Below, in pieces: positions 1 to 58,346 of a DNA stretch of 58,346 bases (the first letter of the stretch is position 1; every line of letters starts with the position of its first letter). A program made the translations under genes and the position numbers. Source of the DNA: a virus (lineage: Duplodnaviria > Caudoviricetes). The stretch is from IMG/VR virus record IMGVR_UViG_3300025769_000128, positions 1 to 58,346 of that record; one strand, written 5' to 3'. A model generated the notes under the pieces. It saw only the letters and a program-made list of their open reading frames with translations, did not search any database and had not been told where the DNA came from.

Positions 1-19
1 AATATATAATATAATAAAC
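1..19 (+). promoter_or_regulatory. Truncated copy of early-cassette motif (ATATAATATAATAAAC half only)
   Basis: Matches the downstream half of the motif at 626, 1472, 2292, 3790 and 5553; upstream half lies outside the window. Confidence 0.55.
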
Positions 20-48
20 AATTAAATAACCAATTTAAATTAATTATC

Positions 49-294
49 ATGAAAAAAGTAAATTCAATTACTACAAAGCGATTTGTAATTCGTAAGTCAT
101 TAGTAGGAAGTAACACAGTGATTACTTTCACTAACAAAAAAGGTGTTAAGTACACTTACAATCACGATGAAGTGTATAAAGCCAACAAAGAAAGATTTGA
201 AGCAATGCCATGTTTTGAGAAGTATAAGAATTATACCAACTCAAATGCAGTACCAGCATTCGCTCGCAACCTTGACTCAGTGATAATTGAGTAA
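49..294 (+). CDS. Hypothetical phage early protein (81 aa)
   Basis: ATG ORF after an A/T-rich leader, followed by a terminator. Confidence 0.8.
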   Translation: MKKVNSITTKRFVIRKSLVGSNTVITFTNKKGVKYTYNHDEVYKANKERFEAMPCFEKYKNYTNSNAVPAFARNLDSVIIE

Positions 295-302
295 GTTGGT
301 TG

Positions 303-336
303 AAGAGGGTCGCCAAATGGTGATCCTCTTTTTTTT
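303..336 (+). terminator. Rho-independent terminator
   Basis: Stem GAGGGTCGCCA/TGGTGATCCTC followed by a T-run. Confidence 0.85.
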
Positions 337-372
337 ACTAAAATGCTATACATGGTATTCACTGTCAAAAAG

Positions 373-420
373 TGTGACATTTGCCCCTTACTAGGTTTAC
401 CTTAATAGCCTAATGTCACA
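373..420. promoter_or_regulatory. 48-bp inverted-repeat element, copy 1
   Basis: TGTGACATTTGCCCCT...AATAGCCTAATGTCACA; same length and arms as 7338-7385. Confidence 0.75.
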
Positions 421-515
421 GTTTCAGCGACAAACTTTCTTCTTAAAAGAAGAGAGATATAGTATAACACCACCCTATATTAACTAATCTAACTAACTAT
501 TAAACACCTCAAGCT

Positions 516-635
516 ATGTCTAAAAAACAAGATAGAAAGCAAATTAAAGAAGAAATACTCACGTCTATGTTCGCTATTGGAGCGTTACTCATTGGTTATG
601 GTATTTTGCAAGCATTCGTATACCTTACAAATTAA
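516..635 (+). CDS. Small single-TM membrane protein (39 aa)
   Basis: Hand translation MSKKQDRKQIKEEILTSMFAIGALLIGYGILQAFVYLTN; below ORF-track cutoff. Confidence 0.6.
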   Translation: MSKKQDRKQIKEEILTSMFAIGALLIGYGILQAFVYLTN

Positions 636-665
636 TTACGATGCTTCATATATAATATAATAAAC
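626..665 (+). promoter_or_regulatory. Early-cassette motif (putative phage promoter)
   Basis: TACAAATTAATTACGAT-GCTTCAT-ATATAATA, just upstream of ORF 683. Confidence 0.75.
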
Positions 666-682
666 ATTTAAACCAACTTATT

Positions 683-868
683 ATGCGAAAAATATCTTTC
701 TCTCGCCGCGACTCATTTAAAAAAGTAATCACCATAAATGGTCGCAAGTTCAAGCACTTCAGTTTGCTTAACATACCAAACAACTTCGGATGCCAATCTA
801 CTTCAAATGGTAAAGAAGGTATTTCAGAGTACATTAACTACAAAGGTTTAACTTATTACGCAGAGTAA
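683..868 (+). CDS. Hypothetical protein (61 aa)
   Basis: ATG ORF directly after the motif. Confidence 0.7.
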   Translation: MRKISFSRRDSFKKVITINGRKFKHFSLLNIPNNFGCQSTSNGKEGISEYINYKGLTYYAE

Positions 869-870
869 TT

Positions 871-1050
871 ATGGAAGATCTAAGAAACATGTTAACTATT
901 ATTTCTAGTGGCCGTCGCTATGACGAGTTGACTGAATATGGCCAAGAGTATATAAGATCAAAAGCTAATTACTTATGCAATAAGTTTGATGGGCAAATAG
1001 CCGACACTCATCATGTAATCACTTATGCAAAATTCAAAGGATGGCTATAA
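871..1050 (+). CDS. Hypothetical protein (59 aa)
   Basis: Hand translation MEDLRNMLTIISSGRRY...KFKGWL; fills the gap between neighbours. Confidence 0.6.
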   Translation: MEDLRNMLTIISSGRRYDELTEYGQEYIRSKANYLCNKFDGQIADTHHVITYAKFKGWL

Positions 1051-1066
1051 CTAAAAATAAATTATT

Positions 1067-1273
1067 ATGAGTAGAGTAAAGTTCAATGGTTTTGAAAACC
1101 ACATAATTAAACAAGCGTTAAATGGTTTTTCAAGCCAAATGGAAGCTGAAATAGAGCAAGCAGAAGCAGATGGTAACAGATCTATATATGCACCTGGTTT
1201 CTTTAATATGATCTGCAAAGATTTAATTGATAAAGTAGATGATATGACACTTAAAAAAGATAGAGGATTATGA
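1067..1273 (+). CDS. Hypothetical protein (68 aa)
   Basis: ORF in operon, ATGA overlap with next gene. Confidence 0.75.
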   Translation: MSRVKFNGFENHIIKQALNGFSSQMEAEIEQAEADGNRSIYAPGFFNMICKDLIDKVDDMTLKKDRGL

Positions 1274-1494
1274 ATTATCATTGGAACAAAGACACTATTA
1301 TGTACTTCGTACAATTATCAAGAGAAACTAACATGCAAGAGTTCTCATACAAAGTCATGGACTTCATTGAGCGTGATTGCAGTACTGAAGAAGATGAAAC
1401 ATTCCAAGATCTCTATGACGACCTTATGGATGTAATCTTAAAAGAAATAACCATTGACCGTGCTAAAGAAATACAAAACAAATACGATAAGTAA
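1270..1494 (+). CDS. Hypothetical acidic protein (74 aa)
   Basis: ORF coupled to previous gene. Confidence 0.75.
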   Translation: MNYHWNKDTIMYFVQLSRETNMQEFSYKVMDFIERDCSTEEDETFQDLYDDLMDVILKEITIDRAKEIQNKYDK

Positions 1495-1510
1495 AATATA
1501 ATATAATAAA
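1472..1510 (+). promoter_or_regulatory. Early-cassette motif (putative phage promoter)
   Basis: TACAAAACAAATACGAT-AAGTAAA-ATATAATA upstream of ORF 1522. Confidence 0.75.
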
Positions 1511-1521
1511 ATAAACACATC

Positions 1522-1785
1522 ATGAAAACAGAAAATGCAATCAAAGCACTTATTAAAGCGCGTAACGAAAAGTACAATAGTAAGACACTTCACATCAAAG
1601 TATCTGAAGAGCGTAGTTGGTCAAACAAAAAAGTATTAACTATCACTGGTCACGAGGTAGCAGTATACTTCTCTGCTATGGCTAATTTCTTATGCCCAAT
1701 GATCGCAACTTATGTTGAAGTTATTGATAATACAACTTATATTGAAGTTATTGATAATACAACAGTAAAAATTGAGCTTAACTAA
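1522..1785 (+). CDS. Hypothetical protein containing a 27-bp tandem duplication
   Basis: ORF; TYVEVIDNT/TYIEVIDNT repeat. Confidence 0.7.
   Translation: MKTENAIKALIKARNEKYNSKTLHIKVSEERSWSNKKVLTITGHEVAVYFSAMANFLCPMIATYVEVIDNTTYIEVIDNTTVKIELN
1706..1759. repeat. 27-bp tandem duplication (one mismatch), in frame
   Basis: caacttatRttgaagttattgataata x2. Confidence 0.9.
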
Positions 1786-1786
1786 T

Positions 1787-2014
1787 ATGACACCACAAGA
1801 AGAACTAGAGCAGCGTTTAAAGAACCACAAATGGTGGGCATTCATGAGTGATGATCCTTCTGTTGATAAAAAAGCACAAGAAGATTATATGGAGATCATT
1901 AAGCTAATGCGTGATTTCCCTAATCGTGAAGAGGCTTTTGAGTTATACAAAAAGCACTGCCCTGAAGAATTATTTCTTGATGGCTCTTTAGTACGTAAAT
2001 CTATTGGACTATGA
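1787..2014 (+). CDS. Hypothetical protein (75 aa)
   Basis: ATG at 1787 preferred to the TTG at 1772. Confidence 0.7.
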   Translation: MTPQEELEQRLKNHKWWAFMSDDPSVDKKAQEDYMEIIKLMRDFPNREEAFELYKKHCPEELFLDGSLVRKSIGL

Positions 2015-2169
2015 CACTAATCACAATTTATAAAATAGCAGACGAGATAGTTATCAAGCATGGTATCTATGTAAGTAAGTCAAAAGACTATTTATCTCTG
2101 CCACCACAATACCAAAAGCAAGTTCGTGAGCGTGTATACAAGCAGCTTACTAATGCTTATATTGGCTAA
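2011..2169 (+). CDS. Hypothetical protein (52 aa)
   Basis: ATGA-coupled small ORF MTLITIYKIADEIVIKHG... Confidence 0.55.
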   Translation: MTLITIYKIADEIVIKHGIYVSKSKDYLSLPPQYQKQVRERVYKQLTNAYIG

Positions 2170-2182
2170 TGCTATACACATG
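2166..2182 (+). promoter_or_regulatory. CTAATGCTATACACATG intergenic motif
   Basis: 17-bp exact match to 6245-6261; spans a stop codon and the next start codon. Confidence 0.6.
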
Positions 2183-2293
2183 CGAGAAAGATTACTACAA
2201 TTATTTCACTATATTATTGTGGCACCAACAATAACAGCAATAGTATTTTTCATATGCTGGTTGTTCGCTAAGCTATATTTTCTTATAGTGTAA
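2180..2293 (+). CDS. Small hydrophobic membrane protein (37 aa)
   Basis: Hand translation MRERLLQLFHYIIVAPTITAIVFFICWLFAKLYFLIV. Confidence 0.55.
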   Translation: MRERLLQLFHYIIVAPTITAIVFFICWLFAKLYFLIV

Positions 2294-2327
2294 CAAATTA
2301 AATACGATCACTTATATATAATATAAA
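2292..2327 (+). promoter_or_regulatory. Early-cassette motif (putative phage promoter)
   Basis: AACAAATTAAATACGAT-CACTTAT-ATATAATA immediately before ATG 2329. Confidence 0.75.
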
Positions 2328-2328
2328 T

Positions 2329-2727
2329 ATGAATAATCAAATCTTAAACAAAGAAACAAGTGTGGCTATGCTTAAAGCATTTGGCTGTACAGAAATATCT
2401 ACTCCACAACAAAAAGCTAATGGCACAGATGTGTGGGAGTTACCAAGACATACTATTATCAAGTATAATGGTAAAGCAAAACCTGGTTGGAAACCTCGCT
2501 TTGCGCTGTATAATAGTGGTTATGTAAGAGTACTACATAGTCATCATAGTAAGCAGTGCTATCAAATCAACCCTACTTATGATCAAAAGTTTTTTTTCAT
2601 TGATAGTCAACTCAATGTGCGTGAGTCTACAAGTAAAATGCGTATGCTTATCTACGGTGATGCCGCGCGATACCAATACCTAGTACAATACATCTTTAAA
2701 AATTACAAAAAATACCTTGAACTATGA
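2329..2727 (+). CDS. Hypothetical protein (132 aa)
   Basis: Long ATG ORF after the motif. Confidence 0.8.
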   Translation: MNNQILNKETSVAMLKAFGCTEISTPQQKANGTDVWELPRHTIIKYNGKAKPGWKPRFALYNSGYVRVLHSHHSKQCYQINPTYDQKFFFIDSQLNVRESTSKMRMLIYGDAARYQYLVQYIFKNYKKYLEL

Positions 2728-3038
2728 AAAGTTTAATTGACCTATCACCAATCTTTAATTTCCTTAAAAAGAAAGACGAAGAACAAAAAGAACCAACATT
2801 CACATTGTCTGAAGTAATGGCCATATTGGAAGAAGCTCTTGTGAGATCTGAAGAAGATACTGGAGATATTAACTGGGACGATATAGAATATGATGTAGAT
2901 ATTGATTGGCATAAAAGAATTTGCATTAATAATGTAGATGTTTCAAGTCAACTTGAAGAAGTTTTTAACTCTGTAAATGACTGCTTTGAAAAACTTATTA
3001 CCGACTATGTTGAAATGCAAAAAGAAAATAATAGTTAA
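2724..3038 (+). CDS. Hypothetical acidic protein (104 aa)
   Basis: ATGA-coupled ORF. Confidence 0.8.
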   Translation: MKSLIDLSPIFNFLKKKDEEQKEPTFTLSEVMAILEEALVRSEEDTGDINWDDIEYDVDIDWHKRICINNVDVSSQLEEVFNSVNDCFEKLITDYVEMQKENNS

Positions 3039-3040
3039 TT

Positions 3041-3289
3041 ATGTCAGGATACGAAGTTATTAAAGGGAAAAATAAGTATGATCACTATGAAGTTCACATA
3101 CCTATAGAAGAAGTTGGTATTGTATATGGTTCATACGAAGTATGGGATAGGGACTCTGGTGGTTATGTGTTTTACGAAGAAGGCTCGTTGATCTTTGAAG
3201 ACGGCGAGTTGATCGACTATGATGGCATTGCCGAACTACCTGAGTCTATTATTAATGAAATAGCAAAAATTAGAAAAGTAAGTTTATGA
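3041..3289 (+). CDS. Hypothetical acidic protein (82 aa)
   Basis: ORF in operon. Confidence 0.75.
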   Translation: MSGYEVIKGKNKYDHYEVHIPIEEVGIVYGSYEVWDRDSGGYVFYEEGSLIFEDGELIDYDGIAELPESIINEIAKIRKVSL

Positions 3290-3789
3290 GAGCTTTAGCA
3301 GAAGAACTATACGAGCGTACTAAAGATATGATCAGTGATATTGCTTTCCATGTTATGGATGATCACCATATATCTCATAGCAAAGATCAAGTACTAGCTA
3401 GTATACTAAATGAGTATTATACACTATGGGATAAACCAGTTAAGCTTGAGTACAATCTTAATAATGCAAAAGAGCTGATCTCGCGCGTCGAAATAGATAA
3501 TGCCAATACATTACATAATAAAAAGTTATCAGACAAATCTAGGCTGTCTATTATTGTTCTATATCGCAGTACGTTAGCATATATATTCTATAAGCACTGG
3601 AACATGTCACAAACTCGTATTGGCAATCTATTTAATAGGGACAGAAGTACAGTAGCATATATGGTTTCAGCAACAGCAAATAACATATGGTATTATAATA
3701 AGCAAGATTGTTTTGAGCGTAGAGTTATTGAATACCTATTTGAAGAAGCTGGACTTGACTCACCATTCGATCCTATAAAGGTCAATTAA
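3286..3789 (+). CDS. Protein with DnaA domain-IV-like helix-turn-helix
   Basis: R..LAY...MSQTRIGNLFNRDRSTVAY resembles the DnaA C-terminal signature S..IG..F.RDH(S/T)TV. Confidence 0.65.
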   Translation: MRALAEELYERTKDMISDIAFHVMDDHHISHSKDQVLASILNEYYTLWDKPVKLEYNLNNAKELISRVEIDNANTLHNKKLSDKSRLSIIVLYRSTLAYIFYKHWNMSQTRIGNLFNRDRSTVAYMVSATANNIWYYNKQDCFERRVIEYLFEEAGLDSPFDPIKVN

Positions 3790-3829
3790 TACAAAACGAA
3801 TACGATTAGTTATATATAATATAATAAAC
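3790..3829 (+). promoter_or_regulatory. Early-cassette motif (putative phage promoter)
   Basis: TACAAAACGAATACGAT-TAGTTAT-ATATAATA upstream of ORF 3839. Confidence 0.75.
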
Positions 3830-3838
3830 AATAAACAC

Positions 3839-4045
3839 ATGATAGTATTTGTATATCCATCTAAAAAAGTAATGAAAGAAAATGTTGGCAAACCACTTCG
3901 TTATATTGAGACAAGTATGTTTGGCGAAGAATATGTATCTGACGGAAAACTAGTTGGTGCTAATCGACCACACATTACTGGTATTGGCAGAGAGTTCTTT
4001 GCTGAAATAGAAATGGAAAATGGTTTAATCAAAAAAGTTTCTTAA
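3839..4045 (+). CDS. Hypothetical protein (68 aa)
   Basis: ATG ORF after motif, ATAAACAC leader. Confidence 0.8.
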   Translation: MIVFVYPSKKVMKENVGKPLRYIETSMFGEEYVSDGKLVGANRPHITGIGREFFAEIEMENGLIKKVS

Positions 4046-4046
4046 A

Positions 4047-4631
4047 ATGAAAACAAAACCACTTAGTAAATACAAGTTGAATAAAATTGAGCTTGGTTTA
4101 GAGCATTGGTTCAGTAAAGCATCTGAACAAGATATTATACAAGGTAAAAAATGGTATAAGTCAGCCAATGAATTAACTACGTCAATAGCTAATAAGTATA
4201 GATACAACAATGAAATAGTTGCATCTGTTATTAGTGCTTTATCTCCTCGTAATAAGTGGCAGCGTAATATTACCGATGCTATACACGTTTTAGATGCGGT
4301 ACAGCGCGATGTACACCATGATCATGTCAAGGTTTGTACATTTAATAATAACAAGTTAAAAGCTTTTGACATTGCAAAAGGTATAAAGTTCATTGATGAA
4401 TCTTCAAGAAAAACATTTTCATTTGTCAAGAATATTGCAAGATTAGATCCAGACTATGTAACAATAGATGTTTGGCATCTTCGTGCTTGTAGTACATTCA
4501 CAAGTGTTCCTAATTATCCAAACAAAACACAGTACGATCAAATAAGTAAACTAACAAAAAGTTTAGCTAAAAAACATAATCTAAAAGGCTATGAGTATCA
4601 AGCCATAATTTGGTGCTCGATAAGAAAATAA
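4047..4631 (+). CDS. DUF7178-like protein, possible HhH-glycosylase-related fold
   Basis: Motifs G..WY, ALSPRNKW..N, K..SF..NI, VTIDVWH.RA, QAIIW. Confidence 0.55.
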   Translation: MKTKPLSKYKLNKIELGLEHWFSKASEQDIIQGKKWYKSANELTTSIANKYRYNNEIVASVISALSPRNKWQRNITDAIHVLDAVQRDVHHDHVKVCTFNNNKLKAFDIAKGIKFIDESSRKTFSFVKNIARLDPDYVTIDVWHLRACSTFTSVPNYPNKTQYDQISKLTKSLAKKHNLKGYEYQAIIWCSIRK

Positions 4632-4638
4632 TAAACAC

Positions 4639-4867
4639 ATGGTAAAAGTAACAAACAGTAATTACGATTCTTCTTGGATACAAAAAGCTTCGTACAACCA
4701 CTCAGACAAAACACTATTTGTAATACTTAAAAGCGGATCTTCATATCTGTTTAGTGATATATCTAAAACAGACTTTGATTACTGATTACTTCAATGATAG
4801 TAACTCTCAAGGATCTGCATTTAATAAATTGATCAAGAATAATTATACATTCAAAAAAATTCATTAA
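4639..4867 (+). pseudogene. KTSC-domain protein interrupted by a 7-bp duplication
   Basis: Removing one TGATTAC (4776-4789) restores SSWIQKASYNHSDKTLFVILKSGSSYLFSDISKTDFDYFNDSNSQGSAFNKLIK, a KTSC-like pattern. Confidence 0.7.
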
Positions 4868-4875
4868 TTTTGTAT

Positions 4876-4949
4876 GGTCCTTTAGCTCAATTGGTTAGAG
4901 CAACTGACTCATAATCAGTAGGTTGTAGGTTCAAGTCCTGCATGGACCA
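4876..4949 (+). tRNA. tRNA with CAT anticodon (Ile2/lysidine type likely, Met possible)
   Basis: Cloverleaf with TAGCTCAATTGGTTAGAGC D-arm, ACTGA-CTCATAA-TCAGT anticodon arm, GGTTCAAGTCC T-arm; resembles ileX-type tRNAs; no encoded CCA. Confidence 0.9.
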
Positions 4950-4953
4950 CTAT

Positions 4954-5027
4954 GCGCCCATAGCTCAACTGGATAGAGCAACAGCCTTCTAAGCTGTAGG
5001 CTACAGGTTCGACTCCTGTTGGGCGTA
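4954..5027 (+). tRNA. tRNA-Arg(TCT)
   Basis: Acceptor GCGCCCA/TGGGCGT, anticodon arm ACAGC-CTTCTAA-GCTGT, GGTTCGACTCC T-arm. Confidence 0.92.
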
Positions 5028-5040
5028 CTAAATATATAAT

Positions 5041-5361
5041 ATGAAAGTAAATAAGGAAAGTTATAAGCTTATAAATGAAGCTGTTAACCACGAAGTTTCA
5101 ATTAAGATTATTAATATAGTTAATAAATTTATAGATAGTATAGAAAGTATTGAAGATGGTGGTAGGTATTTAAAGTTAATAAATATGGCTCCAACCATTA
5201 AAGCATTTAACTATAATAAAGATGGTACTTTAAACAGAGAAGACTTTGAGCAGTTCATATATGATCTAATATATGTTAACTACGGAGAGGATATGTTTAA
5301 ACAAGAAATAAATAAATTATCACAATGCGCGAAAAACATTACTTCGGAAAAGAAGGATTGA
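5041..5361 (+). CDS. Hypothetical protein (106 aa)
   Basis: ATG ORF after the tRNAs. Confidence 0.7.
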   Translation: MKVNKESYKLINEAVNHEVSIKIINIVNKFIDSIESIEDGGRYLKLINMAPTIKAFNYNKDGTLNREDFEQFIYDLIYVNYGEDMFKQEINKLSQCAKNITSEKKD

Positions 5362-5412
5362 TATTATTGAATATGATTATTGATTTACACCAAACAGTAG
5401 ATACAATACCAA

Positions 5413-5622
5413 ATGACCAAGAGCTTGGTCGAACAATTAGAAAAATATTTAAAGAGTTTGATGAGTACAGAGAACAAATGTCAAGTATGTAATAGTTATA
5501 TACCGTCAGGTCTTCGTCATCAATTTATATGTGACAATTGCCTTGTAAATAATACAAAACAAATACGATTAGCAAGATATAATAATATAAACAATAAACA
5601 CAATGGCAGAAACAAAGTGTAA
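5413..5622 (+). CDS. Small CxxC...CxxC zinc-ribbon protein (start uncertain)
   Basis: CQVC...CDNC; 3' part runs through the promoter motif. Confidence 0.45.
   Translation: MTKSLVEQLEKYLKSLMSTENKCQVCNSYIPSGLRHQFICDNCLVNNTKQIRLARYNNINNKHNGRNKV
5553..5592 (+). promoter_or_regulatory. Early-cassette motif (putative phage promoter)
   Basis: TACAAAACAAATACGAT-TAGCAAG-ATATAATA upstream of ORF 5603. Confidence 0.75.
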
Positions 5623-5850
5623 CGGTTGGACAAATTATGCCACATGGCGTATCAACTTAGAAATCATCGAAGACATCGAGTTTGAAACACATCAAACAGC
5701 TGAAGATATTAAAGAGATTGTTGAATCAGTTGTTCTCGATCAATTACCAAAAGAGTGTTGGTTAGCTTATGACTATGCAGGGCATTTATCGATCAAGTTA
5801 ACTTTTATGAAATTGCAGAATACGTTAATGAAAATCAAATTTTAGTATGA
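5603..5850 (+). CDS. Phage protein (NGWTNYATW family), probable 1-bp frameshift near 5780
   Basis: Alternative frame gives AFIDQVNFYEIAEYVNENQILV and a stop overlapping the next ATG (ATGA 5847-5850). Confidence 0.6.
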
Positions 5851-6248
5851 CAGACAAGGAATTACGCAAGTTAGCAAAGTATATAGTTGAAGAGCTTACA
5901 ATGCCTAATGAAGATGGTGTTGATCAAATTGGTTATCATCTTACTTTCTTTACCGATGATCAGATGGAAGAGTATGAAAATCTATTGATTAAAAATCAAA
6001 TTGAGCAGTTACAAAGATTGTTAGATGCTACAATAATATCTGATGAAGATGGTATTGATCAAATTGGTTATCATCTTACTTTCTTTACCGATGATCAGAT
6101 GGAAGAGTATGAAAATCTATTGATTAAAAATCAAATTGAGCAGTTACAAAGATTGTTAGATGCTACAATAATATCTGAAGACTATGAAGCAGCGGCTGTT
6201 ATATTAAAGAAAATAAAAGATATTGAGAAACAAATCAAAGACAACTAA
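5847..6248 (+). CDS. Protein with UVR-like C-terminal helical motif and a 135-bp duplication
   Basis: EDYEAAAVILKKI resembles the UvrB/C coiled coil; 45-aa repeat. Confidence 0.65.
   Translation: MTDKELRKLAKYIVEELTMPNEDGVDQIGYHLTFFTDDQMEEYENLLIKNQIEQLQRLLDATIISDEDGIDQIGYHLTFFTDDQMEEYENLLIKNQIEQLQRLLDATIISEDYEAAAVILKKIKDIEKQIKDN
5908..6177. repeat. 135-bp tandem duplication (one mismatch), in frame
   Basis: Units 5908-6042 and 6043-6177. Confidence 0.92.
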
Positions 6249-6261
6249 TGCTATACACATG
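6245..6261 (+). promoter_or_regulatory. CTAATGCTATACACATG intergenic motif
   Basis: Exact match to 2166-2182. Confidence 0.6.
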
Positions 6262-6777
6262 AACATATTTTACCTCCACAGAAATCCATTTAAAGCCGCT
6301 AAATACCAATATAATAAGCATGTTGTTAAAATGGTTTTAGAGTCAGCTCAAATGCTTTGTACCGCACATCATCATTACGGTAATGGCGATAATGTACCTT
6401 ACAAAAAAGCACATTATAATCACCCATCAACTATTTGGGTTAGAGAAAGTAACGAGCATTATGAATGGTTATACTACCACATGCTTGCATTAGGTGCTGA
6501 GTATAAAAAAAGATATAGTAAAACTCATTTAGTTATAGAAAAATGTTTACAACCATTGCTTAATAGACCACCAGGTATACCAAAAGTTAGTTTCAAACAA
6601 CCACCACAATGTATGCCAGATGAATATAAAGCAAATAGTAGTATTGATGCTTATTGGAACTATTATATCGGTGAAAAACACACCGTAGCACATGAATCAG
6701 AAACTATTTATACTAAAAAACCATATATCAATGAAGAAGTTATTAATCCTAGCTCTATTGCTGCCGCTGTACTCTAA
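6259..6777 (+). CDS. Pyrimidine-dimer DNA glycosylase / endonuclease V-like protein
   Basis: MNIFYL..., KHVVKMVLESAQML, HYNHPSTIWVR, EY..RY.K.H, PPQCMPDEYK; ATG at 6259. Confidence 0.75.
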   Translation: MNIFYLHRNPFKAAKYQYNKHVVKMVLESAQMLCTAHHHYGNGDNVPYKKAHYNHPSTIWVRESNEHYEWLYYHMLALGAEYKKRYSKTHLVIEKCLQPLLNRPPGIPKVSFKQPPQCMPDEYKANSSIDAYWNYYIGEKHTVAHESETIYTKKPYINEEVINPSSIAAAVL

Positions 6778-6979
6778 TGCACAGGATCGTGCTGATTGGG
6801 CGTATGTAACACCAAACAAGGACACGTTGTTCTTGGAACAAGATGATCCAAACGCTAATCTAAACTTTACAATATGGAAGTCAGATACCACGTGGCAAGG
6901 TTGGAATCCAGTTATTGTACGCGCTCCACGGGAATATATTGCTTATCGCAGACGAACCAATGTAATTGAATTGAAATGA
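6731..6979 (+). CDS. Exported protein with signal peptide
   Basis: MKKLLILALLLPLYSNA-Q; Gln at +1 is typical of Bacteroidota secreted proteins. Confidence 0.7.
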   Translation: MKKLLILALLLPLYSNAQDRADWAYVTPNKDTLFLEQDDPNANLNFTIWKSDTTWQGWNPVIVRAPREYIAYRRRTNVIELK

Positions 6980-7143
6980 AATATGACATTGATCAATGGT
7001 CAACGTGGGCACATATTATTGCCGATGTTGAACTAATGGTTGTTAAAGACAGCCATGGTAAATCAAAAATTGAACTGTTGCAATTATTTTCGCAATATCT
7101 AAATCAGATTATTGATGAAAACAAAGAAACAGCAGAAGCGTGA
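6976..7143 (+). CDS. Hypothetical protein (55 aa); further short ORFs follow to about 7356
   Basis: ATGA-coupled ORF MKYDIDQWSTWAHIIADVE... Confidence 0.5.
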   Translation: MKYDIDQWSTWAHIIADVELMVVKDSHGKSKIELLQLFSQYLNQIIDENKETAEA

Positions 7144-7337
7144 GTATCACGATGAAGATGTTAAAATTAAAAAGCGTTATAAACGCATATCTAAACAAAA
7201 AATAAATAGATATTACGATGAGCATGATGAGTGATTTGTATATCAAATTAATGGAAGAACATTATCATAATTTATCTGAAGAAGAAAAAAATTATTTAAA
7301 AACAACAAACCTCGATCAAATATACTGGGATCAAAAC

Positions 7338-7385
7338 TGTGACAATAGCCCCTAATATATCTTATAATAACAGCCTAATGTCACA
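7338..7385. promoter_or_regulatory. 48-bp inverted-repeat element, copy 2, overlapping the HTH gene start
   Basis: TGTGACAATAGCCCCT...AACAGCCTAATGTCACA; ATG at 7378 lies inside the right arm. Confidence 0.75.
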
Positions 7386-7998
7386 CAATAGAAATATGGA
7401 GTGGTTAAACAACCGTCGCATTATCTATGTGAAATATCCTTGGTATGATGAACCAACTAAGGTGTTTCCATGGGGATGGTACTATGAAGATGGTACACAT
7501 CAATGCTACGAGTTATTTAGATCTAAAGCTAAGATCACTACTATAAGATCGTTAAAGTGGCATATGTTAGTATTAAAATTTTTAAATAAAGATATTTCAT
7601 ATGATAAGTATTTAGAACTATGTTATTTCCTCATTGATAAAAGAAATAATTTTACCGCAATCACCATACCAAGTGATTTATTACTTAGATTTGCAAACGA
7701 GGTGTTTCAACACCAGTTTCATATGGCGCCTAAAAACAGGTTGCGTAAGGTAATATTTCGTATTGGTAGCGGTCTTACTATCGACGAAAAATTATCTATC
7801 GTAGGTAGTTTGATAGGAAGGTCTAAGCGGATCACTGAGGATGATATTTACCAATGCATGTTAGAGATTAACAACAAAGGAGATAAGATAACTATAAGTG
7901 GTATTGCTAAACTGTTAGGTTGTACACCTCGTACTATCCATAGAAATATGGGTGACGAACTTAAATTAGAGAAAGGTGTATTAAACCAACAGTTATGA
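7378..7998 (+). CDS. DNA-binding protein with C-terminal HTH (regulator or replication initiator)
   Basis: ITISGIAKLLGCTPRTIHRN HTH; ATG 7378 preferred to GTG 7339. Confidence 0.7.
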   Translation: MSHNRNMEWLNNRRIIYVKYPWYDEPTKVFPWGWYYEDGTHQCYELFRSKAKITTIRSLKWHMLVLKFLNKDISYDKYLELCYFLIDKRNNFTAITIPSDLLLRFANEVFQHQFHMAPKNRLRKVIFRIGSGLTIDEKLSIVGSLIGRSKRITEDDIYQCMLEINNKGDKITISGIAKLLGCTPRTIHRNMGDELKLEKGVLNQQL

Positions 7999-8738
7999 AA
8001 TATTACAATGTAAAAAACTATATAAGATATAAACAAGATATTGATGATCAACCGCATCCAAAAAGATATTGGCAAGATTATACAAGAGATGAACTAATAA
8101 TTAAATTCTTACCGCTAGTAGAAAGTATTGCTAGAAGCTTTGCGACTGGAGATCAAGCATCGGGTGTTATGAATATTGAAGATCTTATACAAGAAGGAAG
8201 TATTGGCCTTATTAAAGCTGTAGATAAATGGGATGTTGATTTTGCTTTATCAAAGCTCGACCCAGAAAAAAGTATTAAGAGTTTCTTTTCAAAGCGTATC
8301 AAGGGTGCAATACGAAGAGCTATTGATATAAACAGAGCTGGTATGCGTATACCAGAACACAAGATAAATGAGATACGCAACAGCGAAGATGAAGATCAAG
8401 AGAAAGTTCAAATGTTCTTTAATTCAATATTTAAAAGTATCGATGCTGATACAACTGGGGCTTATTATAATATTCCAGATTTAAATAAAGAATATCGTAT
8501 TGATATGATTAATAGCTTTTTACTTGGCCTCATGAAAATGGTGTTAGACCACAATGAATATCATGTTTTGAGACTAAGCTATGGATTAGACTGTCGTAAG
8601 CATTCAGCAAAAGAGATAGCATTCATAGTAGGTATTAAAGGAACAAGTTCGCATGTTAGAATATCTCAACTTAAAAAGCAAGCAATAAATAAAATATCTG
8701 AAAAAATAAAATTATCTCAAGTTATTGATTTCTTATAA
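7995..8738 (+). CDS. Phage sigma-70-family RNA polymerase sigma factor
   Basis: Region 2 (EDLIQEGSIGLIKAVDKWD, RIKGAIRRAI, MRIP) and region 4 HTH (VLRLSYGL, KEIA, RISQLKKQAINK). Confidence 0.9.
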   Translation: MKYYNVKNYIRYKQDIDDQPHPKRYWQDYTRDELIIKFLPLVESIARSFATGDQASGVMNIEDLIQEGSIGLIKAVDKWDVDFALSKLDPEKSIKSFFSKRIKGAIRRAIDINRAGMRIPEHKINEIRNSEDEDQEKVQMFFNSIFKSIDADTTGAYYNIPDLNKEYRIDMINSFLLGLMKMVLDHNEYHVLRLSYGLDCRKHSAKEIAFIVGIKGTSSHVRISQLKKQAINKISEKIKLSQVIDFL

Positions 8739-8755
8739 AAAAATAATTATATTTG
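8725..8755 (+). promoter_or_regulatory. Bacteroidota-type housekeeping promoter (TTG-N20-TATATTTG)
   Basis: Matches the -33 TTG / -7 TAnnTTTG consensus, upstream of the replication operon. Confidence 0.55.
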
Positions 8756-8775
8756 TATTTTAAAACCAATAAACC

Positions 8776-9309
8776 ATGAGTAAACCAGTAAACCTAACGA
8801 GCGTGCTTAATTATATGCAAAGCAGGTTCAAGTCAAAGAAAAGCCGATACAACAGTTTTGGTAAGTATTATTTCAGAAGTGCTGAAGATATACTTGAAGC
8901 CATTAAACCTTTTTTAGACGAGCATAATGTTACTGTTCGTATTGAAGAAGAGTTTATTGATGGCACTGTTCCAGTTATTAAATCAAAAGCTATTATTAGT
9001 GATGGCACAGATGAAATATTTGCGCAAGCTATTGTTGGTGTTGATCTAAATCAAAAAGGTATGCAAGTACCACAACAGTTTGGTTCAGCATCATCTTACG
9101 GTAAAAAGTATGCGCTTGGTAATCTACTGTTGATTGATGACACTCAAGATTCAGATGCTACAAACGACCACGGTGAATCAAAACAAAAGCTTAGTGGTGT
9201 AGCTCTTGAAAAAGCTAAAGAATATATTAAAGGTGGAGGATCAATCGATGCTATTAAATCTAAGTATGATGTCTCTGCTGCAGTAGAAAAGCAATTACAA
9301 ACATTATGA
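8776..9309 (+). CDS. erf: Erf-family ssDNA annealing recombinase
   Basis: AEDILEAIKP, Q.FGSASSYGKKYAL..LLLIDD..D.D. Confidence 0.85.
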   Translation: MSKPVNLTSVLNYMQSRFKSKKSRYNSFGKYYFRSAEDILEAIKPFLDEHNVTVRIEEEFIDGTVPVIKSKAIISDGTDEIFAQAIVGVDLNQKGMQVPQQFGSASSYGKKYALGNLLLIDDTQDSDATNDHGESKQKLSGVALEKAKEYIKGGGSIDAIKSKYDVSAAVEKQLQTL

Positions 9310-10037
9310 CAAACGAGGAAATACTCAACCGGTTAACAAACGACGAGGATTATTATGGTTCTTTCGGTAAACAATTTTTAAGTAACTCAGATATTAAAAC
9401 ATTGCTTACCAATCCACTTGCATTACATAAGGATCAAGGTACATCATCTGCGTTTTTAGTCGGTGGGTATTTCCACACCGCTATCTTAGAGCCAGATAAA
9501 CTTAAAAAATATAAAGTAATTAAATCAAGTAGTAGAAATACTAAAGCTTACAAGGAATTATCTGGTGGTGAGATGTGTTTATTACAGGATGAGGTCGACC
9601 GTATTGAGTTGATGTTGGATAAAATCAATAACAACAAGATATGTGTCGATCTTATTCGTAATGCTAATGTTGAATATGAGAAACCAGGTATTACAGAATT
9701 ATTCGGTAATAAGTGGAAAGGCAAAGCTGATATTGTAAACCATGATGATAAAGTTATCATTGATCTTAAAACAACTAATGATCTCGATGCGTTTAGATTT
9801 TCAGCTAAAAAATATAACTATGATTCTCAGGCATATATCTATAGCCATTTATTTGGTTATGAGTTTATGTTCATAGCTATAGACAAGAATACACATCAAA
9901 TAGGTTTATTCGATTGTTCTGACGAGTTCTTAGAGCGCGGTAAGTACAAAGTAGAAAAAGCTAGTGAAGTGTATGATCTATTTTATAAGTCGGAAGACTT
10001 TGACCCAAATCAGTATTTTATTAATCAAACTTTATAA
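9306..10037 (+). CDS. PD-(D/E)XK exonuclease (RecE/ExoVIII, DUF3799-like)
   Basis: LSNSDIK, G..FH..ILEP, KGKADI, IDLKTT, Y..QAY.Y. Confidence 0.8.
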   Translation: MTNEEILNRLTNDEDYYGSFGKQFLSNSDIKTLLTNPLALHKDQGTSSAFLVGGYFHTAILEPDKLKKYKVIKSSSRNTKAYKELSGGEMCLLQDEVDRIELMLDKINNNKICVDLIRNANVEYEKPGITELFGNKWKGKADIVNHDDKVIIDLKTTNDLDAFRFSAKKYNYDSQAYIYSHLFGYEFMFIAIDKNTHQIGLFDCSDEFLERGKYKVEKASEVYDLFYKSEDFDPNQYFINQTL

Positions 10038-10039
10038 CA

Positions 10040-10351
10040 ATGGCAGGAATTATTCAAGCTAGTATTAATCTATCAAATATCCCAAAGGATAAAATTATTG
10101 ATGGTAAAAAAGGTAAGTATCTACCTATTACAATTACATTGAACGACGATTTTGATAACTTCGGCAACCAAGGTCCTATTACTGTAGCACAATCAAAAGA
10201 AGAGCGTGATGCAAAAGAAGCAAAGACATATCTTGGTAATGTAAAAGTTGTTTGGACAAACGGACAGTTTCCACAACCAGCACCACGTGAAGGTCAACCT
10301 CAACAACAAGCTAAAAAGCAAACAGTACAAGAAGACGATCTACCATTTTAA
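10040..10351 (+). CDS. Putative ssDNA-binding protein
   Basis: Q/P-rich linker and acidic EDDLPF tail; lies between recombinase and primase. Confidence 0.65.
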   Translation: MAGIIQASINLSNIPKDKIIDGKKGKYLPITITLNDDFDNFGNQGPITVAQSKEERDAKEAKTYLGNVKVVWTNGQFPQPAPREGQPQQQAKKQTVQEDDLPF

Positions 10352-10354
10352 AAA

Positions 10355-12073
10355 ATGAATGTAGAATATAACGAGATCAATGGATTTGAGATTGACGAGT
10401 TCAATCAATACGGTCTAGCAAGTGGGAAGACACAGGGGATTTGTCCTCTGTGTTCTCACACTAGACAACCCAAACATCAAAAAACGCATTGTGCATCATA
10501 CGATTGGGAACGTGGTCTTGGAACATGTCATCATTGCGATTCAACGTTTCAACTCCACACCTTTAAACGAAAAGGTATGGCAGATAAAGAATACATAAAA
10601 CCACCAGAAAAACAGATAATTGAAGTATCAACGAAAGTTGAACAATGGTTTGCTGAGCGCGGCATAAGTAAAAAAACCCTCAATGACTTAAGAGTTACTG
10701 AGGGTTTTGAGTATATGCCCCAAACCGCTAAAGAAGAAAACACAATACAGTTTAATTACTTTATTGGTGAAGAGTTAATCAATGTTAAATACAGAGATGG
10801 TCGCAAGAACTTTAAACTTTATAAGGGAGCAGAGAAAATATTTTACAATCTTGATGCAATTACGAACACGGATACGTGTATTATTGTCGAAGGAGAAATG
10901 GACGCTCTCAGCCTTCATGAAGCCGGTATTACTAATGTTGTATCTGTACCTAACGGCGCTACTCTATCTAGTAATAATCTTGATTACCTCGATAACTGCA
11001 TTGACTACTTCGAAGATAAGAAGAAAGTAATATTAGCAGTTGATCAAGATGAAGCTGGTAATGCTTTAAAGCAAGAGTTTATTCGTAGACTCGGTGCTGA
11101 GATATGTTATCTTGTAGATTTTGTAGATTGTAAAGATGCAAACGAATACTTACTTAAGTATGGCTCTGAAGATCTTACAAAGGTTATTAATAGTAATAAA
11201 CCAGTACCGCTTGAGAATGTATCAACGCTTGCTGATATTGAAGATGAGTTAATAGACTTTGTAAATAATGGTTTTAAACCTGGTTACCAAGTTGGTTTAG
11301 AAAACTTTGATAAGATATTCAGTACATATACTGGTCAGTTTATCACAGTAACTGGTATACCAAGCTCTGGTAAATCTGATTTTGTAGATCAAATGTGTGT
11401 TGGTTATAATACCAACTACGGTTGGAAAACTGCATTTGCATCTCCTGAAAATCAACCTACATATTTGCACGCGCACAAGTTGATGCGTAAAGTATGGGGT
11501 GACATGCCAAATAAAAACGATATTGGTACAAATCAATGGAATAAAGTTCGTGATCATGTTAACGATAACTTCTTTTTTATTGATATGGATAAATATACTC
11601 TTGAGTCAGTACTTCGTAAAGGTGCAGAGCTTGTAAAGCGTAAGGGTATTAAATGCTTAGTTATTGATCCATTCAATAAGGTAAGAGATATAAATGGTAA
11701 TGAGTCTGGTGATGTTAATGTTTATACATTAGAATACTTAAGCAAGATAGAAATCTTTGCAAAAAAATATGATGTATTAGTTATTATAGTAGCGCATCCT
11801 ACTAAAATGTATAAAGGTTCAGACGGTAAAATTGAAGAGCCTACTATGTATAATATAAAGGGTGGTGGTGAATGGTATGATGCTAGTTATCATGGTCTTT
11901 TAGTTCACAGAGATTACGAGGCTAAAACAGTGAAAGCTAAAGTATTAAAGGTTAAGTTTCAAAACCTTGGTGAAAATGGTGCTGAAGCATATTTTAAATG
12001 GGAACCAAGATCTGGTTGTTTTTTACCAAACGAACCAGCTGTAGACGAAAACGAGCCAATGCCATGGGAGTAA
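10355..12073 (+). CDS. Primase-helicase (T7 gp4/Twinkle-like)
   Basis: Zn finger CPLC...CHHC, TOPRIM EGEMD and DQD, Walker A GIPSSGKS, LVIDP, VAHP. Confidence 0.93.
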   Translation: MNVEYNEINGFEIDEFNQYGLASGKTQGICPLCSHTRQPKHQKTHCASYDWERGLGTCHHCDSTFQLHTFKRKGMADKEYIKPPEKQIIEVSTKVEQWFAERGISKKTLNDLRVTEGFEYMPQTAKEENTIQFNYFIGEELINVKYRDGRKNFKLYKGAEKIFYNLDAITNTDTCIIVEGEMDALSLHEAGITNVVSVPNGATLSSNNLDYLDNCIDYFEDKKKVILAVDQDEAGNALKQEFIRRLGAEICYLVDFVDCKDANEYLLKYGSEDLTKVINSNKPVPLENVSTLADIEDELIDFVNNGFKPGYQVGLENFDKIFSTYTGQFITVTGIPSSGKSDFVDQMCVGYNTNYGWKTAFASPENQPTYLHAHKLMRKVWGDMPNKNDIGTNQWNKVRDHVNDNFFFIDMDKYTLESVLRKGAELVKRKGIKCLVIDPFNKVRDINGNESGDVNVYTLEYLSKIEIFAKKYDVLVIIVAHPTKMYKGSDGKIEEPTMYNIKGGGEWYDASYHGLLVHRDYEAKTVKAKVLKVKFQNLGENGAEAYFKWEPRSGCFLPNEPAVDENEPMPWE

Positions 12074-12340
12074 ATGCCTAAACTAAAAAAGCCAAGTATA
12101 ATGGGAAAATATTATCCAACTAGCCAAGAGCTAGATGCTGCTTTTTGGTGCATTAAAAATAACATACATATATCTCCGCTAAAGAAAAATTACAAAGATC
12201 AACTATGGTATATTGATATAATTATAAATGGTAAGTCAAGTAAAAGTCCTGAGACATTTGGTCCTAGTATTATTTGGCAAAAACTATATGAATACACATC
12301 TTACTACTATAATAAATATAAAAATGAAAACAATATTTAA
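12074..12340 (+). CDS. Hypothetical protein (88 aa)
   Basis: ORF in operon. Confidence 0.7.
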   Translation: MPKLKKPSIMGKYYPTSQELDAAFWCIKNNIHISPLKKNYKDQLWYIDIIINGKSSKSPETFGPSIIWQKLYEYTSYYYNKYKNENNI

Positions 12341-12968
12341 TAACGCAAACGAGGTATTTAATTATTACTTTGATCATATAGTTAATCATGGTGTAATATT
12401 CCAAAACACAAAAGCTTTATTTAACGTTGGTGTACATATTAATAACCCAATGGATAATCATATCACTTCTGATATGCGTAATTGGAAAAAAGAATATGCT
12501 CACTCTGAATGGTTGTGGTATTTAACTGGAGATAGAAATATAAAAACACTAGGTAATATATATGGTAAAATACCTAAGATCTGGAAGAAGATGGCTAATT
12601 CACAGGGTAATGTTAATTCTAATTATGGTTATCAATGGGAACGTAATGGTCAACTTGATAAAGTTGTTGATATGCTTAAGAAAAATAAAGAGACAAGGCA
12701 AGCATCAATATCAATATATGATGGTAAAGAAATATCAAAGTATAAGTATGATACGCCTTGCACATATGCGGTTAACTTTATAATATATAATAATAAGCTA
12801 AATATGTCTGTTATGATGCGATCTAACGATCTATGGTATGGCTTTTGTAATGATCAATATTGTTTCTCAATGCTACAAAAAACTGTAGCAGACCGTCTTG
12901 AAATGCCAGTTGGATGGTATTATCATTTTGTAAATAACATGCATCTATATGAACTCCAATTAACTTAA
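12324..12968 (+). CDS. Thymidylate-synthase-fold enzyme, dCMP hydroxymethylase (T4 gp42)-like
   Basis: PKIW, NSNYG, catalytic PC, MRSNDLWYGFCND, HLY; Asp at the base-specificity position. Confidence 0.75.
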   Translation: MKTIFNNANEVFNYYFDHIVNHGVIFQNTKALFNVGVHINNPMDNHITSDMRNWKKEYAHSEWLWYLTGDRNIKTLGNIYGKIPKIWKKMANSQGNVNSNYGYQWERNGQLDKVVDMLKKNKETRQASISIYDGKEISKYKYDTPCTYAVNFIIYNNKLNMSVMMRSNDLWYGFCNDQYCFSMLQKTVADRLEMPVGWYYHFVNNMHLYELQLT

Positions 12969-12974
12969 TTAAAC

Positions 12975-13748
12975 ATGTATTACATTTATCACATACCAGA
13001 TAAAAAGATTGGTGTAACCTGTGATTTATATAACCGGGTTACTTTACAACAAGGCTACTCTGAAGATGAATATGAAGTATTAGATTCATCAGAGGATATT
13101 GAATATATATCCGCAAAAGAGTTATATTTGCAAAGGGAATATGGATATAGAGTTGATCTTATTCCATATAAAGACCTCAAATCAAAACCTGAACAAATTA
13201 AATTTAATAAAATGAATGTCAACGTAACAGAGCAAACCACGACATTCCCTGTTCCAGTTAGAAAGCTTAAAGGCAGACTGATGGATAATATGGGTATGAA
13301 GTGGACTACATCTCACGGATCATTTGAAATAACACTGTCTACTATTGAGTGGATAATGTCTAATGTACACATGTCACAATTTAGTCAAGACAGATGTTAT
13401 GTATACAATAAAGCTTTTGCTGAATCAGTTAAAACAAATAAGATACACAATGACAATATATTTGAATTAATCAGAGACTGGGCAAAAGAGAGAGGTATAT
13501 ACGACAAAGGTGATGATCGTACTCAGTATGTTAAGTTGATGGAAGAAGCTGGTGAGTTAGCACAATCACTACTCAAGAACGATGAGCCAGAAATTAAAGA
13601 TGCTATCGGTGATATGGTTGTAGTTCTAACTAACCTAGCCCATATGCGAGGTTTTGATATTGAAGATTGTATTCATTCTGCATACGATGTAATATCAAAG
13701 AGAACAGGTAAAATGCAAAATGGTACATTTGTAAAAGACACATTATGA
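12975..13748 (+). CDS. MazG-like NTP pyrophosphohydrolase with N-terminal GIY-YIG-like region
   Basis: WAKERG, KLMEEAGELA, DAIGDMVVVL, AY..I..R.G; N-terminus YYIYH..KIGVT..L..R. Confidence 0.8.
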   Translation: MYYIYHIPDKKIGVTCDLYNRVTLQQGYSEDEYEVLDSSEDIEYISAKELYLQREYGYRVDLIPYKDLKSKPEQIKFNKMNVNVTEQTTTFPVPVRKLKGRLMDNMGMKWTTSHGSFEITLSTIEWIMSNVHMSQFSQDRCYVYNKAFAESVKTNKIHNDNIFELIRDWAKERGIYDKGDDRTQYVKLMEEAGELAQSLLKNDEPEIKDAIGDMVVVLTNLAHMRGFDIEDCIHSAYDVISKRTGKMQNGTFVKDTL

Positions 13749-14005
13749 TAACTAAAAAAATTAATTTCCGTGATCCAGTTGTTGAACGAGTCGTCGATAG
13801 ATTTATTTTACGATCAGACGAAGGTTACAAAAAATATGGTCAAACGCTTGATGAAGAGCGCGCGCAGGGCGTCAAAGGTCTCCAAGAATATATTAATGAT
13901 GTACAAGAGGAACTTATGGATGCGGTGTTGTACCTACAATCAGTACAAGAAGAAATACAAGATTTGAAAGAAGAGCTTTTAATTCTACGCGCTGAACAGA
14001 TGTAA
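13745..14005 (+). CDS. Small all-alpha NTP pyrophosphohydrolase-like protein
   Basis: RS..G.KKYG..LD and QEELMDAVLY (EExxD metal-binding motif). Confidence 0.6.
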   Translation: MITKKINFRDPVVERVVDRFILRSDEGYKKYGQTLDEERAQGVKGLQEYINDVQEELMDAVLYLQSVQEEIQDLKEELLILRAEQM

Positions 14006-14006
14006 T

Positions 14007-14459
14007 ATGAAGCGTAGTAAAAAACGAGGTCCAGTAAGGGCAAAGAAAGTTGTATATAATGGTATACAGTTTGCTTCTGGCCTTGAGAAATATATGTATA
14101 TTGCTTTACGTAAGCATAAGATTAAAGCTATTTATGAAGGTGAGACATACACCCTATTAGATGGCTTTAATTTTCAGAGCTCATGTTATGAGCGTCAATC
14201 CAATGGTAAAGGTGACATGATAGATAGAGGAAATAAAAAAATCCTTGGAATAAAATATACACCAGACTTTATTGGCGACGGATTTATAATTGAGTGTAAG
14301 GGTAGAGCAAATGAAAGCTTCCCAATGAGATGGAAGATGTTTAAAAAATATGTCAATGATAATTTAACTGGTGTCACACTATATAAACCACAGAATCAAA
14401 AAGAGTGTAATGCTGTTGTAGAACTAATAAAACAAAAAAGAAATGAATTGGGAGATTAG
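14007..14459 (+). CDS. T7 endonuclease I-like nuclease / Holliday junction resolvase
   Basis: FASGLE, YE, YTPDF, IIECKG. Confidence 0.8.
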   Translation: MKRSKKRGPVRAKKVVYNGIQFASGLEKYMYIALRKHKIKAIYEGETYTLLDGFNFQSSCYERQSNGKGDMIDRGNKKILGIKYTPDFIGDGFIIECKGRANESFPMRWKMFKKYVNDNLTGVTLYKPQNQKECNAVVELIKQKRNELGD

Positions 14460-14577
14460 CCTTGGATTATACCCTGGAATATTAATAGGATTTAGATCAT
14501 ATAATGAAGAATATGGTTCAACACATGTATTATATCTTCCATTTGTAGATATCGCATTAACAATATTCAAGGACTAA
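14443..14577 (+). CDS. Small hypothetical protein (44 aa)
   Basis: Hand translation MNWEISLGLYPGILIGFRSY...HVLYLPFVDIALTIFKD; TAATG coupling to nrdB. Confidence 0.6.
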   Translation: MNWEISLGLYPGILIGFRSYNEEYGSTHVLYLPFVDIALTIFKD

Positions 14578-15536
14578 TGGGATTATTTACACCTAGAATA
14601 GAATATAAACCTTTTGAATATCCAGAATATTATACAGAAGGTTGGTTGAAGCAAGCTCAAGCATTTTGGCTTCACACAGAAATATCGATGTCAGGCGATG
14701 TTAAAGACTGGCATGAGAACTTAACATTATCAGAGAAAAATTTAGTAGGTAATATACTATTAGGTTTTGCACAGACTGAATGTGCTGTCTCTGATTATTG
14801 GACGCAGAAAGTTGTATCATGGTTTCCTAAGCACGAGATACAGCAAATGGCTATGATGTTTGGTTCACAAGAAACAATACATGCAGTAGCATACTCTTAT
14901 TTAAATGAAACACTTGGACTAAACGACTTTAAAGCATTTTTACATGAACAAGCAACGGCAGATCGCTTTAACAATCTTGTGGCTTATGACGGTAATGATA
15001 CTGTGGGTATCGCTAGATCGCTGGCAATATTTAGCGCATTCGCAGAGGGTGTATCACTGTATAGTGCTTTCGCTGTTCTTTATAGTTTCCAGCTTCGTAA
15101 CCTTCTCAAAGGAATAGGACAACAAATGAAATGGAGTGTTCGCGATGAATCGCTTCATAGCCGTATGGGTTGTAAACTATTTAATCACATGTGTTCTGAA
15201 GATGATACTTTAAGATCAAAAGTTATGGACGATGTTATTGCCGCGGCTGAAACAATGATTGAGCTTGAGCATAAATATATTGATAAGATGTTTGAGATGG
15301 GTAACCTTGAGAATCTTAAAGCTGAGGACCTTAAGAACTTTATTATTAAAAGAACTAACGAAAAGCTACATGAACTTAACTATGATTATGGTTTTGATTA
15401 TGACGCTGAGTCAGCTAAACAACTTGACTGGTTCTACCATTTAACTGGTGGACATACGCATACAGATTTCTTTGCTATTAGACCTACTGATTATAGTAAG
15501 GCTGGTGAAGGAGAAGATTTTGATGATATTTGGTAA
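14577..15536 (+). CDS. nrdB: Class I ribonucleotide reductase beta subunit
   Basis: FW, ETIHAVAY (radical Tyr), AEGVSLYSAF, RDESLH, DFF..RPTDY. Confidence 0.95.
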   Translation: MGLFTPRIEYKPFEYPEYYTEGWLKQAQAFWLHTEISMSGDVKDWHENLTLSEKNLVGNILLGFAQTECAVSDYWTQKVVSWFPKHEIQQMAMMFGSQETIHAVAYSYLNETLGLNDFKAFLHEQATADRFNNLVAYDGNDTVGIARSLAIFSAFAEGVSLYSAFAVLYSFQLRNLLKGIGQQMKWSVRDESLHSRMGCKLFNHMCSEDDTLRSKVMDDVIAAAETMIELEHKYIDKMFEMGNLENLKAEDLKNFIIKRTNEKLHELNYDYGFDYDAESAKQLDWFYHLTGGHTHTDFFAIRPTDYSKAGEGEDFDDIW

Positions 15537-15545
15537 ATAAAAATT

Positions 15546-15776
15546 ATGAAAGAAAGTACATTAATTGAAATGCAAAAGAAAGTTGAGTCATATCAACGAA
15601 TAATACAATATTTATTCTCAGAAGTTGAACGATTAAAAGAGTTGTCTATTGGGTCATTAGAAGTAATGAAGCTTATGCCTGATTATGATGAGGCATTAGA
15701 AAAACTAAAGCAAAATCATTTAGATAAACTTAAAGAAGAAAAAGAGAATAAAGATGGCGAGCAATCGGTGGATTAA
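15546..15776 (+). CDS. Hypothetical coiled-coil protein between the RNR subunits
   Basis: ORF in operon. Confidence 0.75.
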   Translation: MKESTLIEMQKKVESYQRIIQYLFSEVERLKELSIGSLEVMKLMPDYDEALEKLKQNHLDKLKEEKENKDGEQSVD

Positions 15777-17514
15777 AGGAGAAGATTACCCAGAGTGGGC
15801 AGAATCTGATATTTATAAAAAGACAATCAGTGGTGGATATTTATTAGAGGGCGAAACGCCGCGCGATGCTTATATGCGCGTTGCAAGGACCGTTGCGATG
15901 CATTTAGAACGCCCTGAGATGGCCGAAAAGTTTTTTGAATACGTCTGGAAGGGTTGGCTGTGTTTGGCGTCCCCCGTATTGTCTAATACAGGCACAACGC
16001 GTGGTTTGCCGATCAGTTGTTTCGGTATCGATGTCGCAGATTCAATAGCAGACATTGGAAGTAAAAACGATGTCGCAGATTCAATAGCAGACATTGGAAG
16101 TAAAAACCTTGAGATGATGTTGTTGGCTAAGCACGGTGGTGGTGTTGGTATTGGTATTAACCAAATCAGACCAGCTGGAGCAAACATTAAAAACAACGGT
16201 ACATCAGATGGTATTGTTCCATTTTGTAAGATATATGATTCAAGTATATTAGCTACAAACCAAGGATCAGTACGTCGCGGTGCTGCAAGCGTTAACTTAA
16301 ATATAGAGCATAAAGACTTTGAAGATTGGTTAGAGATTAGAGAACCTAAAGGCGATGTCAATCGACAGTCACTTAACTTACATCAATGTGCTATCGTTGG
16401 TGATAAGTTTATGCGTAAGCTTCTTGATGGGGATAAGGTAGCAAGAAGAAAATGGGGTAAGCTATTACAAAAGCGTAAAGCAACTGGTGAACCTTATATT
16501 ATGTACAAGGGTAATGTGAATAAGCAAAACCCTAATATGTATAAGAACAGCGGTCTAAAAGTACATATGACAAATATATGTTCTGAGATCGTTCTTCATA
16601 CAGATGAAAACCATAGCTTTGTTTGTTGTTTATCTTCTTTAAACCTAGCAAAGTATGATGAGTGGAAAGGTACAAACCTTATCTACGATGCAACTTGGTT
16701 TTTAGATGGAGTATTAGAAGAGTTTATACAAAAAGCAAAAGGTAAAATAGGATTTGAAAATTCAGTAAGATCAGCTGAGAAAGGTAGAGCTTTAGGTCTT
16801 GGTGTCCTTGGTTGGCACACGTATTTACAAAATAAAGGAATACCCTTTGAAGGATTATTAGCGCAATATGAAACTAGAAAGATATTTTCTCAAATTAAAA
16901 TCGAGACAGAGAGAGCGTCTATGGCGCTTGCAGAATCATTTGGTGAACCACTTTGGTGTGTTGGATCGGGCTTTAGAAATACTCATCTACGGGCCATTGC
17001 TCCTACTGTTAGTAATAGCAAACTTAGCGGTAACGTTTCTCCTGGTATTGAGCCTTGGGCTGCTAATGTTTTTACGGAACAAAGCGCGAAGGGTACATTT
17101 ATTCGTAAAAACCCTTCTTTAAAACAAGTTTTAGAAGATCTTGAATTAGACAATGAAGATATTTGGGATAGAATACTTGCAGACGGAGGATCAATACAAT
17201 ATATTGAGGAGCTTGATGATCATGTTATTGGTGATTGGGATATACCTGTTAAAGAAGTCTTTAAGACTTTTAAAGAGATTAATCAACTCGAAGTTGTTAA
17301 CCAAGCAGGTATTCGCCAGCAATACATTGATCAGAGTGTTTCGTTAAACTTAGCTTTCCCAGCGGATACAGATCCCAAGTTTATTAATAAAGTACACCTT
17401 GATGCTTGGAAAAAAGGTATCAAGACATTATACTATGTAAGAACTGAATCTGTGCTCCGCGGAGATATTGCTAAGAAAGTAACAGATGAAAACTGTTTAA
17501 GTTGTGATGGATAA
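15754..17514 (+). CDS. nrdA: Class I ribonucleotide reductase alpha subunit, no ATP cone
   Basis: ASPVLSN, PISCF, GGGVG, TNICSE, AIAPT..S, IDQSVS, KTLYY, C-terminal CLSC. Confidence 0.95.
   Translation: MASNRWIKGEDYPEWAESDIYKKTISGGYLLEGETPRDAYMRVARTVAMHLERPEMAEKFFEYVWKGWLCLASPVLSNTGTTRGLPISCFGIDVADSIADIGSKNDVADSIADIGSKNLEMMLLAKHGGGVGIGINQIRPAGANIKNNGTSDGIVPFCKIYDSSILATNQGSVRRGAASVNLNIEHKDFEDWLEIREPKGDVNRQSLNLHQCAIVGDKFMRKLLDGDKVARRKWGKLLQKRKATGEPYIMYKGNVNKQNPNMYKNSGLKVHMTNICSEIVLHTDENHSFVCCLSSLNLAKYDEWKGTNLIYDATWFLDGVLEEFIQKAKGKIGFENSVRSAEKGRALGLGVLGWHTYLQNKGIPFEGLLAQYETRKIFSQIKIETERASMALAESFGEPLWCVGSGFRNTHLRAIAPTVSNSKLSGNVSPGIEPWAANVFTEQSAKGTFIRKNPSLKQVLEDLELDNEDIWDRILADGGSIQYIEELDDHVIGDWDIPVKEVFKTFKEINQLEVVNQAGIRQQYIDQSVSLNLAFPADTDPKFINKVHLDAWKKGIKTLYYVRTESVLRGDIAKKVTDENCLSCDG
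16029..16106. repeat. 39-bp perfect tandem duplication in nrdA
   Basis: DVADSIADIGSKN x2 just after the active-site Cys. Confidence 0.92.
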
Positions 17515-17519
17515 TTAAC

Positions 17520-17567
17520 GCTTAGAGTAATAGACGATGGTAATTTTATCATCGTCTTCTCTTAAGC
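17520..17567. terminator. Hairpin between convergent genome arms (probable bidirectional terminator)
   Basis: Stem AGACGATGGTAA/TTATCATCGTCT, extendable by GCTTAGAG/CTCTTAAGC. Confidence 0.7.
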
Positions 17568-17632
17568 ACTTATTTAAGTATTTACACAATTAAATACGTT
17601 CTTACATTAAGTTTTATTATGCTATACACATA

Positions 17633-20600
17633 TTAATCTTCTGAAAACCTATTAAAATAATCTCTTGAATAATCTTCATTTCCATATTGATTAGTCAAAG
17701 GTCTTGTGTGACCTTTTTTCTTTTCATTGTCTACACCTAGCTGCCATGCTTCCCAACCTCCAAGCATAAAAATTCTTTGCCACATTTCCATTTCGTCACT
17801 CATAGCGCCTTCAATGTTATTATATTTAATAACTATACGATCTAGGGGTACGTTTGTTATTGCTGTAAATACTTTTGCTGTTGGCAAAACATATGGATCA
17901 TTTGGGCTAAATCCTTCACTAAATGGATCATCATATACTCCACGATCCGCTGAAAATAAAGCGCTACGTATTTTACTTATTTTAGAATCTATTGGAGGGG
18001 CTATATTAAATAATTCAAATATTGCTCTTTCATATTCACCTCTTTGACCCATCTTCTTTTTTCTATGTTCTTTGTATATCTTAAGCGCAACGTCTTTTAA
18101 CATGGCTGCAGTTGCGCCATATATACCCAAACCTCTAAGTATACTATTAGCCATACCATTAGCAACATCTAACTGCTTATTATATTGTTCTTCGTCATCA
18201 TCTTCAGCATCAGATCCAAACATCATTGCAAAAACGGCCTGCTGTATAGTGTTGAATATTAAGTTTTGAATAAAGGTATAATACAGTATTTTAGATGCGT
18301 TTGTTTTCCAATCGCCTCGATTATTGATTAAATCTAATGCAGCCTTTTTGGTTAATCTAGCATACTGCATTGATGTATTAGCAAAGTTCAATATAACGCG
18401 ACCAGCCGCGCTAGCTTGCTCCATGCTTATTTTATCGGTCCTACTTGATTGTTGGCTTTCTTCTGATAGATCTGCAAAGTCATTATAAGCTTTCTCTTCT
18501 GCTTCTTTTTGAGATAAACCTTCTTTTAAATAAGTTTTTACTCTATTTCTATAAAAAGTAGCACCACCAGTTGCTATTGCAATGCTATCAGCAATTTGTG
18601 TTGGAACATATCCTTTCTTTAAAAGCAGACTTATAAGTTTACTTACTTTGTTTTTAGACGTTTTAGCAATGTCTGCAAGTTCGGCTTCGCTTACGTTTAT
18701 TTTTAATCCCTTTCTTCTTGCTACTAAATAATTAGAATTCATTAGCATTCTTACGTCGCTCCAATATTGCTTTTGATTAGCAAACGCAGCACCAGCTTTT
18801 AAAGGATTATTATCTGTCCAATTTATAAAGTTTATATTAGATATTAACTGAAGTAAAGCTGATCTTGTATTAAAGAACATTATTGCAGCCGTACTACCAT
18901 TTAAATAATCAAATACTTTACTTGTTATATCATTTTTGTATGGTCTATTTCTACCATCTTTCATTCTCTGAAGAGAATCTTCAAGCGCTATTCTGTAACT
19001 TAAACCATACAAAAATTCTAACTTATTTAAGTTTTGTTCAGTAAAAATTTGATCAGCGTTTTCTTGCCATTGTTGCATATATTTTTGTCTAAGTTCACCT
19101 TTTGTGTACCTATACATATCATTAGCAACAGAACCACCTATCCAATTAACACTAGGTTTAGTGTATTCCTTGGATTTCATTAGTTTCATTATACCTTTTG
19201 CAAGTATTAAAAGAGATTGATCGTTTTCAACTAGTTTAATATTTTCCTTTAATTGATTTCCACTTAAACCAGGTACTTCGTATCCAGCTTTATTAAACAT
19301 CCATATACGCATAGATTGCTCATTGGTAAAGCCAGTTGGATTTTTCTTTTCAAGATACTGTGGTCTAACCTTGATTCTCTTTTTTAGCTCTTTGTAATCT
19401 TTAGACATCTGTACAGTAGACTCATCGATTGCTCTTTCTCCAAGAGAAAATGGATCGAAAAGATGTTTTTTATAAAACTTTTTAGCTTGCTCACCCTGTT
19501 CTCCTTTTGGCAATGTGTACCATAAAAGACCAGCAAAATCATCAGCACTTGGTGGTATCCAAAATCTATATCTAGGTTTTTGCTTAGATTTTATTCTAGC
19601 TTCTGCTGTAGATATTTGCTTATTAAAACGAATACCATGCTTGCGCTGTAAAATAACATTAAAATCTTTACTTAAATCTAAGCCTTTAGATGCCTTTAAT
19701 TTTACGCTTGTTAATTCTTCGTCTCGTTTTTGGAATTCATATAATAATACATCATTTGGCAAACTAGAAGCATTTTTAATACCTATTTTACTAGCTGTTT
19801 TATCGTTTATTTTTTTACCAGCCTCCGTAACGCGCGTGTATTCATTATCAACTCCCCCTGATGCAAAGAGTTTATTTTTAGTATCAACGGGTATTGTTTT
19901 ATGTGGCTTATCTTGTTTATCCCACCAATTATCTATACTTCCTACAGACTCTCCTGTTTCTGCAACTTGTTTTCCTAGATTTTTAAGTTCATTTTGACTT
20001 GGAACGCCGCCCTCATTCAAGAAGTATATGTAATCCTCCGGTCTCATTACTTCATCTGTATCAACATTTTCTATTACTAATCCGCCTCTTTTAACGTTGT
20101 AATAAATATCAAATACTTCACCATAATAGTTTTCACCCTGCTGTAGATATATGAAATCTTTATTTTCTACAAAAGCAGCTTTTGAACCTACTCCTAAACT
20201 TATAATCTTACCATTTTTAAATACTGCAACTTTGTAGTTTCCGTATTTATCCCAAATATTACGATTAACCTTACCGTCTTTTTTAGCTGTAATACACCAT
20301 GGACTTGTTTTTTTACCAAGATGTGATTCAACTATATCAGCCAAGTCATCTTGACCCTGCTCAGAGTTATCAACATCGTATAAAACTATATCACTGTTAT
20401 CTGGTAACTCTCTCTTATTAGTTAAGGTACTAACTTCATCTGGATTAATATAAGCTTTCTTTACCGTTTCACCAAATTCGTTAATTAATTCAGTAGGATT
20501 AGGGTATGATCTTGGATCAATACCTTTTATCGATGCTATTCGTTCTGCTTCAATAATTTTATAACCATCTTCTGGCAATATAAAACCAGGCTGATACATA

Positions 20601-23600
20601 TAGAACAAAGCGAGTTCTTCAAACTTCTTTTTCTTTTGGTCAGGTATATTAGTTGTATCTAACCAATTAAATATACTTTCAACTTGATTTTTTATTTGAT
20701 CTGGTGTTAAATCATATCTTCGTTTAGCTAATGTTTTTTCATACCTAATTTGATCACCTCTAGACGAGAACAACTTTACTGCCTGTTGTTTTCGTGGCAT
20801 GAGATCCTTAACAATATCACTTTCTTTAACTACTAATTCCGGTAAACCAGCCTCTTTCATCGCTTTTTTTACCTCTTTATTATTATATCTAACCATCCAA
20901 CCTCCTTCTGGAACGGTATCTTTGTAATATTTGTTTACAATATCATGCGCTTTAGATGAAATAATAGAAACTCTATAATTATTTAGTATATCATCAAATG
21001 ATTTATTGGTCTTACCATTAATATATTTTAATAATTCAGTTATAACGACTCTAGCGGGTAATGAATGTTCATAAACAAATTCTTCGTCTGTCTTTGGTTT
21101 TTTACCTTCAGCAAAGTCTTGAAAAAATCCAGGTATTGCAGCTGTTCTAACGAGTGAATTAACATTGGCATTAAACGTCATCATTATCATACCGACGTCG
21201 TTATTCGTTATTTTGCCATTGTCTCTTAGTTCTATTAATTTATCAATTATAAGTTTTAACCCTTTTCTTTGATCTAAAGCAAATTCAACTCTTTCTTCTA
21301 ATTCCTCTACAAACTTACCATCAACATAGCCTTTAGCGCTTTGCTTATTAATTATCCCAGTTAACGTGTTATAAGGTTTATTATTAAAAGAAACAAATTG
21401 TTGCCCTGAAACATATTTTGCATTCATTGACTTAGGTACAATACTATTAAAGAAGTCTTTTCTACCAGTCGTTAAAAAATATCTTAATGTCTTTAAATTT
21501 GTTTCAGGATCTTCTACAATGCTAATAAAATCATTTGTTTTAGCATCGTATAGATATTGCTTACCTAACACACCCCATTGATTACTTATTGTAGGTAAAA
21601 TATATTTAACTATTTGATCTGGTGTTAACGATAAAGTTAATTCAGATAAAGCAGATCTAGCTGATTTTAATTGATTTGTATTTGTAAAATCTAAATCAGA
21701 TTTTTTAAGATCTAATATTTTCCTATAATCAGGTCGCTCTGTTAAACCTTGAGATGCCATTAAAGGAGACTTTCCAGCAGCAATATTGCTTACATATACT
21801 CTATATTCTGGTTGTTTAGATAATTCATCTCTTACCACTTTATTTGTAACAAGTCTACCAATTAATTCCATCATGCCTTTAATATTCTGACCTGTTGGCG
21901 TTCTTGGATCACTATTTACGATATTACCATCTTTGTCAAACCCTAAAGCATTAGCAATGTCTTCTTTACTTAATGTTTCTTTTTTAACCCATTCAGGTAA
22001 ACCAGCTGGTGTTTTTACTCTTTCTAATTTATCGTAAAATAATTTTAATAAATTATTAGGCATACCAGTTGAAATACCAATTAATTCATCAGATATGTCT
22101 TGTTCTACCTTTCCTTTTGTCCTTGCTTCTATGTCTGTAGTTGTAGATGGAACTGTAGCAAATGGTAATAAATCAAGTATATTTTTAAAACCTATTTCTT
22201 TAAAAATATTTTGAGCTGATACCATTTCTTTACCATTAAGATTTAATTTTTTATCTTCTATTGCTTTTTGTCTTACATTAAACAAGTTAGCAGTTGATTC
22301 AAAATCTAAATTTCTTAATGAATTAAATGTTAACTCACTTAATTCTAAATCATTGATTTTTGACGTTATATTTGATATAGTTTGTTCTTTGTCAAAATTA
22401 GGTACATTTGGTATTACGTTTAACGGATTGATTAATTCTGGTGTTGCATCAATTCGTTGTTCTCTTCTAATTTCAGCGTTAGCACTTAGATCTTGCATAT
22501 CAAATGCGTCTTGATCTTGTTCTTCTCTAAATTCTACGGCATATCTTTGAAGTTCATTTGTTGATCTAATTTCTAAACCAGATAACTGTGGGTATTTATT
22601 TTTTATAACATCAAGTATTTTTTCATTGATGTATTTATTGATATATGCGTTTATAGGTGTTCTACCATCGTAGCTTTCAATTAATCCTTTTATAGATTGA
22701 CTTGGTCTCGCCGTTGTACCAAGCATCGCGTCTAAAACTATATTTGATTTTTCATCTTCAAATTGCTCGTTTAATCTATAACCAGAAAAACGCTCCGATG
22801 TGTTTAATCTTCTTTCTATTTCATTTTCCCAAAATCTAGCGATAATGGTTGAACCATCTTTTCCAAGAGCGTCGTATACAGTTTGTGTTTTTTCATATAT
22901 ATTGTTACCAGCTATATTTTCAATTTCAGCTAATACTTTTCTTGGCTCTCTAATACCATCTTCTTTTATTCTTTGAAGCGTTTCAGGTTTATCTTTAAAC
23001 TTTTCTAAAAGATTATTGTATTCTTCTTTTTCTTTATTGTATTGTTCTTTTAATCTTTCTTTAACTTCATTTAGTTTAATTAAACTTTGCTCAGACAATG
23101 GTTGCATACCAATAGAAGCACTTAATCTTTCTTCATCAGCTTCATCTGGCAATATCATTTTTAAAGCCTGCTCTTTAGTTTTCTTTTGAAAACTAGAGAT
23201 ATAACTGTATAAATCTTCACCAGTTTGAATATGATTGAAATCATTTGATTCACCTAAAAAGAATTCATTGATTTGATTTACAACTGTTTTTAATTGAAAC
23301 AATGTATTAAAATTACTTCTACTTAAAATATTAGTAGCAATCAAATCGTTAACTATAGTAATTAATTCTTCGTTTTTATTATATGCTGATTCGTATGATT
23401 TTTTTCTATTTTGAAAATACTCGTATTGTTTTTCAGTTATTTCTCTATCTTCTCTTTTTTGAGCAATAATATTATCAAGTCCAATTATTGCTTGATTCAT
23501 AGATTTAACAATGTTTTCTTCTGTTATTCTATTACTCTTATTATATAGATGTAATAACTCATGTAGTGGAGTTACAGCCGCTGAATAAGCGTCAAATTCA

Positions 23601-26600
23601 TTATTTGAACCATGTATTCTTGATGCAATATTATCTTCAAATACAACTATAAAGTCTTTACCAGTAACACCGTTGTTTCCAGTAAGTCTTTGTCCATTTT
23701 TTACTCCACCATAATAATTGCTGAATAATTCATCAACTATGTTTTCTGAATTATCATTCAAAGCATCTACAGCAAATCGCTTAAGTCTGTTTCTTATTTC
23801 TTCTTCATTTTTAAGATCACTTAAATCTAATTTGAAGTATTTAAAATTCTTATTTTTATATTTAGCATGTTCAACAATGTCAGAATAAAATTGAAATAAA
23901 GAAACAGCTCTAGCTGATTGGGCTGGGTTTAATGCACCCGCTTTTTCAGCAGCTTTTATTTTATTCTGCATATCTTTACTAGCGAAACTGTTATGCATGT
24001 CATAAAGTTCCTTATACTCATCTTGCAATTGTTGAGCATATTTTATGCCTTGTTTTGACGTATCACCACTTTGAGCTTGCTTTTGTATTTCTCTTATTTT
24101 AGCTCGTTTTTTTCTTGCTAATTCAAAAATAGTATTTAAATTGTTTGTACCATTTTCTTCATCGTCACGCATTATGTTATTAATACGCTGTATTGTTATA
24201 GCGTTATCTATACTAGCTTGCCTTATTATTTCTATTTTTCTTTTTTTAGCATCAGAAAGTTCTATTGGTGATAATTGTCCAGATCTTATTTTAGCTTCAA
24301 TAGAGATTAATTCATTCCTAAGGTTAGCCATTTGTCTTTTTTCATCAGAAGTTGCAATTTCTTCTCTTACAAAAGAAAAAACATTAGCAGCTGATCCAGG
24401 ACCTTGTATTGCTAAACTTGTAATTCCTACATTTGCAATAAAATCTTTATCTACACCGTCAAATAATTGTTTATCAGCGTCAAATAAAGCTATATCAACA
24501 AAATTGTGTCCTAGTTGAGTACCAATTTCTTCTAATTCTTCAATAGCCACGTTATATGCTACACCAGTTGGACCATATAAAATCTTTTTAAGCGAAGAAC
24601 CACCTCTATTGAAAAATCTATTACCGTTTTGTATATACCTAAGTGTACCAAATTTTTCAGCATAAGAAGCTATACCACCATACATTAACGCGGTAAAACC
24701 CTTTTTCATCATACCTGCATTTAAAAGATTTTGCAGCTCATTTATTTGCCTTTCGATTGCTAATCTTTCTGCTGGTGTTTTAGCTAACTTTAATGATTCT
24801 TCTAACTCTGGTATAATTAACGATGCATTTCTTTGAGATATTTCTAATTCTGATAATTTATCGCCAGCTTCCATTGTAAAAAACGCAGCTTGCGCTAATC
24901 TTGAAGCTGCTTTTTGTGCGGCCATTCTACCACTAGCAGCCCCAATTCCAGTTAAGCCACCAGTACCAATTGTAGAAAGTACAACTGCTATAGATGGGGA
25001 GTTATTAGCAAGAACTTGACTTATATAATTGTAAGCGCTAACATCATCTGACCAAAAATCATCAGTGCTGTAGTTTTTTACAAAATCTTCTGATAGTTCT
25101 TTATCTAATGCTAAGTTGTAGTTAATAGCATCGGTATATAGATTATCAATCGCATCAGAAAAACCAGTTGGTTTTACAAAGTCCCCACTGGTTTCATCTA
25201 TTGAATTTATAATATCTGCAGACAACTTTAATGCGCCAGCTCCTAATATAAATGCGCTACCAGCAAATGATTTTTCAAATTGAAGTAATGCTCTGTTTAT
25301 AGCACTATAATCTCTATTAGTTGCATCTATAACGAACGAAATATCATCAAGTGTACCAGCCTCTGAACTTATTTGTTGTGCTCTATCTTTAATTGAATTT
25401 GACTCTTTTTCTAATGTACTATATAATTCGAAAACGCCAGCATCGTTTAATTTTTTATTTAACACTTCATATTCAGAATACAAAGCATTATACTCTTCTT
25501 GAGTACTAGTTTGCTTATCAAAATTAAGTAATTGATCAGATATTTCAGCACGTCTAGCAACGTCAACGCTATATTTATCGTTAAACTCTTTTATTGACGA
25601 CTCTAAATTATTTGCATCATTTTCTAGAATATCAAAGTTTGCTTTTATTTTTGCTTTTTGATTTTCTATATATTTTTGTTTGGTTTTAGTTGGAAGATTA
25701 TCTGTTAAACCATACGCATATAATGTTTCTATAGAAGGTGTGTATGTTTTTCCTTCTAAAACGGTTTCTTCTAATAATGGTCTACCCGTTTTCTTGTAGA
25801 AAGCATTTTCATCAATTTTACCTTTAGCATCTTGCAACGCTAGTTCGGCATCGTATTCACCATTAGTATATCTGTTAAGTAGTTTTCTTTGTTCTCTACT
25901 TAAATTACTTTCGTATATTTGTGAAGCAGATTCTTTAACATTTGCTATAGATTTTTCTACATCTCTTGGATATAAACTTGAAGCAATATCCATGTCTATT
26001 GTACCATCTTTTTTATATGTGGTATATAAACCAAAAAGATCATCACCAAGATGTTCTTTTAATTGCTCATCAGTAGGTTGTATTTTTACCGCTTTATACA
26101 TTGGTTCACCTCCAGCACCCATGTATTGTATGGTTTCATAATCATATTGAAAATCTTTTAAAGCCTCTTCAAATTTATTTTTAGCAAAATCTTCTTTAAC
26201 TTTATCGTTATTTTTATCTATTTGCTTTAATTTTTCATGCAGCTCTAAATTAAGTTCTTTACCTTCTTCTGAGTAAACTTCCTCGATTTCAATAACAGGT
26301 TGTTCTGGTAATTCTCTAGCATTTTTACCAAAGGCTTTTATATACTCATCTACACTACCATATCCACCTTTTTTATAAACATCAGAATTTATAATATCAC
26401 TTTCAGTAAAAACACGAGTATCCATCTTGCCTTTAGATGGATTCCATCTATTTATTTCAAAAGCCTTTTCTGTTTTTCCAATTTTTGACTGTTGATTTGA
26501 TAAGTCTTCTGATAAATCTGTGGAAACGCTTGGCTGCTGAGATTCTTCTGGTGCCGCAGTCACAGCCGCAGTATCGACACCCTGTTGCTTTCCCAATATG

Positions 26601-26773
26601 AGAGCTTTAAAGTCTTCTTTTTGATCAGCATAACCATCTCTCTTAAACAAATCATAAGCGTAATCAAAAGCGTCGTTATTTGTTTGTATTAAAGACTTAA
26701 AATCATCTATAGAATCTGTATAACCGTCTTTTTTAAAAAGTTCATAAGCGTAGTTGAAAGCTTCTTCATTCAT
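17633..26773 (-). CDS. Giant internal virion / ejected polyvalent protein (3046 aa)
   Basis: Last gene of the structural arm; HELLH zincin motif, SPWCIT motif, helical and hydrophobic C-terminus. Confidence 0.7.
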   Translation of the reverse strand: MNEEAFNYAYELFKKDGYTDSIDDFKSLIQTNNDAFDYAYDLFKRDGYADQKEDFKALILGKQQGVDTAAVTAAPEESQQPSVSTDLSEDLSNQQSKIGKTEKAFEINRWNPSKGKMDTRVFTESDIINSDVYKKGGYGSVDEYIKAFGKNARELPEQPVIEIEEVYSEEGKELNLELHEKLKQIDKNNDKVKEDFAKNKFEEALKDFQYDYETIQYMGAGGEPMYKAVKIQPTDEQLKEHLGDDLFGLYTTYKKDGTIDMDIASSLYPRDVEKSIANVKESASQIYESNLSREQRKLLNRYTNGEYDAELALQDAKGKIDENAFYKKTGRPLLEETVLEGKTYTPSIETLYAYGLTDNLPTKTKQKYIENQKAKIKANFDILENDANNLESSIKEFNDKYSVDVARRAEISDQLLNFDKQTSTQEEYNALYSEYEVLNKKLNDAGVFELYSTLEKESNSIKDRAQQISSEAGTLDDISFVIDATNRDYSAINRALLQFEKSFAGSAFILGAGALKLSADIINSIDETSGDFVKPTGFSDAIDNLYTDAINYNLALDKELSEDFVKNYSTDDFWSDDVSAYNYISQVLANNSPSIAVVLSTIGTGGLTGIGAASGRMAAQKAASRLAQAAFFTMEAGDKLSELEISQRNASLIIPELEESLKLAKTPAERLAIERQINELQNLLNAGMMKKGFTALMYGGIASYAEKFGTLRYIQNGNRFFNRGGSSLKKILYGPTGVAYNVAIEELEEIGTQLGHNFVDIALFDADKQLFDGVDKDFIANVGITSLAIQGPGSAANVFSFVREEIATSDEKRQMANLRNELISIEAKIRSGQLSPIELSDAKKRKIEIIRQASIDNAITIQRINNIMRDDEENGTNNLNTIFELARKKRAKIREIQKQAQSGDTSKQGIKYAQQLQDEYKELYDMHNSFASKDMQNKIKAAEKAGALNPAQSARAVSLFQFYSDIVEHAKYKNKNFKYFKLDLSDLKNEEEIRNRLKRFAVDALNDNSENIVDELFSNYYGGVKNGQRLTGNNGVTGKDFIVVFEDNIASRIHGSNNEFDAYSAAVTPLHELLHLYNKSNRITEENIVKSMNQAIIGLDNIIAQKREDREITEKQYEYFQNRKKSYESAYNKNEELITIVNDLIATNILSRSNFNTLFQLKTVVNQINEFFLGESNDFNHIQTGEDLYSYISSFQKKTKEQALKMILPDEADEERLSASIGMQPLSEQSLIKLNEVKERLKEQYNKEKEEYNNLLEKFKDKPETLQRIKEDGIREPRKVLAEIENIAGNNIYEKTQTVYDALGKDGSTIIARFWENEIERRLNTSERFSGYRLNEQFEDEKSNIVLDAMLGTTARPSQSIKGLIESYDGRTPINAYINKYINEKILDVIKNKYPQLSGLEIRSTNELQRYAVEFREEQDQDAFDMQDLSANAEIRREQRIDATPELINPLNVIPNVPNFDKEQTISNITSKINDLELSELTFNSLRNLDFESTANLFNVRQKAIEDKKLNLNGKEMVSAQNIFKEIGFKNILDLLPFATVPSTTTDIEARTKGKVEQDISDELIGISTGMPNNLLKLFYDKLERVKTPAGLPEWVKKETLSKEDIANALGFDKDGNIVNSDPRTPTGQNIKGMMELIGRLVTNKVVRDELSKQPEYRVYVSNIAAGKSPLMASQGLTERPDYRKILDLKKSDLDFTNTNQLKSARSALSELTLSLTPDQIVKYILPTISNQWGVLGKQYLYDAKTNDFISIVEDPETNLKTLRYFLTTGRKDFFNSIVPKSMNAKYVSGQQFVSFNNKPYNTLTGIINKQSAKGYVDGKFVEELEERVEFALDQRKGLKLIIDKLIELRDNGKITNNDVGMIMMTFNANVNSLVRTAAIPGFFQDFAEGKKPKTDEEFVYEHSLPARVVITELLKYINGKTNKSFDDILNNYRVSIISSKAHDIVNKYYKDTVPEGGWMVRYNNKEVKKAMKEAGLPELVVKESDIVKDLMPRKQQAVKLFSSRGDQIRYEKTLAKRRYDLTPDQIKNQVESIFNWLDTTNIPDQKKKKFEELALFYMYQPGFILPEDGYKIIEAERIASIKGIDPRSYPNPTELINEFGETVKKAYINPDEVSTLTNKRELPDNSDIVLYDVDNSEQGQDDLADIVESHLGKKTSPWCITAKKDGKVNRNIWDKYGNYKVAVFKNGKIISLGVGSKAAFVENKDFIYLQQGENYYGEVFDIYYNVKRGGLVIENVDTDEVMRPEDYIYFLNEGGVPSQNELKNLGKQVAETGESVGSIDNWWDKQDKPHKTIPVDTKNKLFASGGVDNEYTRVTEAGKKINDKTASKIGIKNASSLPNDVLLYEFQKRDEELTSVKLKASKGLDLSKDFNVILQRKHGIRFNKQISTAEARIKSKQKPRYRFWIPPSADDFAGLLWYTLPKGEQGEQAKKFYKKHLFDPFSLGERAIDESTVQMSKDYKELKKRIKVRPQYLEKKNPTGFTNEQSMRIWMFNKAGYEVPGLSGNQLKENIKLVENDQSLLILAKGIMKLMKSKEYTKPSVNWIGGSVANDMYRYTKGELRQKYMQQWQENADQIFTEQNLNKLEFLYGLSYRIALEDSLQRMKDGRNRPYKNDITSKVFDYLNGSTAAIMFFNTRSALLQLISNINFINWTDNNPLKAGAAFANQKQYWSDVRMLMNSNYLVARRKGLKINVSEAELADIAKTSKNKVSKLISLLLKKGYVPTQIADSIAIATGGATFYRNRVKTYLKEGLSQKEAEEKAYNDFADLSEESQQSSRTDKISMEQASAAGRVILNFANTSMQYARLTKKAALDLINNRGDWKTNASKILYYTFIQNLIFNTIQQAVFAMMFGSDAEDDDEEQYNKQLDVANGMANSILRGLGIYGATAAMLKDVALKIYKEHRKKKMGQRGEYERAIFELFNIAPPIDSKISKIRSALFSADRGVYDDPFSEGFSPNDPYVLPTAKVFTAITNVPLDRIVIKYNNIEGAMSDEMEMWQRIFMLGGWEAWQLGVDNEKKKGHTRPLTNQYGNEDYSRDYFNRFSED

Positions 26774-26802
26774 ATTTATAGTATTCTATATTATTTATCT
26801 TT

Positions 26803-28761
26803 TTAACTCTTATTAAAACTAGCAGCTCCACCAGTAGATGTATTACTAGAAGATTTTTGTAATTTTTCAATCATATCTTTTAAAGCTTTTTCAAAGTTTT
26901 GAGAAGTCGAGGTAATTCTAATCTGTTTTTTATCACTACCTTCTTTTGGTATTAAAACAATTTCATCTTGACCAAGAATCTTCCCAGATGTATCAACTTT
27001 TTCATATCCAGCATTGTTCATTAATTTTCTAAAACCCGTCTCAACAGACATATCATTAATTACTTCAACTAAATCCTCTTCATCTATATCCTTTAGATCA
27101 TAACCCTTAGATCCAGCAAGACCACTAAGTCCTGCATATATAGAAGTTTCACCTAATTTTGCTTCTTCAAATACTTCACCAGTTTTAAAGAAATTATTTA
27201 ATCTTTGACTGTATTGATCTAAATTATTTATGTCGAATTCTAATATTTCTTTTTTAATTCCTTTATTATCTTGCACTGATTTAATTTTAACTATACCAGT
27301 AGCTGGATCGTAACCAATTTCACCAATATTTTTACCATCAATTAACTGACCAAAAGCTTCTTTTATATCAGCTGTATTACCTTTTCTGTCATCGGCTATA
27401 ATAGCTTCAACATCTTCTCTAACAGTCTGTATTAAATCTATTTTTTGTTGCTTTTTTATTTCACCAGCGGTTGGTTTGGGTTGTTTAGGTATTGATTTTC
27501 GCGTACCTGGTATAATTGTTTGTTGAGATTGTTGGGTTAGACCAAGATCTTGATAAACATTTGATTTTAATATTTCTACAGTGTGATTATATTGTTCTTG
27601 GGTGTATCCAAATGTTTTTTGATTTTCCTCTGTTAGGTTTCTATCAAAAAAATCTTTACCTAAATTTACTGGATTTTCTTTATCAATATAAAATTTGTTA
27701 TTAACATCATCCCATACCACCGGATTATAGTAGTAATTTCCGTCTGCATCTTGTTGTGTATATTGATTTATTGCAACATCTGTTGATGTATTACCCCTAC
27801 GCATAATGCTATTAGCCTGTGTTATTATCATAGGATTAAGCATTTGGTTTACTTTATCTTTGTTCACAAAACTAGTAGATATTTGCTCTGTGTATCCTCC
27901 TATTGTATTTGTTCTTGTTGTAACGCCTCCATCAACCATGTATTCATTTGATATTAAACCAGTCTTTGGATTAATCATGCCTGTAGATTCTGTTTGTTTT
28001 TTAATATTACCAACTGCTGTGTGGTTTTTATAAAACAAACCTTCAAATTGTGGATCGCCGTCTTGATTGTTAAATATTTTTTGTAATTCACCTGGTCTTA
28101 TAACATATGAATCTCCATCATTACCTTGTATTTTATTTACTTCAGCAACCCTAGACCCATATAGCTTAATACCAAGAGATGGTATACCATTAGCATCTTT
28201 TTCTTTAATATATTCAACATTTACACCTTCTGTGAATGGATCTTGTACGCTTCTCAATAATGTAAAATATGGAGATGTAAACATTGGATCAACCTGTCCT
28301 TCGCTTTTACCAAAACCACCGACTTCATTAAACGCATCTGTCATGTAGTTGATAGCATTTAAATCTTGCGTAAATCCATTTAAAAATGCTTGATTATTAG
28401 CTAGTATTTTAAGATCACTGTCATAAGAATATATAACCTCGCTAGTTACAGGATCTTTTTTTTCATAAAAACCAGTTGCTGTTTCAAGCCTTGATTTAGC
28501 AGCTGCGTATTCATCAATTGAAGTACTAAGAATATTGTTCGCACTAGCTTGATTTATATATGGTGTTTCCTTTACAATTTTACTCATATCCGCAAAAGCT
28601 TTTTGTGCGGCAATGTCGTTTTTTCTAACTATCTCGAAATTAGCCTTGGCATTATTCCTAGCTATTTCATTATAGTTTGGCCGCGCAACTGAACTTGATT
28701 CAGTTGGAACCTCTGATGGATTATATCTAGTTACGAGTTGGCCCGGATTTCTATAACTCAT
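26803..28761 (-). CDS. Putative internal virion protein (652 aa)
   Basis: Position between pilot-like and giant protein; MSYRNP N-terminus. Confidence 0.6.
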   Translation of the reverse strand: MSYRNPGQLVTRYNPSEVPTESSSVARPNYNEIARNNAKANFEIVRKNDIAAQKAFADMSKIVKETPYINQASANNILSTSIDEYAAAKSRLETATGFYEKKDPVTSEVIYSYDSDLKILANNQAFLNGFTQDLNAINYMTDAFNEVGGFGKSEGQVDPMFTSPYFTLLRSVQDPFTEGVNVEYIKEKDANGIPSLGIKLYGSRVAEVNKIQGNDGDSYVIRPGELQKIFNNQDGDPQFEGLFYKNHTAVGNIKKQTESTGMINPKTGLISNEYMVDGGVTTRTNTIGGYTEQISTSFVNKDKVNQMLNPMIITQANSIMRRGNTSTDVAINQYTQQDADGNYYYNPVVWDDVNNKFYIDKENPVNLGKDFFDRNLTEENQKTFGYTQEQYNHTVEILKSNVYQDLGLTQQSQQTIIPGTRKSIPKQPKPTAGEIKKQQKIDLIQTVREDVEAIIADDRKGNTADIKEAFGQLIDGKNIGEIGYDPATGIVKIKSVQDNKGIKKEILEFDINNLDQYSQRLNNFFKTGEVFEEAKLGETSIYAGLSGLAGSKGYDLKDIDEEDLVEVINDMSVETGFRKLMNNAGYEKVDTSGKILGQDEIVLIPKEGSDKKQIRITSTSQNFEKALKDMIEKLQKSSSNTSTGGAASFNKS

Positions 28762-28767
28762 AATATT

Positions 28768-29430
28768 TTATTGTTTATAATAGCGACCTGTTGTAAAACC
28801 TGACGTTATTTCTCCAGTTGCTTTATTTATTTGTTGTTCTTTTTGTAAACGAGCATCATATTCCATTTGCGCATATCTGGCTTCCATACCTGCCTCAAAA
28901 TCAAGATCTGCATTTGTTCTAGCTTCTTCTGCTTCAAATGAATATTTTGACGCATCAACTGCCGCTGCTTGTACTCTTTGCTTTTCTTGCATTTGTAGTA
29001 TTTCAAGTTTCTGTTGACCTTCTGCTGCTAATTGTGCATTCTTTGCTTCTTGAGATTCAATAGATGCTGAAACAGCATTTTTACTTTGCAACGCGGCTTG
29101 AGCAAGTGCAGTAGCACCGCCAGCCCCCATACCAGTTGCTCTAATTGTATCAAGCGTATTAGCCAATGCAATATCAGATTGCTCCATCTGTATTTCAGCA
29201 GCCTTTGTTGCAACAGATAGATTAGCATATGGATTAGATAGTGTTCCGCTAAGATCTTGTACTGGTTCAGATAGATCTGGTATTTCAGCTCTATTAGCCT
29301 TTAATTGCTCAATATTGTCAAGTCTTTGTTGCTTGTCCTCTCCATATTCTTTTTGACGCTTATTGCTTTGATATATTGCTACACCATTATTAATAGCGTC
29401 TCCTGCTATAGGTAACCAGTTGATTGCCAT
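28768..29430 (-). CDS. Putative DNA-ejection / pilot protein
   Basis: Ala/Gln-rich helical sequence with GMGAGGATALAQAALQSK. Confidence 0.6.
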   Translation of the reverse strand: MAINWLPIAGDAINNGVAIYQSNKRQKEYGEDKQQRLDNIEQLKANRAEIPDLSEPVQDLSGTLSNPYANLSVATKAAEIQMEQSDIALANTLDTIRATGMGAGGATALAQAALQSKNAVSASIESQEAKNAQLAAEGQQKLEILQMQEKQRVQAAAVDASKYSFEAEEARTNADLDFEAGMEARYAQMEYDARLQKEQQINKATGEITSGFTTGRYYKQ

Positions 29431-29436
29431 GTCTTT

Positions 29437-31101
29437 TTAATTTGCAGATAAAACGTGTTCTGATGATACAGCAAACAAACGCTTTAATCCACCAACGTCT
29501 GTTGTATCATCATTTTGCATAGTAACTGTAACATAATAACCTTTAATACCGGATATTTGATCGCCAAATATAACCTCATCTGGTCTTACGGCACTATTAT
29601 TTATTATATTACACATATATTTATTTTCTTTCTTATTAAATCCAGCTCTATAAGTAATTCCATCTTCCACGTATGAACCCTCATCATAACTATATATGAA
29701 GGCTGACGAATCGTTATAACTGTTACCATTTACTTGAACTGAATCTATATCACCAATTATTGAGTTTACTTCCCAACCATTACTTCCTTCGTAATTTATT
29801 GTTTTAAATACCTTAGAAGTAGAAGCATTTGGATTAAATACAAATTCAATAGATGACTTTACAAATGTACCATAAAAACTTCCTCTATTGCTACTTGTTT
29901 CATCATAATGCTGCCATAGTTGACCATCATGACATGTGTAATAAACATTATTGAGAGTTTCTATAAATTCTGGTTTGTAATCCCAGAAGCTAGTCCAACC
30001 ATTATTACCATCATTAAATGATATTGTATGGTATGTACTTGAATTAGCTGGCTGTATTGATAATACATACTTATCTAAGTAGTTATCATATCCTCCAACA
30101 ACTTTGTCTTTAGCAAATTTAAAGAAAGAAAAAGAAGGTGGTCCAAGAGTTGTTGTATCAACTGTTTCATTAACAGTTATTGTTGCTGTATTATTTACTG
30201 TATCTATACTAGATATATTGATTATATATAAACCATTGGTATTATAAAAAGAACCTTGTTGTTGCATGCCTAATTCCAAGTCAGCAACATTGTTATTTGC
30301 ATCACCAGATATACCAAAATTAGTTGTTCCAACAGTAGGAATACCAGATGTAATAGTAAAGTTTAAAAGATTTGTTTGCTTAAATGAATTATTAAGACTA
30401 CCGAGATTGTCTCTAAAAAAGTCTCTTAAACCATATTCACTAATTTCTGTTAAACCATCACGAGACAACCTCATTACTGCACCTCTATTTTTATCAGTGA
30501 AATATAATCTATATCCTTTGTATGCAAAAGATTCTGGGTTATCACTAATACCATACTCGCCAGAATAAGGTACAATTTGACCAAGTACAAGTTGCTGTGA
30601 TGTTACCGCAGCATTGCCGTCTCCTGTATATAGTGCATCTTTATCTATTAACGCTTGATGTACTTTATCTTCTTGAAATATTACAATATTAGTATCCGAT
30701 GAATATAGTTTTTTAATATCACCATATCTTGGATCAAGTTGTTTTTCTATGTTTTGGCCAATAGAAAACACATTTGTTTCGTTAAATCCAGTATTTGAAT
30801 TATATAAACCAGAGTATATAATACCATTTCCTAAAACAGAAACATCGTCATCGTTTTCAGTTATAAAAGCTCTTACACCTAGCTCTGTTTGTGTATTATT
30901 ATAACCGCCTCTAATTCTTGCTTCTTCAACAAACCAAGCATAATCTGTATTAATAGTACTTGTGCCAGCTAAAAGAGGAAAAGTAGGATAACCAGTTGGA
31001 TTCCACGGTAAGCTAGGCCAAGTAGCTTTAGTAGGACCGCTTTCTGGTACCTTTCTTACAACATAAGAATTAAAGTATGTTATTTCTCTAGTTATAGCCA
31101 T
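29437..31101 (-). CDS. Tail structural protein (beta-rich, nozzle/stabilisation-like)
   Basis: GEYGIS.NPESFA, YFTDK.RG.V.RLS.DGLT.IS, K.FKTINYEG. Confidence 0.65.
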   Translation of the reverse strand: MAITREITYFNSYVVRKVPESGPTKATWPSLPWNPTGYPTFPLLAGTSTINTDYAWFVEEARIRGGYNNTQTELGVRAFITENDDDVSVLGNGIIYSGLYNSNTGFNETNVFSIGQNIEKQLDPRYGDIKKLYSSDTNIVIFQEDKVHQALIDKDALYTGDGNAAVTSQQLVLGQIVPYSGEYGISDNPESFAYKGYRLYFTDKNRGAVMRLSRDGLTEISEYGLRDFFRDNLGSLNNSFKQTNLLNFTITSGIPTVGTTNFGISGDANNNVADLELGMQQQGSFYNTNGLYIINISSIDTVNNTATITVNETVDTTTLGPPSFSFFKFAKDKVVGGYDNYLDKYVLSIQPANSSTYHTISFNDGNNGWTSFWDYKPEFIETLNNVYYTCHDGQLWQHYDETSSNRGSFYGTFVKSSIEFVFNPNASTSKVFKTINYEGSNGWEVNSIIGDIDSVQVNGNSYNDSSAFIYSYDEGSYVEDGITYRAGFNKKENKYMCNIINNSAVRPDEVIFGDQISGIKGYYVTVTMQNDDTTDVGGLKRLFAVSSEHVLSAN

Positions 31102-34100
31102 TACTCATCATTTCTTGTTAGTGTAAAGTCAACCCTAGCAGTGGTTCTCAAGCCGCTACCGTTAGCATCGTATAACCTTAAATGAACTCTAAAATCAGTA
31201 TTTGTCCTACGTTCATACTCATACCAACCCCTTTTACTGACTACATTTACATCAAGACATATAAGGCCATTATAGTATTGCAATGTTTCAGCAATTTGAT
31301 CGTGCGTTTGAGCAAATGTGTCTTTAAAAACTCTAAAATATTGCGCATAATTTGGATAAGTTGTCCATTCTGGACCGTCGGGCTTGCCTACCCAATAAAA
31401 CTCAACAAGATCAACGGTCCAGTACAATTGTCTTTTGTATGAATCAGGATCCGTACTTGCCGTTCCATTTTTACCATCTAGAACCTGTATGTTTGTGGCG
31501 CTACTGTCAGTTGTATTTTCTAAGAATGTTCCACTAGGTGCAAATGGACTTGATCCAACAAACGTCGGTTTTGCATTAGACAATTGATTTGGAAAATTAA
31601 TTATAACATCGTTTATTACAGTATCAATTGTTGTATCTGTGAATCTTATAATAAACTTATAATTATTTTTATTAAAACTAGCATTGTCAAAAACAAAATA
31701 TTGACCCGCAGCTGATCTAATGTTATAATCAAATGTTGTACCATCTCTATATAAATCAAATTGCGATGTTACATCTATTCCGATAGCATTTACTACAGAA
31801 ATAATTTGACCAGTCATATTTGTTCCGCTAATATCAACACCAGCAGAATTTACTGGGAAAAACGTTGTTGATAAATTAGAACCAGGATTGTCATCTTCAT
31901 TGCCAATAAATGTAAAATCACCCACACTTACAGCAGCATATTGACTTGCACTATTTGCAATAAACGTATTTAACTCAGATATTAAACCAGATGTACCTGT
32001 TTCATAATAAATATCAAGTTGTGATTCAAATGGTGTGGTTTCATAAACATTTAATCTTGTTTGCTTATATGAAACTTGGTTTGTAGTAACGGAAGAATAA
32101 CCACCAGAGTTACCTATTTGTTTTCTTGTTGATACCTCACCTATAAATGGATTAGAACCTTTTTGTGATATATCTGGTATGCCATAAAAAGGTGAATCAG
32201 TGTATGCGGTACCATCGACATCTTTATCTAAACCAATATCATCTCTTAGTCCAATTCTAACTAACTTGTCTGGTAGTTTATCTGGGAAAAATTGCTTGTT
32301 TTTAGCTAATGTTAAACTAAATACATTGTTATCCACTCTTGGATACATTTTGACAGAACTAGAATACATTATATCCTGTGGACCAACCTCTCTTAAATCT
32401 CTTGGTGCTTTATTAATATTGTCACTAAATAATGTAACGAAAGCAACATTTTCACTTAAGACTTCAGTGCCGTCTTTTGGATAGTTATTTAGTACTGTTG
32501 GTAGATATATATTATAGTAATCTTGTTCTTGTTGTTGAACCACTACTTTATAACTATACCAACCAGTAGGATTTGTATCACTATATAAACCAACATATCC
32601 AAGTTTATTTATAGTTGATGGTATTTCACTGTTAAATACAATTTTCAATGAATCACCGCTATATATATCAGAAGAGTCATATAGTGGAATGTCTCCTCTG
32701 TATTCATTATTTATAGTAGAATTATTAGACGTAATAACATCTGATTGTCTACCAAACTTATCGCAAAGAACAACACCAACTTTATAAGATCTATTTTGCT
32801 TTAATGTGTGTGTTGGATATTCTATTTTATTTAAAGAGTTATTTACTCCAATATCATTTTTCTCACCTACTTGTAATTGATAATTCAATGTTTTAGGTCT
32901 AGCGCTTCTTGCAACATAGTTACCATATATAACTCTATTACCAGTTACCTCTTGGGCTTGAGCTTTGATTGGTGCTTTATCTGCGGCTCTTGTTATCTCA
33001 TCTTGAGGCAGCGTTTTAATTGGAGAATCTGACTTATATGTAAAAGAGTACTGTGTACCAGTTATACCGACTAAATTATCTTTTTCAATTATATCAACAA
33101 CCCTTAACGATGTTTGATCGGATTGCTTGTATATAATCTCTATTGCCTCAACCTTTAATTCATTGTATAAATCTTCAACATTATTAATACCTTCTGGCAT
33201 ATCAATAACAAGATCCATACAGTTTACTTTATTTTCAAAAAATGCGATTATTGTACTTCTTATAGCGTCATTTTCATCGCTACCCTCTGTTGTGACGTCT
33301 GTTGGAAAAGTATCATCAAGAAAATAACCATCTTGCTTTGGTATAAATGCTGCTTGAGAAAATGGAGCTATTAATGAGTGTTCCCCATCTTCAAACTTAA
33401 ATCTATAACTAAACTTAACAAATTTATTAGATAAAAAATCTACATCGCCATCAAAATCAGCATCATAATATGGATTAGCACCAATTGTAACCTCATCAAA
33501 CGTATTTATTGTTTTACCACTAGCCGTTGTATTAGTATGTGTTATTGTGAGACCACTGACTGCTGTAACGTATATACCATCTTCAACTGTTATTATATTA
33601 GTGCCAGATCTTGTTGTGGTTAATAACGAACCAACCCAATTTGAATTAATAGCATAATTAGCTGTAAATTGTGTGGTAGATATTGCTGTTGCGGTTACAA
33701 CTTGTGTTAGTGGTAGATTTTCAGATACACAATCCTTCATTGTTGCATCTTGATTCATGTTTTCGGTTAGTATTGTACCATCGGTTAGTATTGTACCAAC
33801 TATAGTATATGTTCCAGCCCCTAGACCACTAGTAAATGTTACTGTATCACCAACCGCATAACCAGAACCAACAGCATTAACTTTTATTTCAGTAACAGAT
33901 CCACCAAGTACGGTTACATCAAATGTAGCACCAGTTCCAGATCCAGATGTAGAAGATGCAGAGACACCTAATCCAGAGTTAGTATATGTCCCATCAGCCA
34001 TACCAGTATCATTGGTTGTGATCAATAATTCTGAGTTGACCAATAAATCACCATTACCGGTTAGTTTAACCAGTCTTGGTGCGTTCCATGGAAAATATTT

Positions 34101-34628
34101 TAATACTGATACAGTATCTTCTTTATCATAATAACCTGTGTCAGCAATAGCTAAATCAATATTTATTTTTCTCGGTTGATTTCTATTATCTGTAAAGAAT
34201 AATATGTCTTCTAAAACATTAATACCAAGCATTGGATGTGTCTTAGAAAAATTTAAAAATCTACCACTAACCAACGTACTCGCTGTAGAAGAAACTTGAT
34301 CATACATACAGATATAATGGTTAGAAGTCGCAGGGGCAAAGTTTGATACTTGATCTACAGACGTATCATTCCAGTCTGTTATAAAAACAAAAAGTCTTTC
34401 ATTGGCCCTGTCAGCATAAAAACCAATAATATTAAGGTTTATACCAGTGACATTGAAATCAGTTATAGATACATTACCAGCAACGTTTTCTATTGATCCA
34501 GCATTTCCATTGGTAGAATCAGTAATAGAGACATTACGCGCTTCTATATACTCACCATTTTGTAGTAATCTTCTATCAATATCTTGATTCATCTTCCCTT
34601 TTAGGAAGATATTTTTTACCTCTGGCAT
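31101..34628 (-). CDS. Large tail structural protein (stabilisation/nozzle-like) with inserted G/T-rich domain
   Basis: GKMNQD.D.R....GEY..A.N, LFFTDNRNQPRKIN, FSYRFKF.DGE.S, GNRVIYGNY. Confidence 0.7.
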   Translation of the reverse strand: MPEVKNIFLKGKMNQDIDRRLLQNGEYIEARNVSITDSTNGNAGSIENVAGNVSITDFNVTGINLNIIGFYADRANERLFVFITDWNDTSVDQVSNFAPATSNHYICMYDQVSSTASTLVSGRFLNFSKTHPMLGINVLEDILFFTDNRNQPRKINIDLAIADTGYYDKEDTVSVLKYFPWNAPRLVKLTGNGDLLVNSELLITTNDTGMADGTYTNSGLGVSASSTSGSGTGATFDVTVLGGSVTEIKVNAVGSGYAVGDTVTFTSGLGAGTYTIVGTILTDGTILTENMNQDATMKDCVSENLPLTQVVTATAISTTQFTANYAINSNWVGSLLTTTRSGTNIITVEDGIYVTAVSGLTITHTNTTASGKTINTFDEVTIGANPYYDADFDGDVDFLSNKFVKFSYRFKFEDGEHSLIAPFSQAAFIPKQDGYFLDDTFPTDVTTEGSDENDAIRSTIIAFFENKVNCMDLVIDMPEGINNVEDLYNELKVEAIEIIYKQSDQTSLRVVDIIEKDNLVGITGTQYSFTYKSDSPIKTLPQDEITRAADKAPIKAQAQEVTGNRVIYGNYVARSARPKTLNYQLQVGEKNDIGVNNSLNKIEYPTHTLKQNRSYKVGVVLCDKFGRQSDVITSNNSTINNEYRGDIPLYDSSDIYSGDSLKIVFNSEIPSTINKLGYVGLYSDTNPTGWYSYKVVVQQQEQDYYNIYLPTVLNNYPKDGTEVLSENVAFVTLFSDNINKAPRDLREVGPQDIMYSSSVKMYPRVDNNVFSLTLAKNKQFFPDKLPDKLVRIGLRDDIGLDKDVDGTAYTDSPFYGIPDISQKGSNPFIGEVSTRKQIGNSGGYSSVTTNQVSYKQTRLNVYETTPFESQLDIYYETGTSGLISELNTFIANSASQYAAVSVGDFTFIGNEDDNPGSNLSTTFFPVNSAGVDISGTNMTGQIISVVNAIGIDVTSQFDLYRDGTTFDYNIRSAAGQYFVFDNASFNKNNYKFIIRFTDTTIDTVINDVIINFPNQLSNAKPTFVGSSPFAPSGTFLENTTDSSATNIQVLDGKNGTASTDPDSYKRQLYWTVDLVEFYWVGKPDGPEWTTYPNYAQYFRVFKDTFAQTHDQIAETLQYYNGLICLDVNVVSKRGWYEYERRTNTDFRVHLRLYDANGSGLRTTARVDFTLTRNDE
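33763..33798. repeat. 18-bp perfect tandem duplication, in frame
   Basis: tcggttagtattgtacca x2. Confidence 0.85.
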
Positions 34629-34631
34629 AGA

Positions 34632-35834
34632 TTAGTGTTTTATCATCTTAGACTTATTTCTCATAACTTGAATGATCTCATCTTGCTTCAAGTTTTGAAG
34701 TCTAATCTTTGCATTTCTTAGTTTAGCAGATCTCTCTTGCTTTAATCTTCTTACTAAATATTCTGGTTGACCAGATCTAGTTGACACAATAGCATGTAAG
34801 ATATGTGCATACATTGCTTCCTCGGCCATTTTAGGCACCCTAGTGTCCATATCATAAGCCAAGCCATCTGATACATACTTAACAACAATTGTGTTGTTTA
34901 AAAGGTTGCTAGAAAAGTTCCAGCTATTTGTTCTACCATTTATTGTAAACCAACCATTTTGTTGTGTCCACTCTGGCCAAGCACCATATCTTCTTCCGTA
35001 GTAACCACCATAACCACCAACCCCATATCCATAACCATAACCCCACCAATCATATCCTTGGGTAGCTAGATTAGCATTGAATATACCTGTAATCTGGTTT
35101 GTATCGTTTGCCTTCCAATTAGTCTCTGTTACCGATGTTTCTTGTATATTTTTTCCATAATCATCTTGTACATAATCACCACTACTATCTTGCTGTGGAC
35201 TTTCATATGGATTAACTGTGAGATTATTTGCTGGATAAATTATATGTTGCACACCTAAATTATCAATAGCAGAAACTCTTACGTAGTTTACATAGTCTTG
35301 TGGAAGCGGAAAGCTTAAACTACTTGGCATTGAAAACTCTTGTGACTTAACGCTTTTCAATGTGTCATAACTAAATTCTTGCAAACCTCTTTTAGCGTGA
35401 AATATGACATCAGTTCTTTTTACACTTGGTACAAGTTTTCCAGCGCCTACATACGCAACTAAAAAGTTGTTTATAATATCACCTAGCTTGATAAAGGCAT
35501 ATCCACCATAGTTATCTTCAGCTGCTGTAATAAACAAAGCAACTCTCACAAGTATTGGGCCGGTGATTGCAACTGGCACTGAGTTTGTTCCAGATACAAT
35601 GGTTTTTGTTGTTCCAGTTTTTACCTCTGATGCAACCGTGACCCATGTTACACCGCTATCACTACTTGTTTGTAGATAATAGTTTTGCGGATATTCATTG
35701 GCAATACCATCAGTGAGATCTGTATTAAACGCTGTAGTAAATTCAGTTTGGCTTACTTGTACATCAAATACTTTTTGACCAATGTAATACTCTTCGTTAG
35801 TTTCGTTAATTAAGCCAGTTCCTGGAATTTCCAT
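34632..35834 (-). CDS. Putative tail ring / adaptor protein
   Basis: LPQDYVNYVRVS motif; position in structural module. Confidence 0.6.
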   Translation of the reverse strand: MEIPGTGLINETNEEYYIGQKVFDVQVSQTEFTTAFNTDLTDGIANEYPQNYYLQTSSDSGVTWVTVASEVKTGTTKTIVSGTNSVPVAITGPILVRVALFITAAEDNYGGYAFIKLGDIINNFLVAYVGAGKLVPSVKRTDVIFHAKRGLQEFSYDTLKSVKSQEFSMPSSLSFPLPQDYVNYVRVSAIDNLGVQHIIYPANNLTVNPYESPQQDSSGDYVQDDYGKNIQETSVTETNWKANDTNQITGIFNANLATQGYDWWGYGYGYGVGGYGGYYGRRYGAWPEWTQQNGWFTINGRTNSWNFSSNLLNNTIVVKYVSDGLAYDMDTRVPKMAEEAMYAHILHAIVSTRSGQPEYLVRRLKQERSAKLRNAKIRLQNLKQDEIIQVMRNKSKMIKH

Positions 35835-35840
35835 ATCCTA

Positions 35841-36863
35841 TTATCTTTTTTCAGTTACTTCGTCTTTTTGCGCCTCATTAGCTGCGAATTGAATCACCTG
35901 TGGATCTCTAATAACAATGCCACAATATTTCAACACATTAATAATGAAATCATCTCTTTCTGAAACATGAAGTTCAACATTTGTAGATCCGTACGTACTA
36001 TTACCATTAAAGTTCGCAGCTGTTAGTGTTATTACTGGACCAGTACTACCGCCACCAACTTGTGCAGCATCAATTGTAATTACATCTCCTACAACATAAC
36101 CAGTTCCCGCTGTTGTTACATCTATTGTACATGTTGTTGCATTGGTTGCCGTAATACTCATAACAAGACCTGTTCCACTACCACCAGTGTATGATGGATT
36201 AGCATATGTACCTGCGGATCCACCAGCTAATGCTGTTGTGATTGAACCAGTAAGTGTGCTTGTGCCTGTGTTTAGTAAATTTGCACCATAGGTTGTTGAG
36301 TCATATACATATTGACCAAGACTACCTACACTATAACCCCAACGTACATCATCTGGCTTTTTTAAATAATCAACTGATAGACTGCTTGTTATGCTAGTAG
36401 GTCTAACGTACATTCTTTCGTTTTCATACAAATAAGAAGGAAAATCTAGTGTTGATGCTGTGAGTGGAGAGTTTTGTATATTATAAAACTCATTACGTTG
36501 TTGACGTTGTAATTCAACCACTTTGCTATTTAATCCAGTATAGGTAACAGCGCCTAGTCTATATAAATCTGTTGGAAGTGTAAAAAATGGAGTTGCTGGT
36601 GTTGTAGAGTTATCGTATGTTCCAGTTCCAAATCTTTTAAAAACAGATAGCTTCTCATCAACGTTCATAACGCGATCAGAATAATCCATATCTGTTTGTG
36701 GTACGCGTACAAGTTGGTTCAGATCGTCTGAATAATTTTCAAACATTTCTAGCTGAACCTGAGTGGCTAGTTTGTTAAACTCGTCAGGTGTAATATATCC
36801 TCGTTGCTCTTTATTTAGTATTGATAGTATAGTCTTGTAGACTTGATTAACATTTATCGCCAT
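35841..36863 (-). CDS. Putative head-tail adaptor / ring protein
   Basis: NKEQRGYITP.EFN, LP.DLYRLG, YLKKP..V.W; G/T-rich insertion. Confidence 0.6.
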   Translation of the reverse strand: MAINVNQVYKTILSILNKEQRGYITPDEFNKLATQVQLEMFENYSDDLNQLVRVPQTDMDYSDRVMNVDEKLSVFKRFGTGTYDNSTTPATPFFTLPTDLYRLGAVTYTGLNSKVVELQRQQRNEFYNIQNSPLTASTLDFPSYLYENERMYVRPTSITSSLSVDYLKKPDDVRWGYSVGSLGQYVYDSTTYGANLLNTGTSTLTGSITTALAGGSAGTYANPSYTGGSGTGLVMSITATNATTCTIDVTTAGTGYVVGDVITIDAAQVGGGSTGPVITLTAANFNGNSTYGSTNVELHVSERDDFIINVLKYCGIVIRDPQVIQFAANEAQKDEVTEKR

Positions 36864-36884
36864 AGTTTATTTATTATTTATAGA

Positions 36885-36913
36885 AGCTAAGCCACCTTAA
36901 AGGTGGCCTAACT
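36885..36913 (-). terminator. Intergenic hairpin
   Basis: AGTTAGGCCACCT-TTA-AGGTGGCTTAGCT; weak U-tract. Confidence 0.5.
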
Positions 36914-36934
36914 ACTATAAAGTATAATCACATA

Positions 36935-37828
36935 TTATGAGAGTTTTTTCTCAATGTTTGAGAAAACCTCCATGCCCTCATCTGTCTTAAAGAATGATGC
37001 CATTGCAGAATATGGATGCTCATCAAATGGAACAGTAATTAGTTTTCTATCACTGCTTCCCCAGGTAAATGTTCTTTGATCTGCGGACAATTTGATAATA
37101 CCTGCTTCTGTAGCTTTTACAGCAACATTTCTGAGATGCACATTTTCGTCATTTGCTAGATCCATAAACAAAATTGGATTTTTCTTAGCAAAAATGAAAA
37201 GATCTCGCTTAAGTTCAGATGAACTCATTGTTGATACTTTAGATCCAATCTCAGCTCTTAATATAGCTTCTGCCATTTCAATATCCATTTGTTTGGCAGC
37301 AGCCATTGCTTCAAATTCAATCTCCATAAAATCAAGTTCATCATTTGCTTCGCCAACTGGATCAAATTCTGCGTAAACTTTATTTTTCATTGGATGATAA
37401 AGCGAAAGAAGCTTTTGCAATGCTTGATTTTGTCTAGAAACACTAAGTGCACCATTCTCAAAAATAACACTAAGTGCACCATTCTCAAAAATAATATGAG
37501 CAAGTGTTGCTTCTCCAACTTGTTCATCAACAAAAGGAGACTTTTGATTAGATGCGTATCTAATTTCTTTTTGTTCACCAGCAGCTTCATCAAAGTAAAG
37601 AAGAGGTTTTCTTCTTGTATGTCTACTTGGAATTGAATAGCTTAAGGGTGATTTACCATTCAACAAATAATATGAGCGATCTTTAATTTCCCACTCATTA
37701 TTAGTTTTTTTAGGTTGTTCAGTAATAACTTTTGGTGCAATTACTGGTTCTTGAATTGTAACACCGTCTTTTGGCGTTGGTTGTTTTGCGGCTGGTTTTT
37801 TAGTTGCCGCTGTTTTCTTTTGTTCCAT
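36935..37828 (-). CDS. Structural or assembly protein (297 aa)
   Basis: Long ORF downstream of the capsid gene; contains a 27-bp duplication. Confidence 0.7.
   Translation of the reverse strand: MEQKKTAATKKPAAKQPTPKDGVTIQEPVIAPKVITEQPKKTNNEWEIKDRSYYLLNGKSPLSYSIPSRHTRRKPLLYFDEAAGEQKEIRYASNQKSPFVDEQVGEATLAHIIFENGALSVIFENGALSVSRQNQALQKLLSLYHPMKNKVYAEFDPVGEANDELDFMEIEFEAMAAAKQMDIEMAEAILRAEIGSKVSTMSSSELKRDLFIFAKKNPILFMDLANDENVHLRNVAVKATEAGIIKLSADQRTFTWGSSDRKLITVPFDEHPYSAMASFFKTDEGMEVFSNIEKKLS
37439..37492. repeat. 27-bp perfect tandem duplication, in frame
   Basis: IFENGALSV x2. Confidence 0.9.
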
Positions 37829-37850
37829 AATATAATATAATTAAATAAAT

Positions 37851-37890
37851 AAAAAAGAAACTTGAGGCCGCGTATTGCGACCCCAAGTTT
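37851..37890 (-). terminator. Rho-independent terminator after the capsid operon
   Basis: AAACTTGGGGTCGC-AATAC-GCGGCCTCAAGTTT followed by CTTTTTT. Confidence 0.85.
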
Positions 37891-37898
37891 TATAATAA

Positions 37899-38177
37899 TT
37901 AAGCAAGCGTGGTGAATGTATCGTTATAAGGATATTCAATCAAACCTTTTGCATCTGTCCCTGCATTGAGTGACAAAGTAATAAGATTTGTAAATCTTCC
38001 TTCAAGAGCTAATTCAGCAGCTGCGTCAGCAAGTGTGATACCAACTGTAATTGTATCGCCACTAAGATAAGTGAATACAATATTATTGCTACCATTGCTT
38101 GCCACATATTTAATCAAACCTTCAACTGGAATAATTCCAATATTGTCTGTATTATAAGTAATCTTAATCGGTTGCAT
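37899..38177 (-). CDS. Hypothetical protein, possible capsid accessory (92 aa)
   Basis: Between the capsid gene and the terminator. Confidence 0.65.
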   Translation of the reverse strand: MQPIKITYNTDNIGIIPVEGLIKYVASNGSNNIVFTYLSGDTITVGITLADAAAELALEGRFTNLITLSLNAGTDAKGLIEYPYNDTFTTLA

Positions 38178-38203
38178 TTTTTATATATTTTTAAAATTAA
38201 TAA

Positions 38204-39610
38204 TTAAGATGCCTTAAACAATACGAAGTTGTTCGCAGCTTGAGTTACCAAACAACGCTCAGACAAGAAGTTAACTTGCATCACGTCATCTCCACTGGTG
38301 TAAACACCACCAACTGATCCAGTCAACCAAGTCTTGATTCTTCTATCATCAGTCTCAGAAGCACGATAACGTACGTGTAAGAATGGACGACGAATGTTAG
38401 TACCAAGCATTTGATCATAAACAGTTGAAGTACCAGCAGGAACAAGTACTCCTTCGATGTCTGTAATCATACCTCTAGTTGAAGCATCGTTCAAGTATTT
38501 CCAATCAGTCTTATAGAAATCATAAGAACCTCTACGGAAACCAGAGAATCCAAGATTCAACGCCATTTCTTCGCTATTTTCAAATACTCCGTAAGAAGAT
38601 CCGCCAGAGTAAGCGCTATTAACGAAAGAAAGCATGTCATCAAAGTCAAGAGAAACCTCACGATTCAAGAAAAGCATGTTTTCTTCAATAGATCCTTCTT
38701 TGTCAAGACGCTGAAGAATAGTATCAAAATCAGAAAGGCCAGTTGCTCCAGTGAAGTTAGTGAAAACGTTACCACGACTTTCAACCGCAGCGAAAAGACC
38801 TTCAGTACCTTCGATATTAATACTTGCAAGGTTAGCGTTATTAGCAGTTTCGCCTTCAACTACAGCCATTTCAAGATAATCTTGGTAGCGAAGTCTTGCT
38901 TCTCCTTCACCCTTAAGATACCAAAGGTATCCAGAGGTTCCAGACTCGTCAGTTACTTCAACCCAACCAATTTGAGAAGCATCAGAACCAGTTACTTCAT
39001 AGAAGTCCTTGATAATGATAGGCTTGTTGCTGTATTGAGTAAAAGAAGGATAAACTGATCCTGCCATTGCTGAAGATCCTTTAATGAACTCAGATCCGTA
39101 AACAAATACATTTACGTCATCAGTAGCGGTTCCACCAAAACCAGTCCAAGAAGTACCAGCATAGTTATAACAGCTAAATGTTTGACCAGAAACAGCAGTA
39201 ACATATGCTTTTGCTGTTGCGTTAGTTGTTGCATCCTCAATTAAAATTGTATTACCAACTCTAATAACATTAGCAAGATCAGTACCAAGTGTAATAACAC
39301 CAAGTGCCGCGGTTGTATTCATAGTAACTTCTTGGTTTGCAGTAGCGCTATCGCGGTATGCAATGTGAAGTCTGTTTTGTTCTGACCAAACAACTTGATC
39401 AGAAGTCATAGGCATTTCTGCTCCAACCATACGGAGGAAACCAGAAACGGTGCGGTTGCCATAACGCTCAGCCTCAGCTTCGTAAATCTCTGGGAGATAC
39501 TGCTGAGAGAAGTCATTACCAGCTCCGCTAGTAAAATCAATATAATTCGTAGTTGACAAAGTTTTACTTTGAGTTGGCAACAACGAATAATTTGCAGGTG
39601 TAAGTGCCAT
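38204..39610 (-). CDS. Major capsid protein
   Basis: Follows scaffold and portal; QQYLPE.YE.E.ERYGNRT, WSEQ.RLH, G.EGLF.A...RG; highly-expressed-type codon usage. Confidence 0.8.
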   Translation of the reverse strand: MALTPANYSLLPTQSKTLSTTNYIDFTSGAGNDFSQQYLPEIYEAEAERYGNRTVSGFLRMVGAEMPMTSDQVVWSEQNRLHIAYRDSATANQEVTMNTTAALGVITLGTDLANVIRVGNTILIEDATTNATAKAYVTAVSGQTFSCYNYAGTSWTGFGGTATDDVNVFVYGSEFIKGSSAMAGSVYPSFTQYSNKPIIIKDFYEVTGSDASQIGWVEVTDESGTSGYLWYLKGEGEARLRYQDYLEMAVVEGETANNANLASINIEGTEGLFAAVESRGNVFTNFTGATGLSDFDTILQRLDKEGSIEENMLFLNREVSLDFDDMLSFVNSAYSGGSSYGVFENSEEMALNLGFSGFRRGSYDFYKTDWKYLNDASTRGMITDIEGVLVPAGTSTVYDQMLGTNIRRPFLHVRYRASETDDRRIKTWLTGSVGGVYTSGDDVMQVNFLSERCLVTQAANNFVLFKAS

Positions 39611-39629
39611 TTTAATTTAGTTTTTAAGT

Positions 39630-40778
39630 TTAAGCTTTACGCTTGATTTTTAATTTAGAACTATCCACACCATTTACAGCTTTAACTTTTAATCCATTTA
39701 CGAAAACATTTTCAGGTGAATTGCGGCCAGGTTCATTTGAAATATTCTTAGAAGATCTTTCAATATCCTTAACTGCATCTGCCTTACCTTGCTCGTAAAA
39801 ATGATTTGCAATCGCAATCGTATCTATATTTGATGCGGCATACAAAGCCTTGTGATATTCATTCATGCTTTTAACAGAACCGTTACCGTCAAGAAACTTT
39901 CCTAACACGTTGTTAACTTCTGATTGAACATCTGCAACGCTTGATGGATCTTTAAGACCATACCTAAATTTCTTTTCACCAATCTTGAAATCAAAACCTT
40001 TGAAATCATTAGTGAAAAATTTCTTAGTACGCTCTTTAAATCCTTCATTGCGCTTAAGACTTTCTTCTTTTTCTTGGTTATAGCGATTAAAAAACTCCAT
40101 TGCTTTTTTCTGCTCATTAGACATGGTTGGTCTACTTTTAATTTCTTCATAATACTTGACCTTCAAGTTATCAAGAAATTTACGTGCTTTAGCAATTTCT
40201 TCTTTCTTCGCTAATTTCTTTCGTTTGACATCTCTGTCATCATCAATATCTTCATCATAAGCAAAGTTTTCTTCAATAAGGAAGTTTACTTCATCATAAT
40301 CAAGATGTGATTTAGTATTTTTATAATACTCTCTAAGTAGAGTATCTTCATCTATATTAGAGTAATCTGCATTTAGCCGTACATAATCTTCAATTGTTCC
40401 ACCAGTATCATTAATAAAGTCAACTAGTTTTTCAATGTTTTCAGGAAGATTAATTTGTGGCGCTACGGGTTCTTCAACTGTTTCTTGTGCGGGTTCTTTT
40501 TCTTCATCTTGAACCTCCATAATAATAGGAGCTTCTTCTGCTTGCTTTACTTCTTCAACTTTTTCTTCGTTTCCTTCTCCCACTTCTTGCAATCCCATTT
40601 GGGTTTCTTCCCCGCTTTGATCGCTTTGCTGTGTGCTGCCCAACACGCTTTTCTCTGTGCTTTGTTCTTGAACGGCATCTTCTTCTTCTTTTACAGGTTT
40701 TTCTCGTAAATCAACTTTAATAACATCATCTTCTCGTTTTTCTTTAAAATCGCGAAGATCTACTTTAACATCTGACAT
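39630..40778 (-). CDS. Capsid scaffolding protein
   Basis: Acidic disordered N-terminus, helical body, HFYEQGKADA, basic tail; between portal and capsid genes. Confidence 0.7.
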   Translation of the reverse strand: MSDVKVDLRDFKEKREDDVIKVDLREKPVKEEEDAVQEQSTEKSVLGSTQQSDQSGEETQMGLQEVGEGNEEKVEEVKQAEEAPIIMEVQDEEKEPAQETVEEPVAPQINLPENIEKLVDFINDTGGTIEDYVRLNADYSNIDEDTLLREYYKNTKSHLDYDEVNFLIEENFAYDEDIDDDRDVKRKKLAKKEEIAKARKFLDNLKVKYYEEIKSRPTMSNEQKKAMEFFNRYNQEKEESLKRNEGFKERTKKFFTNDFKGFDFKIGEKKFRYGLKDPSSVADVQSEVNNVLGKFLDGNGSVKSMNEYHKALYAASNIDTIAIANHFYEQGKADAVKDIERSSKNISNEPGRNSPENVFVNGLKVKAVNGVDSSKLKIKRKA

Positions 40779-40810
40779 AATAATATAATATATAATTAGT
40801 TAATAAAAAA

Positions 40811-43329
40811 TTATCTTGGTTCAAACTGCTCCAAACCAAAACCACCTAAAGTATCTTGTCCTGCAGACTCAAAGTTTTTAGGTAATGTATTGTTTTTTCT
40901 TTGATCAATCAATTCGCTTTGTTGAGTTGCTTGAAGTTTTGTTCTTTTATCTTTTCTATCTTCTTTAGTATTTTCTACACTCATTTTAGCATTTGCTTGC
41001 ATTTGTGCTAGCTGCATATTAAAGTCAAACTCCACCTGCATCAACTCTCTTTTAATATTAGCCTCTTCTCTAAGTCTTTGTATTTCAAATTGTGACTTAG
41101 CCTGCTCAATACTAACTTTTTCCTGAGTAAGAGCTTGCTGCTTTTGTACTTCTGCCATAGCCGCTTTCTCACTTGCCTCAGCATTTGCCTGAGCTTGCAT
41201 TTGAATATTTTGCTGTTGCATTTGTTGCTCGCGCTGTAGTTTCTTCTTGCGCTTTTGCTTTAGCATTTCATTAGCAAGTTTGATATTATGTATTTCTCTA
41301 ATATCAATAGCATCCTCTAAGTCAATACCACCAGATTGAAGTGCGATTTGAATGTTTTGCTCTAGTTGTGCTTTATCCTCATCTTCTGGCTCTAATTGCA
41401 AATAAATACCAAAGTCATGAAGATGAACATCTTGCATTTCTTCTAATGTTGATACATTGTACGAAGATATTGCATTTTCAAGTGCATTTTTAGTTAAAGC
41501 AAATTCTAACGAATCAGATATTCTCAATGAAACGTTTTCGCATGTTCTAGCGATCAAATAAAGACTAGCTTGTAGTGTGTGTCTAGTTGCAACATTCGAC
41601 GCGTTAGCGGCCAACTTCTGTAGTCCTACGAGCATATCCTCTTTAGGCATGCTACCATCGCGAGCTTCATTAAGACCAGTTGCGTCTCTAATTAGTTGCA
41701 AATAATACTGGTATGTATTAATTAAAGAACCAATTTTTGCTTGACCATTAGATGATTGAAGCTCTTGTACTGGTACTTTACCTCTATTAATATCGCCGTC
41801 TTGCGTTAATGATCTACCAATTATACTACCAGTTTGGAAATACATATTAAGCGCCTCTTGCGGACTATATGCAGTTCCATTACCAAGATCAACCTCAGCT
41901 AAGCCATCTACATCTAAAAATACACCGTCTGGTACAACTTTAGATAATACTTGCTGAATTTTAAGATTAGTAATATTAATCATATCAGCAAAACCAGTAA
42001 TTCTATTTACTGTAGAATCGATGCGACCTTTATACATTCTTGGCGCTGATATTGCATAGTTCATATTGACCTTTGTCAAATCAGCTTTAGGTCTTGTCAT
42101 GTTTTTTGCTAGTCCCCAATCTAGCATTTTTTCATAACCTAAAATCTTTGCTCCACTATAGAGTGTCTCGATTGATCGTGATACTCTTCTAAAGGTATCG
42201 TTTTCTGGTGGATTAAATGTATCGTCTTTTTCAATGGCTTTCTCCAAACCATAACCACCCTGCTTTAATTTAAATACTTGGTTTGAATATGTTTTATATT
42301 CAAAAAACAATACAGCAACAACATCGTCGCTATATTCTTGCCATCCCATCAAGTATTGATTAGTACCTTGATAGTTTTGTATTTCAATTAAGTCTTCATC
42401 TGATAAATATGGAAATTGCTTTTTAACCTCTGATAGGTGCATAAGCTTAACCTCTCCAACATAATAAAGATCTTCAAAATTAGGATCTTCTGTATATGAC
42501 CAAACCATTTTAGCTGGATCACAATATTTTATTTCAATACCACTTGCTTTTGTCCATTGTGTTCCTCTCCAACATAATAAAGATCTTCAAAATTAGGATC
42601 TTCTGTATATGACCAAACCATTTTAGCTGGATCACAATATTTTATTTCAATACCACTTGCTTTTGTCCATTGTGTTTTTACTGCAGAAATACCAAGCACT
42701 GTTAGATCGTAATTTAGTCTTCTTCGTATTAACTCAAATTTATTACGATCAAGCGTGTTATTTATTAATTCTTCTTCTGCAATCTCAATAGAAGGCTTGT
42801 ATGATAATTGCATGTGTAGATCAACCTCTTCTTTTGTTTCCGGCAGATCAATGTTTGATGGGGACTTAAATAGATTTAAACCAGTTTGTTGTTGTATCAT
42901 CTCTAACTGCTGCTTAGCCATCATGTCACGCATAAGATTAGCGGCGTAGTTAGTTCTCTTTTTTATTGATTCAGGATCTTGAGCGTAAGCGTTAATTTTG
43001 TATCTTTTTTCAGACATACCATTAACGATAATGTCAACAAACTTTGCTACAACTGGAACTGGTCTCCAATCAAGATTCAAATACGAAAGATCACCATTAA
43101 TGGAAAGCTCGTCTTTATATTTTTGTATTGACTGCTCTCCTCTTGCGTATAGTCTTAAGTTATGAAAATTACTCCAGTTTGTCATAAAGCGATTACCTGG
43201 TCTACCTTGACCAAACCATTCGCCTTCAATTGCTCTGGCAACTTGATAACCATAATCCATGCTAGCCTTCTCAGCGTCACTGACCACTTGGCTTGGAAAT
43301 GCACTTTTAGGATTAGTATTAAGCTTCAT
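40811..43329 (-). CDS. Portal protein, split in this sequence by a 113-bp duplication
   Basis: ORFs 42529-43329 and 40811-42508 join in frame once one repeat unit is removed; lies between terminase and scaffold; Q-rich C-terminal coil. Confidence 0.85.
42451..42676. repeat. 113-bp perfect tandem duplication, frame-breaking
   Basis: Units 42451-42563 and 42564-42676. Confidence 0.93.
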
Positions 43330-43340
43330 TTATAATCTAT

Positions 43341-45566
43341 TTAATCTATAATTTTAGATATTGAACCAGAGTTATCATATCTTTTGAAACCCAAGCTAAT
43401 ATTTTTTCTTACAACTTTATTTACTGGTGCATATAAGTTTTTATTACATGCCATAATAGCTAAACCAGAACTTATCGTAGCATCAAACTTAGTTCTTCTA
43501 TTTATATCAAATCTAGCCCACTCTTGTAATGTGCGATCAAAATACATGTCACCATATTCTCCGTCACCTATAATACCAACTGCTTCATTGATATATGACT
43601 CAATTGCAGCAGCGTGGGCTTGTTTTATATCTTCACTAGAGTTTGGTATTCCACCAATATCTCTTTCTGTTATAGATAGTTTGTTATAAACTTTATCTGG
43701 TCTGTTCATAGAAAAACCTCTATAACCTCTTCGTTTGATATAATATAAAAGTCTTGGTTTATTATTTTCTGCAAGCAATGGCATACCATAAAAAACAATC
43801 GCCATTAATACATCTTCAAAAAATATTTCTGCGGTTTGTGGTCTAGCTATATATTCTAAAAAGAAGTGCTCTGGTGGAGCATCTTCCATTGAAAACTTTG
43901 TTTTGCCGTGCAAAGAGCCTTTCGATCCTCTACCATCCACTGTTCCAGATATATCATATGGATCGCATCCAAAAGCCCCAACGTGCTCATTACCAGGATA
44001 TTTAGTTCCGTTTTTGACTATAATCCTATTTTGTAAATTGCTTGGTGGCACCCATGATATTAAAAATCTACCATCATTGTTTGGTACAAAGATAACATTA
44101 CTGTCTTGAATACCATTTTCCCAATGAAAAGAACCCCTTGTTAATATACTAGTATTTCTCAGGTCCTGATTATAATCTATCTGCTCGTAGATTTTTTGTA
44201 AATTAAATATCGACTGTTTTGCCTCATCTCTAAACGCGTGTTCTTCTGTTCTTGGAAACTGTCGATAAAATTCATTTAGTGCATCTTGATCATCTTTTAA
44301 ACCTTCTGCTTCATTAATCCAATAATCAATAACACCTAACCTTATTTTTTCACCATGAAAACTTATTTTCGGTATTTCTGGTGTATCAAAAACTGGCATA
44401 CCATACTTGTCCATAAATCCTTCATAGTTCCACTCCATTGGTATAAATAAACTATAAAGTCCAGACTTTGTCTGCCCGTTTTTATCTCTTTTAGTAACGT
44501 CTGAATCGTAGTATAATTTTTTAAAGTTTTCTCCTCCTTTATCTAAAGCATTTGATGTGCTACCCATCATACACTTACCAACGATTCTACCGCCAAGTCT
44601 CATTGTGGTTTTTGTTACTCTCCAGTTGTTCAATATATTTTCTGGTTTCTCCCATTTACCAGATTCATCATGAACTAATAAAACTAGTTTTTCACCATCA
44701 TAAGAGTTATCAGCAGTGTTTTTCCAATCTATTGTTGTATCAAGACCTTCAAGCTCTTCTTGCTCAGTCTTTGATTCAATTTTTCTTCTAGTTAATTTAG
44801 ATGCAGGTACTCTATATGACAATTCAGTTTTTGGTCGATCCATACCATCCTGTATAGGTTTGAAGAAGAAAGGATAATTGGTTGACATAGGCACAACCTT
44901 GTCGGTGAAAAGTTTTTTTGCATCTGGTCCAGTTTTAGAAAGTATTCCAAATCTACTATCACTTGAAATAGTAGCCAAATTAACTATTTCAGAAGCAGCC
45001 ATAAATGAAAAACCAGATCGTCTATTTTTTAAATAGCATAATCCATATGATCTATCATCAGCTTTACATGCCTCCCAAAATATAAAGAATAATCTATTTG
45101 ACTCTCTAAATTCAGCTTCACCAACATCAATCTTAGTCCACTGCAAATACATATAATGTGTGCCAGTGATATACGTATTTATTCCATTGTTCTTAAACCA
45201 AAAACCATCATCGCGTCGTTCAAACTCTTCATTAATATAACTATGATATTTTTCTTTGAATTCTTCTGGGTAATCTCTCCAATCAAAAACACTTTTTATT
45301 CTGTTAAGATCTTTATGCTTTGGAAGTCTTTCCCAATATTGATCTTCTTTTTTATTTGATCTACTATATACTTTACTTGGCTCTTTAGGCAGCGCTATTT
45401 TAACGTTTTGTATTTCGTATATGTCACCTATTTGACCAGTTTTGCTTATGACGACAATGTCGTACTCATCATCATAACCATACTTCCATTTTTTATATCT
45501 ATTTAACTTATCAAGCTTTGTCTGCTTAATAGGTTGAATAATTTTATATAATGATTGTTCGTACAT
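43341..45566 (-). CDS. terL: Terminase large subunit
   Basis: Walker A KNRRSGFS, Walker B LLVHDESGK, GSTSN, RQFP, nuclease GCDPYD, AENNK, FDATI. Confidence 0.92.
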   Translation of the reverse strand: MYEQSLYKIIQPIKQTKLDKLNRYKKWKYGYDDEYDIVVISKTGQIGDIYEIQNVKIALPKEPSKVYSRSNKKEDQYWERLPKHKDLNRIKSVFDWRDYPEEFKEKYHSYINEEFERRDDGFWFKNNGINTYITGTHYMYLQWTKIDVGEAEFRESNRLFFIFWEACKADDRSYGLCYLKNRRSGFSFMAASEIVNLATISSDSRFGILSKTGPDAKKLFTDKVVPMSTNYPFFFKPIQDGMDRPKTELSYRVPASKLTRRKIESKTEQEELEGLDTTIDWKNTADNSYDGEKLVLLVHDESGKWEKPENILNNWRVTKTTMRLGGRIVGKCMMGSTSNALDKGGENFKKLYYDSDVTKRDKNGQTKSGLYSLFIPMEWNYEGFMDKYGMPVFDTPEIPKISFHGEKIRLGVIDYWINEAEGLKDDQDALNEFYRQFPRTEEHAFRDEAKQSIFNLQKIYEQIDYNQDLRNTSILTRGSFHWENGIQDSNVIFVPNNDGRFLISWVPPSNLQNRIIVKNGTKYPGNEHVGAFGCDPYDISGTVDGRGSKGSLHGKTKFSMEDAPPEHFFLEYIARPQTAEIFFEDVLMAIVFYGMPLLAENNKPRLLYYIKRRGYRGFSMNRPDKVYNKLSITERDIGGIPNSSEDIKQAHAAAIESYINEAVGIIGDGEYGDMYFDRTLQEWARFDINRRTKFDATISSGLAIMACNKNLYAPVNKVVRKNISLGFKRYDNSGSISKIID

Positions 45567-45850
45567 TATTTTTTAGATCTCTTCTCTGCGAACCCAGTGA
45601 ACACTGCTTCTTTCTTTTCCTCTTCTTCTGGTTTACCACCTTCAAGTGCTAAGTTCTCCTCTTCAATGCGCTTTAGTATTTCAAAGGCATCGAATATTGC
45701 GAGTTTCTTTGTAGCAGCGGCATTTTTAAGTCTATCAGCAGATACATCTTCATCGGTATCTACTATTGGTTCTTTAGCTACCTTGATTAATTCATCAACT
45801 GCCACTCGTCCAGCTTGGATTATATTCTTGCGTGTTTCTTTTGTTTCCAT
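45566..45850 (-). CDS. Candidate terminase small subunit
   Basis: Small helical protein directly upstream of terL with TAATG coupling. Confidence 0.5.
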   Translation of the reverse strand: METKETRKNIIQAGRVAVDELIKVAKEPIVDTDEDVSADRLKNAAATKKLAIFDAFEILKRIEEENLALEGGKPEEEEKKEAVFTGFAEKRSKK

Positions 45851-46394
45851 GAGAAAGAACAATATTATTAGATTTCATACAATATAAAAGCTTGCCATCA
45901 AAAATAAACTCAAATTCTGAGTCAGGTGTAAAGCAAACTAGATCACCTTCATTAATGTCTAAAGACTTATTACCGTATATTAAAATACCATGTAATGGCT
46001 TTTCAATATTTGTGGTATTGTCGTCTGCTTTAATTGGTTGAACAAAACAATAATCTTGATATGTCTTCCAATCACCATCTATATTTTTATAAGCATATAT
46101 TTGCTCTTGAGAGACAGCATACATACCGTTAAACATGTAACTTCTACTGTCTTTTTCGTTGCCCCTAACATCGTAGAATCTTCTAAACACATTATGATGC
46201 ACTATGACCTCATTTCCCGGCTCTAGATTAGTTTCTATTGCCTTTGGTGTAGCAATGATCTCAGCGTGTCTATTAACGTTTCTAAATGACTCTATTCGCG
46301 TATTAGTTACAAAGTCTTTACCAGCTAGTTTTTTAGTATTGTTATACCTTTCACCAATTGGTTTTACTATAAAATCGTACAGACTATTCATCAA
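45795..46394 (-). CDS. Tandem GroES-like domain protein
   Basis: Two GroES-like units: FIVKP...PG..VIVHH and FVQP...G..IYG....EGDLV.F....E.E...DG..LY.M....I. Confidence 0.6.
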   Translation of the reverse strand: MMNSLYDFIVKPIGERYNNTKKLAGKDFVTNTRIESFRNVNRHAEIIATPKAIETNLEPGNEVIVHHNVFRRFYDVRGNEKDSRSYMFNGMYAVSQEQIYAYKNIDGDWKTYQDYCFVQPIKADDNTTNIEKPLHGILIYGNKSLDINEGDLVCFTPDSEFEFIFDGKLLYCMKSNNIVLSHGNKRNTQEYNPSWTSGS

Positions 46395-46624
46395 TAATTC
46401 AAATCGTACTCAACTGATATGGCCATGTTGTGATTAAACTTTTTCCATGGCAAAACGTCGTCATCTTTTTTTATGAATATACTATAAGAGTTTTCTTGTT
46501 CATCAAATAGAATATTGCAAATTTCATGACCACCATACACTTGCTGACCCACAGCATAGTGCATTGCATCGTTTTTATAATCAGATCCAATACTTATTTT
46601 TCTAATAATACTATTTATTTTCAT
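46391..46624 (-). CDS. Hypothetical protein (77 aa)
   Basis: ORF coupled to neighbours. Confidence 0.75.
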   Translation of the reverse strand: MKINSIIRKISIGSDYKNDAMHYAVGQQVYGGHEICNILFDEQENSYSIFIKKDDDVLPWKKFNHNMAISVEYDLNY

Positions 46625-46844
46625 TATTCAACTCAGTATATGATCCATCTGATAAATCAATACTAATTGAACCGTACTTCTCTTCTAGTCCTTTACGTGT
46701 ATTATTAGACTCTTCTATTAAATTTGAATACGAATTAATTAGTTGTGATTTTTGCAACTCGATGTTTGCGATCTGTCCAACTATAGTGTCAATTTTATTT
46801 CGTTGATCTAGTATAAGATCAAGCTCTTCTTTTTCGATTTTCAT
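46611..46844 (-). CDS. Coiled-coil protein (77 aa)
   Basis: Heptad pattern ending LEEKYGSISIDLSDG. Confidence 0.75.
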   Translation of the reverse strand: MKIEKEELDLILDQRNKIDTIVGQIANIELQKSQLINSYSNLIEESNNTRKGLEEKYGSISIDLSDGSYTELNNENK

Positions 46845-46870
46845 TTAATTAAATTTAATTTGTATTAGTT

Positions 46871-47068
46871 TTAAATATCTAACGGGTCTGGATTATAGGG
46901 AGTAATTGAGTCTACCTCCGTATATGTCCAACCCTGCTCATCAACCAATGATTTAAAGTTGTCGGTAATAAACCAACCCTCTTCGCAGTTGATTAGCTTT
47001 AAATAGCTACCGTCACCGATTGCTGGTGATGTGCTTTCTGTATAATTTGTTTCAAATAATAAATACAT
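46871..47068 (-). CDS. Hypothetical protein (65 aa)
   Basis: ORF after the fibre gene. Confidence 0.6.
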   Translation of the reverse strand: MYLLFETNYTESTSPAIGDGSYLKLINCEEGWFITDNFKSLVDEQGWTYTEVDSITPYNPDPLDI

Positions 47069-47071
47069 ATC

Positions 47072-48664
47072 TTATCTGTTTAATGCTGTGTTGTAAGTTG
47101 TGATTGCGTCATAAAGGTCTTGGGCTTGATTAGCTGTAAGTCCTAGTCCGATGTGCGCAAAGTTTATAGTGCACGTTGCGAAAAATGTAGGTGAGTTATT
47201 CGTGTTAGATGTGCCTAAAAAGTATGTATATGTAGATTGACCTGTTGATGCAATGTCGTTAGTTGAAATATCCGCAGCATCCTTAAATAGGTTAGATGTG
47301 GTTGAACTGTCTCTATTAGCTATGTAATGTCCCGTGGTTAGCCCCCCCGAAAAATTTTTACCTGATGCGTTGTTCACACTCCAATATGTATTAGCTGTAA
47401 ACTCCGTTATAGAATTATAGTAGTTGGGCGAGGTAGTCCTTGACGCCATTACCGTGCTGTTACCTGACGTGTACGCTTGTAGATTTAACCCAAAAGCGTG
47501 GCTATCCTGATTACCTACGGATGGCGCATACCCCGTATCTCCATATTGCGTAGACCCATTAAACGCTACCCCCGCGCTAGAATGTGTGGGATTATTCCAC
47601 CAAGTTATGTTATAGTTTGTTGGATCTTTAAGGTTGTATGCCGCTGCTGAAAGTGACGTTGGTGAAACAGGGTAAATAGCGTTCATATCGCTCCACACAT
47701 CTGTGTTATTAGTCGTGCTTCCTGTACCTTTTAAATCCTTCACTAGCTGGTTTACGGCTTCACATTCAGCCCTAGATGTAATACCCGCGGATGATATGTA
47801 AGCAGCAGCATCAGGGTCGCTAACCAACACCGTAGTGTTGTAACGCACAATAGCATCATCTAAGTCGGCAACCGCTGTGGCATTTAGTCCTTTTAGGATA
47901 ATTAAACCAAACCCCATTTCAAATGCCGTGAAGTTCTGACCCCCACTACCGTTGTTTTGTGCGCCTACAAATAATGATAGATTGACAGGTGTTCCACTAC
48001 TTTCCGAAAGCTTTGTTCCTAATGACGTTGCATTCAAGTAATTCGTTCTTCCACCATTCGCTAATCTATTAGCACTAACAATCATACGTCCTTGATATGT
48101 TCCACCTGTGCTAGTCACCCACCTACCACCACTAGTGTTGTGGATGTCTTGGTAAAGACTGCCGCTGTTTAATAACATTTGAGTCCTACTTCCTGTTGAT
48201 AAAAAAGCGGACATCAACCCAACCGCTGTTACACTTGCATTCACTATTTGCATACCAAGTGTGAGGTCATAACCATTAGCCAATGATGCCGTGCTAGGGT
48301 TGAAGCCAGTATCTCCGTATTGAGTAGCACCGTTAAAAGTAACGCCTGTCGATGCGTGTGTTGGGCTATTTGCCCAAGTCATATTGAAGCTAGTGGTATC
48401 GCGTAGATTGTAAGCTGATGCTGCCAGACTAGTTGGACTGATAGGATAAAATGCCGCAGCATCTGTCCACAGGTTTGTGCCATTTGGTGTGCTTCCTGTA
48501 CCTTTCAAGTCAAGCACTAATTGATTAACTGCATCCTTTTCAGTAGTATCTGTAATACCCGCCGCTGTAAAATATGCTAATGCGTCAGGATCATAGCTAG
48601 GACCACCTCCAAAGCCACTTATCTTACCACTAATAGAATCACTTATACCAAGTCCTATAGACAT
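47072..48664 (-). CDS. Head-fibre-like protein with two tandem lectin-like domains
   Basis: N-terminal MSIGLGI..GGG; repeated DPDA.AY...AGIT...E..AVNQLV.DLKG unit; FNG.TQYGDTG. Confidence 0.65.
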   Translation of the reverse strand: MSIGLGISDSISGKISGFGGGPSYDPDALAYFTAAGITDTTEKDAVNQLVLDLKGTGSTPNGTNLWTDAAAFYPISPTSLAASAYNLRDTTSFNMTWANSPTHASTGVTFNGATQYGDTGFNPSTASLANGYDLTLGMQIVNASVTAVGLMSAFLSTGSRTQMLLNSGSLYQDIHNTSGGRWVTSTGGTYQGRMIVSANRLANGGRTNYLNATSLGTKLSESSGTPVNLSLFVGAQNNGSGGQNFTAFEMGFGLIILKGLNATAVADLDDAIVRYNTTVLVSDPDAAAYISSAGITSRAECEAVNQLVKDLKGTGSTTNNTDVWSDMNAIYPVSPTSLSAAAYNLKDPTNYNITWWNNPTHSSAGVAFNGSTQYGDTGYAPSVGNQDSHAFGLNLQAYTSGNSTVMASRTTSPNYYNSITEFTANTYWSVNNASGKNFSGGLTTGHYIANRDSSTTSNLFKDAADISTNDIASTGQSTYTYFLGTSNTNNSPTFFATCTINFAHIGLGLTANQAQDLYDAITTYNTALNR

Positions 48665-48669
48665 AGTTA

Positions 48670-48936
48670 TTATTTTACACCAATAATGGCAGTTGCAGTT
48701 GTGTCAGTTGCTAGTACATAGTCTACTACGATTGGTAGAAAAGTACCATCTGGAATATTAGTAAAAGTAATAGCGTCAGCAAGTTCTGATTTTCCAGCCA
48801 TTAATACCTTTACGTTACCAGTACCACCAATATAAAGGATACAGCTATTTAGTCTTGTTGCAGCACTAATTGTATTACTGGGTGTAACGCTAAACGCGTC
48901 TGTTCCAAAGTCTGGTTGATTTACGAATTGTCCCAT
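48670..48936 (-). CDS. Head spike base protein (RcGTA Rcc01079-like)
   Basis: AFSVTPS, LYIGGTGNVKV, TF.NIP.GT.LPI.V..V.AT.TTA. Confidence 0.75.
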   Translation of the reverse strand: MGQFVNQPDFGTDAFSVTPSNTISAATRLNSCILYIGGTGNVKVLMAGKSELADAITFTNIPDGTFLPIVVDYVLATDTTATAIIGVK

Positions 48937-48937
48937 T

Positions 48938-49282
48938 TTATATGTTATATTTATCGTCTCCGAATTTAGTTCCTGATTTCATGTACGCTTCTCGCTCCCA
49001 CTCAGTATTTTCTGCTCGAGCTACAAAGTTAAGATTTTTATTATATTTTTTACCTTTCCAATAAATATTTTCACCATCATAGTCAAGATCACCTCTTTCT
49101 ATCTGGTCGATATGCACGCGCTCGTGTTTAATAACCTCTTTCATAAACTTCGGATGAAGCTTAGAATTAATAACTATCGTGCCATTTTTATTTGTTTGAC
49201 CTAATATACCTGGACCTAGATCTTCTAAATGAACAGATGGACCAGAAATATCATATGGTGTCTTATTTAGCTTAAAAGCCAT
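48938..49282 (-). CDS. Small zincin-like metallopeptidase
   Basis: G.T.KNGTIVIN, HERVH (HExxH), WEREAY. Confidence 0.65.
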   Translation of the reverse strand: MAFKLNKTPYDISGPSVHLEDLGPGILGQTNKNGTIVINSKLHPKFMKEVIKHERVHIDQIERGDLDYDGENIYWKGKKYNKNLNFVARAENTEWEREAYMKSGTKFGDDKYNI

Positions 49283-49608
49283 TACTTGCTTCTATTATGC
49301 TTACAAATAGCTGGCTTACCTTTCATTGGCAAACTAGCAGCAACTTTTTTTGTAACCTCAGGATTTGCTTTCATTAGTTTCTCAAGACCAGTTTGTTTAA
49401 TTCCACTTTTCATAGAAATTTTTTCAGAAAGTTTTTTACCAGCAGCGCTAATGATAGCACTTTTAATTATTGGCATGGCAAGAGCTGCTAATGCTCCAAC
49501 TGCATAAATTCCTGATCTTTTAGACTTCATATGAGCTCCGTGTTTCATTGATGGCTTAGTAGCGCCATACATGTAAGCTCCTTTCATTGATGGTTTATTA
49601 TAAGGCAT
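49282..49608 (-). CDS. Basic hypothetical protein
   Basis: ATG ORF with KPSMK repeats. Confidence 0.65.
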   Translation of the reverse strand: MPYNKPSMKGAYMYGATKPSMKHGAHMKSKRSGIYAVGALAALAMPIIKSAIISAAGKKLSEKISMKSGIKQTGLEKLMKANPEVTKKVAASLPMKGKPAICKHNRSK

Positions 49609-49609
49609 T

Positions 49610-49891
49610 TTATTTTTGTTTTTTAGTTTTACGTTTAGATGAAGCACCACAGGGTTCCCCAGTTTTTACATTTATCCAATTTTCTTTTTCAAACCAATCG
49701 CGTAATGTTGCTCCAGGTTTTCTAGCACCTTTTACAAAACTTTTACTTGATCTTTTATATTTACCGCTTTTAGCGGCAGATTCTTTTGCTCGCACAACTG
49801 CATCGCGCTCAGATTTACTCATGCTTCTTACTTTAGAAGCTGGCAAACAAACTTTTTTTGTTCCTCCTCCCTTGACTTTACTTTTTGCCAT
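49610..49891 (-). CDS. Lys-rich basic protein
   Basis: CLP..K, LRDWF.KENWINVKTG.PCG. Confidence 0.7.
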   Translation of the reverse strand: MAKSKVKGGGTKKVCLPASKVRSMSKSERDAVVRAKESAAKSGKYKRSSKSFVKGARKPGATLRDWFEKENWINVKTGEPCGASSKRKTKKQK

Positions 49892-50045
49892 TATTCTTTT
49901 TCTTACCCATTTTACCCGGGCCACCAGCTCTAGTACAACGAACGCCCCAACCAGAAGCATATGCGCTAGGCCATACATCAAATTTTTTCTTAGCTGCTGC
50001 TTTACACGCTGAAGATATTTTAGTTCGTTTAATCTTTTCAGCCAT
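49878..50045 (-). CDS. Small basic protein
   Basis: AC....K.KFDVWPSAYASG..VRC. Confidence 0.7.
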   Translation of the reverse strand: MAEKIKRTKISSACKAAAKKKFDVWPSAYASGWGVRCTRAGGPGKMGKKKNNGKK

Positions 50046-50202
50046 TTTTGTATTTTTTAGGAAAAAGCATATTAAGAGCTTCTTGTCTTCCTTCACATCC
50101 ACATGGAACATTCAACCCATTTGATACGCGATCAACAATACTCTTAATACCAGTTTTTTCAGTAAATCTAGCTATATCATCACCCAATCCTCTTGACTTC
50201 AT
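50038..50202 (-). CDS. Small protein (54 aa)
   Basis: Hand translation MKSRGLGDDIARFTEKTGIK...PCGCEGRQEALN. Confidence 0.65.
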   Translation of the reverse strand: MKSRGLGDDIARFTEKTGIKSIVDRVSNGLNVPCGCEGRQEALNMLFPKKYKNG

Positions 50203-50396
50203 TAGTTAAGGCTTTTTTTGCATTTAGCTTTTGGATCAATTTTTTCTTGCAGTTTTTTAGACAACTCTTTATAATGAAATAGATAAACACTGTCTTTTGT
50301 GTGAGACTTACCAGTCATTATTTTACCATCAGCATCTTTATGCACTTTACCGCAAAATAACTTACCTTCTTTTGTGTAATGTGGTTTACCTTTCAT
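50202..50396 (-). CDS. Small basic His-rich protein
   Basis: HY.K.G, HK, MTGKSHT.DS..LFH. Confidence 0.7.
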   Translation of the reverse strand: MKGKPHYTKEGKLFCGKVHKDADGKIMTGKSHTKDSVYLFHYKELSKKLQEKIDPKAKCKKSLN

Positions 50397-50692
50397 TAGT
50401 ATTTTCCTCTAACACCAGACGGTGATGATTTAGTAGATCCGCCTTTACCAGCCCATAGTTTCTTACATGCCCAATATCTAGCGGTTAATTTATCTTTAGC
50501 CGTACTGCACTTATGTCTAGCTTTAAAACTCTTTCTTGCGGCAGCACTATAATTATGGCCATAACCAGATGCACCAAAATGAATTAGCTTTTCCTTGCCA
50601 CCTTGGCAAGCTTTTACCATCATCTTTTTACCAGCCTTGCTAGATTTGCGAGGCTTATTACAAGACATGCTTGATTTATCTACTCTAGCCAT
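50396..50692 (-). CDS. Lys-rich basic protein
   Basis: VKAC..GKEKLIHFG, ARKSFKARHKC, DKLTARYWAC..LW. Confidence 0.75.
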   Translation of the reverse strand: MARVDKSSMSCNKPRKSSKAGKKMMVKACQGGKEKLIHFGASGYGHNYSAAARKSFKARHKCSTAKDKLTARYWACKKLWAGKGGSTKSSPSGVRGKY

Positions 50693-51154
50693 TTAAAAAG
50701 GTTTTATAAACTTCCAGCCTATTCTTATAACAAAGGCTACTATTAATATGATAATCACCCAAATAATTGAGCTTTTAAAGTATCTAATTACTTGATCTAC
50801 AATAGTTTCTTTACGTATTACAATTCTTTCAACAGGGATTTCCACTGTTTGTATAATCGTGTCACTTTTGCATTTTCCTTCAATATACGTAGTATCTCCA
50901 ATCCTAACATATTTGATTTCAAGCTTTCCGTTATTGATATACGTCGTGTCTCCAGGCTTGTCAACAAACTGCGTATCATATCTAACTTCAGGAGTAATAA
51001 TAGAAAACGTGTCATGTAATGTATCTTTTTTTAGTAAATCAGGATATTTCTGAGTTAACCTATATATTTTTTTCTCTGCTCTTTTAAGCTTTTTAGCTTC
51101 AGAACAAGATGTTGTCACGAGTAATACAATAAAGTAAATTAATATTTTCTTCAT
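50693..51154 (-). CDS. Lipoprotein with C-terminal TM helix (unimolecular-spanin-like)
   Basis: Lipobox LLVTTS-C, beta-rich middle, C-terminal IIWVIIILIVAFVI; in the lysis cassette. Confidence 0.6.
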   Translation of the reverse strand: MKKILIYFIVLLVTTSCSEAKKLKRAEKKIYRLTQKYPDLLKKDTLHDTFSIITPEVRYDTQFVDKPGDTTYINNGKLEIKYVRIGDTTYIEGKCKSDTIIQTVEIPVERIVIRKETIVDQVIRYFKSSIIWVIIILIVAFVIRIGWKFIKPF

Positions 51155-51510
51155 GACTCTACGATAATTATAAACAAACCAAACCCAATAAACAAAATAG
51201 ATATAATAATAGCATCAAATACTTTGTTGATTACTTTGTTCTTTTGTTTTTCTTCTTCAACCTGACTTTTATAATTACTCAACAAGATACCATCATTTAG
51301 TACTACAAAGTTTCTTTGTACATATAATGACTCAACAGTATCTACTCTATAAACTAAAGAATCAATCTTTTCATTCTGGCGAAGAAATGTTTTGTTCATC
51401 TCATCGGCTTGCTCTAAAAGCATAATAACAACGGTATCTCCGTTAATTACTGTTTGTTTTGGATATTGGGAGTAACTTAAAGTCGGAACTAATAGTATCA
51501 ACAGGAACAT
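51151..51510 (-). CDS. Exported protein with C-terminal TM anchor
   Basis: MFLLILLVPTLSYS-Q signal; fused to the upstream ORF in the track only because of the duplication frameshift. Confidence 0.6.
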   Translation of the reverse strand: MFLLILLVPTLSYSQYPKQTVINGDTVVIMLLEQADEMNKTFLRQNEKIDSLVYRVDTVESLYVQRNFVVLNDGILLSNYKSQVEEEKQKNKVINKVFDAIIISILFIGFGLFIIIVES

Positions 51511-51867
51511 AAACCTCGATAATTTTTTCTGCGACTTCAAGATCATGTTTGACCACCTCGAGTTCCTGCTTAGTTTCTTCCAACCGCGCTTCAAGCTCTT
51601 CATTTTTTTCTTCCATTTTAGTATAGCTTCTTCCAACCGCGCTTCAAGCTCTTCATTTTTTTCTTCCATTTTAGTATAGCTTTCGCTAACGTTTTCTACT
51701 AAATGCGCACTGTCTACGTAACTAATAAAATCAATCATATAATCCATACTATCAATCTCCACCGCGTCTATCTCTATTGTTTCAGCATGAATATCTCTAC
51801 CTTCAACAACGCAACTATTTGGTATAGAGCATAATATAGCTCCGATTATAATTTCAGCGGATTTCAT
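51443..51867 (-). CDS. Coiled-coil envelope protein interrupted by a 53-bp duplication
   Basis: Removing one unit gives ...EARLEETKQELEVVKHDL...KTNSN stop at 51443. Confidence 0.55.
51575..51680. repeat. 53-bp perfect tandem duplication, frame-breaking
   Basis: Units start at 51575 and 51628. Confidence 0.9.
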
Positions 51868-52130
51868 ATATCTTCAATTTTATTGAGCGTAGTCAATATT
51901 TTTAGCTTAGTAGTTGCCACTGCTAAAGCTGAATCTGCTCTATTAATTTTATAATTTAATTTTTCTACTTTACCTTCAAGTATGATGGTCTTGTCGTAGC
52001 AAGTTTCTATTTGCCCTTGATAATTCATTTTATTATCAACATACAAATAACCAATAGCTGAAAGTGTGATAAAGAGTAAAGCCTTTACTGGATCTTTTTT
52101 AAACTCTTTATAGTTGACTGGTAGTTTCAT
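51864..52130 (-). CDS. Single-TM coiled-coil protein (lysis accessory)
   Basis: ALLFITLSAIGYLYV then heptads; follows the endolysin. Confidence 0.6.
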   Translation of the reverse strand: MKLPVNYKEFKKDPVKALLFITLSAIGYLYVDNKMNYQGQIETCYDKTIILEGKVEKLNYKINRADSALAVATTKLKILTTLNKIEDI

Positions 52131-52600
52131 GACTTAGTCCAAAGTTCATAATAAGTTTTACGAGCTGAATTACGCTTTGCACGGAGTATTTGTCCACGCT
52201 GTGGACCGTTAGCTTTATAACTTACATGAACCCAATCTGGTTTTTCATCATCACCAAATTCCCATATTAACTGATCAAATGGAAGATTATCTTTAATATA
52301 TTCAAATACATCAGTATTACTTGGACCAGGGTGACCATCCATATCAATGTCAATAGCTTCGCCTTTACTATGCTGAGAAGTTGTACTTCCGCCAATAGCT
52401 TTATTCAATGCGTCGCTACGATAACCAGATGAAATAAAAATAGCTTTACTAAAGTGCTCCCTGATAGGTTGAAAAATATTCTCTGCTAATTGCTTTGCAG
52501 CTTCAAGATGATCTCCATCTGGTGTATTATCTATGCCTCTGCGTTTAGCTGTTTGCGATCTTGTGAATTCTGCTAGCGATAAATTCTTTGATAATTTCAT
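52127..52600 (-). CDS. Endolysin, peptidase M15 family
   Basis: ISSGYRS..LN.AIGGS..SQH..GEA.D, DQLIWEF, WVHVS. Confidence 0.9.
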   Translation of the reverse strand: MKLSKNLSLAEFTRSQTAKRRGIDNTPDGDHLEAAKQLAENIFQPIREHFSKAIFISSGYRSDALNKAIGGSTTSQHSKGEAIDIDMDGHPGPSNTDVFEYIKDNLPFDQLIWEFGDDEKPDWVHVSYKANGPQRGQILRAKRNSARKTYYELWTKS

Positions 52601-52842
52601 TCTTCTTCTTCTTCTTTGTTATACTTACCAAAAATCTTACCTGCCTCTGCAATACCAAAAGCACCAAGGGTTATGTATACAAAAGAATTGAATATAATAT
52701 CATTAATAACCAATGGTTGTCCCCACAGACCTGTTAGAATATCTGTGATTGCAAACAAAGTCATCATTGCAAAAGACAAAAAGCCAACGATATTTTTTTC
52801 GTTGTACTTATTTCTGTTTTCAAATATTTTCCAAAAACTCAT
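52597..52842 (-). CDS. Putative holin (2 TM)
   Basis: Two hydrophobic helices and charged tail, directly upstream of the endolysin. Confidence 0.65.
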   Translation of the reverse strand: MSFWKIFENRNKYNEKNIVGFLSFAMMTLFAITDILTGLWGQPLVINDIIFNSFVYITLGAFGIAEAGKIFGKYNKEEEEE

Positions 52843-52843
52843 A

Positions 52844-53062
52844 TCACATATTATTTGAGCCTTTAGCCTTTTCAGTAATAGGCCCAGCTTCATATGGATA
52901 CTCGTTTTTAGCCAACAATTGGATACCATCTTTTCCAGATGATCTACCAGGTCCGATAGGCATGCGTTGAAGATCTACTGGTCCTTCCCAAATTGTTTCT
53001 TGCCCAGATTGAGGAGCATATCTTCTCTCAGCTGGCGCTTTGTATTCATTAGTCTTTTTCAT
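52844..53062 (-). CDS. Hypothetical protein (72 aa)
   Basis: ORF in operon. Confidence 0.7.
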   Translation of the reverse strand: MKKTNEYKAPAERRYAPQSGQETIWEGPVDLQRMPIGPGRSSGKDGIQLLAKNEYPYEAGPITEKAKGSNNM

Positions 53063-53064
53063 GA

Positions 53065-53841
53065 TTATTGATTTCTGTGTTTTTTGCTACCAAACATTTT
53101 AAAAGCAGCATTAGTTAGCATATCATTATTTCTACCTGAAACATTGTAAATATCATTTGGATCTGGCTGCATACCTATTTGATCCTGCATACCCATTTGA
53201 TCTTGTGGTTGAACCGCTTGTTGTATCTGTTGAAGATCTGTTGCATTTGACATTTGGTAAAGTTTACTACGCATCATTGCTCTATTGTAACCATCAGATA
53301 CTTGATTAAAAGCACTCAAATCAATTGATGATTCATCAATTTCTGGTATATTAGGTAGAAAATCGCCTGAATTAATTGACGATTTGTCATTTTCTGGTAT
53401 ATTAGAAGGACGAGCTATTTCGTCTTTTGGTAGCGTATAATCTTGCTTTTGTAACTCGACTCCAGTGTCAACAATCTTGTTCAATGGTTTTCCTTTCTCT
53501 GCTTTTTTCTCTGTTATATATTTTGTAACGGCCTGTTTCATTGAGTTACTGTCTTCAAGTCTTTTTTTCAATCCAGAAAAAGGACCTGTTTCACTGAGGT
53601 TTTGTCCTTTGCCAAAATAATCTTTAAATGTATATGGTCTATCAACGCTTGGTACTCCTGATGTTTTTTGATCTTCAGACTCATTTGCACCTTTATATAG
53701 ATTTCTTGTTCCTTCATTTCCTGAATCCACTGGATATTGACCCGCGGCTGACTTACCAATAAATCGATTATCTCCATAAGCACCTGTGTCTTTCAATGGA
53801 GACTTTCCATACATTTTTAGTGGATGATTACCTTTTTTCAT
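53065..53841 (-). CDS. Low-complexity hypothetical protein (258 aa)
   Basis: Long ORF with SPLK-type motifs and imperfect internal repeats. Confidence 0.7.
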   Translation of the reverse strand: MKKGNHPLKMYGKSPLKDTGAYGDNRFIGKSAAGQYPVDSGNEGTRNLYKGANESEDQKTSGVPSVDRPYTFKDYFGKGQNLSETGPFSGLKKRLEDSNSMKQAVTKYITEKKAEKGKPLNKIVDTGVELQKQDYTLPKDEIARPSNIPENDKSSINSGDFLPNIPEIDESSIDLSAFNQVSDGYNRAMMRSKLYQMSNATDLQQIQQAVQPQDQMGMQDQIGMQPDPNDIYNVSGRNNDMLTNAAFKMFGSKKHRNQ

Positions 53842-54274
53842 AATTGTTCATGTTTTTAATTGATACGCGTAATACCTTATCCATGTATGTTTCTCCGCGC
53901 ATTATTGAGTTACTTCTTTCGTTTTCCGGTATATCCTCTTGACCAAGCATGATACGATATATCCTATTTATTAGTTGTTTACCTTTAAATGATATTTGAT
54001 ATAAATGATGCTTTTGAGTTGTATAATTTCTCTCTCTCCATACAACAATCCAACCTTCTTTCAATAATCTATTCCAACGTCGGTTGTCCCAGCTATAAGA
54101 AAAACTACCTTCTTTAAAGTCTTGCTTAGAGAAATAAGAAAGGCAGTCTAGGTATATTATTAACTCTAGATCTGCCTCCCGTAAATCGTTATTTCTGCAA
54201 GCCCATTTTCTAATTATTCTATAGTACTTTAGGACGTTTAATTCCCTAAAGTGCTTAGGCTCTACATGTCTCAT
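53828..54274 (-). CDS. Putative winged-helix DNA-binding protein
   Basis: L..ADLELIIYL, RLLKEGWI, Y.IS.KGK.LI (MarR-like pattern). Confidence 0.55.
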   Translation of the reverse strand: MRHVEPKHFRELNVLKYYRIIRKWACRNNDLREADLELIIYLDCLSYFSKQDFKEGSFSYSWDNRRWNRLLKEGWIVVWRERNYTTQKHHLYQISFKGKQLINRIYRIMLGQEDIPENERSNSIMRGETYMDKVLRVSIKNMNNYEKR

Positions 54275-54531
54275 AATACAACTACAATATCAAACTCTTT
54301 TATGATTTTATAAATTGTACCATCGATTTCAAGATCAAAGCCTGCGTGTCTGTCATAATATATTCTCTCTCCAGAGCCTACACCATTAACATCATCACCA
54401 ACTTCAACCACGGTAGCTTCTCTATATCTTATATCTTCTCGATGTTTTTTACCAAGTTCAAAACCACTTTTGGTCTTTACATGACCCTCTTTTGTAGGAT
54501 CAATGATTACATACTTACCTATCACCCTCAT
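54271..54531 (-). CDS. groES: Co-chaperonin GroES
   Basis: KTKSG, ATVVEVGD.V, G.RIYY...AG, IIKE.DIVVVL. Confidence 0.85.
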   Translation of the reverse strand: MRVIGKYVIIDPTKEGHVKTKSGFELGKKHREDIRYREATVVEVGDDVNGVGSGERIYYDRHAGFDLEIDGTIYKIIKEFDIVVVL

Positions 54532-56062
54532 CGATCCTTAGATTATTAATTACACAATTTGTTGATAATATAGTTGTTGATACAGAAACTGCGTTCTTTA
54601 ATGCACTTTTTGTAACAAGCAACGGATCGATAATACCAGCCTTGATCATGTTAACATTATTGCCAGTCTTTACATCTAGACCATAACCAGCGCGGGCATC
54701 CATTTGTTCTGTAGTAAAATCAGCGTTATCAAGAATAACTTGCCAAGGCTTTTGTATTGCCTTAAGCAATATTTCTTCTCCCTCGTTTGCTGGCTTAATA
54801 CGGTATGCTGCATTAAGCAATGCAATACCACCACCTGGAACAACGCCTTCTTTTATTGCCGCCCTAGTAGCGTGAATCGCATCTTCTACTCTATCAATCT
54901 TTTCTTTTAGTTCAACCTCTGAATTAGCACCAACTCTTACAACTCCAACTTTACAAGATAAAAACCCAAGTCTTCTTTCTTGAGATAGCTTTTTGGCTTG
55001 GTTAGTCTCTTCTTTTAGCTGTGATTTAACTGAATCAATAGCTGCTTGAAGCTCTTCAGATACTTCATTTATTTCGATAATAGTCTCATGAAGATCAGTA
55101 GTTGATCTCAAACAAGTACCAAGGTGTTCAGGCTGAATCATGTCAATATCATCACCGAGATCTTCACTAATAACTTTAGCACCAGTAATAAGTGCTAAAT
55201 CATGAAGCTTTTGTTTTCTATTAAAACCAAAGTCAGGTGAATCGATTACATTGACCTTAATATTACCCTTGAGCTTATTCATCGCTAACGCGCCTGCAAC
55301 TTGTTGTTCTGTTTCCGCAACGATTAGTAGCTCCTTTTTATTTCTTATAACAAACTCTAATACAGATTCAATTTCTCTTATATTAGATATTTTGTTTTCA
55401 CAAATAAGAACAACTGGGTTATTTAAAACACATTTATTCTTATCCTCGTTTGTGGCAAAATGAAGATTAGTCAAACCTTTATCAAATGAAGCGCCACTAA
55501 TAATCTTGTGGTATGTTGTTTCATCATTTGATTGCTCCATTGTTACCACACCATTCTCGCCAACCCGCTCAAACGCCGATGATATAATCTCACCCAGCTC
55601 TGGGTCATTATTGGCTGATATTGTGGCAACATGCCTCAACATGCCGCCATTCACTGGTTTGGCGATTTTCTCTAGGTACTTAACAACCTTATCAGTTGCG
55701 GTTTTAATACCATATTTAACATCCTTAACATTGTGCTCATACGCCTCAGTAAGTATCGCGTGAGCCAACACGGTTGCGGTTGTTGTTCCGTCACCAGCCT
55801 CATCTACTGTTTTACGCGCAGCATCTTTTAACAAAGTAGCCCCCATGTTTTCTACTGGATCTCGTAGTATAATCGAGTTAGCTACCGATACTCCGTCTTT
55901 AGTGATTATTGGCTTACCAGCATCGTCTTCTAAAATAACAGATTTACCTGATGCTCCTAGTGTAGAACTAACAGCCTTATATAGCTTATCTACACCAGAG
56001 TAAATCATTTGTCTTGCCTCCAAACCAAAGTTTAGATGCTTAACAATATTCGTCTCTTTCAT
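54515..56062 (-). CDS. groEL: Chaperonin GroEL
   Basis: ITKDGVSVA, AGDGTTTATVLA, ATISANND, RVEDA..ATRAA..EGVVPGGG, GIIDP. Confidence 0.97.
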   Translation of the reverse strand: MKETNIVKHLNFGLEARQMIYSGVDKLYKAVSSTLGASGKSVILEDDAGKPIITKDGVSVANSIILRDPVENMGATLLKDAARKTVDEAGDGTTTATVLAHAILTEAYEHNVKDVKYGIKTATDKVVKYLEKIAKPVNGGMLRHVATISANNDPELGEIISSAFERVGENGVVTMEQSNDETTYHKIISGASFDKGLTNLHFATNEDKNKCVLNNPVVLICENKISNIREIESVLEFVIRNKKELLIVAETEQQVAGALAMNKLKGNIKVNVIDSPDFGFNRKQKLHDLALITGAKVISEDLGDDIDMIQPEHLGTCLRSTTDLHETIIEINEVSEELQAAIDSVKSQLKEETNQAKKLSQERRLGFLSCKVGVVRVGANSEVELKEKIDRVEDAIHATRAAIKEGVVPGGGIALLNAAYRIKPANEGEEILLKAIQKPWQVILDNADFTTEQMDARAGYGLDVKTGNNVNMIKAGIIDPLLVTKSALKNAVSVSTTILSTNCVINNLRIDEGDR

Positions 56063-56106
56063 TTAATTAAATTTAATTCAGCGTGTCTTGATCTCTAAAT
56101 ATTAAC

Positions 56107-56142
56107 AAATGAAAGCCGAAGCCTAATATAAAGGCTCCGACT
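56107..56142 (-). terminator. Hairpin upstream of groEL (terminator or attenuator)
   Basis: Stem AGTCGGAGCCT/AGGCTTCGGCT followed by TTCATTT. Confidence 0.55.
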
Positions 56143-56173
56143 CCCAATGCTATTATAGTAATTGTTTCTAACA

Positions 56174-56485
56174 TTAATCGAAGGTCTTAACCACTTTTGG
56201 TCCTTTAGCGAACTCAAGTTTTTTCTCATAATGCTCGATGCTACCATCAATGGCAGCTTCAGCGCCCTCTAGCGTCTCACGACGTGTGATAGGTTTCCAT
56301 TCATCGACTGGACCATAGCGCTCATCAGCGTTTTGAAACTCTGTCTGGAAGTAACCATTTGCGAGTTGAACAATACGCCAATTCTTTTTTTCTGTTAATC
56401 TCTCCCACAATTCAATGGTATGGGTTTCTACTTTATCCTGATTTGTTTCATTAGACCAGGATCTTGTCCAATAATAAGTTGTCAT
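56174..56485 (-). CDS. Hypothetical protein (103 aa)
   Basis: ATG at 56485; KKNWRIVQL.NG.FQTE, TRRET.EGAEAAID. Confidence 0.75.
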   Translation of the reverse strand: MTTYYWTRSWSNETNQDKVETHTIELWERLTEKKNWRIVQLANGYFQTEFQNADERYGPVDEWKPITRRETLEGAEAAIDGSIEHYEKKLEFAKGPKVVKTFD

Positions 56486-56528
56486 AATAATTGGTTTTAA
56501 GGTTTCGATGCTGGGTTTTTTATAATGG

Positions 56529-56536
56529 CAAAGATA
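56529..56536 (-). promoter_or_regulatory. Bacteroidota-type -7 box (TATCTTTG) ahead of the groEL operon
   Basis: TAnnTTTG consensus in intergenic DNA; -33 element imperfect. Confidence 0.45.
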
Positions 56537-56544
56537 ATGCATCG

Positions 56545-56918
56545 TTACTTATCTTCACCACGGCTTTTAACTCTATTTTTTGCGGTTAGCAATATTCTTT
56601 CTTCGAGACGCGCGACATTAGCTTTCGTGTCTGCGTTCTCTATTAATAATCTTTCTATTCTTTCACGAAGTTCGTTTACCTGATCCTCTAGCTCTTTAAT
56701 CCGTTGTCTATTATCTTCCCGTATTTCAGATTTAATTTGAGTAGAGTTATCTTTACCTGATCCTCTAGCTCTTTAATCCGTTGTCTATTATCTTCCCGTA
56801 TTTCAGATTTAATTTGAGTAGAGTTATCTATTTTCTTTTTCCAGATGTTCCAACCTTCTTTAAGACCTAACGCACCAACTAAACCAACTACCAAAGAAAT
56901 GATAGTTTCAGTTTCCAT
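56545..56918 (-). CDS. TM plus coiled-coil protein interrupted by a 77-bp duplication
   Basis: Removing one unit gives ...KELEDQVNELRERIERLLIENADTKANVARLEERILL...GEDK stop. Confidence 0.65.
56675..56828. repeat. 77-bp perfect tandem duplication, frame-breaking
   Basis: Units start at 56675 and 56752. Confidence 0.92.
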
Positions 56919-56958
56919 TGTTTTGTTTTTATAATATATTACACGCTAATGCGTATAC

Positions 56959-57090
56959 TTATCTACCTTGGCCCCTATATTTCTTATTATAGTTTTTAGA
57001 AGTCTTTATTTTGCTTGACTTTTTCTTACAGTGTACACCAGGTCTTTTTGACCTTGTTTTGCGTGTAAATGTACTAATGTTTTTTGCCAT
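56959..57090 (-). CDS. Small very basic protein (43 aa)
   Basis: Hand translation MAKNISTFTRKTRSKRPGVHCKKKSSKIKTSKNYNKKYRGQGR. Confidence 0.7.
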   Translation of the reverse strand: MAKNISTFTRKTRSKRPGVHCKKKSSKIKTSKNYNKKYRGQGR

Positions 57091-57091
57091 T

Positions 57092-57890
57092 TTAAATATT
57101 CCTTGATAATGCAGTTGAGTAGCGCACAATAGCGTCATCTAAATCTGCTACTTTTGTAGAATTTAATCCTTCCTTTAATACGCACCCAAATCTATATTCA
57201 AAATCTGAAGCGTTTGCTACCGCTGGAGTTGCACTACTTTGAATATTTTGTGCGCCAATGAAAATATTATACGTATATGGAGCACCACTATCTTCAGCGT
57301 TAAGAGTACCAAGGGATGAACCATTTAAATAGTTAGCCTTACCTCCGTTTATAACTCTATCTGCTGTAGCAACAAATCTACCATTATACGTTCCACTTGT
57401 AGTAGTTGTCAATCTATTACCACCACCAGCAGCGTGAATATCTTGATTCAAATTACCGTTAATTAACATCATTTGGGTTCTTTCCCCTGATGATGTTCCA
57501 TATCGACCAGCTAACAAACCAACAGAGGTTGCATCTCCATTAGCTATTTGAACACATAATGTTATATCATAGCTATTTGCAAGTGTTAATGAAGAAGGAG
57601 TTAAATTGGTATCACCATATTGCGTGCTACCATCAAAGGTAACCCCTGTTGACGCGTGTGTTGGTGAATTAATCCAAGTGTGGTTGAATGATGTTGTATC
57701 TCTAAGGTTGTAAGCAGCGGCGGCCAATGATGTCGGTGATACATCCGACACCGCCTTTTAAATCTAATACAAGCTGATTCACAGCATTTTTTTCCGTTGT
57801 ATTAGTTATACCAGCGGCTGTGAAATAAGCTAACGCATCTGGATCAAATCCAGAAGCTGGGGTTAAAAATCCTGTTAGTGCAAAAAACAT
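57092..57890 (-). pseudogene. Paralogue of the fibre lectin-like domain, broken near 57745
   Basis: Both ORF pieces align with domain 1 of 47072-48664; roughly 15-20 codons missing, with a frameshift. Confidence 0.7.
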
Positions 57891-57891
57891 A

Positions 57892-58346
57892 TTATTTAAA
57901 ATCTTGTACTATTGAAGCGTAAATATTGACTCCATCAGATATAAACGTAATTATATCGATTGAATTTGCATTAGTCGTAATAGTTGGAACAGAACCGCCT
58001 GGCCATAGAACCAGACCGCCACTAACCACATAAGAGGTTATATTAAATGACGGTGGTGCAGCAGCATCTTGCGTTACTTTGATAACAGCTGGTGTTCCAA
58101 CGCCAAGATTAGTTATAGTTAATGAACAATCCTCGTTTAGGGTAAGCTCTGCATACACACCATTTTGTGCGTTAAGTGTTGCAGCGCCAGAAACGCTTGT
58201 GATAGAGTTTAATATTGCTTGAAATTGATCTGCTTGAACCGTGCCAGCGTTTGTAATATTTTTAGCATTAGCGTCCAACGCGCCGCCGAGTTGTGGTGTT
58301 GTGTCTTCTACCACATTTGCTAGATATGTACTTGAATCAACAGAAC
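57892..58346 (-). CDS. Tail-fibre-like protein, 5' end outside the window
   Basis: VEDTTPQLGG.LD.N motif and C-terminal WPGG..PT.T.....DIITF..DG. Confidence 0.7.
   Translation of the reverse strand, partial: SVDSSTYLANVVEDTTPQLGGALDANAKNITNAGTVQADQFQAILNSITSVSGAATLNAQNGVYAELTLNEDCSLTITNLGVGTPAVIKVTQDAAAPPSFNITSYVVSGGLVLWPGGSVPTITTNANSIDIITFISDGVNIYASIVQDFK

Follow-up and report, generated by a model that had tools for sequence, protein, structure and literature searches.

A Two-Gene Cassette Predicted to Hydroxymethylate Cytosine in an Uncultured Phage Related to Flavobacteria Podoviruses

Introduction

Making hydroxymethyl-dCMP while removing dCTP is a textbook principle from phage T4, in which the dCMP hydroxymethylase gp42 (EC 2.1.2.8; PDB 1b49/1b5e) acts together with the dCTPase gp56 and for which the gp1 kinase is also needed. 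Residue rules for enzymes of the thymidylate synthase (TS) fold can be drawn from two studies. An Asp at position 177 marks dCMP, over dUMP, as the substrate (PMC8670742, PMC13326640); an acidic residue at the position of Leu143 goes with water access and a hydroxymethyl product, a relation that the source itself gives as a correlation only (PMC13326640); and Asn is present at position 169 in all the flavin-type 5-hydroxy-dCMP synthases tested there (PMC13326640). In the same source the gp56-type dCTPases of RB69 and DLP3 gave Foldseek matches to 7mu5, 6sqz and 5ie9. Moreover, in the MetaGPA study Asp177-type TS, as well as the co-occurrence of TS and PF01503, was reported in cytosine-modified viral contigs (PMC8670742), and the DNA cytosines of Enterococcus phage VPE25 are resistant to bisulfite (PMC4999554).

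Here we analyse an uncultured Caudoviricetes phage, IMG/VR record IMGVR_UViG_3300025769_000128, positions 1 to 58,346 (the window, meaning this whole stretch of 58,346 nucleotides). The phage has hosts of the Flavobacteria type and its lineage, consisting of uncultured phages of 30–79 kb, is related to Flavobacteria podoviruses. The record is about 91% complete, so that missing genes may be off its ends. The cassette described below consists of two genes (12324–13748), encoding a TS-fold enzyme and a MazG protein. A DNA search with the 7-kb region against the phage collection gave zero matches; a literature search found nothing joining dCMP hydroxymethylase, MazG and phage, and one for 5-hydroxymethylcytosine in Cellulophaga phage returned library-preparation papers only.

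Results and Discussion

A Short Enzyme of the Thymidylate Synthase Fold

The comparison was based on 80 lineage loci, which are the best 80 of at least 280 viral-collection relatives of a backbone gene encoding 86 aa, these 80 being syntenic with the window, and on 27 related viral loci representing other phage backgrounds in roughly nine gene contexts. The enzyme was examined in 68 distinct lineage copies, in 119 full-length representatives and in 26 group-1 copies. The features of its gene are as follows:

12324..12968, + strand: short (214 aa) TS-fold enzyme, predicted dCMP 5-hydroxymethylase (PF00303 and PDB matches)
12750..12752, + strand: codon of Asp143, three residues before Cys146, at the E. 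coli Leu143 position (alignment; rule from PMC13326640)
12759..12761, + strand: codon of the catalytic Cys146 (invariant column in the alignment)
12828..12830, + strand: codon of Asp169, retained (alignment; rule from PMC13326640)
12852..12854, + strand: codon of Asp177, pyrimidine-specificity position, Asn in ThyA (alignment)

The start at ATG 12324 agrees with the N-termini of the homologues, and the stop is at 12968. The protein matched Pfam PF00303 (E 1.4e-25, residues 52–212 on profile positions 48–214 of 266) and carries the motifs PKIW...NSNYG and MRSNDLWYGFCND, which bears out the original prediction of a TS-fold ORF with PKIW and NSNYG, both of these motifs being present in the T4 chain as well. 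Among PDB sequences it matched MilA (E 1.3e-15), T4 dCMP hydroxymethylase (E 4.8e-15) and, with a score equal to that of the T4 enzyme, the thymidylate synthase 6auj (E 4.5e-15), so that overall sequence similarity does not separate the enzyme classes.

In the HMMER alignment to PDB chains, Asp177, which lies 11 residues after Arg166, stands opposite an Asp in T4 dCMP hydroxymethylase (MRSNDVVFGFRND) and in MilA (MRANDAFRGAVSD), and opposite an Asn in a thymidylate synthase (QRSADVFLGVPFN), as had been read from the sequence for the Asn177 position of ThyA. This match is not due to chance, since the Asp was found in 119/119 representatives, 26/26 group-1 and 68/68 lineage copies. Cys146 was present in 118 of the 119 representatives. 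Asp143 is shared by the window, T4 gp42, ViI and VPE25, and occurs in all 68 lineage copies, all 26 group-1 copies and 115 of the 119 representatives, while Asp169 is kept in the window and in every copy of the three sets (68/68, 26/26 and 119/119); the three marks were found together in 68/68 distinct lineage copies. Judged by the residue rules, they read as the marks of a T4-type or MilA-type hydroxymethylase, and the change of Leu143 to Asp, together with the retained Asp169, favours 5-hydroxymethylcytosine (5hmC) over 5-methylcytosine (5mC) and 5-hydroxycytosine. It had been suggested that the DNA may carry 5hmC or 5mC: a cytosine-type TS relative is indeed present, and Asp143 and Asp169 would narrow the choice to 5hmC.

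At the C-terminus of the enzyme, profile positions 215–266 are missing and only 5 residues follow the HLY motif; in TS, the C-terminal segment closes the active site for hydride transfer. Neither the Asn177, nor the full C-terminal segment, nor the equivalog score of a canonical ThyA was found in the enzyme, which NCBIfam ThyA equivalog models scored at 72 bits or below (best 72.4, against a cut-off of 327 for that model; cut-offs 108–427). The expectation that pipelines would label the gene thyA proved right in part, as JGI calls close homologues 'thymidylate synthase', whereas the Bacteroides phage homologues were deposited as dCMP hydroxymethyltransferase. In the phylogenetic analysis, a quick midpoint-rooted tree with T4 on a long branch (1.79), the window fell in a clade of 60 rows (SH-aLRT 96) that adjoined a clade of 20 rows containing T4 gp42, the two being joined at SH-aLRT 89; ThyA and ViI, the references of the Asn type, lay outside.

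The MazG Protein and Its Linkage to the Enzyme

The second gene of the cassette encodes a fusion protein, with the following features:

12975..13748, + strand: three-domain protein (257 aa) with GIY-YIG/T5orf172-like, middle alpha/beta and MazG domains, predicted dCTP-clearing partner (Pfam MazG and PRA-PH; AF2)
12975..13169, + strand: GIY-YIG/T5orf172-like N-terminal domain, about residues 1–65 (Atlas feature, sub-threshold profiles, topology)
13452..13745, + strand: MazG domain, about residues 160–257 (PF03819, Foldseek)

Residues 187–243 matched MazG (PF03819, E 3e-7, 31.1 bits, cut-off 22), and the domain also passed PF01503 (PRA-PH, 22.8 bits, cut-off 21.3). The protein was modelled by AF2 with a pLDDT of 87.8, and Foldseek matched the model of the MazG domain to 1vmg, human DCTPP1 (7mu5) and mouse dCTPase (2oie/6sqw), with probability 1.00 to 1vmg, 7mu5 and 2oie and target-normalised TM of 0.60–0.75. 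By its profile match and predicted helical-bundle fold, the domain belongs to the MazG/all-alpha NTP pyrophosphatase superfamily. It is 54–66% identical to free-standing 100-aa MazG genes adjoining the enzyme in other phages. T4 gp56 (hhalign probability 1.4%), T4 SegF (no similarity) and DUF6378 (hhalign probability 0.3%) were tried as relatives and rejected.

The N-terminal domain obtained an Atlas feature score of 0.97, to clusters with T5orf172 in only 11–12% of their members. Among 30 homologues, T5orf172 was found in 13 (best E 0.0014) and MUG113 in 9, all sub-threshold, and 3 had weak 'endonuclease' matches in PHROGs; the window's own domain gave no Pfam match at E up to 1 and no match among PDB sequences. 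The predicted order of elements is strand-strand-helix-strand-helix, and Y2, Y5, H6, K11, G13, R21 and E49 are invariant; we take this topology, with Y5, K11-G13, R21 and E49, to fit the GIY-YIG core and its conserved Tyr, Arg and Glu. A MazG protein with a GIY-YIG-like N-terminus, foreseen 3' of the enzyme, is confirmed for its MazG part by PF03819, the T5orf172-like signals being sub-threshold. The fusion was recovered as a full-length single match in 73 of the 80 lineage loci, with variable linker length, and as two matching pieces in loci L101 and L108. We rejected the reading of this ORF as a recent read-through of a homing-endonuclease gene, given how widely the full-length form is conserved and how its linker varies in length.

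Of the 80 lineage loci, 74 contain the enzyme and 79 the MazG protein, and in 26 of the 27 related viral loci the MazG gene adjoins the enzyme, or lies one small ORF away, in either order. These data support the MazG pyrophosphatase as the conserved partner of the enzyme. MazG domains of the window type were present in 1164 phage records, so that MazG alone is not diagnostic; for many of these phages, e.g. those of S. thermophilus, we know of no modification. Five of the related viral loci additionally contain a gene resembling the T4 beta-glucosyltransferase (PF09198, E 1.6e-12). As this transferase needs a hydroxyl acceptor, its presence counts for a hydroxymethyl product, and enzyme homologues at 55–56% identity adjoin such a gene.

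As a separate observation, the middle genes of related cassettes are swappable. Some encode a SAM methyltransferase or a beta-glucosyltransferase-like protein, others pair a glycosyltransferase-like with a PLP-enzyme-like gene, and a single one has a sulfotransferase; hydroxymethylcytosine derivatives are therefore candidate products of these cassettes.

Genes Downstream of the Cassette

Two further genes follow the MazG protein:

13745..14005, + strand: 86-aa helical protein, backbone gene, probably outside the cassette (homologue in an elemo phage without a TS-like gene)
14007..14459, + strand: nuclease of the DUF1064 family, labelled 'Holliday junction resolvase' in PHROG, part of the backbone (PF06356, E 5e-8; phrog_190, E 1e-14)

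The first had been taken for a second pyrophosphatase of the EExxD type, a reading that we dropped, as the ORF gave no Pfam, PDB or fold match and no profile match to MazG (hhalign 0.6%; nothing below E 0.4 in the PDB profile search), and its homologue is also found in the elemo phage, which has no TS-like gene. A relation to DUF6378 was rejected as well (hhalign probability 12% over 20 columns). Its AF2 model (pLDDT 71.6) is a helical hairpin, with a best Foldseek E of 9.5. The nuclease was originally described as T7-endo-I-like, but its score for Phage_endo_I (PF05367) was 14.6 bits, below the cut-off of 29.1, and it passed DUF1064 instead (33.8 bits, cut-off 24.7). Its presence in 78 of the 80 lineage loci, and likewise in the elemo phage, marks it as an ordinary resolvase-type gene of the common replication backbone. 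Of the T4 scheme that had been proposed for the locus, the making of hydroxymethyl-dCMP and the removal of dCTP are supported by the cytosine-type TS and its conserved MazG partner; the breakdown of host DNA is not supported, as we found no link between it and the nuclease.

The small and large chains of RNR lie 3' of the cassette region, as anticipated. Within the reach of Pfam and PHROG searches, no dNMP kinase, glycosyltransferase or dCMP deaminase was recognised in the record, in line with the earlier statement on the first two, and no phage DNA polymerase was found in it.

Proposed Pathway and Alternatives

The best explanation for the pair, and in our judgement a likely one, is that the enzyme produces 5-hydroxymethyl-dCMP, that the MazG protein clears dCTP and that the phage DNA carries 5hmC. 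The minimal TS-fold enzyme would take dCMP, owing to Asp177, and would add to it the one-carbon unit of methylene-tetrahydrofolate by the Cys146 route; water, rather than hydride, would end the reaction, in keeping with Asp143 and the missing closing segment, to give 5-hydroxymethyl-dCMP. The MazG domain most likely hydrolyses dCTP to dCMP, which would both feed the enzyme and keep ordinary cytosine out of the phage DNA. As neither a dNMP kinase nor a DNA polymerase was found in the record, the making and use of hydroxymethyl-dCTP would fall to the kinases and the replicase of the host. A transferase gene was not found either, so that unsubstituted 5hmC is the most likely end product; it would blunt host restriction. 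Judging from these sequence features, the DNA of the window phage probably holds 5hmC.

It could also be that the enzyme is active and replacement is partial or absent for want of an adapted kinase or polymerase, or that the pair mainly rebalances pyrimidine pools. We consider this unlikely, even if it agrees with the lack of any recognised dNMP kinase, DNA polymerase, dCMP deaminase or transferase and with PMC13326640, in which clear incorporation of the modified base required the phage kinase, and TS homologues expressed alone led to traces only. Against it, essentially every lineage locus whose flanks reach far enough retains the pair (74 and 79 of 80), as do about nine other phage contexts. 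Moreover, the lineage shows no avoidance of GATC or CCGG, unlike two relatives without a TS-like gene. The window contains 247 GATC sites against 218 expected, and avoids neither palindrome; the 80 pooled lineage loci have 2675 against 2392, and GATC fell below 0.3 of expectation in 0 of 72 lineage loci. By contrast, MW202828 has 0 GATC against 126 expected and 0 CCGG against 21, and elemoA has 28 GATC against 98, 0 CCGG against 6.5, 0 GGCC against 13 and 1 CATG against 75, a contrast made with two comparator phages only, whose hosts are not identified.

A dCMP methyltransferase, yielding DNA with 5mC as in Xanthomonas phage Xp12, appears improbable. Asp177 alone converts TS to a dCMP methylase, as cited in PMC8670742, and the window has no transferase that would require a hydroxyl; on the other hand, 68/68 lineage copies carry Asp at position 143 in place of a bulky hydrophobic residue, which sets the enzyme apart from the Xp12 type by the residue rule, the C-terminal segment is missing, and the 55–56% identical homologues adjoin the T4 beta-glucosyltransferase-like gene. 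Finally, a flavin-dependent 5-hydroxy-dCMP synthase (RB69 gp48 type), a dUMP hydroxymethylase or an ordinary thymidylate synthase would have the same TS fold and catalytic Cys, and RB69-type enzymes likewise combine Asp177 with an acidic position 143 (PMC13326640), but these are very improbable, given the Asp169 of the window and of all 68, 26 and 119 copies where the tested synthases have Asn (PMC13326640), the Asp177 that opposes dUMP substrates and the wide margin by which the ThyA equivalog models failed.

Returning to hydroxymethylation with removal of dCTP, a bolder extension, which we regard as unlikely, is that the conserved fusion of the GIY-YIG/T5orf172-like and MazG domains has two activities in a single chain, the removal of dCTP and the nicking or degradation of unmodified cytosine DNA of host or competitor, sparing the hydroxymethylated DNA of the phage, and that with the 214-aa hydroxymethylase it forms a two-gene kit sufficient for full replacement of C by 5hmC using only host kinases and replicase. 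Such a fusion would unite roles that in T4 are split between gp56 and endonuclease II, the latter being a GIY-YIG enzyme.

If 5hmC is indeed made, a large and common lineage would produce cytosine-modified DNA with two dedicated genes, without a polymerase or nucleotide kinase of its own, an example of how compact a pathway for base replacement may become. This would affect the reading of marine viromes, since restriction, deamination and nanopore base-calling respond to modified cytosine, and would bear on host defences against phages of the lineage.

Comparison with Known Systems

The enzyme resembles T4 gp42 in the TS fold, the catalytic Cys and the Thr after it, D177, D143, Asp169, PKIW and NSNYG, and, like gp42, it has an NTP pyrophosphatase as partner. 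It differs in that identity is about 25%, the length is 214 aa against 246 and the clade is separate though neighbouring; moreover, no sequence relation between the MazG domain and gp56 could be detected, and the domain is part of a fusion with two others. It matches the same PDB entries that are reported for the gp56-type dCTPases of RB69 and DLP3 (PMC13326640). The window lacks a gp1-type kinase, glucosyltransferases and a phage polymerase. The closest deposited phage homologues are the 'deoxycytidylate 5-hydroxymethyltransferase' proteins of Bacteroides phages BF486P2 and BF503P1 (47–48% identity, full length), similarly short (226 aa) and with the same active-site marks; these phages differ in having a second TS-like gene, with a dut gene annotated as well, and no MazG homologue of the window type was found in the 18.6 kb of them examined. 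The VPE25 homologue, 35% identical, shares Asp177, Asp143 and Asp169, but it is 281 aa long and adjoins genes annotated as dUTPase and beta-glucosyltransferase, not MazG; VPE25 itself is a siphovirus infecting a Gram-positive bacterium. The same Pfam pair as in the window, TS and PRA-PH/MazG, also travels in deamination-resistant environmental phage DNA according to the MetaGPA study, which worked at the domain level, where it already saw the same principle, and pursued the carbamoyltransferase branch (PMC8670742). The cassette of the window would add to the known phage cytosine-hydroxymethylation systems by a principle that is not new.

Active-site marks of the thymidylate-synthase-fold enzyme

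The genes of interest are arranged as follows:

12324-12968, + strand, thymidylate-synthase (TS)-fold enzyme of 214 aa with an ATG start (PF00303, E 1.4e-25), predicted dCMP 5-hydroxymethylase
12975-13748, + strand, MazG protein of 257 aa, with an N-terminal, a middle and a MazG domain
13745-14005, + strand, 86-aa ORF
14007-14459, + strand, DUF1064 nuclease

The original prediction, a T4-gp42-like dCMP modifier, quoted motifs that are indeed present in the sequence, and Asp177 is encoded by codon 12852-12854, 11 residues past Arg166. The enzyme covers positions 48-214 of the 266 of the PF00303 profile, so that the final fifth of a normal TS is absent; this short form is real, and the best 120 of the 8000 proteins found are close homologues, 213-223 aa long and 65-92% identical. 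Overall similarity does not tell the enzyme classes apart (E-values against PDB chains: CMP hydroxymethylase MilA 1.3e-15, T4 gp42 4.8e-15, TS 6auj 4.5e-15, E. coli TS ~2e-10), and the NCBIfam ThyA equivalog models stayed at or below 72 bits, their cut-offs being 108-427. In HMMER alignments with solved structures, Asp177 faces an Asp in T4 dCMP hydroxymethylase and in MilA, and an Asn in a thymidylate synthase.

It has been reported that the change of Asn177 to Asp (E. coli numbering) denotes dCMP as substrate, that at the Leu143 position bulky residues accompany a methyl product and Asp or Glu a hydroxymethyl one (T4, MilA), a rule described by its source as a correlation, and that Asp169 to Asn is the mark of flavin-dependent 5-hydroxy-dCMP synthases, e.g., RB69 gp48 (PMC13326640). 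The window enzyme has Asp177, Asp143 (three residues ahead of Cys146) and Asp169. All three marks are shared by 68/68 distinct copies of its own lineage, i.e., loci syntenic with the window, and by 26/26 copies of group 1, the related cassette loci from other phage backgrounds. Among 119 representatives no shorter than 190 aa (the best 150 rows less 31 shorter ones, removed ahead of counting), Asp177 and Asp169 are invariant and Asp at Cys minus 3 is found in 115. At positions 143, 169 and 177, E. coli ThyA has Leu, Asp and Asn, and the enzyme of phage ViI, which makes 5-hydroxymethyl-uracil, has Asp, Asp and Asn. For the enzyme, the original prediction is supported.

In a quickly built maximum-likelihood tree with 144 rows (7 references, the 119 representatives, 10 group-1 and 8 lineage copies; midpoint root), ThyA and ViI lie on one side and every Asp-type row on the other. 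The window falls within a 60-row clade (SH-aLRT 96) adjoining a 20-row clade with T4 gp42, the joint 80-row clade having a support of 89; given the long T4, ThyA and ViI branches and the midpoint rooting, this is placement and not proof.

The cassette in other phage backgrounds

When viral contigs were scanned with the enzyme, 27 loci came up, 26 of them at 52-62% identity and the last, L035, a 41-residue end fragment at 68%. Beyond the enzyme and MazG, these group-1 loci match four other window genes, weakly and scattered, in 1-3 loci each at most. In 26/27 MazG stands free as a 100-aa gene with 54-66% identity to residues ~160-257 of ORF 12975-13748, adjoining the enzyme or lying one small ORF off, upstream or downstream. 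The original prediction is also supported in naming MazG as the enzyme's partner. A DUF6378 gene of ~90 aa (PF19905, E 3.1e-13) occurs in 22/27, with exchangeable genes between it and the enzyme/MazG pair. In L009-L034 the cassette is built of modules, with DUF6378 first, a middle that varies, and MazG with the TS-like gene last.

Content of the variable middle
SAM methyltransferase: 10 loci
639-aa glycosyltransferase-like gene: 5 loci (a weak MGDG_synth match, its only one)
PLP-enzyme-like gene, accompanying the 639-aa gene: 6 loci (34.7 bits, just below the cut-off of 35)
T4 beta-glucosyltransferase-like gene: 5 loci (PF09198, E 1.6e-12)
Nothing: 5 loci

A glucosyltransferase requires a hydroxyl acceptor, and its presence next to enzyme homologues at 55-56% identity therefore supports a hydroxymethyl product for them.

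Conservation in the lineage and limits of the cassette

The lineage was collected by scanning with the family of the 86-aa ORF, as the loci of the best 80 of at least 280 relatives; all 80 are syntenic with the window, on contigs mostly of 30-79 kb with a few short fragments. The enzyme is found in 74/80, the other six having a truncated left flank, the MazG protein in 79 and the DUF1064 nuclease in 78. One lineage member, L063, has at 956-1492, between the TS-like and MazG fusion genes, a 179-aa sulfotransferase-family protein (PF03567, E 6.2e-10), which hints at a possible sulfated hydroxymethylcytosine derivative.

The class I RNR occurs in only 16/80 loci, and 54 carry instead a ~620-aa protein with class II RNR domains. 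In the window, the RNR large-chain gene contains at 16029-16107, just past the conserved SCFGI loop, a perfect in-frame 39-bp tandem duplication doubling 13 residues (DVADSIADIGSKN). The segment is single-copy in all 16 lineage relatives having the gene; the repeat has either arisen very recently by duplication or comes from misassembly.

The cassette proper is 12324-13748, because the 86-aa ORF and the DUF1064 nuclease occur in the Flavobacterium 'elemo' phage (39% identity, E 5e-12, and 40% identity, respectively), but the enzyme and the MazG protein do not. These two had no match in the elemo phage, whose whole record has no TS-like gene, or in the searched 42 kb of the uncultured podovirus record MW202828, and for the enzyme the search of the whole MW202828 record was equally negative. 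The 86-aa ORF has 2466 homologues and no Pfam family. It had been proposed as a second pyrophosphatase, but this was unsupported, since no link to the MazG and DUF6378 profiles was found beyond a short LxDAVxY motif, and a structural search gave no match. Likewise unsupported was the suggested role of the nuclease in degrading host DNA.

Architecture of the MazG protein

The 257-aa architecture was recovered as a single match in 73/80 lineage loci, in two pieces in 2 and cut by the locus end in 4; it was absent in 1, which begins further on. In the two-piece cases, L101 and L108, residues 2-149 and 112-255 match separately, which could reflect a split form or an insertion. In 30 aligned copies, drawn from 60 stop-free ones (11 copies whose extended coordinates crossed a stop were left out), an N-terminal and a middle block are conserved, followed by a linker that varies in length and by the MazG domain. 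In the AF2 model (pLDDT 87.8), residues 2-56 run strand-strand-helix-strand-helix, 88-158 form an alpha/beta middle domain and 162-240 a helical bundle.

In a Foldseek search against PDB, the MazG part alone matched 1vmg, human DCTPP1 (7mu5) and mouse dCTPase (2oie/6sqw/6sqz), with E 0.009-0.05 and target-normalised TM 0.60-0.75. For the RB69 and DLP3 dCTPases, the structural matches reported are 7mu5, 6sqz and 5ie9 (PMC13326640). T4 gp56 and the window MazG are unrelated at the sequence-profile level. The N-terminal domain may tentatively be placed in the GIY-YIG superfamily: its Atlas feature score is 0.97 to clusters with T5orf172 in 11-12% of members, and 30 homologues gave T5orf172 in 13 and MUG113 in 9, all sub-threshold. 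The window's own domain had no Pfam match, nor any match among PDB sequences.

Genome context and palindrome counts

The window spans an entire IMG/VR virus record of 58,346 bases, with an estimated completeness of ~91%. Its replication and nucleotide module consists of + strand genes, up to 17.5 kb, and the - strand remainder holds the genes for a 3046-aa protein, virion proteins, portal, large terminase, GroES/GroEL and endolysin. Genes relevant to this organisation are:

3286-3789, + strand, small protein with a DnaA C-terminal HTH domain (PF08299, E 3.3e-8)
7995-8738, + strand, protein matching a PHROG of RNA polymerase sigma factors (E 6.2e-23)
17633-26773, - strand, single ORF of 3046 aa, 16% of the genome
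45795-46394, - strand, GroES-like chaperonin (phrog_13932, E 1.4e-20)
54515-56062, - strand, GroEL-like chaperonin (phrog_5725, E 4.5e-133)

In its large terminase the window shares 62% identity with MW202828 and 46% with elemo phages, and Cellulophaga phages are likewise among the matches; the description as a Bacteroidota podovirus is therefore fair. GroEL is common to the window, MW202828 and the elemo phages. The MW202828 counterpart of the 3046-aa ORF has as its sole annotation a spurious 'reticulocyte binding' label.

Across the record, six-frame family searches were negative for DNA polymerases A and B and for kinases of the thymidylate-kinase type; Pfam and PHROG, applied to the other ORFs, gave no polymerase, kinase or glucosyltransferase. 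The T4 beta-glucosyltransferase model had no match in the record either, a weak answer, as it was silent in all control genomes too. Given that no DNA polymerase was found, the DnaA-HTH protein and a primase-helicase suggest replication by the host replicase, and the DnaA-HTH and sigma-factor-like proteins together suggest reliance on host machinery for both replication and transcription.

Short palindromes were counted and compared with a Markov expectation.

Palindromes, observed (expected)
Window: GATC 247 (218), CCGG 14 (26), GGCC 33 (35), CATG 131 (188), GATATC 1 (21)
Lineage, 80 loci pooled: GATC 2675 (2392), CCGG 391 (396), GATATC 115 (272)
Group 1: GATATC 18 (58)
MW202828 (42 kb): GATC 0 (126), CCGG 0 (21), GATATC 15 (16)
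ElemoA (33 kb): GATC 28 (98), CCGG 0 (6.5), GGCC 0 (13), CATG 1 (75), GATATC 1 (14.5)

GATC fell below 0.3 of expectation in 0/72 lineage loci with enough expected sites. The contrast with the two cassette-free relatives fits protection by base modification, the comparators being two phages whose hosts are unknown. GATATC is strongly depleted in the window, the lineage, group 1 and elemo, and not in MW202828.

Comparison with known systems

The DNA of phage VPE25 is reported to withstand bisulfite conversion (PMC4999554). The VPE25 TS homologue is 35% identical to the window enzyme and has the same active-site marks. In sewage and coastal water, an Asp177 TS is described as enriched in cytosine-modified viral contigs, in which TS and PF01503 co-occur (PMC8670742). 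On sequence grounds, 12324-13748 is credible as a predicted 5-hydroxymethylcytosine pathway; its kind is known, here pared down to two genes, a putative T4-like pair of dCMP hydroxymethylase and MazG.
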